Assembly (NCBI GenBank): GCA_965248755.1
Contig: OZ252149.1
Location: 32,001 to 96,000, forward strand
Origin: Candidatus Latescibacterota bacterium
GTDB taxonomy: Bacteria > Latescibacterota > CBDEFO01
DNA: 64,000 nt
Direction of reading: 5' to 3'
Part shown: positions 1-64,000 of the stretch, in pieces
Position numbering within the stretch: the stretch's first letter is position 1
How the letters are laid out: each line of letters starts with the position of its first letter
The notes under the pieces: model-generated
What the model saw: the letters and a program-made list of their open reading frames with translations, nothing else
The model's database searches: none
Told to the model about the DNA's origin: nothing
Made by a program: the position numbers and the translations under genes

Positions 1-1
1 C

Positions 2-922
2 ATTCCGACGGGGTCCTTGGCTCTGGATGCAGCCCTGGGGATAGGAGGAGTCCCAAGAGGAAGGGTCCTTGAGATCTTCGGGCCCGAGGCATCAGGAAAG
101 ACGACGCTCTGTCTGCACATAATAGCGCAGGCGCAGAAAAAAGGAGGCATAGCTGCGTTTATAGATGCAGAACACGCTTTGGACGTAAACTTCGCCAGGG
201 AAATCGGCGTCGATATGGACCACCTGTGGGTATCCCAGCCCGATACAGGTGAAGAAGCGCTCAACATCGCTGATACCCTGGTCAGGAGCGCCGCGGTGGA
301 CGTTGTGGTGGTAGACTCTGTAGCCTCTCTAGTTCCCAGAGCAGAACTTGAAGGTGAAATCGGCGATTCCCATGTGGGGATCCAGGCCAGACTCATGTCC
401 CAGGCATTGAGGTCCCTTTCAGGCTCAATAAATAAATCCAGAACCTGTATGATATTCACAAATCAGATCAGGATAAACATAGGAGTTATGTTCGGCTCTC
501 CCGAGACTACTTCTGGAGGAAAGGCCTTAAGATTCTATGCCAGCGTGAGGATGGACATAAGGAGAATCGGCTCAATAAAGGGGACAGACCAGGGCATTAT
601 AGGGAACAGGACAAGGGTCAAAGTCGTTAAGAATAAGATGGCTCCCCCGTTCAGAGAAGCTGAGTTTGACATCATGTTTAACAGCGCAGAGACGGGAATC
701 TCCAAGATGGGAGACATGCTGGACATAGCTGTGGACAAGGAAATCGTAGAAAAGAGTGGTACCTGGTTTTCCTACAACAAAGAGAGGTTAGCTCAAGGGC
801 GTGAAAATACCAAGCTCTTTTTGAAAGCGAACTCGAATATATCAGACCAGATCGAAGCCAAAGTCAGAGAAACTCTCTTTCCGTCAAAGCCTCAAGCTGA
901 GACACCAGCTTCCGAAGTCTAA
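2..922 (+). CDS. recA: Recombinase RecA (5'-truncated by window edge)
   Basis: Frame open from base 2 ([13 protein letters not shown]); Walker [35 protein letters not shown]. Confidence 0.99.
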
Positions 923-1067
923 GTTGATAAAACTTCAACCTTATGATGAAGAGTCCTGATCTTCAGTTCATGTGGGCTTATCCGGCTCGATTCTACTGAA
1001 GACATTTAAATCGTGTCAGCGCAACCTGTATGAGCCAAATCATATCGACACATGGAGGCGCCACAGT

Positions 1068-1571
1068 TTGAATGTAGAACTGCAAAAGAGTGAACTGACA
1101 AAAGCCAAGGAAAGATCCCTTAGACTCCTTTCGTATCGGGCAAGGTCAGAAAAAGAGATTGTAGATAGATTAAGAGAGAAGAGATTCAGCAGATCTGTTA
1201 TAGATCAGACGATTCAGGATCTTAAAGGCTCGGGGCTTATCGACGATTTAGAATTTGCCAGAATGTGGACGAAAAGTCGCCTGCTCGGAAAAAAGATGGG
1301 AAAAGGGAGGATTATGGGGGAACTTAGAGAGAAAGGGGTCAAGAGCGACATCGTAGATAAGGCGATAGACGAGTACTTCAAAGAGGTGGACTTTGAAGAT
1401 GTAGCTTTAAGTCTGTTGAGGGGTAGGATAAACAGATACTGGAGATTAGACAAGAATAAAGCCCTCAAAAGAATGTCAGATTTCCTCTTCAGACGAGGAT
1501 TTGAAGGGGAACTTATATGGAGCACAGTCCAGATGGTCTGGGATGAGATAGAAAAAGATGAGGAAAGATGA
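1068..1571 (+). CDS. recX: Regulatory protein RecX
   Basis: LRLLSYRARSEKEI, LIDDLEFA, FLFRRGF; directly after recA; TTG at 1068 with GGAGG upstream (ORF open from 972). Confidence 0.93.
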   Translation: MNVELQKSELTKAKERSLRLLSYRARSEKEIVDRLREKRFSRSVIDQTIQDLKGSGLIDDLEFARMWTKSRLLGKKMGKGRIMGELREKGVKSDIVDKAIDEYFKEVDFEDVALSLLRGRINRYWRLDKNKALKRMSDFLFRRGFEGELIWSTVQMVWDEIEKDEER

Positions 1572-4201
1572 AATCGTCGGACATCAGAGAAGAGTTCTTA
1601 AGATACTTTGAGAGCAAAGGCCACAGGAGAATTCACAGCTCTCCTTTGATACCACACAACGATCCGACCCTGCTCTTTACAAACGCGGGCATGGTTCAGT
1701 TTAAGGACGTGTTGTTAGGGGCGGAAAAGAGGGACTATAAGCGAGCTGTTACCTCTCAAAAATGCATCCGCGCCGGAGGAAAACACAACGATCTTGAGAA
1801 CGTGGGACGGACGGCCCGACATCACACCTTCTTCGAGATGCTCGGCAACTTCTCCTTCGGCGACTACTTCAAGGAAGGGTCGATAGAATACGGCTGGGAA
1901 TTTATGACCGATGTGATGGGGCTTCCCGAAGATAAACTCTGGGTGTCCATATATAAAGACGACGACGAAGCGGAGGAGATATGGATCCAAAAGATCGGGT
2001 TTCCGGCGGACAGGATGGTCAGACTCGGCGACCTGGAGAAGGGCGATGAAGAAAACTTCTGGAGCATGGGCGACACAGGACCATGCGGACCCTGCTCTGA
2101 GATCCTTATAGACCGCGGCGTCGAGTTCGGCTGCGGCAGACCTGACTGTCGGGTAGGATGCGACTGCGACAGGTACTATGAGCTCTGGAATCTGGTCTTT
2201 ATGCAGTATACAAGAGACGAATCCGGGAAGCTGACTCCCCTTCCCAAACCGAGCATAGACACCGGCTTGGGACTGGAGAGGACATCGGCCGTGATGCAAA
2301 ATGTGAACTCCGTCTTCGATACAGACCTGTTCAGATCTATCATTTCGGCAATAGAGGAGATAACAGGCAAAGAATACATTCCCGGCGATGGGAGCGTCCC
2401 GTTCAGAGTAATAGCCGATCACATAAGGGCCCTCACGTTTGCCATCACAGACGCAGTCCTACCCTCCAACGAGGGGAGAGGCTATGTCTTGAGGCGGATA
2501 TTGAGAAGAGCCGCACGATTCGGTCGGATATTAGATATGCACGAACCGTTCATATATAGGTTGGTCTCCACCACAGTGGACCTGATGGGAGAAGCCTATC
2601 CCGAAATCGTCGAAAAGGCTCAGCACGTCTCCCTAGTAGTGAAATCCGAAGAGGAAAACTTTAGCAGGACGCTGGACAGAGGCATAAATAGGTTTGAGGA
2701 AATCGTAGGCAGGTTAAAAGAGGAGGGGAAAAACAGGATCTCCGGAGCCGATATCTTCAGACTCTACGATACATACGGTTTCCCTCCTGATCTTACGCAG
2801 TTGATGACAGAGGAAAAGGGACTCTCCATTGACGTTGCTGGATTTGACAGAGAAATGCACTATCAAAAGGAAAGAGTCAAAAGCGCCTCCAGATTCCGGG
2901 CCGAAGATGAGGGAAACTGGATCAGCGTATCGGATAAAGAAAGCTCCAAGTTCATAGGATATGACGAACTCCAGGCAGAGGCGGAGGCGATAAGATACAG
3001 GATGGACGGCCATAAAGTCGATCTTATCCTGGATGTGACCCCCTTCTACGCCGAAGCGGGAGGTCAGATCGGAGACAGCGGCGTAATAAAGAACGAGGAT
3101 ATAACGATCCAAATAGACGACACCCGGCCGCAAGGGGGCGAAATAGTCCATAAGGGACGTGTAATTGAGGGAGATATTGAGGCAATAAAAAAACAATTGA
3201 CAGCCCAGGTCGATTCGGGTCGCCGCCTCTCCACAGCCAGGAACCACACCGCCACCCACCTTCTTCACTCAGCTCTGAGGAAAGTCCTCGGAGAGCATGT
3301 CCACCAGTCGGGATCTTTAGTAGCCCCCGACCGCCTGAGATTCGACTTTACACACTTTACTAGCTTGGACCCAGACCAGATCAGACACATTGAAGCGGTA
3401 GTCAACGGCAAGATAAGGGAGGACATTCAGCTGCAAGATTCTTACAGACCCTTGGATGAAGCGAAAAGTATGGGAGCTATGGCCCTCTTCGGAGAGAAGT
3501 ACGATCCTGTAGTCAGAGTCGTCGAAATAGGGGACTTCAGCAAGGAACTGTGCGGAGGGACCCACGTCCGACGGACTGGTGAATTGGGCCTGTTCAGAAT
3601 CGTATCTAAGGGAGGCATAGCAGCGGGAGTTAGAAGAATCGAAGCCTTAATCGGCCAAAAAGCGGAGCATCTGACCTATCAACAGAACAGGATACTATCG
3701 GAGATTGAGAATCTTCTAAACGTGCCTTCAGAAGAAGTCGCAGATAGAGTGCAAAAGTTAATAGAGACAAACAGAGCCCTGGAAAGAGAGATTCAAAAGA
3801 TCGAAGGACAGTCCACGATCTCCGAAGTGGACAAACTCATAAAGAAGGCTGTAGACATAGACAACAGAAAAATAGTTTCCTCAAAGGTGGAAAGCAGAGA
3901 TATGGACTCCTTCCGCAGGATGGCTGATTCTCTGAGAGATAAGCTCAAAAGCGGTGTTGGAGTCATAGGCATGATCTCAAACGGCAAAGTATCCCTTTTG
4001 GCCGTCGTCACAGATGACCTTATAGAATCCGCGGGGCTAAAAGCGGGCGATATAGTTCAGGACATCGCCACGATAGTCGGGGGAGGGGGGGGCGGGAAGC
4101 CCCATTTAGCTCAGGCGGGCGGAAGAGTGCCTGAGAAGTTAGATGAGGCGTTAGGGAAGGTGACAGAAATTGTCCAGGAACACCTAAGTAAGCGTGCATA
4201 G
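1568..4201 (+). CDS. alaS: Alanine--tRNA ligase
   Basis: DPTLLFTNAGM, HHTFFEMLGNFSFGDYFK, NHTATHLL, ELCGGTH, GGGGGKP. Confidence 0.99.
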   Translation: MKSSDIREEFLRYFESKGHRRIHSSPLIPHNDPTLLFTNAGMVQFKDVLLGAEKRDYKRAVTSQKCIRAGGKHNDLENVGRTARHHTFFEMLGNFSFGDYFKEGSIEYGWEFMTDVMGLPEDKLWVSIYKDDDEAEEIWIQKIGFPADRMVRLGDLEKGDEENFWSMGDTGPCGPCSEILIDRGVEFGCGRPDCRVGCDCDRYYELWNLVFMQYTRDESGKLTPLPKPSIDTGLGLERTSAVMQNVNSVFDTDLFRSIISAIEEITGKEYIPGDGSVPFRVIADHIRALTFAITDAVLPSNEGRGYVLRRILRRAARFGRILDMHEPFIYRLVSTTVDLMGEAYPEIVEKAQHVSLVVKSEEENFSRTLDRGINRFEEIVGRLKEEGKNRISGADIFRLYDTYGFPPDLTQLMTEEKGLSIDVAGFDREMHYQKERVKSASRFRAEDEGNWISVSDKESSKFIGYDELQAEAEAIRYRMDGHKVDLILDVTPFYAEAGGQIGDSGVIKNEDITIQIDDTRPQGGEIVHKGRVIEGDIEAIKKQLTAQVDSGRRLSTARNHTATHLLHSALRKVLGEHVHQSGSLVAPDRLRFDFTHFTSLDPDQIRHIEAVVNGKIREDIQLQDSYRPLDEAKSMGAMALFGEKYDPVVRVVEIGDFSKELCGGTHVRRTGELGLFRIVSKGGIAAGVRRIEALIGQKAEHLTYQQNRILSEIENLLNVPSEEVADRVQKLIETNRALEREIQKIEGQSTISEVDKLIKKAVDIDNRKIVSSKVESRDMDSFRRMADSLRDKLKSGVGVIGMISNGKVSLLAVVTDDLIESAGLKAGDIVQDIATIVGGGGGGKPHLAQAGGRVPEKLDEALGKVTEIVQEHLSKRA

Positions 4202-4241
4202 TTCAATTAAGCTGTAGTTAAACACCCCAAGGAGGAAAGTT

Positions 4242-4751
4242 GTGCGTATCATCGGACTCATCATCGTGTTAGGTGTTGGCTTGTCAGGCGGTGCTCTGGT
4301 TGAATCAAGGCTTTCCTACTTCCCAATAATAATCAGCTTGTTTCTACGTCCTGTCGGTATAGTCATCGTTTTCTCGTTGGGAGCGCTCTTGCTCGGACGA
4401 ACCAGCATTCCCACCATGTTCAAGGTTGTGTTCTCCCGCGAAGTCACAGGCGAAGAGTTGACCACCGGCGCAGCGGCATGGGCAAGGGCCCGGACATACA
4501 CGATGACCGCCGGCTGGATAGGAGTGTCGGGGGGACTGCTGCTTACGGTGCGCGGGCTGATCATTACGTTCCGGGGAATAGCTGAGAGTGGCTGGGCGCC
4601 AACGATCATGTCCGCCGGTCTCTCCATGGCGTTGACCCCGACCATGGTCGGTCTCCAGTTTCTGTTCTGCGCAGTGCTACTGGCTTACGGCATCTATATG
4701 CCGTTGCAGAGACGCTTGGAGGATCGCATCGGTCAAGCTTCAGAGTCGTGA
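4242..4751 (+). CDS. Membrane protein, MotA/TolQ/ExbB-like short form
   Basis: Strong AAGGAGG RBS; several hydrophobic helices; AGWIG...AGLSMAL...LAYGIYMPL pattern reminiscent of MotA/ExbB transmembrane segments. Confidence 0.5.
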   Translation: MRIIGLIIVLGVGLSGGALVESRLSYFPIIISLFLRPVGIVIVFSLGALLLGRTSIPTMFKVVFSREVTGEELTTGAAAWARARTYTMTAGWIGVSGGLLLTVRGLIITFRGIAESGWAPTIMSAGLSMALTPTMVGLQFLFCAVLLAYGIYMPLQRRLEDRIGQASES

Positions 4752-4833
4752 TGTCGCTATCGAATCTCCCAAGACATTCTCTGGTTTATCCTATGCGTGT
4801 TCGATAGAAGGCCCTACTCAACTTGGTGAATTG

Positions 4834-5580
4834 ATGCCCGTTTTTCAGTATCTACTCGATGTAAAACGTAAAAAAGGCGCAGGCTTTTTGGTCCTGTTTG
4901 ACCCGGGGCATGTGGATGAGGATACGGTAGGGCAGATAGCTGCTGACTACCAGGACAGTGGAGCCGACGCGTTCTTAGTAGGCAGCAGTATCCTCCTTTC
5001 CGACAACTTCGGCAGAACCATAAGAGAAATAAAGAAATCCTCAGACCTCCCTGTCATTATCTTCCCCAACGGTGTGGGACAGCTCTCTGACGATGCTGAC
5101 GCCATCCTATTTATGTCAATGATCAGCGGAAGAAATCCCGAACTTCTGATCGGTCAACAGGCAAAAGCTGCTCCTATCGTAAAGGACACCGGCCTGGAAG
5201 CTATATCTACAGGTTATATGATAATAGAATCCGGCAGGACAACGTCAGTCGAGTATATGAGTGGGACAAAACCTATTCCGAGAGATAAGCCCGAAATAGC
5301 CATGGCGCACGCTCTGGCAGCAGAGTACCTGGGCATGAAGTGCGTCTATTTAGACGCTGGAAGCGGAGCCGCGATGCCTATCTCCGACGAGATGTTGAAA
5401 TCTGTGGTAGAATATATCTCCCTGCCCCTTATTGCGGGAGGCGGTATAAGAGAGCCCGAAACCTCCAGAAGCAAAGTACAAGCCGGTGCCTCCTTTGTAG
5501 TCGTGGGCAGTGCGCTGGAAAAAGATACCAGTGGTCATCTGGCAGAAGAGTTCGCAGATGCTATTCATATTAAGGAGTAG
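4834..5580 (+). CDS. Geranylgeranylglyceryl/heptaprenylglyceryl phosphate synthase (PcrB family, group II-like)
   Basis: LFDP, DAFLVGSS, ADAILFMSMISGRNPELLIGQQ, TGYMIIESG, AAEYLGMKCVYLDAGSGA, GGGIR. Confidence 0.92.
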   Translation: MPVFQYLLDVKRKKGAGFLVLFDPGHVDEDTVGQIAADYQDSGADAFLVGSSILLSDNFGRTIREIKKSSDLPVIIFPNGVGQLSDDADAILFMSMISGRNPELLIGQQAKAAPIVKDTGLEAISTGYMIIESGRTTSVEYMSGTKPIPRDKPEIAMAHALAAEYLGMKCVYLDAGSGAAMPISDEMLKSVVEYISLPLIAGGGIREPETSRSKVQAGASFVVVGSALEKDTSGHLAEEFADAIHIKE

Positions 5581-5586
5581 CCTACT

Positions 5587-6390
5587 TTGGTGGACATACA
5601 CTCCCATATCCTTCCCTGTGTGGACGACGGAGCAAAAGATATAGACGAATCTATAGAAATGATAAGAGCGGCTATTGGCGACGGCATAGAAGCCATAGTA
5701 GCTACGTCCCACGTTTTGAATAATCTGAACCGGGAGATAGATGAACTTTACAGGAACAGATTTGATCAGCTATCCAAGAGGCTTCAAAAAGAAAACCTTC
5801 CCATACAAATCTTTCTGGGCTCGGAGATAATGTTTCAGTTTGGCCTGAAGGCGGTGAAAGACCTTAAAATTGCCACCTTAGATGGGAATGACAAATATTT
5901 TCTCATAGAAGTTCCGATGAGATCATTTCCCGATCAGTTTGAGGATGCGATGTTTAAAATGAGAGCTGCAGGTCTCACCTCCATTCTGGCGCATCCCGAG
6001 CGGAACGCTGTACTCGGAAACGATGAAGAGCTTGTATACCGACTTGCCAATCAGGGACTCCTCTTTCAGATCAATGCTTCCAGTCTATCCCCAAGAACGC
6101 GAAGCCGTATTAGAGAGGCCGCGTGGAACATGATCACAAAGGGCTTAGTGCACTTTATAGCCACAGATGCGCACGATCTATCCTCACGTCCCTTGATATT
6201 AAGTAAAGCAAGAGACGCAGTAAGAAAAGAATTGGGAGAAGAAACAGCACAGAAGCTATTCTACGAGAATCCCTGGAAGGCGATAAGAGGAGAACGCATC
6301 AAGGCAGAGCCTCCATACAGACCCCAGAAGCAGAAAAAGAGGGGAATTTTTGGCAATCTATGGAGAAACCTTGTAAGGACTCAAGATTAA
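5587..6390 (+). CDS. CpsB/CapC (YwqE-like) PHP-family tyrosine-protein phosphatase
   Basis: VDIHSHILPCVDDGA, ATSH, LAHPERN, QINASS, ATDAH. Confidence 0.92.
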   Translation: MVDIHSHILPCVDDGAKDIDESIEMIRAAIGDGIEAIVATSHVLNNLNREIDELYRNRFDQLSKRLQKENLPIQIFLGSEIMFQFGLKAVKDLKIATLDGNDKYFLIEVPMRSFPDQFEDAMFKMRAAGLTSILAHPERNAVLGNDEELVYRLANQGLLFQINASSLSPRTRSRIREAAWNMITKGLVHFIATDAHDLSSRPLILSKARDAVRKELGEETAQKLFYENPWKAIRGERIKAEPPYRPQKQKKRGIFGNLWRNLVRTQD

Positions 6391-6393
6391 GTG

Positions 6394-6849
6394 TTAAAGA
6401 GCTTGTCTTTTCCTCCCCCACGCAAGCCATCCTGCATAGATAGCCATCGTCTCTGCGGGGAACGTGGCGATCCCTGCTACAATTGACAAGATAGATCCTA
6501 TCCTGTTGCTCCTTCCTGCAGAGAGTATTCCTCCGAGCATAACCGCAATCCCCGAAAGGATTGTAGCGTTTCCCCAAGAGCCCGAGTAAGTTGTGCAGTA
6601 TCTCCAGCAGACTATGGAGCAATCGGGCTGCCATATATAAGTGTGATGCGGCTTATCCCACCAGAACATACAGTAGATCCCGCACGATGCAACCGCTAAT
6701 CCTACTAATACAGGCAGAATCGTCATTAAGAGCACATCGCAGCCTACTCTCTTCCTTCTCCTCCACATCTGAAAAAGAGCGATCGATAGAAGAGGCGTAA
6801 AGATAATTAAGGCCAATTCGCCCCAAGGATACCATTTCATCAGATTCAC
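6394..6849 (-). CDS. Hypothetical membrane protein
   Basis: 151-aa ORF with about four hydrophobic segments and an AGAGG RBS; no recognisable family. Confidence 0.5.
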   Translation of the reverse strand: MNLMKWYPWGELALIIFTPLLSIALFQMWRRRKRVGCDVLLMTILPVLVGLAVASCGIYCMFWWDKPHHTYIWQPDCSIVCWRYCTTYSGSWGNATILSGIAVMLGGILSAGRSNRIGSILSIVAGIATFPAETMAIYAGWLAWGRKRQAL

Positions 6850-6852
6850 CTC

Positions 6853-6881
6853 TTGACATTTTGTAGCTTGCTACTTAAATT
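6853..6881 (+). promoter_or_regulatory. Putative sigma70 promoter
   Basis: TTGACA-N17-TAAATT upstream of GGAGG and ATG at 6904. Confidence 0.55.
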
Positions 6882-6903
6882 GACTCTGCGGAGGTCGGTA
6901 TTT

Positions 6904-7164
6904 ATGATCTGTGAAAGATGCGGCGTCAACCAAGTCTCCAAAGTGACAACAGAGATAATAGACGGAGAAAAGGTGGCTATCTTCCTCTGCGAGCGATGTC
7001 TGGAATCGAGCAAAAATGAAGAAGGTGCTATCCCAGAACTCAACAGACCTTGTCCCTTGTGCCGTAGGAGAGAAGGGACGGTCAAGTTAACTCAATTGCA
7101 AGGAGACAACAGAAGAGTAAGGTTCCTGTGCGACGAATGTGCTAAATCTCTATCGTTGATTTGA
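6904..7164 (+). CDS. McsA-like zinc-binding protein (duplicated CxxC...LCxxC module)
   Basis: MICERC...FLCERC then CPLC...FLCDECA; GGAGG RBS before ATG 6904. Confidence 0.7.
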   Translation: MICERCGVNQVSKVTTEIIDGEKVAIFLCERCLESSKNEEGAIPELNRPCPLCRRREGTVKLTQLQGDNRRVRFLCDECAKSLSLI

Positions 7165-7267
7165 CAAGTCAGCACAGTTAGATCTTGGTAATACGTTGTG
7201 GAACAGTAGGACACCTCCTATAACCTAACACAAATCCACACACTATAGCAGGAGGAACATTATCTAA

Positions 7268-7627
7268 ATGAACGCTTTGGAAAAGACGCCTGCGGATATG
7301 GACGCAGAACCTTCAAAAAAGACGATAACCATCGTGTGGAAGGACAGCCATACTAGTGTCTATCCTTACGACTACATAAGAAAGAACTGTCCGTGCGCGC
7401 ATTGCAAGGACTCCAGTGAAAGTCAAAAACCTTCGACAGTCGGAGGTCTGGCAGAACTGAAACTCATCAATGAGGACGTAGCCGGGACGAACAGCGACAT
7501 CGTAGAAGTGGAGGATGTAGGACGATACGCACTCAAGTTCACCTGGGGAGACGGACACGATACAGGGATATACTCATTTGAGCATTTAAGAGAAATATGC
7601 CCTTGCGACAAATGCAAAGGGCTGTAG
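7268..7627 (+). CDS. DUF971 / gamma-butyrobetaine hydroxylase-like N-terminal domain protein
   Basis: WKDSHTSVYPYDYIRKNCPCAHC, VGRYALKFTWGDGHDTGIYSFEHL. Confidence 0.9.
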   Translation: MNALEKTPADMDAEPSKKTITIVWKDSHTSVYPYDYIRKNCPCAHCKDSSESQKPSTVGGLAELKLINEDVAGTNSDIVEVEDVGRYALKFTWGDGHDTGIYSFEHLREICPCDKCKGL

Positions 7628-7688
7628 ATCCAAGTAGACGGTAGTCAGGAAAGGCAGTGAGCGTTTCTCTGTGTTTTATCCGTTCTAT

Positions 7689-7749
7689 ATAGGGGCGAGC
7701 CCTGGTGTTCGCCCAAGATTTCAGGGCCAATCCATGCGTCTTTCCCTAC
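7689..7749. repeat. REP-like doublet (GTAG-type palindrome pair)
   Basis: ATAGGGGCGAGC-cctggt-GTTCGCCC followed by an inverted degenerate copy ending CCCTAC; between convergent genes. Confidence 0.7.
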
Positions 7750-7919
7750 GGATGATCAAAGTAAAGACCTATTCTCCATCAGTCCTGGAACCCCGGCAGA
7801 GGTGGCAAAGCTGAGGCATTAGGCGAGCACGCCCCTATCAGATAGGCATCTTAAGCTTATCTCTTGTTCTTATCATATCAGAAACAGTCCTTTGACCTTC
7901 TCACTCTCTTTCTCCGAGT

Positions 7920-8963
7920 TTAGCAGTAGGCTGGTACCGGCAAGTAATCGTCCGCAGACGGCGAACCTCCCAAAAGTCTGAGAGATATTCTTCTAAACTC
8001 CTTGAGTTCATCTTTCCCCCCAGCCTCTTTGAATAACAAGCACCTGGACACGGTATTATCCATGAACGCTTCGGCCTGAGAGGGACTCAAACCAAGTCTT
8101 TTGAAGAGCCATCCTGCTTTGCACCCGAATTTATAAGCCCTCTTGCCCTCTCCGTACGTAGTTACTGGTTGCTCATCGTACCCTATCCTTTTGACTTCTC
8201 CTATTATTCCCCCTTGCAGAGCCACTTCGACTATGGGAGCTATCTCGGGGCCGTAGCGCAGTATATCGAAGTCCGCCGACGATGCTTCACGGGTAGAAAG
8301 CGCTGCCACTATATACTTTACGGCCGATAAGTTGTAGAGCTTATAACCACTCTGGAAGTCTGGGACATCTGCATAGACGGCTGCATATCTGGTGTCCAAT
8401 ACCACTCCCCGACCAGCTAACTTAAACTTAATCCCGTCGAGCACGAGTTTGTTGATTATTAACTCGTATTGTCCCCTTTGAAATCCCAGCGGCCTGTGGA
8501 GTTCAGACCTTCTACCTATCACTACGGATGGAAGGTCTCCGTTTTCCCTTTCTATCTGCTTGGATATGCGAAATAAGTTCAAAAGATCGTTTATGAAGTG
8601 ATCCCCATCCGCGTCCCTCACCGCGACGAAGTTAACCCTTTCATCTTCAAGAAGAATCTTCATACCATCAAGAACAGCGGCTCCTTTTCCCCTATTTTCA
8701 GCGCTGTATATGACTTCAAACGGAGCCATCTCCTCCCGAAGTTTCTCGGCAATCTCAAGGCATCTGTCGCATCCGTCTATCACCACCTTAATCAGCTTCG
8801 GAGACACATATACCTCGTAGTCCTTGAGAGTCGTTGTAAGTATAAGTCTTATCCTGTCCTCTGGAATTTCGTCCGGGAACCAAACGGGGATCACCATGCC
8901 CATTTCCTCTTTCATCTGGGCTATGGAGTAGTAGTTATCAAGCGACGGACAGTATTCACTCAT
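7920..8963 (-). CDS. Glycosyltransferase family 2-like protein
   Basis: VIPVW, VVIDG, ENRGKGAAV, RDADGDH (DxD), DFQSGYKLY; ATG 8963 with GGGAGG RBS. Confidence 0.8.
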   Translation of the reverse strand: MSEYCPSLDNYYSIAQMKEEMGMVIPVWFPDEIPEDRIRLILTTTLKDYEVYVSPKLIKVVIDGCDRCLEIAEKLREEMAPFEVIYSAENRGKGAAVLDGMKILLEDERVNFVAVRDADGDHFINDLLNLFRISKQIERENGDLPSVVIGRRSELHRPLGFQRGQYELIINKLVLDGIKFKLAGRGVVLDTRYAAVYADVPDFQSGYKLYNLSAVKYIVAALSTREASSADFDILRYGPEIAPIVEVALQGGIIGEVKRIGYDEQPVTTYGEGKRAYKFGCKAGWLFKRLGLSPSQAEAFMDNTVSRCLLFKEAGGKDELKEFRRISLRLLGGSPSADDYLPVPAYC

Positions 8964-8974
8964 AATGTTTGATC

Positions 8975-9588
8975 CTACAACCTCCCTGAACGAAGTATTC
9001 CCATCACGAGCCATATACCCAATATCCCTGCAAAACAGAGCCCAAGAATGCCTATGACAGAATATCCCAAAAACTCAGGCCCCTTATCCAAGACGTATGC
9101 AGAGCCGACTATCAGTGCAGCTATCAAAAGGCTGAAAGAAAGGCGATTGGACGCCCTGTCCATCTCAGTGATAAACCTGTTAACCTACCTGTGCTGTATC
9201 TCCCACGTCAAATTGCCCCTATCTCTTTTCCCAGATATCGTTCTATCTCTGGCTTTATGACACTAAACTCCACCGGAGGCACCTCGTCTTGGAGTTTGCT
9301 CAACTCCTCCGCAAGTTGCCTGGGGATCAGAAACGGACGCATACTGAGCGCCTGCCCCAATTTGACGAAGGTAGGTCCCAACTCCTCTAATACCAATCTG
9401 AGCCTGACTGCGTAGGATTTGTCATCCCACTCCTTCGTAAGCCTGAAAAGATTCCTGGCGAACCCGAGACGGTAGGCAAGATCTACCCTGACCAGAATCT
9501 CGCTGAAGCCGTACCTAATCAACACCGCCACAATTTGACGGTATCTCTTCAGGTTCCTGTAACTTCTGTCAATCCTCGGAATATGCAT
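8975..9588 (-). pseudogene. UbiB/AarF/ABC1 kinase pseudogene, central kinase domain deleted
   Basis: N-terminus (RYRQIVAVLIRYGF, EELGPTFVKLGQALSMRP, LQDEVPP) joined out of frame to the C-terminal tail (RGNLTWEIQHR*VNRFITEMDRASNRLSFSLLIAALIVGS). Confidence 0.85.
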
Positions 9589-9754
9589 CGTCCAGATTCA
9601 CTGATAGCAGCTTAGACAACGGTCTATACGGATAACAAGAATATGTGAACACAACTAAAATACGAAAAATGCCTCCTGACTTCAAGGGAAATATATCAAA
9701 TGTGCGCAGAAGAACGATAAACTTTTCTCGAAAATTTGCACTCATTACTTACAC

Positions 9755-9783
9755 TTGACGACAGCGCCTAAATACCGTATCTT
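9755..9783 (+). promoter_or_regulatory. Putative sigma70 promoter
   Basis: TTGACG-N17-TATCTT upstream of ATG 9834. Confidence 0.5.
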
Positions 9784-9833
9784 TAAGAGAGAAATGTAAG
9801 TCCACAATGGGCTTCAAATAGGACGGCACTAAA

Positions 9834-10322
9834 ATGAAGCGAACAATCTTAATCTTAACTATTCTGTCACTATTGGTCGCTTTGAATGCACCTACCTATG
9901 CGCAGGATCTTTTCGGACTCTCGACCAACTTTCCCGCCGGGGATAATCCCTCATCAGTCTTCATTGCGGATTTAGATGGAGATGGTAATAGTGCCCTGGC
10001 TGTGGCTGGAGGCGGCACCGTAACAGTATTGATGAATCTCTCTGATATACTCACTGATCTAAGCGGATATGAAGAACTATGATTAAATGTTACACTGACC
10101 AATTACGATCTCCCTTTTGAAAGCCACATTAACATATCTGTCTATAATATTATGGGACAGAAGGTTGCGATATTGGTGGATGGTCATAGATCAGCCGGAA
10201 GCTACTCTGTAGTCTGGGATGGCAAAGACAATACCGGAGAAAGACTTGCCAGCGGAGTCTATTTGTATCGGATGAAGACAGACGGATTTGTGCAGACAAG
10301 AAAAATGATCCTCCTCCGTTGA
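9834..10322 (+). pseudogene. Decayed secreted FG-GAP protein with FlgD/T9SS-type C-terminal domain
   Basis: Signal peptide, one FG-GAP repeat (IADLDGDG), in-frame TGA at 10080-10082, then same-frame CTD (VYNIMGQKV...WDGKD...ASGVYLYRM...TRKMILLR) lacking the NYPNPFNP motif. Confidence 0.8.
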
Positions 10323-10351
10323 AAGTGATAAGAACTCCAAAGGAGAACCCC

Positions 10352-11710
10352 ATGGATTCAACAGAAGACGATGTCCTTGCACCCGAATATCTCAAACGCA
10401 TAGTCTTAGACTTAACACAGATGAGCGAGTTCGTGCAGGATCCACTCATCATGGCAAAAGCCGACGGCGTGTGGTACGAGGATGTGAACGGAAAACGCTA
10501 CCTGGACGGGATTTCGGGCATTTTCGTCGTCACAGTCGGGCACAACAATCGCAGGATCATAGAGGCTATGAGAAAACAGCTCGATACACTTGCTTTTTCC
10601 CCTCCCATGCACTCTACGAATACCCCCGCTGTCCAGCTCGTGAAACTGATCTCCGAAATCACGCCCGGTGACCTGAACACCGTAAAACTTCTAAGCGGCG
10701 GGTCAGAAGCCACAGAAGCGGCGATGAAACTCGCTCGCCAGTATCATAATCAGACCGGAAATCCCGGAAAGTACAAGATAATATCTCGATATCTTGGCTA
10801 TCACGGGGCCACCTTCGGAGCGCTAAGCGCATCTGGAACACAGAGACGAAAGAGGATGTTCGAACCCACACTCTCAGGATTTATACATGTATTCCCGCCA
10901 ACCTGCTATCGCTGTCCCTTTGAAAAGGAATATCCATCCTGCGAAGTCCTGTGCGCCTCGATCATCGAAGATACGATAAAACTTGAGGGTCCCAGTACTG
11001 TCGCGGCCATCATAATGGAGCCGATAGGAAACACGGGAGGTATCGTTACGCCGCCGCCTGAATACTTTCCTATGGTACGAGAGATCTGCGATAAGCACGA
11101 CATCCTTTTGATCTTCGACGAGATAATAACGGGCTTCGGCCGCACAGGAGAGATGTTCGCAGCACAGACATTTCACACTACGCCCGACATAATATGCATG
11201 GGCAAAGGGATGTCCAGCGGCTACGCTCCCCTTGCGGCTATTGCAATGAGCGACAAGGTGGCATCAGCCTTCTGGGGAAAGCCCGAAGACGAGGTCGAGT
11301 TTTCGCATGGACATACGTACGGGGGAAATCCAGTCGCTTCCGCAGCGGGAATAGCCTCCATAAGCGAGATTACAGAAAAAGACCTCCCCAAAAGAGCGCG
11401 CCAGATGGGTGCATACCTATGGTCCAAACTTGAGAACTTAAGGGACAAAACAGGAATTATAGGAGATATAAGGGGTAAGGGACTCTTCTTGGGAGTAGAA
11501 TTCGTGGTGGACACAGCCACAAAAGAGCGGTTCTCAGACGATCTCAACTTCGGGACTCAAGTCGGAAAGAAGGCGATCAAGAACGGACTCCTCACGCGCT
11601 TCGATCCTCACTGGATAGCCTTCGGACCGCCCCTTATAGTAACTGAAGAGGAAATAGACTACATGATGGACGTATTCGAAAAGAGCATATACGAAGTCTT
11701 AGATAGATGA
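10352..11710 (+). CDS. Class III PLP-dependent aminotransferase (omega-amino acid/BioA-like)
   Basis: YLDGISG, SGGSEATEAAMK, YHGAT, IFDEIITGFGRTG, GKG (PLP Lys), HGHTYGGNP; AAGGAG RBS. Confidence 0.93.
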   Translation: MDSTEDDVLAPEYLKRIVLDLTQMSEFVQDPLIMAKADGVWYEDVNGKRYLDGISGIFVVTVGHNNRRIIEAMRKQLDTLAFSPPMHSTNTPAVQLVKLISEITPGDLNTVKLLSGGSEATEAAMKLARQYHNQTGNPGKYKIISRYLGYHGATFGALSASGTQRRKRMFEPTLSGFIHVFPPTCYRCPFEKEYPSCEVLCASIIEDTIKLEGPSTVAAIIMEPIGNTGGIVTPPPEYFPMVREICDKHDILLIFDEIITGFGRTGEMFAAQTFHTTPDIICMGKGMSSGYAPLAAIAMSDKVASAFWGKPEDEVEFSHGHTYGGNPVASAAGIASISEITEKDLPKRARQMGAYLWSKLENLRDKTGIIGDIRGKGLFLGVEFVVDTATKERFSDDLNFGTQVGKKAIKNGLLTRFDPHWIAFGPPLIVTEEEIDYMMDVFEKSIYEVLDR

Positions 11711-12348
11711 GCATGATAGTAAACGAGATATTCTACAGCATTCAGGGAGAATCCACGTACGCAGGGCGTCCTTGCGTCTTTGTAAGGCTCACCGGATGCA
11801 ACTTAAGGTGCGTCTGGTGTGATACAACTTATTCCTTTTACGAGGGGACCAAGATGTCGGTGGATGAGATCATGGAAAAGGTCAAAAGCTACGGATGTCC
11901 CCTTGTGGAGATCACAGGCGGCGAACCCCTGCTCCAGAGAGAGGTCAGGGATCTTATGGAGGGACTCCTTGAGGAGGACTTTGAAGTCCTGTTAGAGACC
12001 AGCGGGAGCCTCCCCGTAGATAGAGTGCCAGAGGAAGTGATAAGGATCATAGACCTAAAACCGCCTGACAGCGGAGAATCGGATAAAATATGCTGGGAGA
12101 TACTGGATGACCTGCGACCGAGGGACCAGATAAAGTTCGTGATCTCGAGCCGAAAGGACTATGAATGGTCAAAAGAAGTCATAGAAAGACACAAGCTATC
12201 CGAAAAGGTAACACTTTTGATGTCCCCGGTGTTTAATGACATCGAATACAGAGACATAGCAGGGTGGATCCTGAAAGACCGCCTCCGCGTAAGGATGCAG
12301 ATTCAGATGCACAAGTTCATATTCGACCCGAACAAACGGGGAATATAA
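11707..12348 (+). CDS. queE: 7-carboxy-7-deazaguanine synthase (radical SAM)
   Basis: EIFYSIQGES, RLTGCNLRCVWCDT, ITGGEPLLQ, QMHK. Confidence 0.95.
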   Translation: MSMIVNEIFYSIQGESTYAGRPCVFVRLTGCNLRCVWCDTTYSFYEGTKMSVDEIMEKVKSYGCPLVEITGGEPLLQREVRDLMEGLLEEDFEVLLETSGSLPVDRVPEEVIRIIDLKPPDSGESDKICWEILDDLRPRDQIKFVISSRKDYEWSKEVIERHKLSEKVTLLMSPVFNDIEYRDIAGWILKDRLRVRMQIQMHKFIFDPNKRGI

Positions 12349-13019
12349 TGAACATAGCCTTAGTTCTCCTATCCGGCGGGATGGACTCGGCCACCTGCCT
12401 CTGGTGGGTCAGGGATAGAGGGACAGAACATATATACACCCTTTCGTTCGATTACAACCAGCGGCACAAAATAGAGTTGGAGTACAGCCGAAAACTTTCG
12501 CAGATCGCAGGAGCAGTCCGGCACAAAGTTATCTGTGCTGACCTGACTCAGATAGGTGGAAGTCCGCTGACCGATCCCAATATTGACGTCCCTGCGGCCT
12601 CCGATGGTACGCAGTTTCAGACAGTTGTGCCCTTCAGAAACACTATCTTTATGGCCCTATCGGCCGCCTACGCGGAGACAGAAGGAATAGACAACATTTG
12701 CATCGCTGCCGTAAAGGACGACTACGCAGCATACCGAGATTGCCGGAGAGAGTTCTACGACAGTCTTGAGAAGGCCCTGAACCTGGGAGCTACCAGAGAA
12801 CGCGCTATCTGCATCCATACTCCCCTGATCCACATGTGGAAGTCACAGGTCGTAGCCACGGGTTTGAAACTCGGCGTTCCGTACGAACACACCCATACTT
12901 GCTATGAGGGAAAACGCCCCGCCTGCGGAGTCTGCGACGCCTGCGTCGAACGCATCCAGGCCTTTAAAGCCAACGGCGTGGATGACCCTCTGGAGTATGA
13001 ATCCAAGAGCAAGCAATAA
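12348..13019 (+). CDS. queC: 7-cyano-7-deazaguanine synthase, copy 1
   Basis: LLSGGMDS, YNQRH, VPFRN, YRDCR, TCYEG..ACGVCDAC; ATG overlaps the queE stop. Confidence 0.92.
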   Translation: MNIALVLLSGGMDSATCLWWVRDRGTEHIYTLSFDYNQRHKIELEYSRKLSQIAGAVRHKVICADLTQIGGSPLTDPNIDVPAASDGTQFQTVVPFRNTIFMALSAAYAETEGIDNICIAAVKDDYAAYRDCRREFYDSLEKALNLGATRERAICIHTPLIHMWKSQVVATGLKLGVPYEHTHTCYEGKRPACGVCDACVERIQAFKANGVDDPLEYESKSKQ

Positions 13020-13108
13020 CTTAAGGGCCAAATTGAGAAATGTCATTCTGAGGGATGAAACCTGGTGGATGAGGCATTCCTGTCTGACAAAGCAATCGCA
13101 CCTGTCTC

Positions 13109-13134
13109 TTGAACAGACAAGAATGTCTGTTCAA
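13109..13134. repeat. Short palindrome (REP-like CAGAC-AAGAAT-GTCTG)
   Basis: TTGAACAGAC-aagaat-GTCTGTTCAA perfect 10-bp stem; partial inverted copy GCATTCCTGTCTG about 35 bp upstream. Confidence 0.5.
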
Positions 13135-13159
13135 CTGTCTGTGTTGAGAGGAAAGGAAG

Positions 13160-13525
13160 ATGTCAACTAAACCGAGCAAAAATCTGGAGACATTTCCCAA
13201 TCCCTACAAGGGTAGATACTACACTGTGGATATGAACTGTCCTGAATTCACAAGCGTGTGTCCCATAACAGGACAGCCTGACTTCGGGTCGATCAAAATA
13301 TCCTATGTCCCCGCCGAATTGTGTATTGAACTTAAGTCCCTCAAGCTCTACATTTGGTCCTACAGAGATGAAGGAATATTTTACGAAGATGTGACAAATA
13401 AAATATTAGATGACCTGGTAAAAGCGTGCGATCCTATATCTATGACCGTTAAAGGAGAGTTCAACGTCAGAGGAGGGATAACGACATCGGTGACGGCGAC
13501 TTACAACAAAGAGGAAGAAGCATAG
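13160..13525 (+). CDS. queF: NADPH-dependent preQ0 reductase (unimodular)
   Basis: [31 protein letters not shown]. Confidence 0.95.
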
Positions 13526-14206
13526 ATGGAAAGAGATCACGCCGTGGTCTGCCTGAGTGGAGGACTCGACAGCTGTGTGACCGCGGCGATAGCTCACAGG
13601 GAATACGAATTAGCGCTCCTGCACGTCAACTACGGACAGAGGACGCAGAAAAGAGAACTTACCGCCTTCCACGATATTGCTCAGTTCTATACAGCACAAA
13701 GAAAACTGATAGCCGACCTTAGTTATCTATCCATCGTAGGAGACTCCAGCCTAACAGATGCCTCTATCGAGGTTCCGAAAGCCGAACATGATCCCAGCAG
13801 AAGCGATGTTCCTTCCACCTATGTCCCCTTCAGAAACGCCAATATCCTTTGCGCCGCCGTATCATGGGCTGAGGCCATCGGCGCAACTAAAGTCTTTATA
13901 GGCGCTGTCGAGCCGGACTCCAGATACCCCGATTGCCAAAAACCTTTCTACAAGGTGTTCAACAGACTCGTAGCAGAAGGCACAAAGCCGGAGACAAACA
14001 TCGAAGTCTTGACCCCGTTGATAGGAATGAAAAAGTGGGAAATAATAAAAAGAGGTATTCTATTGAACGCCCCACTGCATCTGACGTGGTCCTGCTACGA
14101 AAGAGAGGACATAGCCTGCGGAGAGTGCGAAAGCTGTGTGCAAAGGGTAAATGGGTTCAAAGTAGCAGGAGTAGAGGATCTATTCCCCTATCAGAAACAG
14201 AAGTAG
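13526..14206 (+). CDS. queC: 7-cyano-7-deazaguanine synthase, copy 2
   Basis: LSGGLDS, YGQRT, STYVPFRN, YPDC, WSCY...CGECESC. Confidence 0.92.
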   Translation: MERDHAVVCLSGGLDSCVTAAIAHREYELALLHVNYGQRTQKRELTAFHDIAQFYTAQRKLIADLSYLSIVGDSSLTDASIEVPKAEHDPSRSDVPSTYVPFRNANILCAAVSWAEAIGATKVFIGAVEPDSRYPDCQKPFYKVFNRLVAEGTKPETNIEVLTPLIGMKKWEIIKRGILLNAPLHLTWSCYEREDIACGECESCVQRVNGFKVAGVEDLFPYQKQK

Positions 14207-14207
14207 A

Positions 14208-14267
14208 CAGCTACAGGGAAAGGTAAGGGCAGACCCGTGTGTCTGCCCTTACCTTTCCCTGTAGCTG
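14208..14267. repeat. Perfect 27-bp inverted repeat around a REP core; possible bidirectional terminator
   Basis: CAGCTACAGGGAAAGGTAAGGGCAGAC-ccgtgt-GTCTGCCCTTACCTTTCCCTGTAGCTG between convergent genes. Confidence 0.85.
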
Positions 14268-14342
14268 ATTGAATTCCCGATTGACTCTACCGGGGACAAG
14301 GCTTGGGGGAGGTGCCCTGTCTACTGTTTGCTGTCTACTGAT

Positions 14343-15317
14343 TCAATATCCCCTCGTTTTGTCCACAACGTTGAGCAATTCCCTCCCTTGTGAGAACCTT
14401 TCCAGGTTCTGGCAGAAGATGTCCACAGACCGATCCATAAAGTGAGGCGAAACGCCCGCTGAATGAGGTGTGATGATCACGTTGTCAAGACTGTAATATT
14501 CGTCGTCGCTGTCGAGCGGCTCCACTTCAAATACGTCTAAAGACGCCCCTCTTATCCATTTGTGCTTGAGAGCCTTGACAAACGAGGGCTTATGGACTAT
14601 GGATCCTCTTGCCACATTGATAAGAAAGGCGCTCCTTTTCATCTCTTTTAAGACGTTCTCATCTATCATTCCTTCTGTCTCCGGAATAAGAGGGAGAGTA
14701 AGTACAAGGAAGTCCGCCTGTCTGACCACCTCCATAAACTGATCCAGGGGATAGAGTTCGTCAACGTTTTCATCCCCTTCGGATACATCCCTTTTGACGG
14801 CCACCACCCTCATTCCCATCGCCTTTGCCCTTCTGGCTGTGGGCTTCCCCACGTTTCCCAAGCCCAATATCCCTATAGTTTTCCCGTATATTTCATCTAT
14901 CAGTGGAGCAACCTGGTCTTTTGCCCATTCCCGACGCAGTTGATTTTCATAGCACCTGTAGAACTGATGCGCAAGCGCTATCATCGTCCCGATGATGTGC
15001 TCAGGCGTCTGAACCCTGTGAGAGCCGCTGGCGGTGGTCAGTACGATATCCCTTTCCGTAATCTCAGGATGGTGGAAACCATCCACACCGGCAAATGTGG
15101 ACTGTATCCACTTCAGATTAGAGGTCAAAGCCGCCGATTCCTTCGAGACGTGTATTGCGTAGAGTATCTCTGCGTCAGCGATTTCCCTTCTACATCCCTC
15201 CTCTGATTCCACGAAGACCACGTCGTAATCATCGGAAACGCTCGATATTTTCTCAAGATTCTCCTCTGAAACCTTCCAGAAGCCTTCCTTGTCGAAGACT
15301 GACACAAGGACGTCCAC
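14343..15317 (-). CDS. D-2-hydroxyacid dehydrogenase (NAD-binding)
   Basis: GILGLGNVG, LINVARG, LDVFEVEPL, ITPHSAG. Confidence 0.93.
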   Translation of the reverse strand: MDVLVSVFDKEGFWKVSEENLEKISSVSDDYDVVFVESEEGCRREIADAEILYAIHVSKESAALTSNLKWIQSTFAGVDGFHHPEITERDIVLTTASGSHRVQTPEHIIGTMIALAHQFYRCYENQLRREWAKDQVAPLIDEIYGKTIGILGLGNVGKPTARRAKAMGMRVVAVKRDVSEGDENVDELYPLDQFMEVVRQADFLVLTLPLIPETEGMIDENVLKEMKRSAFLINVARGSIVHKPSFVKALKHKWIRGASLDVFEVEPLDSDDEYYSLDNVIITPHSAGVSPHFMDRSVDIFCQNLERFSQGRELLNVVDKTRGY

Positions 15318-15415
15318 GACATCAACTCTCCTCTACTGACAGCGCCCTATCATTGCGTTTTCGTAGGAGCCAGGTAACCTCTCCCCCGCTCCAAGATTTT
15401 CTCGACTTCGTCTAC

Positions 15416-17260
15416 TTAAGATACTAAATCATTTACCTTATCGACTATATTTTTCCATCCGATGCCAAATTTGTACAAGAGTTCATCTGCCTTTCCCGAT
15501 TCAGGGAATGACTCTATCCCCATCTTATGGACGGCTATTCCCTCTGGACATAGCACCTCCATCAGAGCATCGCCCAATCCTCCTACGATGTAGTGATCAT
15601 CCACTGTGATCAGGCTTCCTCCTGTACTCGCTACGGCTTGAACCAGGAGGTCTTTAGCTACAGGCTTTATAGAATAGGCATCTATCACCTTGACGTTTAT
15701 GCCCTCTTTTTTGAGTTCCTCGTAAGCCTTCAAAGCTTCGGTGACCGTATAACCAGCCGCTGCGAGCGTAATTTGGTCATCTTCACTTTTCCTGATTACC
15801 TTAGCTCCTCCGATGTGAAATTCTTCGTCTTTGCCGTAGATTACGGGCGTTTTAGGCCTTGAATTTCTGATATATACGAAGCCCTGATGCTGGGCGGCAC
15901 AGACTGTCAGCCTTTCTGCTGATACACCATCGGAGCCGCAGAGGACGACAGAATCCGGTATAGCTCTCATGAAACTTAGGTCAGCTAAAGCCATTTGACT
16001 TACGCCGTCCTCCCCTATCGAAACCCCGCAGTGGGAACCGGCAACTTTTATATTGGCTCTGGAGTAGGCGGCCATCTCTATCTGATCGTAAGCCCTCTCA
16101 AAGAATCGCCCGAACGAGTTGGCAAAAGCTATCTTCCCCGCTTTGGCAAATCCGACCGCCGCGCTTATCATATTCTGCTCAGCTATTCCGAAGTCGAAGA
16201 ACCGGTCCTCAAACTCCTTTTTAAAGACATTGCTGAAAGTGGAATTGCTGACATCCCCATCCAGGACTACTATCCGAGGGTTTACTCTTCCTATCTTTGC
16301 TAAAGCCCTGCCATAAGCCTCCCGCGTGGCTATTTCATATCCCAGATCGTACTCAGGTTTTTCTATATCAAAGGAAAGATCTTGACTCTGAATGTCTTTA
16401 GACGAAGGCCTTTTTATGGAAAAGACAGGCCTGTCCGAGCCGTAGTCAGGCAGGGCTAATTCCTCAAGTGCCCTCTTTTCCTCCTCCTCGGAAAGGGCCT
16501 TTCCGTGCAGGTCTAACACGTCTTCGGTGAATGAGACTCCTTTGCCCTTGACCGTCTTTGCCAGCAGCATCGTCGGCCCTCCGTTGGATGACCGTGCAAA
16601 TTCAAATCCGTCGAGTATCTGGTCAAAATCGTGGCCGTCGATCTCCCTGACTCTCCATCGGAACGCCTCTAATTTCTCTTTTAGGGGCTCGGTGTCCATG
16701 ATGTCCTTACACCATGCGCTCTGTTGGAGGCGATTTCTGTCTATTATGGCGCACAGGTTATCCAACTTGTAATTAGGTGCGCTCAAGAGTGCCTCCCACA
16801 CCTGACCCTCATTGATCTCCCCGTCGCCCATAAGGACATAGACTCTATAGTCGAGACCATCCAGCTTTCCGGCTAACGCCAGACCTATCCCGAGAGACAG
16901 ACCCTGTCCCAGTGCCCCGGTTGCGGCGATGACGCCCGGAAGCCTTGTGGTGGGATGGCCCTCCAACCTACTGCCTGTTTCTCTGAGAGTCGTCAACTCC
17001 TCAAGGGGGAAATACCCTGACTCAGCCATAACGACGTACAAGCCCGGGGCTGCATGACCCTTCGACAGAATGAACTTATCGCTATAAGGGTTGGACGGAT
17101 CAGACGGATCGTGCCTCATCTCGTGGAAAAAGAGTACAGCCATAATATCCGCCGCGGACATACTCGACGTGGGATGGCCCGAGCCCGCCTTTGTAGTTAT
17201 CTGTACTATACGTCTCCTCATCTGGATAGTTTTGTACCTCAACGACTCTTTAAGATCCAC
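15416..17260 (-). CDS. tkt: Transketolase (fused, ~614 aa)
   Basis: SGHPTSSMS, LSKGHAAP, LEGHP, GDGEINEGQVWE, GIAEQNM, GEDGVSQ. Confidence 0.95.
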   Translation of the reverse strand: MDLKESLRYKTIQMRRRIVQITTKAGSGHPTSSMSAADIMAVLFFHEMRHDPSDPSNPYSDKFILSKGHAAPGLYVVMAESGYFPLEELTTLRETGSRLEGHPTTRLPGVIAATGALGQGLSLGIGLALAGKLDGLDYRVYVLMGDGEINEGQVWEALLSAPNYKLDNLCAIIDRNRLQQSAWCKDIMDTEPLKEKLEAFRWRVREIDGHDFDQILDGFEFARSSNGGPTMLLAKTVKGKGVSFTEDVLDLHGKALSEEEEKRALEELALPDYGSDRPVFSIKRPSSKDIQSQDLSFDIEKPEYDLGYEIATREAYGRALAKIGRVNPRIVVLDGDVSNSTFSNVFKKEFEDRFFDFGIAEQNMISAAVGFAKAGKIAFANSFGRFFERAYDQIEMAAYSRANIKVAGSHCGVSIGEDGVSQMALADLSFMRAIPDSVVLCGSDGVSAERLTVCAAQHQGFVYIRNSRPKTPVIYGKDEEFHIGGAKVIRKSEDDQITLAAAGYTVTEALKAYEELKKEGINVKVIDAYSIKPVAKDLLVQAVASTGGSLITVDDHYIVGGLGDALMEVLCPEGIAVHKMGIESFPESGKADELLYKFGIGWKNIVDKVNDLVS

Positions 17261-17398
17261 TTTGTTCTCCTTTAAGTTATATCTTACAGAGACTTATCTA
17301 TATTCTATTAAGACCTTATGCGCCCTGGACAGATAATATACTGATCGACATTATGTGTGTCAAGACAAATCTCAAGAATTTGACCTGAAGTGCTCTAA

Positions 17399-17625
17399 CC
17401 CGAATAATTCACAAAAAAGGCCGTGTATTAATTGAGGGATTGTATTATATTAGGTAATGCCGTTTAACCACCTTCGGTGTCATTGCGAGCCGAAGGCGAA
17501 GCAATCTCGATTCTGTGGTAGATGTAATACTCTCCGGCTCTCATAGGAAACCACTATAAAACCTTGAGATTGCTTCGTCGCTTTGCTCCTCGCAATGACT
17601 CCACCGAGTTTATGAATTAATCGGG
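17399..17625. mobile_element. Putative MITE, copy 1
   Basis: Imperfect terminal inverted repeats CCCGAATAATTCACAAA / TTTATGAATTAATCGGG flanked by CTAA on both sides; same ends at 55323-55471. Confidence 0.7.
17479..17599. repeat. Palindromic element GTCATTGCGAG...GAAGCAATCTC / GAGATTGCTTC...CTCGCAATGAC
   Basis: Two nested inverted pairs inside the MITE; degenerate relative at 62384-62460. Confidence 0.75.
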
Positions 17626-17718
17626 CTAAAAGGCATGTCATTCGTTAAAGGACTGCCTGCAAGATGCCGATTATATAGTTAGAACAAGCGAAGAACACGC
17701 GGAGAACAGACGTAATCT

Positions 17719-19317
17719 TTGAACGCAGATCTGACGGAGATAATACAAGTGGCTGATAGATTCGAAACGTTGACAGGTGACGAGTCAAGAACCGCCGTAT
17801 TAGAAGGCCTACGTTCTGCACCTGACAACGGTCACGATAACGTATCTGTAGCCAGCCTATCATCAAGTACTCTCTTTTCGGGCTTGACAGATGACGATTA
17901 CACCGTGTTGGCGGCGTTAGGAAGGCGCATGAGCTTTGATGACGCTTCCGTTATCATACGCCAAGGCGATCCTGCCGAGGCACTATATGTACTTGAGAAG
18001 GGCATGGTAATCGTAGAAAAGAGCACGGTCGAAAGGCAGGAGGAGATAATAGCGGCGCTTGAGGAAGGCGAATGCTTCGGTGAACTGTCGCTTATTACGG
18101 CTGGGCGCCGAAGTGCGCCAGTAAGGGCTATGGGCAAAGTGACGGTCATTACCTTTCTTCACAAAGAGCTGCAGGACTTTTTCCAGAAAAGTCCCCACGC
18201 TCACCTTCGAATTATGATCAACTTAGCTCAGACCATAGCCATCAGGCTCCAAAGGTCCAGCGATATTTTCATACATGACATCTATGACAGTGTGATAATT
18301 GTAGACAAAGATCACAAAATCCTAAGATGGAGCAAATCGAAAGAGAACAACTATTTTTCCCCTAAAACGGCTATCGGAGCAGATATACTGGACGCTATAC
18401 CGGGGCTTGCCCAGGCCGATATAGAGACAAAGATAAAGTCGGTCATAAAAGAAGAGAAGATCAGCTCGGTTGAGACGAAGCACAGGATGGGAAGCGGCGA
18501 GGTGATATATATCCAGTCTACGCTGACCCCCTTTGTGGATGAGGGTAAGATCAAAGGTGTAGCGATAATAAATAAGAATATCTCAGAGCTTAAGAGATTG
18601 GAGAATGAGTTAATAGAGTCCGAGAGGTTGGCGGCTGTGGGACAGATGGCGACGGAGATAGGGCACGAAATGGGCAACTATCTGACGGTGATCTCAGGAT
18701 ACGCATACTGGCTCAAGTCAGACATCAAAAGTGGGGACTACGATAAGACTTTCAGCGGGGCGGAAATCATACAGGAACACGTAGAAAAGATGAGGAGATT
18801 CGCCGACGGACTGATGGATTCCTCAAAGCGAATGACGCGAAAAAATACGTGTAGCATAAACGACCTTATAACCAGATCGATCGATTTTATAAAGTTTCAA
18901 AACACTTACGATTTTGTCACGTTCAAATTAGCATTAGCTGAGGACGTTCCGCCGATCCAGATTGACGCCTTTCAGATACAGCAGGTGCTCTTAAATCTCT
19001 ACAAGAATGCGGCAGACGCGTCTCCAAATTGTACGATCTTAACTTCTTCCAGATTGTTAAGATATAGCAACTATGTGGAGATACAAGTCAAGGATGACGG
19101 TCCTGGAATACCCCAGGACATAAAGGACAAGATATTTGAAGCTGGGTTCACAACCAAAGAAAAGGGGCACGGGTTCGGTCTTTTCGTGTGCTACCGCATA
19201 GCCAAGAATCACAACGGGACGATGATAGTGGATAGCCTCGCCGGAAAAGGCACAACCTTCAAGATTCTCCTCCCCTGCGGAAAAGGACAGTCAAGGACAA
19301 AGCAACTATACGACTGA
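17719..19317 (+). CDS. cNMP-binding domain / PAS / histidine kinase
   Basis: IIRQGD..ALYVLEKG, GECFGELSL..RRSA; H-box IGHEMGN; NLYKNAADA, DDGPGI, FTTK..GHGFGL; start uncertain. Confidence 0.88.
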   Translation: MNADLTEIIQVADRFETLTGDESRTAVLEGLRSAPDNGHDNVSVASLSSSTLFSGLTDDDYTVLAALGRRMSFDDASVIIRQGDPAEALYVLEKGMVIVEKSTVERQEEIIAALEEGECFGELSLITAGRRSAPVRAMGKVTVITFLHKELQDFFQKSPHAHLRIMINLAQTIAIRLQRSSDIFIHDIYDSVIIVDKDHKILRWSKSKENNYFSPKTAIGADILDAIPGLAQADIETKIKSVIKEEKISSVETKHRMGSGEVIYIQSTLTPFVDEGKIKGVAIINKNISELKRLENELIESERLAAVGQMATEIGHEMGNYLTVISGYAYWLKSDIKSGDYDKTFSGAEIIQEHVEKMRRFADGLMDSSKRMTRKNTCSINDLITRSIDFIKFQNTYDFVTFKLALAEDVPPIQIDAFQIQQVLLNLYKNAADASPNCTILTSSRLLRYSNYVEIQVKDDGPGIPQDIKDKIFEAGFTTKEKGHGFGLFVCYRIAKNHNGTMIVDSLAGKGTTFKILLPCGKGQSRTKQLYD

Positions 19318-19459
19318 AAATACTCAAGGACGAACGAGGGTGGAAAAGACGGCGAGACCGTCGAAAGCCTCCCCTGTTCGTGATGCGTTTGAAACCGGAG
19401 GGAGTGGTCACACACTTCCGTCTCTATTAACGACACATAGCTCGAAGTTGCGGCCACGT

Positions 19460-19664
19460 ATGACGTTGAAAGAGTATCCGCGACCCGTCAGAATGAAAAG
19501 TATACCTCTCCGCTCTTTTCTGCTTCGAACGTCAACTGTCTGATGTTTTTGAGATAAACAGAATCCGACACGGAGTCGGCGATCGACCTGTTCAAATCAT
19601 CGGCGTCTGAATTAGACGATAATAAGCTCAAAAGGATAACTGCGAATGTCAAAGTAGTCCTCAA
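19460..19664 (-). pseudogene. N-terminal remnant of a TolB-like (PD40 beta-propeller) secreted protein
   Basis: Manual translation: signal-like MRTTLTFAVILLSLL, then YLKNIRQLTFEAEKSGEVYFS and, after a frameshift, DGSRILFQ. Confidence 0.6.
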
Positions 19665-19745
19665 GGCGGGACCATCGGGTTCCGCGTTAGCTCAGGTAAT
19701 TACTACCTTAAGCGTTGCTCCTAGGTGGAATGAGTTCTTTTCGTT

Positions 19746-20633
19746 TTATCCCTTTTCCCCCTTATAGTTGGGCAGCTCAGCAGAGGAACTTCCCGTATCC
19801 AGTAGGCGACCGACTGCACGAGTCAATTCTGCTTGGTCTTTGAGGGCTACGCCGATTCGCTCGGCAAGCTCTGTGAGTACTAATCGGATACTCATAGCCA
19901 CTTCCAGACATTCATCATCCGATTGGGAATGAAGACCTTTGCTGAGAGCCTTGTGCAATAAGGTCAACGGATTATGTCCATTTATCAGTAAGACTTCAGG
20001 TATAGCATCTTTCACTTCTCCTACGGCTTTGCTGAACTGAGTCTGATTTTTTGCAGCTTCAAGTTGATGAATTACATCGGGCGAAGCTTCGGATTTCTTA
20101 GCTACACGTATTATCTCGCTAATTAGACGATCCTTTTGGTTTTCTACTACCCGTCGGTAATAGGCAAAAGCTCCTATTCCAAGACCTTGGTTTTCAGAAC
20201 ACCGTCCTTTAATGAAGAAGTCACGGTCTGGTCCTATAAGTTTGATTACTCTCGGCGGTACTGGTGGGCCGAAAGGGGGAAACTCACCGATCTTGTATGT
20301 TACTCCAACTCCCTTTGCATCTGATCGTGTGGTGATGAGAGTAAAGATCTTCCTGCTTTGCTGGCAATTCTTACAAACATATTGGAGAAAGGTCATTTTC
20401 AAATTATGGCTAATTTCTGTTGATTCTGGTCCATCCCCACAGTCAAACAAACGTTCTCCGTTACACAATTCGGATGTACAGTGCAGTTGAAGTGGGGGGG
20501 CATTGACGTCCCTTGAAGATGCCGTGTAAAGATCCTGAATTTCCGCTTCCGCCCCTGGAGGTTCCTCTTCCAGAAACTCCGAGAATCTCATAGTTCTACG
20601 TTCAACTTTAGGATCATGACCTTGTTGGTTCAT
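19746..20633 (-). CDS. Hypothetical protein: Cys-rich N-terminus plus DUF4145/HEPN-like helical C-terminus
   Basis: LHCTSELC, YVCKNC; GIGAFAYYRRVVE...LSKGLH; lies in the low-GC insert. Confidence 0.55.
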   Translation of the reverse strand: MNQQGHDPKVERRTMRFSEFLEEEPPGAEAEIQDLYTASSRDVNAPPLQLHCTSELCNGERLFDCGDGPESTEISHNLKMTFLQYVCKNCQQSRKIFTLITTRSDAKGVGVTYKIGEFPPFGPPVPPRVIKLIGPDRDFFIKGRCSENQGLGIGAFAYYRRVVENQKDRLISEIIRVAKKSEASPDVIHQLEAAKNQTQFSKAVGEVKDAIPEVLLINGHNPLTLLHKALSKGLHSQSDDECLEVAMSIRLVLTELAERIGVALKDQAELTRAVGRLLDTGSSSAELPNYKGEKG

Positions 20634-20779
20634 TTCACATATTCACTTGAGGCGAATGAGTTCCTTGTAATCATAACCGTTTATGGATATCCTCTTGTAG
20701 CTTTTTGGTATCTTATTCCGTTTCTGTAGTAGAAACCTTTATAATTTCTGTCGACCTGCATCTCACTTCATTACTCTAT

Positions 20780-22216
20780 CTAAGACTTGCTTGATAGGTA
20801 CTGTAAAAATGAGGGATCTGGCGCACCATAAAGATCGTCCCACTCTAACATTCTCAAAATAAGTCTTTCTACCAATGAACGGACACGATATGTCTCGCGA
20901 AAGAGAGTATCAATATCTACTTGAGCTGCCCTGTGTATAAGTTTATTCCGTGTGTCGGTGAAGGTATAGTTTTTTTGGCTATGTGGGTATAGATCTTCCC
21001 AGGAAACAGAATAATCTTTGAATAGCCGATTAATCAAGTTTCTTAAAGGAGGCCTTTGCAGTTCTCGCACCTTCGCCATGATCTGATCCTTTACATGTGG
21101 GTCGTCTATAGTGTCGCGAATAGTAGCTCGAATTTGCGTAAGGAATTTATTTCCTTGACACTTACTTTTGAATATTTCATTCAAATTATGTTCGTCTGCG
21201 TACATATCTTTCAATTTTTCGAGGGCTATAAAATAGAGGATAAATTTCTGCTCGAGATACTTTGACTCGTGGCCAGTTAAAACATTTACTATGGGGAGAA
21301 ACAGGTCCATTCCATTATTACGTAGATAGTTAAGCCGATGAATAGTCGTACGGAGGAAATCTCTAGCTTGCGAACGCTGAACAAGCATGTCTTCTCGATA
21401 GACTGTATCTGCGTAATAGTCATCTGTCGATCTTGTGTACGAAATAATGCAATTAGTTCCACTAAACTTGTAATTGAACCACCTAATCCTTTTCCTAGAT
21501 ACAAATGAAGCTAAAAGTGTGAGATCATCTGCTAATTGCTGTACAATGTCAAATAGTTCGTCGTCTGACAATTCTTCTGTGGATTGTGTTGACTCTAAAA
21601 CTAAAGCATAAGCTAAATCTCTGGCCTGCACCTCTCTTCCTTCATTCGTTAGTGTAGAGTGGAAAAACCAAGGCCTAATCTCGACGCTACCCTCAAACAG
21701 GTTACCTACATCCAGACTTTTACCCCTCACGTCTATGTCAACCTCCCCCGTGAAAGAATAAGTAGTGGAGTAAAAACATGGCCAGAAAGTCGTTGCGCCT
21801 GCTAGAGCGAAAACTACTTGGCGTTTACTCATCTTTTCTTCGGAACGATTGTGTGTGACCGTGATTTCATCAAGTTCAAGCTCGCCCACTATATCGGCCA
21901 TTTGGCTGGCGTACTCTTGTGGCCAACTTTTACTTCGCACGTTTCTGATCAGCACTTTTGAGGACTTGATTTTCTCTTGGGAATCTTTATAAGGCGTTGA
22001 ATCAAGTGTACAATATGGACCCGGTTTATCCATCAATGTACATAGCTTATCGAATTCAGACTGGCTTCCAAGAACGCTACCTTTGATTTTGCTTGGTCTG
22101 TGTTCTGGATACTCTATAACCACCTGCAATCCAGGTACAGTTAGATCGTCTTTGGATAGAGAAGCCTGGAATTCATGTTGGACATAAAATGGCTTTTTCG
22201 GGAGGAGAGTACTCAT
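20780..22216 (-). CDS. ApeA-like protein with C-terminal HEPN domain (putative anti-phage RNase)
   Basis: LTLLASF segment, YLEQKFILYFIALE helix, RxxxxH motif TRNKLIH at 20933-20950; AT-rich. Confidence 0.72.
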   Translation of the reverse strand: MSTLLPKKPFYVQHEFQASLSKDDLTVPGLQVVIEYPEHRPSKIKGSVLGSQSEFDKLCTLMDKPGPYCTLDSTPYKDSQEKIKSSKVLIRNVRSKSWPQEYASQMADIVGELELDEITVTHNRSEEKMSKRQVVFALAGATTFWPCFYSTTYSFTGEVDIDVRGKSLDVGNLFEGSVEIRPWFFHSTLTNEGREVQARDLAYALVLESTQSTEELSDDELFDIVQQLADDLTLLASFVSRKRIRWFNYKFSGTNCIISYTRSTDDYYADTVYREDMLVQRSQARDFLRTTIHRLNYLRNNGMDLFLPIVNVLTGHESKYLEQKFILYFIALEKLKDMYADEHNLNEIFKSKCQGNKFLTQIRATIRDTIDDPHVKDQIMAKVRELQRPPLRNLINRLFKDYSVSWEDLYPHSQKNYTFTDTRNKLIHRAAQVDIDTLFRETYRVRSLVERLILRMLEWDDLYGAPDPSFLQYLSSKS

Positions 22217-22412
22217 TGCCCTTTTGTTTCATAATTACGCTGTAGCCTTTGCAGCATTACTGTTTCTTGCCTGCCTCTATGATCTGAGCCACCAGTCCGT
22301 CAGGAGCACAAAACGCCTTGAGATCCTGACCGTCAACAGCCGCTGGCATCGCCCAGAGCATCATTCCACGTGTGCTCTGTACGCCGATCCGGGTTTCAGG
22401 CTGCGCTAGCTG

Positions 22413-23636
22413 TTACGTGCCCCATCCTGAGATGAAGCTTTCGACACTGAAATCCGCCGGCACCTGGTTGAAGTAGTAACGCGTCGAATCGCCCTGGAAG
22501 CCGGGCGCCCACTGATCTTCTTCCGCCTGGAGGCTGTCGTCCACCGATTTGAACCGCTCCCATAGAATTTTGGCCTCCTCCGGCGAGAAGCGATCCGCAA
22601 GCAGCACGCCCCACTGGAGGGTCATCGGATGCATGCTAGTAGCCCAGGTGCGCTCTTGCTCAGGCAGGATGTCGAAGTCAGGGCGCTTGAGGTTGTTTAT
22701 GCGCTTGGCGGCCTTGCTCAGGAATATGGTCGACTGGAGCTTGCCCTTTTCACCCCTGCCCGGGTGCAGTTTTTTGAGCCTGGCATGGTACACGGTGCCG
22801 TCTTTTTCAATGGCAGCGCGAAGCACCGACTCGGTGTGGCCCAGCATCTGCTCGCTGCGCTGGGCCCAGCGTTCAAAGGTCACCTGGGCTGAGGCAGACA
22901 GGTGTTCGAGATAGTTCAGATTCGGGTAGTAGGTAAAGGTGGAAAAGCCGCCGTGGATGGTGCGCCGCATCTTGGTGCTGTAGTTGCTGCCCCAGTGCAG
23001 GATGGGCAGGATGTAGACCACGCCGTCGCCGGCCTTGAGATGCGTCTGGACACCGCCGGGCAAGGGTACGCGGGGGTCCTTGCGCAACAGCTGGTTTTCC
23101 TGCTCGGTGTTGAAACGCTTGTGACTGCCGGGCACCACCCACAGCACATCGTCGTCGTAGAGGGGGATGTTCCACTGTACGTACCGAGGGCCATTCTCGA
23201 TGATGTCCTCTGCGTAGGCCTGCAGCGGGGCGCAGTAGGGCGGATAAAAATCGCGGTGCCACCCCCGGTGGTTCGTCGTCCCATAGTCACGCGCCGGATT
23301 GCACATCAGCGTCATTTCCGTCACCGCCGCATCCTCTGCCTCCAGCAAGTGGCTGCTGACACCTTGCGTGTTTTCGTGAAGCCAGATCTCCACAGTCTTG
23401 GCGGTCTGTCCATCTATCTGATCAGCCAGAGTATACAGGTTCAACCACGGTTGGGCCGAGGTATCCCACGCACCTCCGGGCGGATCGTCCGCGTTGCGTT
23501 CGCGCGCCCAGATTGCCCTCTGTCTTTCGACCATGATTTCGTAACTGGCGCGCAACTCATCCAGCTTACCCGGCGGGATGACGTTGCTCAGGATGAGATA
23601 CCCTTCTTCCAGGAATTGGTCTCGATCTACGTGCAC
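22413..23636 (-). CDS. Phytanoyl-CoA dioxygenase (PhyH) family protein with C-terminal extension
   Basis: FLEEGYLIL, WHRD (HxD), VVPGSH, LKAGD, ILHWG; GC-rich; AAGGAGG RBS. Confidence 0.85.
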   Translation of the reverse strand: MHVDRDQFLEEGYLILSNVIPPGKLDELRASYEIMVERQRAIWARERNADDPPGGAWDTSAQPWLNLYTLADQIDGQTAKTVEIWLHENTQGVSSHLLEAEDAAVTEMTLMCNPARDYGTTNHRGWHRDFYPPYCAPLQAYAEDIIENGPRYVQWNIPLYDDDVLWVVPGSHKRFNTEQENQLLRKDPRVPLPGGVQTHLKAGDGVVYILPILHWGSNYSTKMRRTIHGGFSTFTYYPNLNYLEHLSASAQVTFERWAQRSEQMLGHTESVLRAAIEKDGTVYHARLKKLHPGRGEKGKLQSTIFLSKAAKRINNLKRPDFDILPEQERTWATSMHPMTLQWGVLLADRFSPEEAKILWERFKSVDDSLQAEEDQWAPGFQGDSTRYYFNQVPADFSVESFISGWGT

Positions 23637-23657
23637 TCTACTGCCTCCTTAGCTAAT

Positions 23658-24044
23658 CCGACATCCCCCATATCACATTCATGAGGGATTATGATTCGAT
23701 ACAATCTTGTTTGTGAATGAATACTACCACTTTTACATTTTCCAACAAGTACTTTTTTCAATCAAAATAGCATTTTCCTCTGAATTATCACTTTCTTTGT
23801 GTTAAAATCCTCCAATCGGAGACACCTTTCCATCGACTCACAAAACAATGTGGCAGTTTAAACAAAGTAACATCGCAATCGTTCAATCCGGGATAATATT
23901 TTCGGCAAATAACCTCTTGTCTAGCCCAACCTCAGCCATCTGAAACGTGATATATCTGCTGTGCCTGACAATCTTCGCGCCAATCTTGATCAATTTCACG
24001 AGGAGGCTGCCAACATTCTTCGGCTCTAATATGGGGAATGGGGG
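23658..24044 (-). mobile_element. Internally deleted IS1380-family remnant
   Basis: 23858-24010 (minus) translates to SLLVKLIKIGAKIVRHSRYITFQMAEVGLDKRLFAE(fs)ILSRIERLR, the IS1380 transposase C-terminus; imperfect inverted ends CCGACATCCCCCATAT / ATATGGGGAATGGGGG. Confidence 0.75.
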
Positions 24045-24231
24045 TATAAACAACAAGAACTCTATATTCTTGATCTTTTGGACATTAGGGCACGCCGCTT
24101 TACACTACCTTTTTCACTCTGAATCAACCCGCCGCTTCGTTTAAATCTGCCTATATCCCCGTAACATTGTAGAGGATATGCATTAGATTGATGAATTTCA
24201 ATATGTGTCCTCGGATGTCGCCAATTTCAAA

Positions 24232-24313
24232 AGGACATAGACATGATCTACAGGACATAGACAAAATCTGCAGGACTATAGACATAATCTGCAGGACTAT
24301 AGACATAATCTAC
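24232..24313. repeat. Four tandem 20-21-bp direct repeats
   Basis: AGGACATAGACATGATCTAC, AGGACATAGACAAAATCTGC, AGGACTATAGACATAATCTGC, AGGACTATAGACATAATCTAC; no spacers. Confidence 0.85.
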
Positions 24314-24383
24314 ATTCACAGCGCATCAAAATAATAGACAGTAGTCAGGGCATCTCCTCCGTTTCCTGTCTGTCTATCTCTCC

Positions 24384-24821
24384 CTATTTGCAGTCTGCTG
24401 CATGTGAGGCTATTCCTTCTATCAATCCAGAGACCTTCTCCTGAATTTGATCTCTGATCTCTCTGAAGGCGAAAAGTTTATCTTCATAAGTTCCCTCGAT
24501 CTTGGCTGGATCGCTGATGGGCCAATGGTCCGTTTTGACCTTCGGGGGAAGGATCGTGCACTTATCCCTGGCATCTCCGCAGAGCGTAATAACGTAGTCC
24601 ATCCTCCTGGCAAACTCAAAGTCCAGAAGATCGGACGTCTGATCTGATATGTCAATCCCTTCTTCGCCCATGACTTCTACGGCTAAAGGGTGTATCCCAC
24701 GGGGATCGGTCCCAGCGCTGTAGACATCTATATCTCTACCTGCAAAGTGCCTTGCGAATCCCTCGGCCATCTGACTGCGGGCGGAATTTCCCGTGCAGAC
24801 GAACATTACGCTCTTCTTCAT
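24384..24821 (-). CDS. arsC: Arsenate reductase, thioredoxin-coupled (LMW-PTP fold)
   Basis: FVCTGNSARSQMAEG, SAGT, ITLCGDARDKC, HWPISDP. Confidence 0.88.
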   Translation of the reverse strand: MKKSVMFVCTGNSARSQMAEGFARHFAGRDIDVYSAGTDPRGIHPLAVEVMGEEGIDISDQTSDLLDFEFARRMDYVITLCGDARDKCTILPPKVKTDHWPISDPAKIEGTYEDKLFAFREIRDQIQEKVSGLIEGIASHAADCK

Positions 24822-24868
24822 GTCTCAAGCCCCGCCTGATGATATGGAAAACGCACAACATGGATCCC

Positions 24869-25180
24869 TCATTCAGAGGGATTTGAAAGATCGTCCGTCC
24901 GGGGATAGATCTTATGTCGAGGCTTGCCCTTAAGCACCTCGTCCATCCCCCAGCGGGTTACCTGTCGAAAGAGGTCGCTCTTTATAAACACCATGAAATC
25001 CTCCCTGGTCTCCCATTCGCCGATGACCGCATACGAATCAGGATCGTCCACCCGGCGATAAAGGTAGCTCGACTTGTGACCCTTCATACCGTCCGTCACC
25101 TTCTGAACCTCCCGGAACTTCTGTTCAAAGATCTCTTGCTTTTCCGGCTTCACCTCGTAATAGAGTCCAATTGTAACCAC
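24869..25180 (-). CDS. Antibiotic biosynthesis monooxygenase (ABM/IsdG-like) family protein
   Basis: YEVKPEKQEIFEQKF, GHKSSYLYR, YAVIGEWETREDF; GTG start at 25180 likely. Confidence 0.8.
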   Translation of the reverse strand: MVTIGLYYEVKPEKQEIFEQKFREVQKVTDGMKGHKSSYLYRRVDDPDSYAVIGEWETREDFMVFIKSDLFRQVTRWGMDEVLKGKPRHKIYPRTDDLSNPSE

Positions 25181-25285
25181 AATGTTTCCCTCATTAGTTA
25201 TTGTATTTCGGCTGTCTGCCCCCGTTTGAATCCTAAATAGCATCAATTAGAGATCGGAGATCGGGGCCGAGTATCGTTTCAGGCT

Positions 25286-25345
25286 CTACAACTGTGTTGT
25301 GACCTGGCCCATGGCAACCGATCCACCGTCTACAGCTAGATACTG
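25286..25345 (-). pseudogene. Possible C-terminal scrap of an SDR oxidoreductase
   Basis: QYLAVDGGSVAMGQVTTQL* resembles the SDR terminal GQxLxVDGG motif; only 19 residues. Confidence 0.3.
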
Positions 25346-25426
25346 TGCATGTTTTCGGCATGAGCTTGCAATCCTTATTATGTTAGTTGACAGTGGAGAA
25401 TTCCGGTTAGCACATACAGTACCACA

Positions 25427-25903
25427 TCAGATGTTCCTAACATACCACTCTGAAGCAATAGTAAATCCTCCTGCAACCAGCATCGAGCACTTGTGTTGAT
25501 CTAGGTGACCACAGACTACGACAACCTGGACTGCGCCCTGTTCCTTAGCTCTTTGGGATGCTTCGCGCATAAGCACAGTACCGAGTGTTTGCCATTGATC
25601 TTCCTCCGCTACACAGAAATCGTCAATTACACAGGTAAGTCCTCCCGGGTCGTACACGGGTGGTGCAGGAACTACGGCTGCAATGACAAAACCATCTATT
25701 TCACGATTGTTCTCGTGTACCAATGTAATGACACCTTGCTTGGCTATCAGTTCCTCGAAGTAAGGAGGCTGTATCTTGTGTGAATCTTTCGCTTTACGCC
25801 AGAAGATAGGCTGGTACTTCTCGTACGCGGACCGCTTCTTCTCCGATAACTCAACCAGCTGTGGGACATCAGCTAACTGGGCCTTTCGGATTCTGTTTTT
25901 CAT
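25427..25903 (-). CDS. GNAT family N-acetyltransferase
   Basis: IRKAQLAD, IDGFVIA, IDDFCV..QWQTLGTVLM, AKEQGAVQV. Confidence 0.85.
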   Translation of the reverse strand: MKNRIRKAQLADVPQLVELSEKKRSAYEKYQPIFWRKAKDSHKIQPPYFEELIAKQGVITLVHENNREIDGFVIAAVVPAPPVYDPGGLTCVIDDFCVAEEDQWQTLGTVLMREASQRAKEQGAVQVVVVCGHLDQHKCSMLVAGGFTIASEWYVRNI

Positions 25904-26039
25904 TACCCAGTCCTCGGCAAGCTAAGGTTCAATGCCTCTATTGACTATAACAATGTAAGAAATAATTCTGTCTGAGTCAAACAAAAAACCCCACTGTATA
26001 AGTCCGCGCTATGTCGACTCAATCTATGGCTGCGCGTAC

Positions 26040-26301
26040 GCGCAGAACGCGACAGAATTTTGTAGAAAAGATGAGGATGTTATACAACAGTCTTTTGAGG
26101 ATTGGTTTGTCATTGACCCTGCGGCAGGAGTGAAAGAAGGATCGGCGCACAGAAAACACATGGAATGGTGCGATCAAAATCGTCTCAGGGCAAAGAACAA
26201 AAACCGTCTTTGGAGAGTGGATGGGCGAGAGGTTCGTGAAAGTACAAAAAAATGACGGTGTTTACTACCTGGGAGTTAGTTTAAGGGAAGAAACAGTGTA
26301 G
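26040..26301 (+). pseudogene. C-terminal remnant of a P4/D5-type phage-plasmid primase-helicase
   Basis: AQNATEFCRKDEDVIQQSFEDWFVIDP...HMEWCDQNRLRAKNK(fs)TVFGEWMGERFVKVQKNDGVYYLGVSL*. Confidence 0.65.
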
Positions 26302-26400
26302 GGTGTGTAGGGTCGTACTATATGTTTGCTGTACAAAAAATTTGTTTTTTTGTACAAACATAGTACACCTCCCTACACACCCTACACCGCCTACACCCTA
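26296..26400. repeat. Large imperfect palindrome with CCTACAC repeats (origin-like)
   Basis: GTGTAGGGTGTGTAGGG...CCCTACACACCCTACAC perfect 17-bp outer arms; AT-rich inner arms TGTACAAAAAA/TTTTTTGTACA. Confidence 0.8.
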
Positions 26401-26445
26401 TATCAAAAAACAGCAGGCATGTGACAGTCAGAAAAGGAGAAAAAG

Positions 26446-26628
26446 ATGGATCTTGAAGATCTGCTTACAGTCAAAGAGGCACCCAGGCTCTCAAGGCGTT
26501 CGGAAAGGCACGTCCGTCAGCTAATAGAGTCTGGATCGGTTACAGCTTGCAGGCCGAGGAAACAACACCTCTTGCCCAGAAGAAATCTCTTAAACTATTT
26601 CAAAAGATCCAAAATATGCCCCTTTTGA
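26446..26628 (+). CDS. Excisionase-like helix-turn-helix protein (possibly decaying)
   Basis: LLTVKEA..LSRRSERHVRQLIESG; AAGGAG RBS. Confidence 0.65.
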   Translation: MDLEDLLTVKEAPRLSRRSERHVRQLIESGSVTACRPRKQHLLPRRNLLNYFKRSKICPF

Positions 26629-26657
26629 ATAGTGGCTCTCCCTGTCCGCACACTACT

Positions 26658-26683
26658 GGGCGAACACGTGGGTTCGCCCCTAC
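26658..26683 (-). repeat. GTAG-type REP element
   Basis: Reverse complement GTAGGGGCGAACCCACGTGTTCGCCC is identical to 49375-49400. Confidence 0.85.
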
Positions 26684-26710
26684 ATTTCTGTCTGCCGACA
26701 CCGAGATTGC

Positions 26711-26925
26711 TCCCCCCGACCCCCGATTTAATCGGGGGCTCAATCGGGGATGAAAAATCCATCACCCTTGGTGCTCTCGCTGTCCTCATGGTACAATCTG
26801 AGGCAATTTCATACACTCCAATATAAAATATTTGTATGACGACTTCTGTCATCTAATCTGGGAGTTTAAAAAAATATCTATGCCCGATCGCATCCCCAAT
26901 CGCATCAATTGGGGACCGGGGATCA
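26711..26925. repeat. Cluster of CCCC(G/A)AT...AT(C/T)GGGG mini-palindromes
   Basis: CCCCGATTTAATCGGGG and CCCCAATCGCATCAATTGGGG; relatives at 14276-14295 and 35633-35672. Confidence 0.6.
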
Positions 26926-27081
26926 ATTTTGATCTCACCTCCTCAAGAAGATGTCTAATCCGGCTCCTCCTGAATAAAATTTATTTACTTACCTGAACGC
27001 TTGTCGCATATTACATATATGAAAATAGCCAGAACGTTTAAGGCGTTGGCAGGAACCTGACCAATAGGGAGGATCAACAAG

Positions 27082-28557
27082 ATGAGAGTTGTGACTGGTG
27101 GGATTATCCACGAGACAAGCACCTTTACGCCGGTAGTTACCACCTGGAAAAGCTACGAAGAAAGATTCGGCTACCTGTGCAAAGAAGAGATATTAAGCAC
27201 ATTTCGCGGCACCAATACGCCCATTGGAGGATTTATCGAGGGTGCAGAAGTTCATGGGTACCAACTCATCCCCACAGTCTTTGCCGAACCTTATCCCAGT
27301 GGTCCGACGCCTCGCGCAATCTTTGATTCAATCTTAGGTGAGATGCTGGACGGAATTGCTGATGCAGGTTCGATTGACGGTGTCTTGCTTGAGTTACACG
27401 GAGCTATGGTGGCAGAGGGGATAGATGATGGAGAAGGTCATATCCTGGAGGCAGTACGAGAGTCAGTCGGGCCCGATGTGCCCATCATAATACAACTAGA
27501 TATTCACTCGAACGTCTCCCATAGGATGGTCGAGATGGCCGATGTGCTGATTGGCCGGGAGACATATCCTGAGGTGGATCAGTTAGAAAGGGGGCGCGAG
27601 TGTGCCGATGTCCTGGTTCGTATAGTCAAAGAAGGCCTGCGCCCTACTATGGGATTGCACCAGATTCCGATGATCTGGGGTATGAACCAGGTCACCGCTC
27701 ATCCACCGATGAGCGAGGCTATCGCCGAACTCCATAGAGTTGAGGCCGAGCCTGGTGTGATCTGCGGTTCGATTGCCACCTGCTATCCATTAGCCGATGT
27801 CCCCGACATGGGCGCCTCGGTCTATATCGTCACAGACAACGATCAAGCTTCGGCTCAAGCTTATGCTGACCAATTAGGTGAATGGATCTTTGAAAGACGT
27901 GCGGACTGGCATTACCTGATTCCAACGACACTTGAGGCCTTACAAGAAGCCAGAAGAAAAGGACTCTTTCCTGTCATTTTCGCAGATAGAAACGATAACA
28001 CCGGCGGCGGGCCCCCCGGCGATAGTACCGGTATGCTGAAAACCTTTATAGATGAAGAGCTTGAGGATGCTTGTGTGCTTTATATAGTAGATCCAGAGGC
28101 AATTGAAGAATGCATGCAGGCTGGTGTAGGAGCTGAGTTGACATTAGATGTGGGTGGGAAATCCTCTCCCCTTCAGGGCGGACCCTTAAGAATGACTGTC
28201 GAAGTCGTTGCACTTTCGAACGGCCGCTTCCGTTACGATGGGCCGATGTACTCAGGGCTGGAAGCCAGCATGGGACCCTCAGTCCATATCAAACAGGTGG
28301 TGCGAGCACTCCGTGGAGAAATTCATGTACTGTTGGTGACCGAACGTGAGCAGCCCTTAGATACAGCCTTTGCACGGACCCTCGGCTTGGATCCCCAGAA
28401 GATGCGCTACATCGGAGTCAAATCCTCAGCTCACTTTCGAGCGGGCTTCGAATCGTGGGCGGGGGCGATCTACTCGGTATCCGAATCCAGCGTTCATTCG
28501 GGAGATCTCCCGTTCCACCGTCTGGGTCGCAAGCTCTATCCGTTCGATGATTTTTAA
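27082..28557 (+). CDS. M81 family metallopeptidase (MlrC-like)
   Basis: HETSTF, LLELHGAMV, LDIHSN, TYPEVD, DNTGGG, VKSSAHFRA. Confidence 0.92.
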   Translation: MRVVTGGIIHETSTFTPVVTTWKSYEERFGYLCKEEILSTFRGTNTPIGGFIEGAEVHGYQLIPTVFAEPYPSGPTPRAIFDSILGEMLDGIADAGSIDGVLLELHGAMVAEGIDDGEGHILEAVRESVGPDVPIIIQLDIHSNVSHRMVEMADVLIGRETYPEVDQLERGRECADVLVRIVKEGLRPTMGLHQIPMIWGMNQVTAHPPMSEAIAELHRVEAEPGVICGSIATCYPLADVPDMGASVYIVTDNDQASAQAYADQLGEWIFERRADWHYLIPTTLEALQEARRKGLFPVIFADRNDNTGGGPPGDSTGMLKTFIDEELEDACVLYIVDPEAIEECMQAGVGAELTLDVGGKSSPLQGGPLRMTVEVVALSNGRFRYDGPMYSGLEASMGPSVHIKQVVRALRGEIHVLLVTEREQPLDTAFARTLGLDPQKMRYIGVKSSAHFRAGFESWAGAIYSVSESSVHSGDLPFHRLGRKLYPFDDF

Positions 28558-28615
28558 TGTCTGCATAGGATAGAACAAGGAAAATATGTACGTTTGGCGA
28601 CAGATTCCAAAGGTG

Positions 28616-28644
28616 TTGACAAGCATAGGTGATATATGTAAATT
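28616..28644 (+). promoter_or_regulatory. Putative sigma70 promoter
   Basis: TTGACA-N17-TAAATT upstream of the secreted-protein pair. Confidence 0.55.
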
Positions 28645-28756
28645 GGGTACGTTCGCTGTTGAATGCAGAGGGGCTGATTAGCGGGAATGCTCACTGCAAC
28701 ACTACAACTGTGATCATAGAGATCGCGGCAAACCAAAATGAAAAGGGATTTGAACC

Positions 28757-31567
28757 ATGTTCAAGACACACTTTTACATAGCGTTCTGGATGTTAGTCGC
28801 TTCCAATGCGCCTGTCTATGCACAGGAGCGGCCTGTTGTGACATCTATTAATCCCAGTTCCGGCCCGGAATTGAGGGCCACACTTGTGCGGATAAATGGG
28901 AGCAATTTCCAAGGGGGAGTTACTGTTACTTTCGGAGATATGCCAGCTACAGATGTGCGCCGCATAAGGTCCTCTATCGTTGATGCTAAGACTCCCGCTC
29001 ATCCTGCCGGCACTGTGGACGTGATAGTCACAAATCCTGACGGTCAGGCAAACACACTTGAGAACGGATTTACTTTTGCTGTTGCTCCTGTTGTGACATC
29101 TATTGATCCCACTTCTGGCAAAGAAATAGGTCTGACATCTGTGACGATAACAGGGAGCAATTTCCAGAGCGGAGCGACCGTTACTTTTAGTGGTAGAGCA
29201 GCCACAAATGTGGTCGTAGTGTCCCCTACTGTCATCACCGCTATGACTCCCTCTCATCCTCCTGCTGGCACTGTAGATGTGACAGTCACAAATCCCGACC
29301 GTGGGGCAGGTACACTTGAGAATGGGTTTACCTTCCCCTTTGTTTCTGCTCCTGTTGTAACATCTATTGATCCCACTTCTGGCAAAGAAATAGGTCTGAC
29401 ATCTGTGACGATAACAGGGAGCAATTTCCAGAGCGGAGCGACTGTTACTGTTGGTGGTAGATCAGCTACAAACGTGGTCGTAGTGTCCCCTACTGTCATC
29501 ACCGCAACGGTTCCCTCTCATTCTGCTGGCACTGTAGATGTGACAGTCACAAATCCGGACCGTCAGTCAGGTACACTTGAGGATGGGTTTACCTTCCCCG
29601 TTTTTGCTGCTCCTGTTGTGACATCTATTGATCCCACTTCTGGCAAAGAAATAGGTCTGACATCTGTGACGATAACAGGGAGCAATTTCCAGAGCGGAGC
29701 GACTGTTACTGTTGGTGGTAGAGCACCCTCAAATGTGGTCGTAGTGTCCCCTACTGTCATCACCGCAACGGTTCCTTCTCATTCTGCTGGCACTGTAGAT
29801 GTCATAGTCACAAATCCGGACGGTCTGTCAGGTACACTTGAGGATGGGTTTACGTTCCCCGTTTTTGCCGCTCCTGTTGTGACATCTATCAATTCCACTT
29901 CTGGCCCACGAAGAGGTGGGAGACCTGTAACGATAGAGGGGAGCAATTTCCAGAGTGGAGCGACCCTTGTCTTTGGCGGCAGCAGTGCCACAACGGTGGT
30001 CGTAGAGTCCCCCACTGTCATCAGCGCTATGACGCCCTCTCGCAGGGATGGCACTGTGGATGTGACAATCAGAAATCCTGACGGACAGGCAGGTACACTT
30101 GAGGATGGGTATACCTTCTCCGACGCCCAGGAGTTGGCAGTGCGCGAGTTGCGACAGGTCTTTGCGGCGAACCTCTTCGTCGAACCGGTGCTTCTGACAC
30201 ACGCAGGAGACGGGAGCGACCGCATCTTCGTCGTCGAGTTGGCTGGTCGCATCAAAGTCATGCCGAACCGGGACGACGCGGTGGCGACCGATTTTGTCGA
30301 CATAAGGGATCGGGTGACCTACAGAGAGAATTCATCAGGGCTGCTCAGCGTGACCTTTCATCCGGAACACCGCACCAATGGGTTATTTTATGTATTCTAC
30401 AGTCGCGTCGACAGTGGCGGCAGTCTCTATTCACGACTATCCGAATTCCGTGTGTCCACCGATCCGAATGTCGCTGATGTAAACAGCGAACGCGTCCTGT
30501 TAGAGGTGCCCCAGACCGGCTTCCAGCACAACGGCGACCATCTCGCCTTCGGCCCCGACGGCATGCTCTACATGAGTCAGGGCACCGGGGGGGTGCCGGA
30601 GCAATTTCTGACCGCTCAGGATCCCACTAACTTGAAGGGCTCGATGCTACGCATCGACGTGGACGCACGCTCGGCGGGCCTGGAGTACGGTATCCCGCCT
30701 GACAATCCGTTCGTCGGCAACAGTCAGGATTGGCGCGAAGAGATCTGGGCATACGGCCTGCGCAACCCCTGGCGCTTCAGCTTCGACAGGAGAAGCGGTC
30801 TGCTGTGGTTGGGAGACGTCGCGTGGGGTTTGTGGGAGGAGATCGTTATCATCGAAAAGGGCGCCAACTACGGCTGGCCCACGATGGGGGGATCTCAGTG
30901 CAACTCCAGTCTTTCACGAAACACTGCAATAGCTGGCTGCGACAGGGAAGGCCTTACCCTGCCCGCGTTCGAGTACGGTCACAGTGACGGTACCGGTGCC
31001 TCGGTTACGGGCGGATACGTCTATCGCGGCGCCCGTCTGAGCGGGTTATACGGAGTCTATATCTACGGCGATTTCGTATTCAAGAGAATTTGGGGCCTGC
31101 GCTACGAAGAAGGTGAGGTGCGCTCTAACGACCTGATTGCCACCTCTCCGGCGGCCATCGTTAGCTTCGGCGAAGACGAGAGCGGGGAGGTTTACATCGT
31201 GGGATTCGACGATGGGCGGATCTACGCATTTGAGCCGCTGCCGGGTGAGATGCCGACCGTAGTCCTATCAGAAGAGAGCGAACTGCCCCGAGCACACGCG
31301 CTGCACCAGAACTATCCCAATCCGTTTAATCCCCAGACAGTGATCCATTACGATCTTCCTGTTGGAGACCACGTTGATGTATCTATCTTCAATCTCATGG
31401 GACAGAAGGTTGCAACATTGGTAGATGACCACAGATCGGCTGGTAGCTACTCTTTAGTATGGGATGGCAAAGATGATAATCAAAAGAACCTTGCCAGCGG
31501 AGTCTATTTCTATCGGATGGAGACGGATGGATTCGTGCAGACAAGAAAGATGATCCTAACGAGGTAA
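28757..31567 (+). CDS. Secreted protein: 5x IPT/TIG, glucose/sorbosone dehydrogenase (PQQ-type beta-propeller), FlgD/T9SS-type CTD
   Basis: Signal peptide; five PVVTSI.P.SG...GSNFQ...VTNPD repeats; QHNGDHLAFGPDG, EIWAYGLRNPWRFSFD, SVTGGYVYRG; QNYPNPFNP...TRKMILTR. Confidence 0.92.
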   Translation: MFKTHFYIAFWMLVASNAPVYAQERPVVTSINPSSGPELRATLVRINGSNFQGGVTVTFGDMPATDVRRIRSSIVDAKTPAHPAGTVDVIVTNPDGQANTLENGFTFAVAPVVTSIDPTSGKEIGLTSVTITGSNFQSGATVTFSGRAATNVVVVSPTVITAMTPSHPPAGTVDVTVTNPDRGAGTLENGFTFPFVSAPVVTSIDPTSGKEIGLTSVTITGSNFQSGATVTVGGRSATNVVVVSPTVITATVPSHSAGTVDVTVTNPDRQSGTLEDGFTFPVFAAPVVTSIDPTSGKEIGLTSVTITGSNFQSGATVTVGGRAPSNVVVVSPTVITATVPSHSAGTVDVIVTNPDGLSGTLEDGFTFPVFAAPVVTSINSTSGPRRGGRPVTIEGSNFQSGATLVFGGSSATTVVVESPTVISAMTPSRRDGTVDVTIRNPDGQAGTLEDGYTFSDAQELAVRELRQVFAANLFVEPVLLTHAGDGSDRIFVVELAGRIKVMPNRDDAVATDFVDIRDRVTYRENSSGLLSVTFHPEHRTNGLFYVFYSRVDSGGSLYSRLSEFRVSTDPNVADVNSERVLLEVPQTGFQHNGDHLAFGPDGMLYMSQGTGGVPEQFLTAQDPTNLKGSMLRIDVDARSAGLEYGIPPDNPFVGNSQDWREEIWAYGLRNPWRFSFDRRSGLLWLGDVAWGLWEEIVIIEKGANYGWPTMGGSQCNSSLSRNTAIAGCDREGLTLPAFEYGHSDGTGASVTGGYVYRGARLSGLYGVYIYGDFVFKRIWGLRYEEGEVRSNDLIATSPAAIVSFGEDESGEVYIVGFDDGRIYAFEPLPGEMPTVVLSEESELPRAHALHQNYPNPFNPQTVIHYDLPVGDHVDVSIFNLMGQKVATLVDDHRSAGSYSLVWDGKDDNQKNLASGVYFYRMETDGFVQTRKMILTR
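29084..30120 (+). repeat. Intragenic tandem IPT/TIG DNA repeats
   Basis: Units start at 29084, 29348, 29609 and 29870 (period 264/261/261 bp); the first three are near-identical. Confidence 0.9.
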
Positions 31568-31591
31568 TACAGTTCCCTGTAGTGAAAGGAG

Positions 31592-33004
31592 ATGGCAACC
31601 ATGCTGAAGACACGCTTTTGCATATTAGTTTGGCTGTTAGTCGCTTTGAATGCGACTGTCTATGCACAGGATGAACCTCCTGTCGTGAGCTCTATTATTC
31701 CCAATACCGGCCCGGAATTGAGGGCCACACTTGTGCGGATAAATGGGAGCAATTTCCAAGGGGGAGTTACTGTTACTTTCGGAGATATGCAAGCTACAGA
31801 ATTGCGCCAGCATAGGTCCTCTATCGTTGATGTTAAGACTCCCGCTCATCCTGCCGGTACTGTGGATGTAACAGTTACCAATCCCGACGGTCAGGCAGAC
31901 ACTACTGAGAACGGATTTACTTTTGTCCCTGCCCTTTTTGGAATCAAAACAGACTATCATGTTGATGGTTCTGTTAATTCAGTCTTCGGTGCGGATTTGG
32001 ATGGTGATGGAGATAATGATCTGGCTGTGGCTAATTTGGACAGATTCAACGTAGGAACTACTGTATCAGTGTTGTTGAATAATGGGAATGGGACATTTGC
32101 ACCCGGGGTGGACTACGCCGTCGGGGATGGTCCCAGTTCGGTGTTCATTTCAGATTTAGATAGGGATGGAGATAATGACTTAGCTGTGGCTAATCAGAAC
32201 AGCGGTACTGTATCAGTATTGTTAAATAATGGCGATGGTACATTTGTATCCGGAGGGGACTATGGTGTTGGGAGTGGTCCCGAATCAGTCTTCAGTGCTG
32301 ATTTAGATGGGGATGGAGATAATGACCTGGCTGTGGCTAATCTGAGCAGCGGTACTGTATCAGTGTTATTAAATAATGGGAATGGGATATTTGCACCCAA
32401 GATGGACTATGACCCAGGCAATAGTCCCAATTCAGTATTCATTGCAGATTTAGATGGAGATGGAGATAATGACATAGTTACGTCTGCAACTCCCAATGTA
32501 TCAGTGTTGATGAACAATGGAGATGGAACATTTGCACCCAGGGTAGACCATAGGACTGGGGGTCGTCTCCTTTCAGTCTTCAGTGCTGATTTAGATGGAG
32601 ATGGAGATAATGACCTGGCTGTGGGTGGTGGGAGCGGTGGTGTATACGTGTTGTTGAATCTCTCTCCTCTACGAGATGGCGACAGTGCTGTAATCGAGTA
32701 TGAAGAACGATCATCAGAAATTCCTGAGACTTACGCCCTCTCGCAGAATTATCCGAATCCATTCAACCCCCAGACAGTGATTCATTACAACCTTCCTGTT
32801 GGGGGCCACGTTGAGCTATCTGTCTTCAATTTACTGGGACAGAAGGTTGCAACATTGGTGGATGGCCACAGAACAGCAGGCAGTTACTCTGTAGTCTGGG
32901 ATGGCAAAGATGATAATCAAAAGAGCCTGGCAAGCGGAGTGTACCTCTATCGGATGGAGACGGATGGATTTGTGCAGACCAGGAAGCTCTTATTACTGAG
33001 GTGA
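31592..33004 (+). CDS. Secreted protein: IPT/TIG, FG-GAP/VCBS repeats, FlgD/T9SS-type CTD
   Basis: Signal peptide, one IPT domain, five (A/S)DLD(G/R)DGDND repeats, QNYPNPFNP...TRKLLLLR. Confidence 0.92.
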   Translation: MATMLKTRFCILVWLLVALNATVYAQDEPPVVSSIIPNTGPELRATLVRINGSNFQGGVTVTFGDMQATELRQHRSSIVDVKTPAHPAGTVDVTVTNPDGQADTTENGFTFVPALFGIKTDYHVDGSVNSVFGADLDGDGDNDLAVANLDRFNVGTTVSVLLNNGNGTFAPGVDYAVGDGPSSVFISDLDRDGDNDLAVANQNSGTVSVLLNNGDGTFVSGGDYGVGSGPESVFSADLDGDGDNDLAVANLSSGTVSVLLNNGNGIFAPKMDYDPGNSPNSVFIADLDGDGDNDIVTSATPNVSVLMNNGDGTFAPRVDHRTGGRLLSVFSADLDGDGDNDLAVGGGSGGVYVLLNLSPLRDGDSAVIEYEERSSEIPETYALSQNYPNPFNPQTVIHYNLPVGGHVELSVFNLLGQKVATLVDGHRTAGSYSVVWDGKDDNQKSLASGVYLYRMETDGFVQTRKLLLLR

Positions 33005-33144
33005 GACCTATAACTTAATGTTGTAGAAGTAGATCCCAATGGTCACATCCATCACCGGAGGCGGCCAACTGTGATGGGTATACTAGTTCTGCCGTTCTAG
33101 TAGGGGCACATAGAGAAGGTGTTCGTGCTCTCTGTATTTTGAAT

Positions 33145-33981
33145 CTATCGGAGGCTACTGTCTACTTCTGGAAAGCCGTAAGGCCCCTCCAGGAAATTTC
33201 CGGGAGTGGGCCAACCCTGTCCGCCCATGAAGCGGAACTGGTCGTGCTTTCCACACAACCAGAAGAACATTTCTGCACTATCGGTGCAATCCCGGAATTG
33301 CTGCCGGAAAGTGGGGCTGTCAAGGGTATAGTCTGCGGTGGCGAAATCGAAATTCGGCTCAATCATCCAATCCCGTTGCGGAGGCACAGTTCTCCAATAG
33401 TTATACTTCAACATGTTTCGGAGGCCATGGGCAGTAGAGACAGAGCGACGGTGCCAGATCGAATAGACAGTAATGAAGATTGAACCGGCAGGTGCAGCAG
33501 CACCGAACGTGCCCAAAATGTTCCTGTAGTGTCCCATCAAAGTAGCCTGGGTGAAGAGAAAATGAGAGCCGGGCAGCAGCTCGGTTGGTCCCATCTCTTT
33601 CGGACAGTCCTGTGGATAATAGAAGACCTGTAAGTAATTCAGCGCCGGACCGTACTTCGAGCCACCGTCCCGGTGCCACTCCTGCGTCGGAAGAGGGGTC
33701 CTGACTCGATGATTGCTCATCAAGATCGGCAGGCCAAAATCGTCACCCAACAACGACCGAACCGCACCAGCTGCCTCTCGATTGAGAATTACATTGTCCA
33801 CAAACCAATCCTCCCTGAGGATTTCGGTCGGTTCTTTTGACGTATGTGTTTCGAGAAAATCAAATGTTCTTTGATTAATATCGTCCGGGACAACACCCTC
33901 CAGCATAAGGAAGCCCCTCTTGCAGAACTCCAGCACCTGTGTGTCAGTTAGCGTGGGCTGACAGTCATGTGTTCTCACCAC
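33145..33981 (-). CDS. Phytanoyl-CoA dioxygenase (PhyH) family protein
   Basis: FCKRGFLMLEGVV, WHRDG, GPTELLPGSH, SIWHRR. Confidence 0.87.
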   Translation of the reverse strand: MVRTHDCQPTLTDTQVLEFCKRGFLMLEGVVPDDINQRTFDFLETHTSKEPTEILREDWFVDNVILNREAAGAVRSLLGDDFGLPILMSNHRVRTPLPTQEWHRDGGSKYGPALNYLQVFYYPQDCPKEMGPTELLPGSHFLFTQATLMGHYRNILGTFGAAAPAGSIFITVYSIWHRRSVSTAHGLRNMLKYNYWRTVPPQRDWMIEPNFDFATADYTLDSPTFRQQFRDCTDSAEMFFWLCGKHDQFRFMGGQGWPTPGNFLEGPYGFPEVDSSLR

Positions 33982-34360
33982 TTTCTACCTCCCATTTCTC
34001 CAGAATGAACTCACATCCGAGACCGTAGGTGCGTCCCTCGTCCATCATCAAAGCCAGATTGGGGAATTGGATCACCCTCCAGCCATCTCGGATCGCATCG
34101 AGTACAGTTTGGTAAGGCCAGTCTTTCGGATCCGACGTTCCTTCGGACATCTCACCGTTTTGCACCATCAACATGCCGTAAACAGTGGAGTTCAAGGAAG
34201 TACTTGAGGTCTGAAGGTAGAGCAAATCCTGCCGTATTGAGCTTGTCTGGTCGAGGATTTCGAGGATGCGGCAGAGACTCGCCTCGGTAAGTTTGCCCCT
34301 TTGGAACTCCTCGACGCATCGCTCCACCTGATCTTTAACTATCGCTCTCATCGTAGTCAC
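33965..34360 (-). CDS. Hypothetical protein coupled to the PhyH gene
   Basis: 131 aa; overlaps the phyH start; WPYQTVLDAIRDGWRVIQFP motif. Confidence 0.65.
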   Translation of the reverse strand: MTTMRAIVKDQVERCVEEFQRGKLTEASLCRILEILDQTSSIRQDLLYLQTSSTSLNSTVYGMLMVQNGEMSEGTSDPKDWPYQTVLDAIRDGWRVIQFPNLALMMDEGRTYGLGCEFILEKWEVESGENT

Positions 34361-34445
34361 TCCCGGGAATGAGGAACATCCATTTGATTAGTAGAGAACA
34401 TATAGGGAGGAGAGGAAGTGTGCTGTCCACTATCAACTTTACGTT

Positions 34446-35594
34446 CTACCAGTTGGTGTAAGATCCATCCCGCCGATGCAGATGGGGCCCCTCCCAGAAC
34501 TTGAACGTCTCCTCAGCCATATCCTCGTTGAATTCGACGCCAAGACCCGGTCCCTTTGGCACAGGAAAATGGTTACCGTCTAATTCAGCCTGAAGGGGGA
34601 AAAGATCCGCATCAATGGAATAATCACGGGCGAGCACTTCCAGCCATGCAAAGTTGGGAACGGCGGCGGAAAAGTGGATGTGAGCGGCGGTGCTTATAGG
34701 ACTGAGAGGATTGTGAGGCATAAGGTCAATGTAGTGGGCCTCACACCAACCGGCCACTTTCATAGCCTCGGTGAAGCCTCCCACATTACAGATGTCTATG
34801 CGCGCAAAATTGGTCAAGTTGCGCTCGATGAACGGCAGAGACACCCATTTGCTTGAGAACTCTTCCCCGATAGCAAAGGGCACCGAGGTCATCTGACGGA
34901 GCATCGCATACGCATCGGGACTTTCATCACGGATCGGTTCCTCCAAAAAGTCCAGAGTCCCGGCAGGGAGCATCTGGCAAAAGGAAGCCGCCTCCGCAAG
35001 GCTGAGGCGATGGTGGTAGTCGATACCCAACACTGGAGCATTGCCCAAGGCCTCCCGAACCTTGATCAACCATTCCGCAGTGAGTGCGATCGACTCTCGC
35101 GGTTCATAAAGAAGATCATCACCACCTGTATCCGGGTGACCGGGGACAAACCTGATGACGTTCCATCCCTCCTTGACCAGGAGCTTGGCGTCCTTTACAA
35201 CCTCTGGCCCCATCATAGAGGCGCTCGATGTAACAAAACAAGGTACAAAGTCCCGCTGCGCCCCTCCTAAAAGCTGATAGACAGGTACCCCTAACTTCCT
35301 GGCGACTAAGTCGTGGAGAGCGATGTCAACGGCGGATATGGCCGCCGTAAGGACGCGTCCACCTTCAAAGTACTGCCCGCGGTACATCTCCTGCCAGAGC
35401 GCCCCGATGCGCATCGGATCCTTGCCGATCAAGAACTCGCGAAAGTGTGCTATGGCACCCTTTACGGCCAACTCGCGCGCGGAGATCCCCGATTCTCCCC
35501 AGCCGTAATATCCCTCGTCAGTCTCAATCTTTAAGACGAACGAATTCCTGGGACCGGACCACACGGGATATGATTTCACATCAGTAATTTTCAT
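34446..35594 (-). CDS. Mandelate racemase/muconate lactonizing enzyme family (DgoD-like acid-sugar dehydratase)
   Basis: MKITDVK, GYYGWGE, ISAVDIALHD, IDYH, FLEEP, IGEE, PHNP, PGLGVE. Confidence 0.9.
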   Translation of the reverse strand: MKITDVKSYPVWSGPRNSFVLKIETDEGYYGWGESGISARELAVKGAIAHFREFLIGKDPMRIGALWQEMYRGQYFEGGRVLTAAISAVDIALHDLVARKLGVPVYQLLGGAQRDFVPCFVTSSASMMGPEVVKDAKLLVKEGWNVIRFVPGHPDTGGDDLLYEPRESIALTAEWLIKVREALGNAPVLGIDYHHRLSLAEAASFCQMLPAGTLDFLEEPIRDESPDAYAMLRQMTSVPFAIGEEFSSKWVSLPFIERNLTNFARIDICNVGGFTEAMKVAGWCEAHYIDLMPHNPLSPISTAAHIHFSAAVPNFAWLEVLARDYSIDADLFPLQAELDGNHFPVPKGPGLGVEFNEDMAEETFKFWEGPHLHRRDGSYTNW

Positions 35595-35717
35595 CCGTTT
35601 CTCCTAAAGCCTGTCCCGACTGAACCCCTGATCCCCGATTGAGTCTACCGGGGATTCAATTGGGGGTCGGGGACTCGTCTACTGGCCGAACACATGCGTT
35701 AACCCTCAAATAGATAT

Positions 35718-35742
35718 GTAGGGGCATAACCCGTGTATGCCC
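35718..35742 (+). repeat. GTAG-type REP element
   Basis: GTAGGGGCATA-acccgtg-TATGCCC. Confidence 0.7.
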
Positions 35743-35759
35743 ATCAATCATGTTGACCC

Positions 35760-36650
35760 TCATCCTCTGCCCGGGAAGGTAAGTTCGGCGATCCCTGACT
35801 TGTCCAGTTCGCCCTTTCCGATCTGGATCATCCGCTCGTACTGCCGCTTCGTCGCATCAGCTAAAGGCAGATTCAGACCTGCGGCCCTGGCAAGTTCAAG
35901 TGCGATTCCGGAATCCTTTGCAGCGTGGGCCGCCGAGAAATAGCACTCGTGATCCCGGTTTTGCATATCCTCTCCATCTGTCTCCAGGACCCGCGAATTA
36001 GCCCCGGTCTGCGAAAATACCTCCTGCAGCATCGTCAGGTCAATCCCCAATGCGGCTCCTAATCCCAGCCCTTCAGACAGCCCCGCTGTGTTGATGTTCA
36101 TCACCATATTCACCAGTGCTTTGACCTCGGCCGCCTTGCCAGACCTCCCGATATATCTCAATTCGGTGCTCATTGCCTCCAAAATCGGCTCGGCCTTCTC
36201 GAACACGTCCCTCTTTCCTCCACACATCAGGTAGAGCGTTCCCTCCAGTGCCTGCGTGATGCTGCTGGCCATACAGCTTTCGATGCTCTGCGCCCCGACA
36301 CCCTCTGCGAGCGCCTCGACCTCGATATGCACCTGTGGAGTAATTGTGGCACAGTTGATAAACAGCTTGCCCTCGGCGCCTTGAAGTAGGCTGTCACCCT
36401 GTTGTGTAAAGATAGTCCGCATGGAGTCGTCGTCGTTGACCACAGTGATAATATAATCCGCTAAACTTGTGACTCCACTGAGCGTATCGGACACCTCTGT
36501 CCCAAGTTCCTTGGCTAATGCTTTTGCAACATCCGAACGGATATCGTAGACTACTGTTACCGAAAAACCCCTATTCTTGAGGTGACGTGCGATATTGGCT
36601 CCCATCCGACCCACGCCGACAACGCCGATTTTATAATCTGAATTTGGCAT
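35760..36650 (-). CDS. NAD(P)-dependent oxidoreductase, 3-hydroxyisobutyrate dehydrogenase family
   Basis: GVVGVGRMG, LMCGG, VKALVN, AAKDSGIA. Confidence 0.9.
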   Translation of the reverse strand: MPNSDYKIGVVGVGRMGANIARHLKNRGFSVTVVYDIRSDVAKALAKELGTEVSDTLSGVTSLADYIITVVNDDDSMRTIFTQQGDSLLQGAEGKLFINCATITPQVHIEVEALAEGVGAQSIESCMASSITQALEGTLYLMCGGKRDVFEKAEPILEAMSTELRYIGRSGKAAEVKALVNMVMNINTAGLSEGLGLGAALGIDLTMLQEVFSQTGANSRVLETDGEDMQNRDHECYFSAAHAAKDSGIALELARAAGLNLPLADATKRQYERMIQIGKGELDKSGIAELTFPGRG

Positions 36651-36894
36651 GACCTCCCCCTCTGAAATGGTAAGCGGCAGCTTCCTTTCGGCCTTCAGAC
36701 TCCTGACCGCTTGCGGAACAATTTAGGATAATACGCCTATAATAAGAAACGTTTATGCCCACCTGATGCAGAGGTATCTGGCTGTCCAGCCCAAATGTTG
36801 AAGACCGGTAGTAGAGGCGAGATTACCTCACCCCAGAGGTTGGGTAACGCAGCGCATACATTTATCTGTTATTACAATAATTTTGTGAAGACGT

Positions 36895-37124
36895 TCACAA
36901 CTCTCGAATACAGCTGTTGCGAAACAGACAGAACCATGATCGCACTGCAGCATCACGGGCCCCTTAGGAGGATTGTCGTCGCCCATTTGGCCCCCGGTTG
37001 AACCCTTGTTCCTCACGTTATCGTGAAGCTACTTCCCGTTCAACGTGACCCTCAGAGTCATCGCATAAAGCACAATATCCATTGTCTGCCACTCCCCCTC
37101 GGGCTTGCTCGCTTGCACATCGGG
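36895..37124 (-). pseudogene. DUF1080 (3-keto-disaccharide hydrolase) C-terminal remnant
   Basis: ASKPEGEWQTMDI...VTLNGK*LHDN...TGGQM...GPVMLQCDHGSV, with an internal stop and a frameshift. Confidence 0.7.
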
Positions 37125-37648
37125 CGAATTTTGCTAATGAAGGACACTAATTTCACAGGGGTATGCGATTCTTCGCCCGGTTAGTTAATCCTTTACAATT
37201 TCCTGGACGCGGAGTCAAGGGCTCGTAGATAGTCTATACGAGACTGGCATCTAATATAAAAGCAATACATTAGATACATTTGTCTCTGCATTTGAGCCCA
37301 ACGACAGCCTTTGCGTTGAAAACCAGATAGCTGTCACAGTGGTACGGTGCCGACGAAACCGTAGCCCAGAGTTAGACGGCGCTGCTCCGGGACCATATCC
37401 CAATCACGTGAGTTGTTATATATTTCCAGTAAAGGCGTTAAGCAGGAACTGGAAAGCAGAATGGGTAAGCTACCCGGCGGCTCGCGTGCTGAGACAGCAG
37501 CCGCTCAAGCCCTATCATAACTTAGCACGAAGAGACCTCCAACTGATGTCTTCATTACCGCTACTCTTAATCTTGGTTTCTCCCCGAATAAAATAAGGAG
37601 GCGATCTTTTCTGATCGCCCCCACCGGATTCAACGACGGCGCTTCCAT

Positions 37649-39349
37649 TTACTTTGTCCCAAGGGCAATTTTGAGGTTATCCTTCCGGATGCTGACCTGT
37701 GATTCGTATTTCTCTCTCAGTTCTTCCAAAAACTGCTCGAATATTTCCGACTCCCTCTCCTTCTTTATATTTACCCTAACACGCCTTTGGGCATCTGAAA
37801 AGGGCTCCCTCGGACGTCCTCTGGAAAGCACCTTGAATATGGAATAGCCACCCTTTAAGTTAACAGGACCCTTAAGTTCCCCTATCTGGGCATCCTCCGC
37901 AGCTTCCACTATGCCTCCGTAAAGTGACCTTTCGTAGGGATGAAAATGGAATCTGCCTTCTTCGTCCCGCTGCTCTGCAGGCCGTATAGAATGAGAGCTT
38001 GCAAGCTTGCCTAATGAAATACCTTTTTGGATCTGTTCCATAAGGCGGAGCGCCTCTTCCTCTGTCTCTACAAGTATCTCCTGTATGTCTATTTGCTCAG
38101 GGAGCAGATATTTATCAGGATTGCTGTCGTACTCCTGCCGTATCTCGTCATCGGTTATGTTTATCTTCCCTTCCAGCGCTTTTTTTCTAAGTTGCGACAT
38201 TAATAACTTCCTTCTCTTTTTCTCAAGCCATTTTACTGTATCTTCTTCCTTATCTATTCCAGCGCTAATAGCAGCTTCCATAATCATTATGTCGGGAATA
38301 ATTGCACGCTCTGCAAAGGAGACCAGCACTTCGCTATCTGTAAGATTAGGAAGCGCTTCTTTAGCAATAGCGATGATCACGTACATAAAGTCCCCTGAGG
38401 TTATCTTTCCCTTGTCATATCTGTAGACAACAATGTTCCGCTCATCCTCTGTTGCAAAAGATGCACCGGTGCGTAATCTTTCAACAAAAGCATTTAAGCC
38501 TTCCCGATCCAGTTCAAGGCGATATTTATTCTTGAGCTTTTCTACTAAAGCGGCTCTCTGCAGACTAAAACTCTGCCTATAGAGTTGGTCAGCAATCTCT
38601 GTTGCTATCTTTGGGTTAAGCTGGATGGTACTATCAGCGGTGACTTTGAAGATCGTATATCTACCTGCAACCTTTATGGGCTCTGATACTTCTCCCACCT
38701 CAAGAACAAATAATTTATTCCGAAGGAGCGGGATCATCATTTCACTGATTATGTAACGGCCTATATCCCCATCTCTACCAGCAGTAACTTCATTTATAGA
38801 CAACTTCCTGACGACCTCCTCAAAGCTTTTCCCCCTTTTGAGCTCTTCAAGAGCAGCCCTTGCCTTATCTTCACTGTCGACCGTTATATCGCTAAACCTG
38901 ATTGCCCTGGAAAAATGTGAGTTCTCAAAGAACTCCTGTACTTCCTCTTCTTTTATATCTATCTTTATCTCACTTTTTTGGAATGTACCCACAAGCCTTT
39001 TCTTCTTGGTCTGATGCAACTTACTCAAAGAGCCGAGGCTCTTATCAATTCCCTTGTTTCCCACCTCTATCATCATAAGCTTCATATCGATCATCGTCTG
39101 AAGATGTTCCTTTGCTTTTTCTATTGCTTCTTTCTTGTTCTGGAGATGTTCGGGGAGTTCGCCGCTAAATTCCTGCAACTTCCTTCCAGTTATCGTCTCA
39201 TCTGCCACCTGAGCGACTACCAGTTCCCCTTTCTCCTTACCGCAACTCATAAAGACACTCACAAGCCCGATCGAGAGCATACCAATCCCTGTAGCTTTTT
39301 TTACAACAGAGGCAATATTCAGTGTTACTGCAATTTTGCAACTGTTCAT
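37649..39349 (-). CDS. PpiC-type peptidyl-prolyl isomerase (PrsA/SurA-like), two rotamase domains, probable lipoprotein
   Basis: GKSFEEVVRKLS..DGDIG, VGEVSEPI; second domain ILVETEEEA..IGELKGPV..GYSIFKV; VFMSC lipobox; ATG 39349 with AAGGAG. Confidence 0.85.
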   Translation of the reverse strand: MNSCKIAVTLNIASVVKKATGIGMLSIGLVSVFMSCGKEKGELVVAQVADETITGRKLQEFSGELPEHLQNKKEAIEKAKEHLQTMIDMKLMMIEVGNKGIDKSLGSLSKLHQTKKKRLVGTFQKSEIKIDIKEEEVQEFFENSHFSRAIRFSDITVDSEDKARAALEELKRGKSFEEVVRKLSINEVTAGRDGDIGRYIISEMMIPLLRNKLFVLEVGEVSEPIKVAGRYTIFKVTADSTIQLNPKIATEIADQLYRQSFSLQRAALVEKLKNKYRLELDREGLNAFVERLRTGASFATEDERNIVVYRYDKGKITSGDFMYVIIAIAKEALPNLTDSEVLVSFAERAIIPDIMIMEAAISAGIDKEEDTVKWLEKKRRKLLMSQLRKKALEGKINITDDEIRQEYDSNPDKYLLPEQIDIQEILVETEEEALRLMEQIQKGISLGKLASSHSIRPAEQRDEEGRFHFHPYERSLYGGIVEAAEDAQIGELKGPVNLKGGYSIFKVLSRGRPREPFSDAQRRVRVNIKKERESEIFEQFLEELREKYESQVSIRKDNLKIALGTK

Positions 39350-39440
39350 CTTTGAAAAATCTCCTTTTTTACGGTAAATTACCGGAAGCGCAAGCGAATC
39401 TGTCTCTAAAGTTTTCCCATCGACCGAGAGATTCCCAGCT

Positions 39441-39494
39441 TTTGACAAGGCCTTCTCCTTGTGAAAGTTTGACAGGGCCATCTCCTTGTGAAAG
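39441..39494. repeat. 27-bp tandem duplication, each copy with TTGACA
   Basis: TTTGACAAGGCCTTCTCCTTGTGAAAG then TTTGACAGGGCCATCTCCTTGTGAAAG in a divergent intergenic region. Confidence 0.75.
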
Positions 39495-39683
39495 ATCGTT
39501 AGCTTGGATAATATAATAGGGATACTTTCTCCTGTCAAGGGGAAATAGAGACGTAGCGTCAAATTTAACTTGACTTTCCACCTACAGAAGGTTATGTTTT
39601 CTTCCCAAAAGATAACGGAAAGTGGAGTACAGCCGATAGTTTGCAAGGGATAACCTGCAGGATCACAAAATAGGAAGATAGAG

Positions 39684-40250
39684 ATGAACGTCCACGATGC
39701 TATTAAGACTCGCCGGACAATTTACAACTTTAAGCCCGACCCGGTACTGCTCAAGGATATAGAGCGCATCTTAAGCGGGTCTGTCTGGGCTCCCAACCAC
39801 AAATTGACCGAACCTTGGCGCTTTGCAGTTGTGACAGGTAAGACTAAAGAGAGGTTAGCCGAGATCAACCGCAGTCTCCAGATGGATTCGTTCAGCGATG
39901 TTGATCCGGAGGACAGGGCAAAACTCGCAGATAAAGCCTTCAAGAAAGTCATGTCCAAGCCGACGATCATCGTCGTCTCCTGCTGTCAGGAGGGCGACGA
40001 ACAGCGGAAAAGAGAGGATTACGCTGCCACCTGCTGTGCGATACAAAACATAATGCTTGGCGCCTGGGAGATGGAGATTGGAATGCAGTGGAGCACTGGC
40101 AAACTGACCCGAAGTGAGGAGACTTACAAGCTCTTGAGCACAGACTCAGCAAAAGAGTACATCGTCGGCTTCCTGTACACAGGCTATCCATCTGAAATTC
40201 ACAAACAAAAGCGTAAGCCTCTGTCTGATGTCACGTCCTGGTGGGACTGA
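39684..40250 (+). CDS. Nitroreductase family protein (YdjA-like)
   Basis: AIKTRRTI, WAPNHKLTEPWRF, CAIQNIMLGA, GFLYTGYP. Confidence 0.92.
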   Translation: MNVHDAIKTRRTIYNFKPDPVLLKDIERILSGSVWAPNHKLTEPWRFAVVTGKTKERLAEINRSLQMDSFSDVDPEDRAKLADKAFKKVMSKPTIIVVSCCQEGDEQRKREDYAATCCAIQNIMLGAWEMEIGMQWSTGKLTRSEETYKLLSTDSAKEYIVGFLYTGYPSEIHKQKRKPLSDVTSWWD

Positions 40251-40338
40251 AGCTTCACATATCTTGAACAACAGCGTGTATATAAGTGCATAAGAAAAGG
40301 ATGGAAAACGGGCTGAGCTTGCTCTCTCTCGACACAGA

Positions 40339-40821
40339 TCACACAAATGTCTTCAAAATTTCCTGTTGGATGCCTTGTAGTTCCGAGTAGGCATCATCGA
40401 TCTCGCTGATCTTCTCTTGAAGCTGCTTTATCAACCTCTGCTTTTCGAGTCCATTTCGGATGATGATCCAAAGGTCTTCGTTCTCCCAGGGTTTCTCGAT
40501 GTACTGAAAGAGTCCAACCTCGTTAATCGCCTTAATGGCGTTCTCTTTATCTGCGTACCCGGTAAGAATAATTCGAGGTACCTCGGGTTTGATTTCTCTT
40601 ACGCGGGCCAGAAAGGTGATCCCGTCCATTTCGGGCATTAGATAGTCCGAAATGACAAGGCCGACTTCGTTGTTCTTAAAGTACTCCAAGGCCTCTTTTG
40701 GCAAAGTGAAAGTGACGACATTATAGTTCGTCTCCAGATCCAAAAAAGAGCTGATACTTGTCAACACCATTTCTTCATCATCGACAATTATAACGGTTTC
40801 TTTTTCTTTTAAGTTTGTCAT
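40339..40821 (-). CDS. Response regulator receiver with coiled-coil tail
   Basis: IVDDE, ISDYLMPEMDG, ILTGY, YIEKPW. Confidence 0.93.
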   Translation of the reverse strand: MTNLKEKETVIIVDDEEMVLTSISSFLDLETNYNVVTFTLPKEALEYFKNNEVGLVISDYLMPEMDGITFLARVREIKPEVPRIILTGYADKENAIKAINEVGLFQYIEKPWENEDLWIIIRNGLEKQRLIKQLQEKISEIDDAYSELQGIQQEILKTFV

Positions 40822-40893
40822 AGGTCTCTCCTATTTATGAATCATCATGTCATCAGATTGTTGTGGACTCCTTGCTATGTGATAAAACATCTC

Positions 40894-43734
40894 TCATCGA
40901 ACCGGCAGAAGTATTCGGAATACTGTGCCTACCCCGACTTGGCTTTCTACCTCTATCTCCCCCCTGTGGTCCTCAATGATCTGATACACAATCGAGAGAC
41001 CCAGCCCAGTCCCAATGCCGAACCCTTTCGTCGTGAATCCGGGATCGAAGATCCGTTCTAGATCCTCTTTGGGGATACCTATTCCGCTGTCCCGAATCTC
41101 TATCACAACGGCACCATCACGAAGGTGGGTCTTGATGAAAATCTCCCCTACCCCTTCGATGGCATGGCTTGCATTCACCAGGAGGTTCATAAAGACCTGG
41201 TTGAGCTGATTGGGGTAACATTTGATAGGCGGGATATCTTCGTAGTCTCTGTGGACTTCGATGCGATTTTTGATTTCGTGGTGAACGAGCGTCAGGGTAT
41301 TTTCAAGTCCCTCGTGGATGTCCACCTCATCCAATTCAGCCTCGTCGAGGCGGGCGAATTTCCGCAGGCTGATAACGATCGCCACGATGCGCTCGGCCGC
41401 TGTTCTGTTGACAGCATTAAGCTTCTCAATGCTTTCGAAGAGTCTGGTCAACTCCGGGTGCTCACGAACTTCTGCCGGAATTTTCGGATCGGACAAAATG
41501 CCCTTCACCTTTGCAAAAGAGCGGATAAAGATGTCGTTGTTGCTCTTAAGTGCCCCAAGGGGTGTGTTGATTTCGTGAGCTACTCCCGCCACCAGATTTC
41601 CCAATGTCGCCATCTTTTCAGTCTGAACCAATTGGGCCTGTTTTTCCCGCAGCTCCCGGGTGCGCTCTTGGACTTTTTGTTCCAATTCTTCGTATGCCCT
41701 CTGAAGCTCTTCCTCTGCCCGCTTGCGCTCCAGCGCATTCACGAATATTGCTCCCACTATCTTAAGTAGTGTGATAATGTCCTCTTCCCACTCTTTTTCT
41801 GCACGTAGCGAACAGAACCCCAGCATTCCAACAAGAGACTTACCATAGACCATAGGAACGGTGACGACCGACTTAACATCTTGCGACTGTAAACGTTCTT
41901 TTTCAGCGCTCGCCTCGTCAGGAAGATCTGCAACTCGAGGGATATAAATGTTCTCGAACCGGTCGAGTTTCTCCATAAGCCACGGGAAGTCACAACAGCG
42001 CATTCCCTTTTGGTTTTCTATTTCCGACTCGATTCCCTCGGTACACCACTCGTGTATATTGTCCAACCTAGTTTGGTCGTGGGACAACAGAGAGATATAA
42101 CTAAGATCGACACCCGCAAACTCTCCAATTTCTTGCATCGCCTGCTTTATCCCACTGTCGATCTCGTCTGATGCGAGGTTGATAAATCTTGTCGATATGG
42201 TGGTGATGAGATCTTCGAATTCAATTCGATGCTGTAGTGTTTCCTCTGCCTGCTTGCGCTCGGTAACATCACGAAAGCTCAACACCCTTCCAACACTTTT
42301 TCCTCCTATCTGCTGAGGCAGGGAATAGCGCTCGAAGATTCTCCCATCTTTAAATTCCAGCACATCGTAGCTCTCTGCATCCGGATGGGCGTACAATTCC
42401 ATTACTTTTTTGAGAAAGCCTTCAGGGTCTTTTAATTGATCGAGGACAAACTCCAGCGCTTGGTCGTCATCCTGCGACTCTACGATTGACTCGGGGATGT
42501 GCCATATCTCTACAAACTTCTGATTAAAGCTCGTCATCTTCCCCTCAGTATCCACTACGAGAATACCGTCGGCAGTTGCGTCGAACGTCGCACGGAGCAG
42601 CGAAAGAGATCTCTCAAGTTCCTCCTCGACCCGTTTGCGCTCGGTGATGTCGCGTCCATATGCATTGATGTAGTCAGTGTCTATCACTGGTGTGAGCAGA
42701 ACCGATAATATCTGGTCTCCGAGCTTGATCTCAATCTCTTTACTCAGTTTGGAGTCGTAAATATCCATAATTAGTTGCTTCCAGTCATCGGGCACAGACT
42801 GACCGGTTTCACAACCCCATTCATTCAATAAAGGCTGGCTGGCGGCGTTGGCATATAGAATGGTGCCATCTTTTGCGGTACGTAGCACGGGATTAGAGTT
42901 TTCAGAGGGGAATTTTGCCAAATCTTCAAGACTTCGGCTGTGTTCCTCTAACATCTTCTTCACCCGCTTGCGCTCTGTGATATCACGCACTGCTGCTGTA
43001 AAAAGAAGACGTTCACCGATCTTTGTTTCTGCAATGCGAATTTCTAAAGGAAACGTTGTCCCATCCTTTTTGAGCCCTTCAAGTTCCAAGCGTTGCCCCA
43101 ATACTTTTTGAACTCCAGTCTTCAAATATCGTTTCATACCAGCAGAATGGAGCCCCCGATATTTCTCTGGCATCAGGTTGTGCATTTTATTGCCGATAAG
43201 TTCTTCCTGCTGGTAGCCCCAGATGTTCTGAACCTCTTGGTTGACCATAACAATAGTGCTGTTTGAATCAATACTGATGATTCCCTCACCAACTGTATCC
43301 AGTACGGCACGAAACTGTGTTTGCGAATTAATTTGCTCCTCCGTCCGTTTGCGGTCGGTCACATCGCGGCAGATCCGTTGGATAACCCTCTTATCGCCAT
43401 AGGTGATCACACTGGCGCTCACATCGATAACTATCAGGGCTCCATCTTTCTTTTGGAAATGGAGGTCATTGTAGATGACACTTCCGGTATTTGCGACCTG
43501 TTTAAAGAGCCACTTTACCGTCTCCTTTTCCTCCGATGGATGGAGATCCCACACCTTCATCCCGACCAGTTCCTTTTGGACATAGCCTGTCATCTGTTCG
43601 GATTTCGGATTGGCCTCAAGGATTTCGCCATTTTCCGTGTCGATGGCAAATATTGCGTCGTTGGCCCGCTCGTACATCTTGCGATATTTCTCCTCGGACT
43701 CCAGCAGGCGCTTTATCTCTTCGTTGTCAGTCAT
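40894..43734 (-). CDS. Multi-PAS / GAF cytoplasmic histidine kinase
   Basis: Four PAS/PAC units ending RDVT/RDIT, a GAF domain, [33 protein letters not shown] 43734 with AAGGAG. Confidence 0.93.
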
Positions 43735-43768
43735 AGGCACTCTCTCCTTTGAAGCGGCAAGCCATATC

Positions 43769-44218
43769 TTATGTCTCACCACCATCGGTCGGTTCCACAC
43801 CAACCCGCCCAATTAAGCTGCGCAACCGCTTCGCAAGAGCCTTAAGGACTTCCTGTGTGATTTGCACGTGATCAGAGAGAAGATCGATAAAATCCTCCCG
43901 ATCGATTCGGAGAAGCTTCGTGTCTTCCAAAGTGGTCGCTGCAGCAACTCGGGGTTCGTCATCGAACAGAGACCAGGTTCCGAAGGCCTCCTTTGGCCCT
44001 GCAACGGTGATCTCCGCGCCGTCGCGATGGAGACGCACGCGCCCCTCTAAGACCAGATATAACGCATCCGACGGGTCCTGCTCTTTGTATATGGTCTCCC
44101 CTCTCGGGAGCGAAACCTCCTCCACAATAGCCGCAAGGTAGGCCAATTGTTCCGTGGAGACATCAGAAAAGACATCCACATTCTGTAGAAATATGAACTT
44201 TTCTATGACCGGAAGCAT
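43769..44218 (-). CDS. Stand-alone cyclic-nucleotide-binding domain protein
   Basis: IEKFIFLQNVDVF, IYKEQD..ALYLVLEG, FGTWSLFDDEPRVA. Confidence 0.9.
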   Translation of the reverse strand: MLPVIEKFIFLQNVDVFSDVSTEQLAYLAAIVEEVSLPRGETIYKEQDPSDALYLVLEGRVRLHRDGAEITVAGPKEAFGTWSLFDDEPRVAAATTLEDTKLLRIDREDFIDLLSDHVQITQEVLKALAKRLRSLIGRVGVEPTDGGET

Positions 44219-44299
44219 AGCAGAAATTCCCTTACAATATCTAATCCATTCTGTTGCTCATTTACTTCGGGTCTACTGAAAGTACCACGAAAATTAATT

Positions 44300-46519
44300 T
44301 TAGATCTCTTCATCCAAATCCATCGGCAACATTACAGTAAATGTTGAACCCTCACCTACCCTGCTTTCTACTTTGATTTCCCCTTTGTGATCCTGAATAA
44401 TTTGGTAACAAATCGACAAACCTAAACCTGTCCCAACTCTCACACCCTTTGTCGTAAATCCAGGATCAAACACTTTTTCAAGATTTTCCTCAGGGATGCC
44501 AACTCCGTTATCTTGAATGGCCACGTGCACTTTGTGATCTTTTTGAAATGTGGTGATGGTGATCTCTCCCGTATCCTCTATGGCCTGCTTAGCATTGACC
44601 AAAATATTAAGAACAACCTGATTCAATCTGCGCGGATAGCAGACAACCGGAGGAATCTCGCCAAAAGTTTTTATCACTTTGATGCGGTTCTTTAAATCAT
44701 GATAGATTAAAGTCAAAGTGTCCTCTATCCCCTCGTGGATGTCCACTTCCTTCAACTCAGCTTCGTCCAATCTGGCAAAGCTCCGCAGGCTCTTGACAAT
44801 GTTCGTCACGCGATCAGAACCGGTTGTGATCACCTGGTTGGCGTCTGCAATGACCTTCAGCGCCGCGTTAAATTCACGGTTATCTTGACACTCTTTCGGG
44901 AATTGCGTTTCAAGGGTGGTCTTCAGTTTTTCCAAAGCGCGCATTGAGGTATCGTGCATGCTCTTTATGGCTCCGACGGGCGTATTGATCTCGTGGGCAA
45001 CGCCTGCTACCAGATCGCCCAATGCCGCCATCTTTTCAGACTGCACCAACTGGGATTGAGTTTCACGCAAATCTAGATTGGCATCTTCTAACTCACTTAA
45101 AACTTTTTGCAACTTGCGGGCCTCTTCAAGCTCTTGGGTTTTGCGGGCATTATCAGCCTCTACAATCTTTCGCGCCATTTCCTCTTCTTTGGCCAGGCGT
45201 TCCTGCTCTATCGTCTTGGCGGACAGCTCCTTAACCTGCATGAGCTGTGCCTCGAGGTCTTTGTTCGTTCGGGCAAAGCTGCGAGCTAAATACACGGACA
45301 TCGAAATAAGAAAGCAGAGAGTCCCATAAACATAGATTTCGTCAGATATAGCCTTTAAGACCTCGAGTTCTATCAGAATCTGGTAGGTGCAAGCAAAGAT
45401 AAAAGCCACGCCTCCAATGCCAATAATCCACGCACCGTCTTTTTTCTTTAGGACGGCCACGAAGATCACTCGGAGCATTTCCACAAAAGTTACCAGAGCA
45501 AACAGGTATATATAGAGAATAGGGGCATACCAGGACCAGCCCCCCAGAACTATTCCGCCTGCGAGCAAAACCCAGAACGGCCTGGGCAACTTGGGGTAAA
45601 AAAGTTTGTATAAAAATCGGACCCCAGAAACGCATGTAAGTAATACTGCCACCTTGAACAGCCAAAAATTAAATAAAAGCTGTCCTGAGTCTCTTAAAAA
45701 TATACCTTCGTAGCCTGTGAACGTCAAGGCCGTAATACTGGCCGTAAAGGCAGCGTAGTAGAGATTTTCTCTTGATCGAGGGTAGAACAGAAAGAGCAGA
45801 AGATGCAGCAATGTAAAGGCGAGGGGAACGCCCGAAAAAAACATCTGATAGGCTGCTAATCTCCTGACCCATAATCCACTGAGTTCTAAACTGTTCTCCA
45901 ATTCTCCTAAACCAATGGAAAAGCCCGCAGGATCGTAGACCGTCTTGTTGAAAGTTTCGGCACGGAAGTTTGAGTAGCGCACAGCTATAACGTGTTCGGC
46001 GCTCCGCGGGCGCTCTGACGGGGAGGTGGAAGGCCGCGACAGTGGTCTGCCGTCAAACGAAATGAGTTTCGGGGGGTCTAGCACCCCAAGAGAGTGATGG
46101 CCTTCTTCTTCCGCTTTTGAAGTTCCGACCTTACCGAAGGTATATATCAGCTTGCCGTCCAAGTAGATTTCAGCCGCACCTGTCTGATGATAAATCAGGG
46201 CTAATGGTCTATTCCACAGTGTAGAGTCAACTGCAACGTGCAGTCTGAACCAGCCAATTCCTTTCCAGCCGCCTTTCGGAAGTTTGTCCGACTTAAGCCG
46301 TGTGTCTACAGTTTCCCATAAACTGTCATCAAACTCCGGGTCGGCCCAGGCAGAATTATCGCCTGCGTGATATTTCCAGTTTCTAAAGAACTCGATTACG
46401 CGGTCCTCGTCCTTCAGGCTGTCCGCCGAAAGAACGATTCTCCCATCAACCTGAGCAGATGCCGGTGAAGTAGGCAGAAAGTACAAGCCCACAAGAACAA
46501 ACAACAGAATCTTTCTCAT
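44300..46519 (-). CDS. Membrane histidine kinase with periplasmic sugar-binding-like domain and 7TM-DISM-like region
   Basis: Signal peptide, WKYHAGDNSAWADPEFDDSLW, GIGWFRLH, about seven TM helices, [20 protein letters not shown]. Confidence 0.88.
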   Translation of the reverse strand: MRKILLFVLVGLYFLPTSPASAQVDGRIVLSADSLKDEDRVIEFFRNWKYHAGDNSAWADPEFDDSLWETVDTRLKSDKLPKGGWKGIGWFRLHVAVDSTLWNRPLALIYHQTGAAEIYLDGKLIYTFGKVGTSKAEEEGHHSLGVLDPPKLISFDGRPLSRPSTSPSERPRSAEHVIAVRYSNFRAETFNKTVYDPAGFSIGLGELENSLELSGLWVRRLAAYQMFFSGVPLAFTLLHLLLFLFYPRSRENLYYAAFTASITALTFTGYEGIFLRDSGQLLFNFWLFKVAVLLTCVSGVRFLYKLFYPKLPRPFWVLLAGGIVLGGWSWYAPILYIYLFALVTFVEMLRVIFVAVLKKKDGAWIIGIGGVAFIFACTYQILIELEVLKAISDEIYVYGTLCFLISMSVYLARSFARTNKDLEAQLMQVKELSAKTIEQERLAKEEEMARKIVEADNARKTQELEEARKLQKVLSELEDANLDLRETQSQLVQSEKMAALGDLVAGVAHEINTPVGAIKSMHDTSMRALEKLKTTLETQFPKECQDNREFNAALKVIADANQVITTGSDRVTNIVKSLRSFARLDEAELKEVDIHEGIEDTLTLIYHDLKNRIKVIKTFGEIPPVVCYPRRLNQVVLNILVNAKQAIEDTGEITITTFQKDHKVHVAIQDNGVGIPEENLEKVFDPGFTTKGVRVGTGLGLSICYQIIQDHKGEIKVESRVGEGSTFTVMLPMDLDEEI

Positions 46520-46567
46520 AGTAGTTCTTCTATAAGTTTAAAATTCATCAATTCTTATACCTTGATG

Positions 46568-49348
46568 CTATCCATTGTTCAGCACCATATTTGCAGTTTC
46601 ACGAACCACAGGGTCCAGGTCGTTTTGAGCTTCCTCGGCCAATCTCATCAGTGTTGGGGAATCTGTCCCCACAACGTTATAAATCGCACAGGCCCTCAAC
46701 CAGGCATCGCGGCCACGAATCAGATGTACCAAGGCCTCTTCTTTGCTTTTTATCCGCTCTCTAAACAGCTCCTGTCCCTTTTGAATGGTGATTTCAAGAG
46801 AGACTTGGTCCAGGAAGGGAAAGAGATATTTCTTTATATCCTTGTTCAGCACAGTATCCAAGAACTCGATTGCGCTGGCATGCACCGCCTGTTTGCTGCT
46901 TACGATCCCCTGATAGGCGCTGTACATGTCTTTTGGCGGATAGCGCAGTCCTAATAGTCGGAAGATTCGCTCTAAACTCTGCTCCTGCTTTTCGATGAGA
47001 ACCTGCTTCAGGAGTTTGGAAGCGGTGCCATCTTGAGTCTCTCCCCGATTGCTTCCATCGGGGATCACATCCTGGATCTGTAGGATCTCGTAATAGGATT
47101 TTGTCTCTTGGATCAACGTGGCATCGACCTTACTTTGATCGAACCTCAACTGTTGGTATCTGGCGCGCAGTTTATTCAACGCCTTGATCAGGTGATATTT
47201 GAGAGTGGGATCTGCACTTTTCATGCCTTCTATAAGGATATCGACAGACTTTTGGGCTGGTATTTCGCTCAACACACGGGCGATGTTGCCCCGGAGTGAT
47301 ACCGATACATCCACGGTCTCGTCCCTGAGATAATCGTTCAAGGTGTCCAGAATTCGAGATCCAAATGCAGCCAAAGCCATGCGAGCATCGGCGCGGTATC
47401 GCTTATCGGAAAGTTTTTCTATCAACAACGCTACGAACTCCTGATCTCTTGTGCGGCCTGAACTTTCGATGGCCTGTCTGACAACTCTCGGAGATGGATC
47501 TTCCATCAGCTTGAAAAGATACCTTCGGAAGCTGGGATTGTCCAGACGCCCCAATGCTTTTGCCATCTGCTCCCGCCCCAATTCTCCCTCTTTTCCCTTA
47601 CGGTCCAGAAACGATTGGATTACCTTCTCATCGATCAGATGTCTTTCCTCGGATAAACCGTACTCTGCGATGCAGCCGATCGCCGCCGCTTGTATCTTGA
47701 GATCCGGGTCTTCCAGATAGCCCTTGATCCGGTCTATGTGGTTTCCTTTGGGATGCCGGCATAGGAAGAGCATAGTCTCAAGACGCACCTGTTGATCATC
47801 ATCTTTCAGAAGCTCCTCAATTTTGGACTCAAGGACCCCGTCTCCCTGGGTCCCGAGCACTCGAACAGCCTGCCTACGCACTTCGGAAGATCTATGTTTC
47901 AAAAGACGTTGTACCGGCTCTAATAGTCCCGCATCTTTCACGGATGTTAGGAGATCAAGTGCATAGACCACCTGCCGTTCATTGGTACTTGCAAGGGCAG
48001 CTATAAGGGCGTTGACCGTGGACGCCTCCGAGATGTCCATTCTGAGTTCATCCAGATCGATTTCGCGTCCCTCCAGAGCCTTCCGGAAGGCGTTCACATA
48101 TTCCTTGCGGACGAGTATACAAAAGAGAATCCACACAATCAAAAGGGCTATAACAAGGATACTGATTTGCCTTATGGAGAATCCAAAAACAACGGTAAAA
48201 AGCAGCAAAAGTGCGCCGGCAATACCACGTGACCACCGTTCCACAAACACATCAATGAAGATTTTGGTACGCTTCTTAATCTCCATAGGTACCGGGAGGG
48301 ACAACAGTTCAAAGCCTGTTTTGTTAATAGAATATCCTAAGCTTCGGTCAACCCCACGCAGAAAGATGCCCGCCCACAAGCCCGGCGCTATGAGCATCCC
48401 TACGGAACCGAATAACAGGCCGATGGGAAGAAACATAATGGTGCCCCCCACACCCAGAACTCTCAGGAACCGGTAGGTAAAGAGCGATTGAAACAGCAAA
48501 GCGACCAGACTCAGGCGGCCGTAAAATTTCCCCAAGAACGACGTAAGATCTTCTTTTGCGGGAAACTCCTCGGCAGAGATCGTTTTGAATTGGAAATCGA
48601 CAAAGGAAGCGGTCATCACCATCAAAGAGATGATTCCCACGAGAAGCATCAACTGCCGGGAGCGACGAATTGTCCTGAACATTTGGCCGAGCGTCTCCTT
48701 GCCTTGCTCTCTGATTTTGACAGGGTCGGGCTGTTCCTGGCTCTCCTTCTGTCCGATCGTCCAAATGATGTTTAAGAGAAAGATGCAGATTGTCAAGAAT
48801 CCTATGCATAAAAAGAGTAAATTCTCCGTTGACATTCCGAAGACGCGCACAACCAGGCTGGTTACCTCTCCTCCTGTGAAGGCCCCGAAGATCCCCCCCA
48901 GATTCAAAAGTACAAAGAGTCGTTTGGCCTGAGCCGGGTTAAACACTGTGTTGGCAAGGAGCCAGAACTGGGAGGTGATCGTTATGCCGTAAATGGCCAC
49001 CCAAATATAGAAGACGTAGTATACCCAGGAGTAGTCCAGTTGAATCAACCATCGCAGGATCAAGAGGCTGGCGATGAGAACAGCAGTAGTGGCATTCATC
49101 AGTTGTGTAAGCTTCAAAAAACGGGTCAATCTGACGTAGACCGTGATCATCGGAAGAGCGACCAAGGCAATGAGAATAAAGACGATAGGAAGCTGTTCCG
49201 GACCGATCCGCACCAAGAATAGACCGTCTCTTGCCGGTTTAAGCAAATAGTAGGCCACCAGCACCAAGTAGTAGTAGATAAACATCAAAAAGGTAAGTGT
49301 AAACTCTCCTTTTCGTATGTCCACTATTGAACCTAAAATGCGCTTCAT
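46568..49348 (-). CDS. NTT/TLC (Npt1-like) nucleotide transporter fused to HEAT repeats
   Basis: YYLLKPARDGLFL, QFWLLANTVF..QAKRLF, VDFQFK, KIFIDVFVER; then HEAT repeats (VRRQAV, VRLET, DPVVRETA); ATG at 49348. Confidence 0.88.
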   Translation of the reverse strand: MKRILGSIVDIRKGEFTLTFLMFIYYYLVLVAYYLLKPARDGLFLVRIGPEQLPIVFILIALVALPMITVYVRLTRFLKLTQLMNATTAVLIASLLILRWLIQLDYSWVYYVFYIWVAIYGITITSQFWLLANTVFNPAQAKRLFVLLNLGGIFGAFTGGEVTSLVVRVFGMSTENLLFLCIGFLTICIFLLNIIWTIGQKESQEQPDPVKIREQGKETLGQMFRTIRRSRQLMLLVGIISLMVMTASFVDFQFKTISAEEFPAKEDLTSFLGKFYGRLSLVALLFQSLFTYRFLRVLGVGGTIMFLPIGLLFGSVGMLIAPGLWAGIFLRGVDRSLGYSINKTGFELLSLPVPMEIKKRTKIFIDVFVERWSRGIAGALLLLFTVVFGFSIRQISILVIALLIVWILFCILVRKEYVNAFRKALEGREIDLDELRMDISEASTVNALIAALASTNERQVVYALDLLTSVKDAGLLEPVQRLLKHRSSEVRRQAVRVLGTQGDGVLESKIEELLKDDDQQVRLETMLFLCRHPKGNHIDRIKGYLEDPDLKIQAAAIGCIAEYGLSEERHLIDEKVIQSFLDRKGKEGELGREQMAKALGRLDNPSFRRYLFKLMEDPSPRVVRQAIESSGRTRDQEFVALLIEKLSDKRYRADARMALAAFGSRILDTLNDYLRDETVDVSVSLRGNIARVLSEIPAQKSVDILIEGMKSADPTLKYHLIKALNKLRARYQQLRFDQSKVDATLIQETKSYYEILQIQDVIPDGSNRGETQDGTASKLLKQVLIEKQEQSLERIFRLLGLRYPPKDMYSAYQGIVSSKQAVHASAIEFLDTVLNKDIKKYLFPFLDQVSLEITIQKGQELFRERIKSKEEALVHLIRGRDAWLRACAIYNVVGTDSPTLMRLAEEAQNDLDPVVRETANMVLNNG

Positions 49349-49374
49349 CTTGTGCCCTTTGGCCGTAGACAGCA

Positions 49375-49452
49375 GTAGGGGCGAACCCACGTGTTCGCCC
49401 GATTTATCCGTATTTTCAGGGCAGAACATAGGTCTGCCCCTGCAGTGTTCGC
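49375..49452. repeat. GTAG-type REP doublet
   Basis: GTAGGGGCGAAC-ccacgt-GTTCGCCC plus inverted AGGGCAGA-acatagg-TCTGCCCCTGC between the two NTT genes. Confidence 0.85.
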
Positions 49453-49467
49453 CCTCGGATAAAACCT

Positions 49468-50808
49468 TTATGCAGATGGAGATGGAACAGGGGACGCTTC
49501 GGTCATCTTCTGGAACGATCGTCCGGCAACCCGCGCAGCCAGTATCCAGACAACGACAATAGCAGCGGTGGCAAGCGACAGCCACCGGATAGTGCTGAAC
49601 TCAGAGAATACCAGTGTGATCACCAAGAGGAGACCCACAGACAGTGCCTTTGCAAAACGCTGGACGAACATATCGATAAACGCCTTGGCCCCATATTTCT
49701 CCTCTCTCGTGGTCGGCACGTAGAGGACCTCCTTGGCCAACTGGTTCATCGAATAGCTGAAGCCACTGTCACAGGTATTCAAAGCGCTGCCAAGGAGCAG
49801 CACCGGTGCGATCATAAAACCGGTCGAACCGAGCAAGACGGTCACCGGCAGGAACAGTAGGGCCGTACCCACACCAAAACGGGTCATGACTAAGCTGGTG
49901 AGGAGAAGCTGCACAAACAGGGCCACACCGTTGGAAACGACGTATACTGTGGCAAGATGGACGGTATAAGCCTCCTTAACCAGGTAATGTGTGACAGTCT
50001 CCTTGAACTGGAAATCCATAATGGTCGAGACCATCTCGTAGAGACCAACAATCGCCATGATGGATAGTAGGTAACGGGATCGGAACACTAAGCGTGCGCC
50101 CTCCAAAGCCGGATTGCCTGCCGCTTGAGTCTCCTTCTTCTGTGATACCTCAGGTGGCGGGCGGCGAGATACTATCCTGCCGACGATCATTGCGATAAGG
50201 ATGATGATCATGGCGATCCCCAGGCAGATCCAGAGCCACTCAGAGGAACTCAGATCTTTCACTTTTGCCCTGAGCACTAAAGACCCAAAGGCGCCCCCCG
50301 TCACACCTCCCAGGCCGATCAGGCCGTAGAGCCGTTTCGCCGTATCGGGATCTACACTGTCGTTGAGAAAGGCAAAAAAGGTAACCACCATCAGCGTGCT
50401 GAATAGGTCTCCAAATAGGTAGAAGGACCAGACTGTTACGTCGCCCGGGGTATCCAGCACGGTACTGTAGAGGACATAGCAGGCGATGAAGAAGCCGGAG
50501 AAGATGTAGGTGAGTTGTTGGCGCCGAAAGTATCGGGCCAGAAGAGTGAAGACCGTTACAGCCACAAATGCCACGACCATGTTCAGCACCTTGGCAATCA
50601 GTTCCGCCTGGGCCGGACGCAGGTGCCAGTAGAATATATCGAAACCGATTTCATCATAATACCAGAGGAAAAGCCCACTTTTGATCGGCTTGAGGATCCA
50701 GAAGCTGGCGATGACCAGGAAGAAGTAGAGGAACATCAACAGTGCCAGCGGAACTTCCTCACGCCGGATGTTCATAATCTGTCTGAAAGGATTCGCCTGA
50801 GATGCCAT
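49468..50808 (-). CDS. NTT/TLC (Npt1-like) nucleotide transporter
   Basis: FWILKPIKSGLF, AKRLYGLIGLGG, MDFQFK, LYVPTTREEKYGAKAFIDMFVQRFAK; about 12 TM helices. Confidence 0.88.
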   Translation of the reverse strand: MASQANPFRQIMNIRREEVPLALLMFLYFFLVIASFWILKPIKSGLFLWYYDEIGFDIFYWHLRPAQAELIAKVLNMVVAFVAVTVFTLLARYFRRQQLTYIFSGFFIACYVLYSTVLDTPGDVTVWSFYLFGDLFSTLMVVTFFAFLNDSVDPDTAKRLYGLIGLGGVTGGAFGSLVLRAKVKDLSSSEWLWICLGIAMIIILIAMIVGRIVSRRPPPEVSQKKETQAAGNPALEGARLVFRSRYLLSIMAIVGLYEMVSTIMDFQFKETVTHYLVKEAYTVHLATVYVVSNGVALFVQLLLTSLVMTRFGVGTALLFLPVTVLLGSTGFMIAPVLLLGSALNTCDSGFSYSMNQLAKEVLYVPTTREEKYGAKAFIDMFVQRFAKALSVGLLLVITLVFSEFSTIRWLSLATAAIVVVWILAARVAGRSFQKMTEASPVPSPSA

Positions 50809-50832
50809 ATACGCTCCGATCTTATAGGGGAG

Positions 50833-52560
50833 TTATTCCTCGCGCTCGATCCGCACAATCTGATAGTGTCCCGATTCCCACACGTAAAAATAGACCCTTG
50901 TATATTTGGATGTCTGACCGTCACGTAGGGTCCGGATCTCGTACCCGTAAAACTGCCTCGCAGTCAGATTTTCCTCCAGAGGGATAAGAGTCTCCCCGCG
51001 CAGTATCTTTTCTGGGCCGATCGCCTTCCCCCGGTCGTTCAACAGCCTATACCGATAGGTCGTCTCCGATAAAGAGGCGAGTTTCCCACGCACGGCTAAG
51101 TCTTCAAACTTCATCCCTTTGCTGTCTATGGAAAACCGATCGAGGGGATTGATCTTGCCAAACCAGTAGCGTCCTATTATGTCCCGGCGTTCGATCAAAA
51201 GGCGGGTCAGTTCCACCTCCGCTTTCGGGTTGGATAAGCGTCCGGTCTTTACCATCGCCGCGATCTCCTCATCCGAGAACGACATAACGATTTTGGCACC
51301 CCAGTAGCCGTCCCGGTTGGTGCGCCGCTGAAACGCCGGGTTAGGATAGGTGGGCGACCACCTCCCCGGATGGAAGACCTCACTTTCGAAATACCCGATG
51401 GAGGGATATTTCATCGGCAGGGGATCCTCCCACGCCTTCTTGTAGAAGCCCAGTGCAAAGAGCGACAGCCCGATATTCCGAGGGTCGAAGACATATTCGT
51501 TCCCGTACATTGGAGGATGGGGCATCCAGTAGTTGCTGCCAATTGTAGACCCCATGTCGATGAGGTAGTGCTTGATGTAGCGTCGTCCCTTTTCGTCGGT
51601 CACGTACATATCCAGCGTGTTGGCGGCGCGCCGGTCGCTGTCGTTTATCCAGGAGCCGATGACCCGCAGGCCGCGCAGTTCCCGCCGATGCTGATGTTTC
51701 ACCCGGTCGTTCGGGTCGTCCCTGCGCCGGCCGTGAAAATTGAAGACGCCGACAGGAACAATTCCTTCTAAAAACTCGCTTGCCAGGCACCGCAAGCGGC
51801 CGTCGGGTTGAACGGGGATGTGATTGAGAATGCCGCGAAGATCGGCTTCGGTCATCGGACGTTTAGTGCCTCCAGGTGCCGGTACCTTCGCCTTCGGGCC
51901 GATCTTCAGAATGGACGGATCAAAAAAGACGACGGAGTTTTTGGGGACGCTGTACCCAGAAGCGTACAGAATCTTGGTCGAAATCGTCTCCGCTGCGGAG
52001 GCCATCTCCTCGTTCCTCTCGGCGTCGAACTTGAGAACGAATATAGTTCCGGATACATCCTTGATCCTAAAGCCAGCTGATCCCCCTTCGAACTTACCCT
52101 TGATGATCTCCCAGGGACCGCTGGTATCGGGCTGGGCAACGCCCGGACCCCGCATCAGCTCTTCAATCGTCATCGGGCGGTGGAAATGCCGGTTGGTGTA
52201 CCAGGAGGAGTCTGACGCCTCATCCAGGGCGTTGACGTTATCGGCCTGCTTGACGGGGACTATGTTAAGCAGATTTCCGACCCGCCGTGCAGTCCAACCG
52301 AGGTCGAGGAGCTTGCCGACTTGATAGAAAAGTGTCATATCTATGATGTCCCAGATCTGGTTTTCCTTGACCTCCTTCGGCTTTGGTATGGTCTTGTTGT
52401 CCGCGTCGAACCACTTGATAGGCTTCGTCTTTAGGTTTAGCCCGGAGCCGCAACCCGTCATTATTAGAAGACAGTAGACAGTGGTCAGTAGACGGAGGCA
52501 CCATCTCCCCTCCCTGTCTACTGTTTGCTGTTTGCTGTTTACTCGCTTTTCTGTATCCAT
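50833..52560 (-). CDS. Uncharacterised lipoprotein with atypical (PI3K/HipA-like) kinase motifs
   Basis: Lipobox IMTGC; GKFEGGSAG, FVLKFD, EMASAAE, INDSDRRAAN, YLIDMG. Confidence 0.65.
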   Translation of the reverse strand: MDTEKRVNSKQQTVDREGRWCLRLLTTVYCLLIMTGCGSGLNLKTKPIKWFDADNKTIPKPKEVKENQIWDIIDMTLFYQVGKLLDLGWTARRVGNLLNIVPVKQADNVNALDEASDSSWYTNRHFHRPMTIEELMRGPGVAQPDTSGPWEIIKGKFEGGSAGFRIKDVSGTIFVLKFDAERNEEMASAAETISTKILYASGYSVPKNSVVFFDPSILKIGPKAKVPAPGGTKRPMTEADLRGILNHIPVQPDGRLRCLASEFLEGIVPVGVFNFHGRRRDDPNDRVKHQHRRELRGLRVIGSWINDSDRRAANTLDMYVTDEKGRRYIKHYLIDMGSTIGSNYWMPHPPMYGNEYVFDPRNIGLSLFALGFYKKAWEDPLPMKYPSIGYFESEVFHPGRWSPTYPNPAFQRRTNRDGYWGAKIVMSFSDEEIAAMVKTGRLSNPKAEVELTRLLIERRDIIGRYWFGKINPLDRFSIDSKGMKFEDLAVRGKLASLSETTYRYRLLNDRGKAIGPEKILRGETLIPLEENLTARQFYGYEIRTLRDGQTSKYTRVYFYVWESGHYQIVRIEREE

Positions 52561-53555
52561 TTGCCAGGTCCCACAGGTTTGAGCGAAAAGTCCAGGCTAT
52601 CCCTTTCTATGGTCACAAGCACGTAGTGGTCGCCTCGGTAGGCTACAGCCCGATACTTAGGCGTCTCCTTTGAAGGTGTATGCGTAGGAGCGCCGCCGCC
52701 GCCGGTGACCACAAAATCGACCCCACGATAGATATAGTGTTCGTAGAAGTGGCTGTGTCCCGTAAAGACTACAGTCCGGGCGTAGGGGTCCTTCTCCTTT
52801 CGCCGCGCAAGGTGATCAGCTAAAACCTTTCGCAGACGCTGCTCCTGGGGTCTGGGTACATGTCCTTTGTTCCATCTGAACAGAAACCGCCGGGCCAGCC
52901 CCCCCGAGCCGCTGGAAAATACCGTGTGATGGAGCACTACAAACAGGAAGCGACTTTCGGATGCCTCGTCCAGGCGCTCTCGGAACCACCGGGCATGGAC
53001 ATTTGTCGAATCTTCCGCTCCGATCCAGGGTGGCATTGTCGAATCGATAAAGATGAAGTAGGTGTCTTTCATATGGAAGGCGTAGCTTGAAGCCTGTCCG
53101 ATCGTCTCACCAAAGATATTGACGTAGTCGTCGCTGTCCCCTCCTTTGTGGTCATGGTTGCCCCGGACCGGATAGAAAAACCGTGGCTTCAAGAGAGGTG
53201 TCGTATCCTCTTTGAAGTACGTCCAGAGCAATTTGTCCACGCCGCGCTTCACCAGATCTCCTGTGTGGATCACGAAATCGGGGGACTCTTTTGCGATGGT
53301 CTCTACCACCGCCCGGCGTCTGCGGCGGCGGGCGGAATCATAGCGTAAATCCTTTGGATTTTTGCTGATTCGATTGTCTCCATACACTACAAAGACAACA
53401 GTATCCCTCCGAGCAATAGCCAGGCTGATCGGAGGCGGCACGGACGCCCGTAAACCTTTTTGCGTTAGTCTCGGTGCGGCGCATCCGCCCGCGATCAGGA
53501 GCAGAACAAGCATCCCAAGCCAGATCGACACGGAGTGGGCGTACCACCTCGCCAT
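52539..53555 (-). CDS. Calcineurin-like metallophosphoesterase, probable lipoprotein
   Basis: YGDNR, HTGDLV, GNHD, LHH, GHSH, TGGGG; lipobox IAGGC; alternative start at 53648. Confidence 0.88.
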   Translation of the reverse strand: MARWYAHSVSIWLGMLVLLLIAGGCAAPRLTQKGLRASVPPPISLAIARRDTVVFVVYGDNRISKNPKDLRYDSARRRRRRAVVETIAKESPDFVIHTGDLVKRGVDKLLWTYFKEDTTPLLKPRFFYPVRGNHDHKGGDSDDYVNIFGETIGQASSYAFHMKDTYFIFIDSTMPPWIGAEDSTNVHARWFRERLDEASESRFLFVVLHHTVFSSGSGGLARRFLFRWNKGHVPRPQEQRLRKVLADHLARRKEKDPYARTVVFTGHSHFYEHYIYRGVDFVVTGGGGAPTHTPSKETPKYRAVAYRGDHYVLVTIERDSLDFSLKPVGPGKWIQKSE

Positions 53556-53644
53556 CCGGCCTTTCCCCCGAAAAGTCCTTCGTCCACTTCGTGGCTTGCT
53601 GCCTCCCCAGCAAAGCGGCCATACTGCCTTTCGGGGGACTCTGA

Positions 53645-55093
53645 TCAAAATTTCTGCTCCAGTGTAAACCCCACAAGCGCCTCCTCGGCAGCGCTGTGGC
53701 CAACCCGCAGCTTGCCCAGGAAACCGGTTTCGGACCCGAAAATGATCCCGCCTCCATAGGAAGTCCGGAATCGATCGAAATAAATCTGATCGTAGTCGTC
53801 GAAGACCTGTCCCTCATCCCAAAATAGGAAGGCGTTCCATCTCCCTCTCAAGGAGTCCCAGATCGGATACCGGTATTCAGCGCTCAAAAGCAGTGATCCT
53901 TCACCCCTTAAAAAGCCGCGGTGATAGCCCCTCAAGTGATAGCTTCCAAAGATCGCCAGATCCGGGTACGGGATAATACCGTCTCCGATCCGATGAGCCT
54001 TCTCCAGACGTGCCCGCAACGCCAGGATCCGGTTGCGGAAGAAGAGAGTAAAAAACCGCTGGACTTCAGCTGTCACCTGCACAAAGCGCACATCATCAGA
54101 TCCGATCACATAGTCCGCCTCGGCCTGCAATAGTCCCCCACGTTCGGGGTAGAAGATGTCCCGAAAGTTATGATAGAAGCCGTCGGTATAGATGATGACT
54201 CGGCCTGGGAAACGGTAGATTAAGGGATGGGAGATCTCCCGCTTAGGCCCTTGGTAGTCCCTGTCGTCGTATGAGATTTGTACCCCGAACGAGTAGAGTG
54301 CGATAACATCCGCCAGCCCGATCAGCAACCGGGCCTGAGACGTGGATCCTGGGTCGGTCAGTGTCCCTTCTGGTTCGAACTGCTGTCGGAAATCTCGCCG
54401 TCCGTATCCGAACCTGACCTCTATATAGACATTTTTCTGATAGGGCTCCAATTCCCTTGCATGGGGACGCCACCCGAGCGTCGTCAACGCGTCGAGCCTC
54501 TCGATCTGAAACCGGCGCGTCGAGTGGTCCCGCACAGCGCCGTTGATAGAGGCACTTCTGTGGCGGGTACGGAGAAAGGTCGCCTCGCTCCTCGAGTAGA
54601 GGCGACTTCCCGCCAGGTTCGGATCGAAGTAGAGGACATCACCTCTCTGCCCGCGTCCCCCAGAATAGACGAAGAGGCCCTCAAACCGTTTTCCCCTCCC
54701 GGCAATGTTCGAGTGGAAGACTCTGACGCCGCCCCCGGTCCCAGTCTCTCCTCCTAACTGAACATGGGGAAAGATGCCGAACGTCCGGTCTGCGTTCATA
54801 AACAGGTTCATAGTCCGAGTCGGCAGATGAGTATGCTCCGCCCAGATCGTGAACTTCTTCAGGGGATGTAAGATCAGATTCATCAATGACTTGGGAATGG
54901 TTTGTGGAACGGAGAGGAAGTGCCCTGCAACGCTTCCCTTCGACTCGTAGACATCGTTTGTATCGATCTCCGCGGTCTGCTGTGGGTGGGCGGGCGATGC
55001 CCCGACCAAAGTCAGACCAATACAAAGTGGTAAGACGTGCACTCCGTATGCGACCACTGCGTGTAGAAGTGCTGAAAATAAGCTTCGTTCCAT
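53645..55093 (-). CDS. Omp85 (BamA/TamA-like) outer-membrane beta-barrel protein
   Basis: Amphipathic beta strands, DRD..YPERG, loop motif LRGY, SAEYRYPI, FWDEGQV, terminal Phe (VGFTLEQKF). Confidence 0.85.
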   Translation of the reverse strand: MERSLFSALLHAVVAYGVHVLPLCIGLTLVGASPAHPQQTAEIDTNDVYESKGSVAGHFLSVPQTIPKSLMNLILHPLKKFTIWAEHTHLPTRTMNLFMNADRTFGIFPHVQLGGETGTGGGVRVFHSNIAGRGKRFEGLFVYSGGRGQRGDVLYFDPNLAGSRLYSRSEATFLRTRHRSASINGAVRDHSTRRFQIERLDALTTLGWRPHARELEPYQKNVYIEVRFGYGRRDFRQQFEPEGTLTDPGSTSQARLLIGLADVIALYSFGVQISYDDRDYQGPKREISHPLIYRFPGRVIIYTDGFYHNFRDIFYPERGGLLQAEADYVIGSDDVRFVQVTAEVQRFFTLFFRNRILALRARLEKAHRIGDGIIPYPDLAIFGSYHLRGYHRGFLRGEGSLLLSAEYRYPIWDSLRGRWNAFLFWDEGQVFDDYDQIYFDRFRTSYGGGIIFGSETGFLGKLRVGHSAAEEALVGFTLEQKF

Positions 55094-55322
55094 AACGGGC
55101 AGGCCTTTCCAGGCGATAGGCTAACTTTCAACTATCCTTGATTACGACCACCTCAAGAGTATCTGGCATTGTTCCCTTTCCAATATTATTTGACAAAGGA
55201 GATCGAAACATTCGATCAATATTTTCGTAATATAGGTTCCCATCTTGGTCAACGCAAGCGGAAAATGCACTCATACTAAGCGCCCCTAAATAGACAAAAC
55301 AGAAAAGCAAGGGTTTTTCTAA

Positions 55323-55471
55323 CCCGAATAATTCGTGAAATCTGAGAAGTCTGCATAAATACTGGACTTTCCAGTTATCGCACGAAAACAAAGTTTCTTA
55401 GCCTAAATTGTATAATCGATTGTCGTACATAGAATTATAGAAATTTTCAGCAAGTTTATGAATTAATCAGG
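55323..55471. mobile_element. Putative MITE, copy 2
   Basis: CTAA-CCCGAATAATTCG...TTTATGAATTAATCAGG-CTAA; same termini as 17399-17625. Confidence 0.7.
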
Positions 55472-56027
55472 CTAAATGTATTGTAGAAGATTTTCAGGGA
55501 TCAGATGATCATGGCCTGATTTGAAGATGCACACTGTAAAAAGGGAGTAAATTGTTCTTGACTACTCTAATATTTCAATATATACTAAACAGGCAGACAG
55601 TAGACGGACAGTCCTCTCTCGCATCCCCGATGCTGTCTGCTCATACGGAAGATAAGGAAGGTTCAAGTGGACACTGTAGATCGCGAAGGTGCATGAGGAG
55701 TCTAAAGCGGTTCTATATCGGGCTCGCGAGAACCTGAAGACGGCAGTAGCCTAAGCAAGTAGATGATCGTCCCCCAAAGGACGGCGTGGGCACTGCGGAC
55801 ATTGCTGCCGCCGCTTCTTGCGGGGCCACGAAATGCCAGCAAACCACAAATTGGTGACATGTGTGGCGTGCCACTTTGCTTGAGAAATATCAAGCCAGGA
55901 AGTAGTCGGAGAAATCTTTAAGGGAAAGTGCTTCTCTGTCGTTTTTATGGCCAGACTGTTTCCGCGCAAACATAAGCCAAGAAAAGGGCCTAAAACTTTA
56001 GAGAGACAGTAGGAGGAAGCTAAGATC

Positions 56028-56915
56028 ATGAACGTAAAAGTTGGTAATGCACCGGATTCCTGGGGCGTCTGGTTTCCCGACGATCCCAAGCAAATCCCAT
56101 GGCAGCGATTTCTGGATGAAGTTGCTGAAGCTGACTACGAATGGATCGAACTGGGTCCCTACGGCTACCTTCCCACGGATCTATCCGTACTGCGAGCCGA
56201 ACTGGACAAGCGCGGCTTGAAAGCGACCGCGGGGTTTGCTATGCGCGATCTTGAGGATATGGCAGTGTGGCCTGCGCTGAAAGAGGAGGTGCTTAAGATA
56301 TGCGAATTGGTGGCAGCCTTGGGGGGTAAATTTCTGGTGTTGATTGATGACACCTATTCCAACCTCTCTACGGGTGAGCCGAAGGTGCCGACCCGCCTGG
56401 ACGACAGCGCATGGAAACGGTTGATCGACACCACGCACAAAGCGGCCGACATTGCGCGTGATAAGTTTGACCTCACCCTCGTCTTCCATCCCCATGCCGA
56501 GACGCACGTCGAGTACGAAGACCAGACCGAGGCATTCATAGAACAGACCGACCCTGACCGCGTTTCGCTGTGCCTGGATACCGGACACTATGCCTATCGC
56601 GGTGGCGACCCTGTGAGCTTCATGCGCCGGCACCACGACCGGGTTCCCTACCTGCATCTTAAGAGCGTCGATCGGGAAATACAGAAGAAAGTCGAAGCCG
56701 AACACATTCCCTTTGCTGTAGCTGTGGGGATGGATATGTTCTGCGAGCCATCCGAGGGGGCAGTCGATTTCCTCGCCTTCCGCGATGTCCTGTTCGACGT
56801 TGACTACAACGGCATTGCTATTGTCGAACAGGATATGTACCCTGCCCCGTTCGATAAACCTTTGCCTATTGCCAAGCGTACCCGCAGTTACCTGCGCCAG
56901 ATCGGGATCGGATGA
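56028..56915 (+). CDS. iolE: 2-keto-myo-inositol dehydratase-like TIM-barrel protein
   Basis: APDSWGVW, ELGPYGYLP, FHPHAETHVE, CLDTGH, YLHLK, IVEQD; iolD nearby. Confidence 0.78.
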   Translation: MNVKVGNAPDSWGVWFPDDPKQIPWQRFLDEVAEADYEWIELGPYGYLPTDLSVLRAELDKRGLKATAGFAMRDLEDMAVWPALKEEVLKICELVAALGGKFLVLIDDTYSNLSTGEPKVPTRLDDSAWKRLIDTTHKAADIARDKFDLTLVFHPHAETHVEYEDQTEAFIEQTDPDRVSLCLDTGHYAYRGGDPVSFMRRHHDRVPYLHLKSVDREIQKKVEAEHIPFAVAVGMDMFCEPSEGAVDFLAFRDVLFDVDYNGIAIVEQDMYPAPFDKPLPIAKRTRSYLRQIGIG

Positions 56916-57087
56916 ACTCCGGGTGACCTTCGACTTGACACAGCAACTCCGAGCAGCTTTGGCATCGGTTTGATTGACGAGCTATAGAATAGAGTAAACC
57001 TTGCACATCGTGCCCAGCCATCCGGGCAGAATGTGGCCATGGATGTAAGACGATGCGCCGTCTACCGTTTATCCGTTGAAGGAGTTG

Positions 57088-58122
57088 ATGATGATTGAAC
57101 AGCGAGTAAGGTGGGGCTTGTTGAGTACAGCGCGCATCAATGAGCGATTGATCCCAGCGATCCGCCAGTCGGATCGTTCCGAACTGATAGCAGTCGCCAG
57201 TCGGAGTCAGGAGAAGGCAAAGGACTACGCCAGAAAGTGGAACATTCCACGCGCCTACGGCAGATACGAGGACTTTCTGGCGGACGCAGACATCGATGCG
57301 GTCTATATGTCGTTGCCCAATGCACACCATGCGGAGTGGAGCATCAAGTGTGCCGACGCAGGCAAGCACATCCTGTGCGAAAAGCCGATCGCCCTCACTC
57401 CTGAGGATGTGGATCGCATGGCAGATGCCGCTCAAAAAAACGAGGTGACCCTACAGGAAGCGGCCATGTATCGTTTCCATCCGCAGACACGTAAACTCAT
57501 AGAAATGGTGGCCCAAGGTGCCATTGGAGACCTGCGTGTAATACAAGGTAACTTCGGCTTTACCCTCGCCAACAGGCCTGACATACGTCTTAATCCGAGC
57601 CTTGGGGGTGGGTCTCTGTGGGATATCGGCAGCTATCCGGTCAGCTTTGCACGCGCCATAATGAGAGCAGAGCCAGTTGAGGTGATAGGCTGGCAGGTTC
57701 TGGGTGACGATGAGGTGGATCTGACCTTCTGCGGGCAGATGCGTTTTTCTGCCGGCACGCTGGCTCAGTTCAGTTCCAGCTTCCAGACGATGCCACATTC
57801 AGAGGCGGAACTGATCGGCAGCCAGGGAACGATCCACCTGGATCTACCGTGGCTGAATCTCCTCGGTGAAACAGCGCATGTGCGTATTCTTCGCGGGGGT
57901 AGCACCGAGACAGACACTTTCGGGGACAGTAGAGACGATCTTGCCGCAGAGACTTTCACCTACGAGAATTGTCAAGCCTATTTCAATGAAGTGGAAGCTA
58001 TGGTAGCCACTATTCTGGATGACGCACCGCCTACCATTTCGCTAGAGGACAGTCGGGGCAACATCGCTACGCTGGTTGCGTTGTACAGGTCTGCCAGAGA
58101 AAACAAAATGGTAAAACTTTAA
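57088..58122 (+). CDS. Gfo/Idh/MocA family oxidoreductase
   Basis: [28 protein letters not shown]. Confidence 0.92.
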
Positions 58123-58132
58123 TGTCAGCATT

Positions 58133-59338
58133 GTGAAAGGAGCAGTTCAATTGACAGAGGAACTTCGATCCATAGGAATCGGCGTGATCGGCATGGGGTG
58201 GATGGGCACAGTCCACAGTCGCTCCTATCGACAGATAGCGGATCGCTTTGCTGAGAGCAGCATCCGACCAAGACTGGTCATATGCGCTGACGACGTGGAG
58301 GCCCGGGGGCGCGAGGCGCAAGAGCGATTCGGTTTTGTACGGTACACGACGGATTGGAAGCAGGTAATAGCGGATCCGGACGTTGAGGTGGTAAATATTA
58401 CTGCACCCAACAACATGCATCTGGAAATGGCCAGGGCAGCCGCAGCCGCCGGAAAACACATCTTCTGCGAGAAACCTATCGGTCGGAGCCCTGAGGAAAC
58501 TGCGGAGATCGAGCACGCCGCACGTCAGGCTAACGTCCTGACGTTTGTGGGTTACAACTATCGCTGGGCACCGGTCGTGCAGTATGCCCGACAACTTATT
58601 AAAGAGGGGAAACTGGGCAGGCTGACGCACTACCGAGGCCGCTTCTTGGTCGGATACGCCAGCAATCCGCACGCCGTCCTGTCCTGGCGTTTCCAGCGAG
58701 AATCTGCCGGAATGGGCGCCCTGGCCGACGTGATGTCACATGTTGTCGATATGGCTCATCTAATCGCAGGCCCAATCAGACGTGTAGTAGGCAATCACGA
58801 GACGTTCATCACACAGCGTCCACTAGCGACACCGGGTTCCGGAACCCATTTCTCGGTCAGCACCGGTGGCCCGATGGGCGAGGTCACCAACGAAGACTAC
58901 GTCGGAGCGCTGGCGCAGTTTGAGAACGGCGTTCAGGGCACGCTCGAGGTGTGTCGAATCATCCGAGGCTCTCAGTGCCAGTTGGCCTTTGAGGTACACG
59001 GGACGGACGGCGCCATCAGTTGGGATTTCCAGAACATGAACCAGATCAAGTTGTACCTGGCCAATGAAGATCCTGCACGAGAAGGCTACACGCACATCCT
59101 GAGTGGACCAGCACACCCGTTTCACGCGCACTTCAACCCAGGTCCGGCAATGGGTTTAGGCTACGACGATCTGAAGGTCATCGAAGCCCACCAGTTCTTA
59201 GAGTCAATTTCAAATGGCAGACAGGGGGAGCCCGGTTTTGGCGAGGCACTGGCGGTAGCTTCTGTGCTGGCAGCGATAGAACGATCGTGGGAGACACAGA
59301 AGTGGGAACCAGTACAATCCCTCAAGAAAGGAGAATAG
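58133..59338 (+). CDS. Gfo/Idh/MocA oxidoreductase (inositol dehydrogenase-like)
   Basis: [35 protein letters not shown]. Confidence 0.9.
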
Positions 59339-59343
59339 CCTAT

Positions 59344-60381
59344 ATGGTTGTGAAGACAGCAGAAGAACTTTTGAAGTTCACCACAGACGTTCTGATAGCT
59401 GCCGGAGCCGACGACCGCAATGCCACCCGCGTCGCAGAGGCCTTGATCTCATCTAACCTCTGCGGTGTAGATACGCATGGGGTCATTCACCTCAAGACAT
59501 ACGTAGACAGTATTCGAGCGGGCGAGATTGTACCCACCGCTTGGCCCGAAATCCTGACAGAGGACACCACCAGTGCCCGAATTGGAGGCAACTGGACGTT
59601 TGGCCACGTGACAGCAAAGTATGCTGTGAAAGTAGGGATAGAGAAAGCTAAAAAAGATAACGTGGCGGTCGTAGGAATTGTCCAGGTGAACCACATAGGT
59701 CGTCTCGGTGAGTACGCGGAAATTGCGGCGTCTGAAGGAATGATTTCGATGATCTGGTCTGGGGGCTTTGGCGAAGGAAAGCCGGTGGCTGTACCATATG
59801 GTGGACGCGAACGTATTCTCTCTACAAACCCGATCGCGATGGGTTTCCCCATAGGCGATGGCCCACCGATGCTTATCGACTACGCCACAACCGCTATTGC
59901 CGGGAGCAAGATCCACGTCGCCCAAACTAAAGACGAAATGATTCCACCCGACTCACTTATCGACAAAGAAGGGAATCCCACCACTGATCCGTCTGCCTAC
60001 TTTGACGATGGCGCTCTTCTGCCGTTTGGCAAACACAAGGGTTACGCTTTGATGTTGGCAGTGGAGTTTCTCGGAAGGATTTTTGCCGGAGCTGATACAT
60101 TTGCCGCAGAAACTCGAGGGGGGAAAATTTACAGACATAGCGGCACGACCATGATTGTCTTGAAAGCGGATCTCTTCGAGCCCCTGACGGACTACTCGAG
60201 CCGAGCCGATGAATTAGGACATCGTCTCAGAGCGGTGCCGCCGGCACCCGGGTTTGACGAGGTTCTGATACCGGGAGATCTGGAGGCGCGCTCGCGAGCC
60301 ACCCGCCAGCGGGACGGAATCCCGATCCCCGTAAAGCTCTGGCAAAGACTGACCGACCTGGCCACGTCGCTCAAACTTTGA
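59344..60381 (+). CDS. Ldh_2 family (malate/L-lactate/sulfolactate/ureidoglycolate) dehydrogenase
   Basis: GVDTHG, NHIGRLGEY, STNPIA, IDYATT, HKGYAL, VLIPGD. Confidence 0.92.
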   Translation: MVVKTAEELLKFTTDVLIAAGADDRNATRVAEALISSNLCGVDTHGVIHLKTYVDSIRAGEIVPTAWPEILTEDTTSARIGGNWTFGHVTAKYAVKVGIEKAKKDNVAVVGIVQVNHIGRLGEYAEIAASEGMISMIWSGGFGEGKPVAVPYGGRERILSTNPIAMGFPIGDGPPMLIDYATTAIAGSKIHVAQTKDEMIPPDSLIDKEGNPTTDPSAYFDDGALLPFGKHKGYALMLAVEFLGRIFAGADTFAAETRGGKIYRHSGTTMIVLKADLFEPLTDYSSRADELGHRLRAVPPAPGFDEVLIPGDLEARSRATRQRDGIPIPVKLWQRLTDLATSLKL

Positions 60382-60442
60382 CGTATAAGTCAGGCAGACT
60401 CAAGATAGTAGCGGGTTGCACCCAACAGAAAGGGAGATACAG

Positions 60443-62338
60443 ATGTCAAGCTCAAACAACCAAGAAACTATCCGCCTGACCATGGCGCAGGCGCTGGTGA
60501 AATATCTGCAAGTCCAATATACCGAACGTGATGGCAAGAGGCGTCGCCTGATCCCCGCCGTCTTCGGGATATTTGGCCACGGCAATGTGGCTGGGCTGGG
60601 TCAGGCGCTGGAGGAATATGGTCAGGACTTACCCTATTATCAACCCTTCAACGAGCAGGCCATGGTTCACACCGCTTCCGGGTTTGCCAAAGCAAACCTC
60701 CGCATGGCGACCCTGGCCTGTACCTCCTCGATTGGACCCGGTTCTACCAATATGATCAGTGGAGCTGCAGCAGCCACCATCAACCGTCTGCCGGTGCTGC
60801 TTCTGCCATCTGACTACTACGCCACACGCCACCAGGGGCCGGTGTTGCAGCAACTTGAGCATCCAATCTCAGCTGATGTGAGCGTCAACGACTGCTTCCG
60901 TCCAGTCAGCCGCTTCTTCGATCGAATCTCGAGGCCAGAGCAACTGCTTCATGCTCTGCCTGAAGCGATGCGTGTACTGACCGATCCCGCCGACACCGGT
61001 GTGGTGACCCTGGCGCTACCGCAAGATGTCCAAGCACACGCCTACAACTACCCAGCGCACCTCTTCGATGAACAGGTGTGGCGCATAGAACGACGGCCGC
61101 CCGATCCAGAGCGCATCGCCGAGGCCGTGACGATGCTCAAGGCGGCAAAGCGGCCTATGATTATTGCTGGCGGCGGAGTACATTACTCTGAGGCATGGGC
61201 TGAACTCCATACATTTTCCGAAAAGTTCGGTATTCCGGTCGGCGAGACCATGGGGGGCAAGGGTGCGCTTAGGGCCGATTCCGCACTCTCATTAGGCGGT
61301 TGTGGAGTCACCGGTACACCTTCGGCCGGGATGGTTATGAGTCAGGCAGACCTGGTAATCTGTGTGGGCACACGTTTGGGGGATTTCAGCACAGGTTCGC
61401 GGTCTGCCTTCAACCATCCAGCAGTGAAGTTCATGAGCATCAATGTGTGTGGTCACGATGCCTACAAGCATAGGGCCCTGTCCATTATGGCAGATGCCCG
61501 CCAAGCGTTGCGCGCACTAGTAGAAGCGGCCACAGCGGCGGAACTTTCGCCTGATTCTGCCTACCTGGAGACGGTTGCGGCAGCCAACAAACAGTGGGAA
61601 AAACAGTTGCAGGAAGAGGTTTACCAACAGGTTCCCGGCGAGGCCATGAGCCAGGGACAATTGATCGGTGTCCTCAATAAAGTGGCGCAAGCCGGGGATA
61701 CCGTCGTTGCTGCCGCCGGCGCCCCGCCTGGGGATTTGCTCAGACTGTGGGATGTCAGCGGCAACCGACACTGTCATCTCGAATTCGGTTATTCCTGCAT
61801 GAGTTATGAAATACCGGCCAGTCTGGGTGTGCGCATGACCCAGCCGGAGGGTGAGGTCTATGTGTTTCTTGGGGACGGTGGTTACTTGATGAACCCAACA
61901 GAACTGGTCACGGCTATGCAGGAGAATTTGAAGATCACCGTTGTCATTGCCGATAACCACGGTTATCAGATCATTCGGCAACTCCAGATGGCCAGCGCCG
62001 GTCGCAGTTTTGGCAACGAGTTCCGGGCGCGTGACGGCAGAACAAATCGTCTGGAAGGGGAATATCTCAAGATTGACTTTGCCAAGAACGCTGAGAGCAT
62101 GGGAGCCCGGGCCTGGCACGTGACCACGCCCGAAGAACTGCACAACGCCTTGTGCGAGGCGCGCGAAGAGACACGCTCCTGCGTTATCGTGGCGGAAATT
62201 GAGAAACACCGCTACGTACCAGGCCCAGAGGTCTGGTGGGACGTCGCCCCTGCAGAGGTCAGCAATGACCCGGTCACTCAGGCACTGCGAGCCGAGTACG
62301 AAGCCAAGCGTGACAAACTACAGCGCTTCTATTACTGA
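60443..62338 (+). CDS. iolD: 3D-(3,5/4)-trihydroxycyclohexane-1,2-dione acylhydrolase
   Basis: RLTMAQALV, GIFGHGNVAGLG, SIGPGSTNM, NDCFRPVSRFFDRI, HLEFGYSCM, GDGGYLM. Confidence 0.95.
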   Translation: MSSSNNQETIRLTMAQALVKYLQVQYTERDGKRRRLIPAVFGIFGHGNVAGLGQALEEYGQDLPYYQPFNEQAMVHTASGFAKANLRMATLACTSSIGPGSTNMISGAAAATINRLPVLLLPSDYYATRHQGPVLQQLEHPISADVSVNDCFRPVSRFFDRISRPEQLLHALPEAMRVLTDPADTGVVTLALPQDVQAHAYNYPAHLFDEQVWRIERRPPDPERIAEAVTMLKAAKRPMIIAGGGVHYSEAWAELHTFSEKFGIPVGETMGGKGALRADSALSLGGCGVTGTPSAGMVMSQADLVICVGTRLGDFSTGSRSAFNHPAVKFMSINVCGHDAYKHRALSIMADARQALRALVEAATAAELSPDSAYLETVAAANKQWEKQLQEEVYQQVPGEAMSQGQLIGVLNKVAQAGDTVVAAAGAPPGDLLRLWDVSGNRHCHLEFGYSCMSYEIPASLGVRMTQPEGEVYVFLGDGGYLMNPTELVTAMQENLKITVVIADNHGYQIIRQLQMASAGRSFGNEFRARDGRTNRLEGEYLKIDFAKNAESMGARAWHVTTPEELHNALCEAREETRSCVIVAEIEKHRYVPGPEVWWDVAPAEVSNDPVTQALRAEYEAKRDKLQRFYY

Positions 62339-62383
62339 GCAGCTTGACAAAACTTGTCGGATATACTGAGTCAGTAGACACGT

Positions 62384-62460
62384 GAGATTGCTTCACTTTG
62401 CTTTAAATGATATTGCATGGGCATGTGGCACTGCGGGTGGCCTTCGCCCGAAGCAATCTC
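62384..62460. repeat. Degenerate GAGATTGCTTC / GAAGCAATCTC palindromic element
   Basis: Perfect 11-bp inverted pair shared with the element at 17479-17599. Confidence 0.6.
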
Positions 62461-62589
62461 CTTTAGATCGCTTCTTCCTCTAAAGTATCTACTATTTTGG
62501 AACCTATAGTCTTGTCCAGACTATTCTAATCTGATACTTGACCTCGTATCCGGTTCATCGTACTTAAGACAAAGGTGGAGAATGCTATT

Positions 62590-62919
62590 ATGGAGAAATC
62601 GAGACTTGAGATACTTCAGGAGTTTGTGGAGAACGATCCGCACGATTCGTTTTCGCGCTACGCCCTTGGTCAGGAATATATGAATCTGGACAGGATAGAT
62701 AAAGCCATTGAGACCTTTGAGAGATTAGCCGAGACCGATCCGGATTACGTGGCGGTGTACTATCATCTGGGAGCGGTACTTGAGCATGCGGGCAGAAAAG
62801 ACGAGGCTAAAGAGATATACCAAAAAGGGATAGTGGTATCTGATAAGGGAGGGGATATGCATGCCAAAGGGGAACTGATGGAAGTCCTGAACATGCTCGA
62901 GGGGGACTTTTCCTCCTGA
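62590..62919 (+). CDS. Tetratricopeptide repeat protein
   Basis: DPHDSFSRYALGQEY, DPDYVAVYYHLG, A..IYQKGI. Confidence 0.88.
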   Translation: MEKSRLEILQEFVENDPHDSFSRYALGQEYMNLDRIDKAIETFERLAETDPDYVAVYYHLGAVLEHAGRKDEAKEIYQKGIVVSDKGGDMHAKGELMEVLNMLEGDFSS

Positions 62920-62923
62920 TCGC

Positions 62924-63694
62924 TCACATTCCCATTATGTGATAGCCGCAATCTACATAGATAACCTCTCCAGTTATTCCCCTGGAAAGGTGACTGCCGA
63001 GGAAAAGAGCCGTATCGGCCACCTCCGCGTGTTCGGTGTAGCGGCCGAGGGGAGCACGTTCTTTGAACTTGGACCGCATATCGCTAAATCCCGCTATGCC
63101 CCTTGCAGCAAGGGTGCTCAAAGGTCCGGCGGAGATGCCGTTGACTCTTATATTCTTGCCTCCAAGGTCGTAGGCAAGATAGCGAATGCTGCTTTCCAAA
63201 GCGGCTTTAGCGACGCCCATTACGTTGTAGTGCGGAACTACTTTCTCTCCGCCCAGATAGGTAAGAGCCATGATGCTTCCCCCCCTCTCTTCCATAAGGG
63301 GAGCGGCGCGCTGGGCCAGGGCGACAAGAGAGTAAGAGCTTATCTCCTGCGCGATTAAGTAGCCATCTCTGGATGTGTCCAGATAGGCTCCGTCAAGTTC
63401 CTCTCTCTTTGCGAAGGCTATACAGTGAGCGAGGAAATCTATGGTCCCGAAACGATCCAAAAGGATGCTGAATACCTGGTCAATCTGGCCTTCATCCGTA
63501 ACGTCGCAGGGCCCCACAACTGTGCTCCTTTCGAGGGTTCCAGCAAGTTCCCTTACGTTCTTTTCCAACCGCTCGTTCTGATATGCCAGGGCGACATGTG
63601 CACCTTCTCTGTGGAGCGCCTGAGCGATCGCCCAGGCTATACTGTGTCTGTTCGCCACGTTGAGTATAATTCCACTTTTCCCTTCCATTAACAT
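62924..63694 (-). CDS. fabI: Enoyl-ACP reductase
   Basis: VANRHSIAWAIA, ISSYSL, YNVMGVAKAALE, VNGISAGP. Confidence 0.96.
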   Translation of the reverse strand: MLMEGKSGIILNVANRHSIAWAIAQALHREGAHVALAYQNERLEKNVRELAGTLERSTVVGPCDVTDEGQIDQVFSILLDRFGTIDFLAHCIAFAKREELDGAYLDTSRDGYLIAQEISSYSLVALAQRAAPLMEERGGSIMALTYLGGEKVVPHYNVMGVAKAALESSIRYLAYDLGGKNIRVNGISAGPLSTLAARGIAGFSDMRSKFKERAPLGRYTEHAEVADTALFLGSHLSRGITGEVIYVDCGYHIMGM

Positions 63695-63889
63695 CTATTC
63701 TCTCCTCTTTAAGTGGTCACAGACCAGGTGGTCATACACCAAGTGCACGCTGCACCACTTTTTCTGGTACATCTGATATTTTCAAATACCGATCTCCTGA
63801 GATGGGCACTAGATGTTCCGGCCTTCTCACTGCTAAAATACAAACAATGCCCAAAAATGTAAAGCTAAATCTCAAAACAGGGGGAAAAG

Positions 63890-64000
63890 TTGAAAGAAGC
63901 TATAACGATGTGGCGTTATACCAGAATGGTAGTGCTGGTGGGACTTACTGCGGCGATATACGCCGCTCTTTTAATCCCGTTCAAGCCGATACCTATCATA
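63890..64000 (+). CDS. QueT-family (ECF S-component-like) transporter, 3'-truncated
   Basis: Manual translation from TTG: MKEAITMWRYTRMVVLVGLTAAIYAALLIPFKPIPII. Confidence 0.6.
   Translation, partial: MKEAITMWRYTRMVVLVGLTAAIYAALLIPFKPIPII

Follow-up and report, generated by a model that had tools for sequence, protein, structure and literature searches.

The DNA considered here, a stretch of 64,000 nt referred to as the window, originates from a Candidatus Latescibacterota bacterium and corresponds to positions 32,001-96,000 of the forward strand of contig OZ252149.1 (assembly GCA_965248755.1); all coordinates of the cluster are given in window numbering. Positions 40339-55093 are filled by nine open reading frames (ORFs), all of which are located on the minus strand, and the Pfam matches agree with the domains that a preliminary description of the locus had assigned to nine co-directional genes. 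The run starts with the genes for an Omp85-family barrel of 482 amino acids (53645-55093; PF01103, 48.8 bits), a predicted lipoprotein metallophosphoesterase termed MPE (52539-53648, the longest ORF comprising 369 codons; PF00149, 42.6 bits at a cut-off of 21.5) and a predicted lipoprotein of 575 amino acids without a Pfam family, designated P3 (50833-52560). These are followed by the genes for NTT1, a TLC/NTT-type MFS carrier of 446 amino acids (49468-50808; PF03219, 77.6 bits), and NTT2-HEAT, a TLC-type carrier with C-terminal HEAT repeats (46568-49348, the longest ORF reaching to 49585; PF03219, 48.1 bits; HEAT_2, 99.3 bits). The remaining four genes encode a 7TMR-DISM histidine kinase of 739 amino acids (44300-46519; PF07695, HisKA, HATPase_c), a stand-alone cyclic-nucleotide-binding (cNMP) protein of 149 amino acids (43769-44218; PF00027, 77 bits), a soluble PAS/GAF histidine kinase of 972 amino acids (40894-43812; PAS, GAF, HisKA, HATPase_c), and a single-domain response-regulator receiver of 160 amino acids (40339-40821; PF00072, 93.7 bits).

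When the longest ORFs are considered, neighbouring genes either overlap (by 4, 22, 118, and 44 nt) or are spaced by 24, 48, 81, and 72 nt. The 118-nt overlap turns into a gap of 119 nt if NTT2-HEAT begins at the ATG at 49348, a start which we prefer because the N-terminus then resembles that of NTT1. A nitroreductase gene on the plus strand (39684-40250) marks one boundary of the cluster. At the other, upstream of the barrel gene, a region of about 930 nt without a confident gene (55094-56027) separates the barrel gene from divergent plus-strand genes; its small ORFs gave no Pfam match, and neither a tRNA nor an Rfam match was found in it. Promoter-like sites number 17 in this region, compared to 13.6 ± 3.9 in shuffled sequences, and a promoter may be located here, although none is established. 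The region also contains a 160-nt repeat.

The barrel, P3 and the exported phosphatase

The barrel protein is composed of a signal-like N-terminus, two N-terminal helices (residues 55-87 and 90-98) and a TamA/BamA-like barrel, for which TamA (4c00) was the closest Foldseek match of the AF2 model (pLDDT 75.8; E 2.3e-11). Two lid-lock motifs, LRGY in loop 6 (387-390) and FWDEG in strand 13 (424-428), were recognised by eye using the motif definitions in the accessible part of PMC11358297, and together with the PF01103 match and the fold they place the protein in the Omp85 superfamily. Since no POTRA Pfam match was obtained for the barrel protein, only two helices precede the barrel, and the BamA model TIGR03303 scored no more than 27 bits at a cut-off of 297, the protein is assigned to the POTRA-less class of this superfamily and not to the BamA, TamA or TpsB subfamilies, which carry one or more periplasmic POTRA domains.

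In 45 of the 58 loci that could be tested, i.e., those offering 1300 nt of flank or more, a barrel gene is located directly upstream of the P3 gene on the same strand. A model of the barrel-P3 complex reached an ipSAE of 0.61 in three runs, compared to 0.00 for the best of three controls; of the pairs used to calibrate this score, 116 of 157 solved complexes and 2 of 215 mismatched pairs came up to this value. Contacts agree between the runs to at least 70%, with a partner pLDDT of at least 83. According to the model, P3 would contact the N-terminal helix of the barrel protein and the turns 352-355 and 409-423; as these turns follow the LRGY motif of loop 6, they should by Omp85 topology face the periplasm, so that the side of the barrel to which P3 is assigned depends on the model and on this topology. 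The modelling thus speaks for a partnership of P3 with the periplasmic face of the barrel, in agreement with the association of kinase and barrel proposed in the preliminary description.

P3 represents a large family (2773 clusters at 50% identity) for which no Pfam model exists. Its predicted structure (pLDDT 94.6) displays the two-lobed kinase fold of the CtkA/Fam20/CotH/HipA/PI4KII group. Helices at the N-terminus precede the atypical kinase domain (residues ~133-470), and the C-terminus is formed by an FN3-like sandwich (~469-563). Among 86 aligned relatives, K177 (95%), D309 (96%), N314 (91%), and D335 (94%) are highly conserved and occur in the order lysine, DxxxxN, and DFG-like aspartate; that they correspond to the catalytic residues known from solved kinases is deduced from motif order and secondary structure rather than from superposed coordinates. 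An acidic/basic motif at positions 282-296 is strictly conserved. The P3 protein of the window matched no Pfam family at E ≤ 1 and hence no kinase family, HipA_2 and HipA_C were weakly matched by 12 (best E 7.4e-5) and 11 of the 86 relatives, respectively, and the Fam20C and CotH models by none of them, so that P3 stands as a separate family among the proteins with this fold. We infer that P3 is an exported kinase-fold protein which may possess kinase activity. The barrel-P3 pair was also compared with two-partner secretion systems, defined by a TpsB protein with two POTRA domains and a TPS partner, and was not assigned to them, as no POTRA domain was detected in the barrel and no Pfam domain in P3.

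The hydrophobic N-terminus of P3 ends in a lipobox-like cysteine (C37), with which a cysteine is aligned in 57 of the 86 relatives; those N-termini of the others that were inspected look like signal peptides. The likely start codon of MPE, an ATG at about position 53555, is located just ahead of a hydrophobic stretch and a lipobox cysteine. Read from the sequence, these features predict that both proteins are bacterial lipoproteins, as had been noted before. The motifs GD, GNHD, and GHSH of MPE, likewise read from the sequence, and its family match are those of calcineurin-like metallophosphoesterases; a search for solved structures related to it by sequence yielded none (best E 0.16). Relatives of MPE were found beside P3 in 5 of 75 loci, mostly after rather than before the P3 gene, and the unrelated phosphatase PAP2 in 16, one or the other being present in 21. 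Of the kinase/phosphatase pair postulated in the preliminary description, the recurrence of an exported phosphatase is therefore retained; two unrelated types alternate, however, and MPE itself is not a fixed member.

Carriers, regulators and their linkage to P3

Both carriers exceed the PF03219 cut-off of 21 bits. With the model for NTP/NDP exchange transporters, TIGR00769, they reached 63.4 (NTT1) and 37.3 bits (NTT2), which is below the cut-off of 387.2 and indicates that they are distant members of the family. A solved structure related to NTT1 is that of the plastid ADP/ATP carrier 9j3j (E 1e-12). ATP may be the substrate of both proteins, which in the reading given below would export rather than import it. 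NTT2 shows the NTT-HEAT architecture, with TLC and HEAT_2 in one ORF and a cNMP gene two genes downstream; in many related loci the cNMP gene follows directly. NTT-HEAT carriers with a following or fused cNBD gene have been described from Cyanobacteria and Chlamydiae (Major, Embley and Williams 2017, PMC5381601); according to the accessible part of that paper, carriers of this clade occur in free-living bacteria, where their function is unknown, and characterised NTTs import energy and nucleotides from host cells.

Linkage was surveyed in neighbourhoods of 10 kb around 75 P3 loci. A TLC carrier gene was present within this distance in 42 of them, in at least seven gene orders, and in 25 of the 34 loci for which 8 kb or more is available on either side. 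P3-carrier linkage was observed in at least seven phylum-level groups, as labelled in the database records, and the position of the carrier gene varies with the lineage (before the barrel gene, after the P3 gene, divergent or convergent); such differing orders point to selection for proximity rather than to inherited gene order. In a sample of 121 genomes of the phylum, counted by hand, 35 carry P3, and 19 of these have a TLC match no more than 10 kb away from it; of the 22 genomes in which TLC is matched at E ≤ 1e-6, 16 have P3 at such a distance. In the closed genome of the bacterium considered here (4.54 Mb), the only P3 gene adjoins the only two TLC genes. Since the same linkage recurs elsewhere, the grouping exceeds what chance would give. 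The association is nevertheless not universal. P3 and the barrel occur without a nearby TLC gene in 33 of the 75 loci, including all 11 loci of Gemmatimonadota, 3 of Poribacteria, and 2 of Haliangiales. Three single-contig genomes with P3 (G032, G040, G073) contain only a borderline TLC match (~22 bits) megabases away, and in two others (G007, G051) the carriers are located 1 to 2.7 Mb from P3. Conserved linkage, on which the preliminary description had made its proposal depend, is thus found for the barrel as well as for the carriers, the latter with the restriction that whole lineages do without them.

The regulatory genes recur as well. In Ignavibacteria, Zixibacteria, and other loci, relatives of the 7TMR-DISM histidine kinase adjoin NTT2-HEAT. 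For the cNMP-binding protein, 21 of 75 loci have a relative no more than 10 kb from P3, mostly right after NTT2-HEAT. The PAS/GAF histidine kinase has relatives in clusters of the Zixibacteria type and in that of locus L047, and relatives of the receiver (E 1e-68 to 1e-77) close the run of carrier and cNMP genes in many loci. Clusters that combine a barrel with a kinase-like enzyme and a phosphatase, both exported, and with two transporters of the ATP/ADP-carrier type occur in several bacterial phyla.

Possible function of the cluster

The gene cluster suggests that ATP is shipped into the periplasm and drives phosphorylation there. This reading starts from gene content, domains, conservation, linkage, export signals, and a kinase fold that is modelled with confidence and has its catalytic positions conserved, and we consider it the best one available, tentatively and with a probability of roughly 40%. 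The cluster would then represent an envelope phosphorylation module, in which the lipoprotein kinase P3 is docked on the periplasmic face of a POTRA-less Omp85 barrel in the outer membrane, and its mark may be removed by an exported phosphatase, the lipoprotein MPE here and PAP2 in other lineages. Two NTT-type carriers in the inner membrane would exchange cytoplasmic ATP for periplasmic ADP and in this way provide the phosphate donor, a supply that the HEAT domain, the cNMP-binding protein, the two histidine kinases, and the receiver might tune from the cytoplasmic side. Free ATP in the periplasm is expected to leak through porins, which counts against the export of ATP. The low TLC scores of both carriers, the loci with P3 and barrel but no carrier gene, and the lack of a kinase Pfam match for P3 of the window likewise speak against this reading. 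The gene arrangement reported in the preliminary description is confirmed, and its interpretation is partly supported.

It is rather unlikely that the cluster consists of two separate modules which are merely neighbours or co-regulated, with nothing passing between them. Barrel, P3, and phosphatase would in this case act on an envelope component with a donor other than ATP, or P3 would be non-catalytic, and the NTT-HEAT, cNMP, and two-component genes would form the nucleotide-import or sensing unit already described. The recurrence of the linkage in so many groups (by record label) and gene orders, the position of the genome's only two TLC genes beside its only P3 gene, and the nearly invariant signature of a nucleotide-dependent kinase in P3 argue against such a separation, which, on the other hand, would account for the 33 loci and the entire lineages with barrel and P3 alone and for the closed genomes that carry P3 without a nearby carrier. 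It also agrees with the accessible parts of two papers, in which NTT-HEAT and cNBD form an independent unit in other phyla (PMC5381601) and periplasmic lipid A phosphorylation uses undecaprenyl pyrophosphate, not ATP (PMC2229476).

Improbable in our view is a scavenging route for nucleotides or phosphate, in which exported phosphoesterases process external nucleotides or organophosphates, the NTTs import the nucleotides, and the barrel together with P3 acts as a receptor or conduit; this was the alternative offered in the preliminary description. Exported MPE and PAP2 enzymes are typical of scavenging, and import is the direction reported for characterised NTTs (PMC5381601, accessible part), yet a kinase with conserved catalytic residues is not needed for it, the barrel, which has lid-lock motifs, belongs to the TamA/BamA type and not to a porin type, and no more than 21 of the 75 loci include a phosphatase. 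Quite improbable, finally, is an export in two-partner style, in which the barrel carries P3 to the surface or into the medium to act as a kinase there, the carriers being unrelated or otherwise used; CtkA of Helicobacter pylori, a surface or secreted kinase, would be the model. The predicted barrel-P3 contact is also compatible with this idea, and a barrel gene followed by that of its passenger is the order typical of two-partner secretion (PMC11358297, as far as accessible); the same source, however, holds that lid-lock motifs of the BamA/TamA type argue against a translocation pore. Also at odds with it are the missing POTRA match of the barrel, the absence of a TPS or any other Pfam domain from P3, the lipid-anchor cysteine in 57 of 86 P3 relatives, and predicted contacts on turns that probably face the periplasm.

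Comparison with known systems

Fam20C, the Golgi casein kinase, and the glycan kinases of the Fam20B type are enzymes of the secretory pathway, the lumen of which depends on imported ATP. Their identity to P3 is only about 8-13%, no member of the P3 alignment matches the Fam20C Pfam model, and P3 is predicted to be a lipoprotein of the bacterial envelope, partnered by an Omp85 barrel. The cluster also has carriers of the NTT/MFS type instead of the SLC35 type of the Fam20 kinase pathway. The atypical bacterial Ser/Thr kinases HipA, CtkA, and HipT are cytoplasmic toxins or, in one case, a secreted effector; P3 differs from them by its lipoprotein signal, N-terminal helices, FN3-like tail, and the motif at 282-296, and none of the eight neighbouring genes, which have other Pfam assignments, was recognised as antitoxin-like. 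With the BAM (BamA and BamB-E) and TAM (TamA and TamB) complexes, the cluster shares the TamA/BamA-like barrel fold and a lipoprotein predicted to dock on the periplasmic side, whereas its barrel has no POTRA match, its score with the BamA model TIGR03303 is 27 bits at a cut-off of 297, the partner has a kinase fold instead of a BamB-E fold, and a TamB-like gene is absent from the cluster according to Pfam. POTRA-less Omp85 proteins, also termed noNterm proteins, are reportedly treated by Heinz and Lithgow (2014, PMC4104836).

Two further known arrangements are comparable. The NTT-HEAT/cNBD unit (PMC5381601) shares the TLC carrier with C-terminal HEAT repeats and a cNMP gene in the same run, so that this part of the candidate new system of the preliminary description was already in print; here a histidine kinase gene is inserted between the two, and neither an Omp85 barrel nor a kinase-like lipoprotein or a phosphatase is mentioned as linked to the unit in the accessible part of the paper. 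No paper was found in which the whole module of barrel, P3, and carriers is described. The POTRA-less Omp85 paralogs of Leptospira (PMC11358297, accessible part) have in common with the barrel of the cluster the 16-strand type, the lid-lock motifs, and the missing POTRA match, and there, too, a lipoprotein gene of unknown function is located immediately downstream; those lipoproteins are DUF1566 or Big-domain proteins, whereas the one encoded here is kinase-like.

Organization of the gene run and its borders

Nine successive open reading frames lie on the minus strand between positions 40339 and 55093, and the preliminary description of this run was correct in number, strand and domains as named by Pfam, which recognizes eight of the nine products. 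They comprise the genes for an Omp85-family barrel of 482 aa (53645–55093; PF01103, no POTRA match), a metallophosphoesterase (52539–53648; Pfam), a 575-aa predicted lipoprotein designated P3 (50833–52560; no match in Pfam or NCBIfam), a TLC carrier (NTT1, 49468–50808; PF03219, 77.6 bits), and a second TLC carrier with fused HEAT repeats (NTT2-HEAT, 46568–49585 as the longest ORF; Pfam), followed by four genes whose products are assigned by Pfam as a 7TMR-DISM histidine kinase, a cyclic-nucleotide-binding (cNMP) protein, a PAS/GAF histidine kinase, and a receiver protein. Adjoining genes overlap or are separated by at most 81 nt, except at the junction of NTT1 and NTT2-HEAT, where a likely ATG at 49348 leaves a gap of 119 nt. 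Both P3 and the phosphoesterase possess a hydrophobic N-terminal stretch with a terminal lipobox-like cysteine.

The run is bordered on one side by a nitroreductase gene on the plus strand and on the other by about 930 nt without a confident gene, beyond which divergent genes are located. A scan of 39500–56500 gave 17 promoter-like sites (13.6 ± 3.9 in shuffled sequences) and 18 terminator-like sites (15.7 ± 4.1), counts which carry no information on operon structure; none of nine sequencing runs found for 46400–55200 was listed as RNA. RNA genes were found neither by an Rfam scan of 39500–56500 nor by a tRNA scan of 55000–56200. The genome, a single contig of 4.54 Mb, contains P3 once and TLC genes twice, and these three genes lie next to one another. 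A genome of the same genus (G002) contains neither P3 nor a TLC gene; the flanks of the cluster are found there on different contigs with only 70–76% identity, and this arrangement gives no evidence that the cluster was inserted or deleted in one piece.

Several further features were noted in the surroundings. A stretch of 160 nt located 5' of the barrel gene (55317–55476) has a second copy of 99% identity in the same genome (G000:C1:217306-217465) and a copy of 97% identity in G002, where the flanking genes otherwise share only 70–76% identity. No tRNA or Rfam family matches this stretch, which may represent a mobile element of small size or an uncharacterized RNA. Short dispersed repeats (approximately 55–80 nt, 77–96% identity) occur at about 55770–55860, with many matching places in both genomes, and at about 35618–35674, with many matching places in G002. 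A protein of 665 aa with two PPIC-type peptidyl-prolyl isomerase domains (SurA/PpiD-like) is encoded at 37649–39646 on the same strand as the cluster, approximately 700 nt downstream and past the nitroreductase gene.

The P3 family and its predicted barrel partner

In a word-indexed search with P3, 8000 candidates were scored and 5147 of them matched at E ≤ 1e-3; the 120 of these that were listed carry no Pfam domain, and such names as they have read "hypothetical protein". In an exhaustive search the family comprised 2773 clusters at 50% identity, of which 767 reached E ≤ 1e-30. The family is thus very large, and it has no Pfam model. An alignment of P3 with 85 near-full-length sequences, picked from the 150 representatives listed, contains ten invariant positions, and residues K177, D179, D309, N314, H331, and D335 are conserved in at least 90% of the 86 proteins. 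Similarity in sequence to known kinase families is faint: HipA_2 is matched weakly by 12 of the 86, whereas P3 itself matches no Pfam family, and no PDB entry was recovered by a sequence-based profile search, whose best E of 0.074 fell on the FN3-like tail. The AlphaFold model of P3 (pLDDT 94.6, pTM 0.92) was matched best by Foldseek to the Golgi casein kinase Fam20C (E 2.4e-6), and the further best matches were other Fam20 proteins, CtkA of Helicobacter pylori, type II PI 4-kinase, and CotH. A cysteine is aligned to C37 in 57 of the 86 proteins, and among the remaining ones the N-termini inspected resemble plain signal peptides. Based on the N-termini, the fold model, and the conserved residues, P3 is an exported, usually lipid-anchored protein whose fold is that of an atypical kinase and whose catalytic signature looks intact, and from this we infer kinase activity. 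In the phylum sample described below, some P3 genes appear to be broken, with two in-frame TAG stops at G118:C88:66673-68193 and with matches divided into pieces at G070:C1:950811-954053 and G058:C26:4031-4953.

The barrel protein was modelled (pLDDT 75.8) with a signal-like helix, two helices at residues 55–98, and then the barrel; the closest structures are TamA and BamA (4c00, E 2.3e-11), and its score is far below the cut-off of the BamA model. Lid-lock motifs, as defined in PMC11358297, are present as LRGY (387–390) and FWDEG (424–428). Together with the lack of a POTRA match, these features place the protein in a POTRA-less class of Omp85 barrels. The neighbourhood of P3 was surveyed in 75 loci around its relatives, which were taken from genome records without exclusions. 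Of the 58 loci that extend at least 1300 nt upstream of P3, 45 have a barrel gene on the same strand ending at most 500 nt from the P3 start; the locus of the closest relative (L001) is outside this number because the phosphoesterase gene separates barrel and P3, as it does in the window.

A complex of barrel (residues 37–482) and P3 (residues 37–575) was modelled with a barrel alignment of 35 relatives, picked by length among ORFs from greedy longest-ORF calling. Three runs gave ipSAE scores of 0.60–0.62, compared to 0.00 for the best of three controls, with at least 70% of contacts in agreement and a partner pLDDT of at least 83; in the calibration of this score, which is only approximate with custom alignments, 116 of 157 solved complexes attained the same level, as did 2 of 215 mismatched pairs. 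The model supports binding of P3 to the barrel, in line with the association proposed beforehand. The predicted contacts involve barrel residues 46–52, 75–86, 352–355, and 409–423 and, on the side of P3, residues 278–291, beside the invariant D282, D285, and H289, as well as a hydrophobic helix at about 360–368. In solved Omp85 barrels, loop 6 with the LRGY motif is extracellular, with which PMC11358297 is consistent, and therefore the turn at 413–418, which follows strand 12, should face the periplasm like the N-terminus. This leads to a predicted position of P3 beneath the barrel, on its periplasmic side. Altogether, an exported kinase-fold protein partnered with a barrel is probable.

Two barrel–P3 pairs, either arranged in tandem or separated by some tens of kb, were observed in the genomes of six loci (L001, L005, L006, L013, L022, and L062) and in seven sampled genomes (G059, G077, G085, G087, G094, G102, and G110); among those inspected, a carrier gene adjoins just one copy. 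In one locus labelled Poribacteria (L024:2365-3753), a second Omp85 gene comes after P3, and this one does have a POTRA domain.

Carriers, phosphatases, and signalling proteins near P3

Locus counts were based on six-frame stop-to-stop ORFs, as greedy longest-ORF calling misassigned genes in GC-rich loci. A TLC-type gene is located within 10 kb of P3 in 42 of the 75 loci and in 25 of the 34 having at least 8 kb on both sides, and thus the linkage proposed in the preliminary description recurs elsewhere. According to the group labels in the record titles, such a gene is present in Latescibacterota (10 of 13 loci), Zixibacteria (7/9), Ignavibacteria (8/9), Salinivenus, Salinibacter, Rhodothermales, and other Bacteroidota-labelled records (8/8), KSB1 (1/2), Calditrichia/Calditrichaeota (1/3), and Eisenbacteria (1/1), and in none of the loci of Gemmatimonadota (0/11), Poribacteria (0/3), and Haliangiales (0/2). 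The gene order varies by lineage and includes barrel, P3, NTT1; barrel, P3, NTT2-HEAT, NTT1; and barrel, P3, phosphoesterase, NTT1, NTT2-HEAT, cNMP gene, receiver. In other cases the carrier is ahead of the barrel, the arrangement is divergent (Ignavibacteria) or convergent (Zixibacteria), or a run of carriers lies upstream of P3 (L011). Within a sample of 121 genomes from the same phylum as the window, P3 was found in 35 and a TLC match in 53. Counted by hand, 19 of the 35 P3 genomes have a TLC match within 10 kb on the same contig, and among the 22 genomes whose TLC match reaches E ≤ 1e-6, 16 have P3 at a distance of 10 kb or less. Several genomes missing the linkage are fragmented assemblies; genuine exceptions are G007 and G051, with carriers 1 to 2.7 Mb from P3, and the single-contig genomes G032, G040, and G073, which possess P3 and only a borderline TLC match (about 22 bits) far off.

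The exported phosphatase had been proposed as a member of the module, and this holds in part: a metallophosphoesterase of the window type adjoins P3 in just 5 of the 75 loci, usually after P3, but an unrelated PAP2 phosphatase gene is near P3 in 16, so that either type occurs in 21. The occurrence of two unrelated exported phosphatases at one position next to an exported kinase is suggestive of extracytoplasmic phosphorylation that can be reversed. Since the best match of the phosphoesterase among solved structures, a purple acid phosphatase, reached only E 0.16, it was left without a subfamily. In 21 of the 75 loci, a relative of the cNMP-binding protein is encoded at most 10 kb from P3, and in many of these NTT2-HEAT is followed by receiver and histidine-kinase relatives; the pairing of NTT-HEAT with a cNBD is already described in PMC5381601.

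An exported protein of 410–428 aa is encoded after P3 in eight loci labelled Zixibacteria or Ignavibacteria (L033:11704-12981; L026, L034, L042, L043, L049, L050, and L075), in five of them with the PAP2 gene directly next. It has no match in Pfam or the PDB, and its sole structural lead is a likeness to RelA/SpoT nucleotidyltransferases with a TM score of 0.37–0.38, below the bar of the tool; if real, this likeness would indicate a further nucleotide-using enzyme outside the cytoplasm.

A possible route of ATP to a periplasmic kinase

That the module is real and conserved can be regarded as highly probable. In the mechanism which we propose for it, the barrel would anchor P3 and hold it in position on the side of the outer membrane that faces the periplasm, where P3 would phosphorylate some envelope substrate and the exported phosphatase would undo this modification. 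The NTT carriers would swap cytoplasmic ATP for periplasmic ADP and thereby supply the phosphate donor, and the HEAT domain, the cNMP-binding protein, and the two-component proteins might control this supply. To our knowledge, all known activities of the fold group of P3 use a nucleotide, which makes the adjacent nucleotide-type carriers a natural supply. The direction of an antiporter is set by gradients, and in a free-living cell ATP would move outward.

The complete mechanism, with ATP export feeding a periplasmic kinase under the barrel, is given a probability of roughly 0.4. Of the preliminary interpretation, the conserved linkage and the association of barrel and P3 are supported by the survey and the complex model, whereas the metallophosphoesterase is seldom present and many genomes contain P3 without carriers. 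The latter also speaks against ATP export, as do the NCBIfam scores, by which the carriers are distant members of their family, and the expected leakage of ATP through porins. Two independent modules which are merely neighbours or co-regulated would be the leading alternative, an unlikely one, to be set against the recurrence of TLC genes near P3 and beside its frequent occurrence without them. Improbable is a scavenging route for nucleotides or phosphate, formed from the same carriers and exported enzymes, and slightly more so is export of P3 to the cell surface in a two-partner style, for which the barrel gene 5' of P3 would be the partner and in which P3 would not stay at its predicted position under the barrel. 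ATP export to a barrel-docked kinase may apply more widely, and it is equally tentative that free-living diderms of several phyla send ATP to the periplasm via NTT-type antiporters, fuelling such a kinase, with exported phosphatases reversing its action.

The periplasm is generally regarded as being without ATP. The module makes both this question and that of what NTT carriers do in free-living bacteria concrete and testable, since it offers a defined set of genes, a predicted kinase with catalytic residues which can be mutated, a predicted barrel–kinase interface, and carriers which can be assayed in E. coli. The proposed mechanism is therefore directly testable, and it would be surprising if true. 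Should ATP export fail, two results would still stand: a family of exported lipoproteins with a kinase fold, very large and not covered by any Pfam model, and a partner dedicated to one class of Omp85 barrels, the POTRA-less ones. The wide distribution of NTT carriers, free-living bacteria included, was reported in 2017 (PMC5381601). In titles and abstracts of the papers listed on NTT-HEAT proteins, on Fam20/CotH periplasmic kinases, and on periplasmic ATP or ATP export, no account of the module was found, although other papers and supplements may hold more. The components belong to known superfamilies, and their combination matches no described system that we found; if the mechanism is true, it would contradict the view of a periplasm without ATP-driven chemistry and would represent a bacterial counterpart to the kinase system of the eukaryotic secretory pathway.
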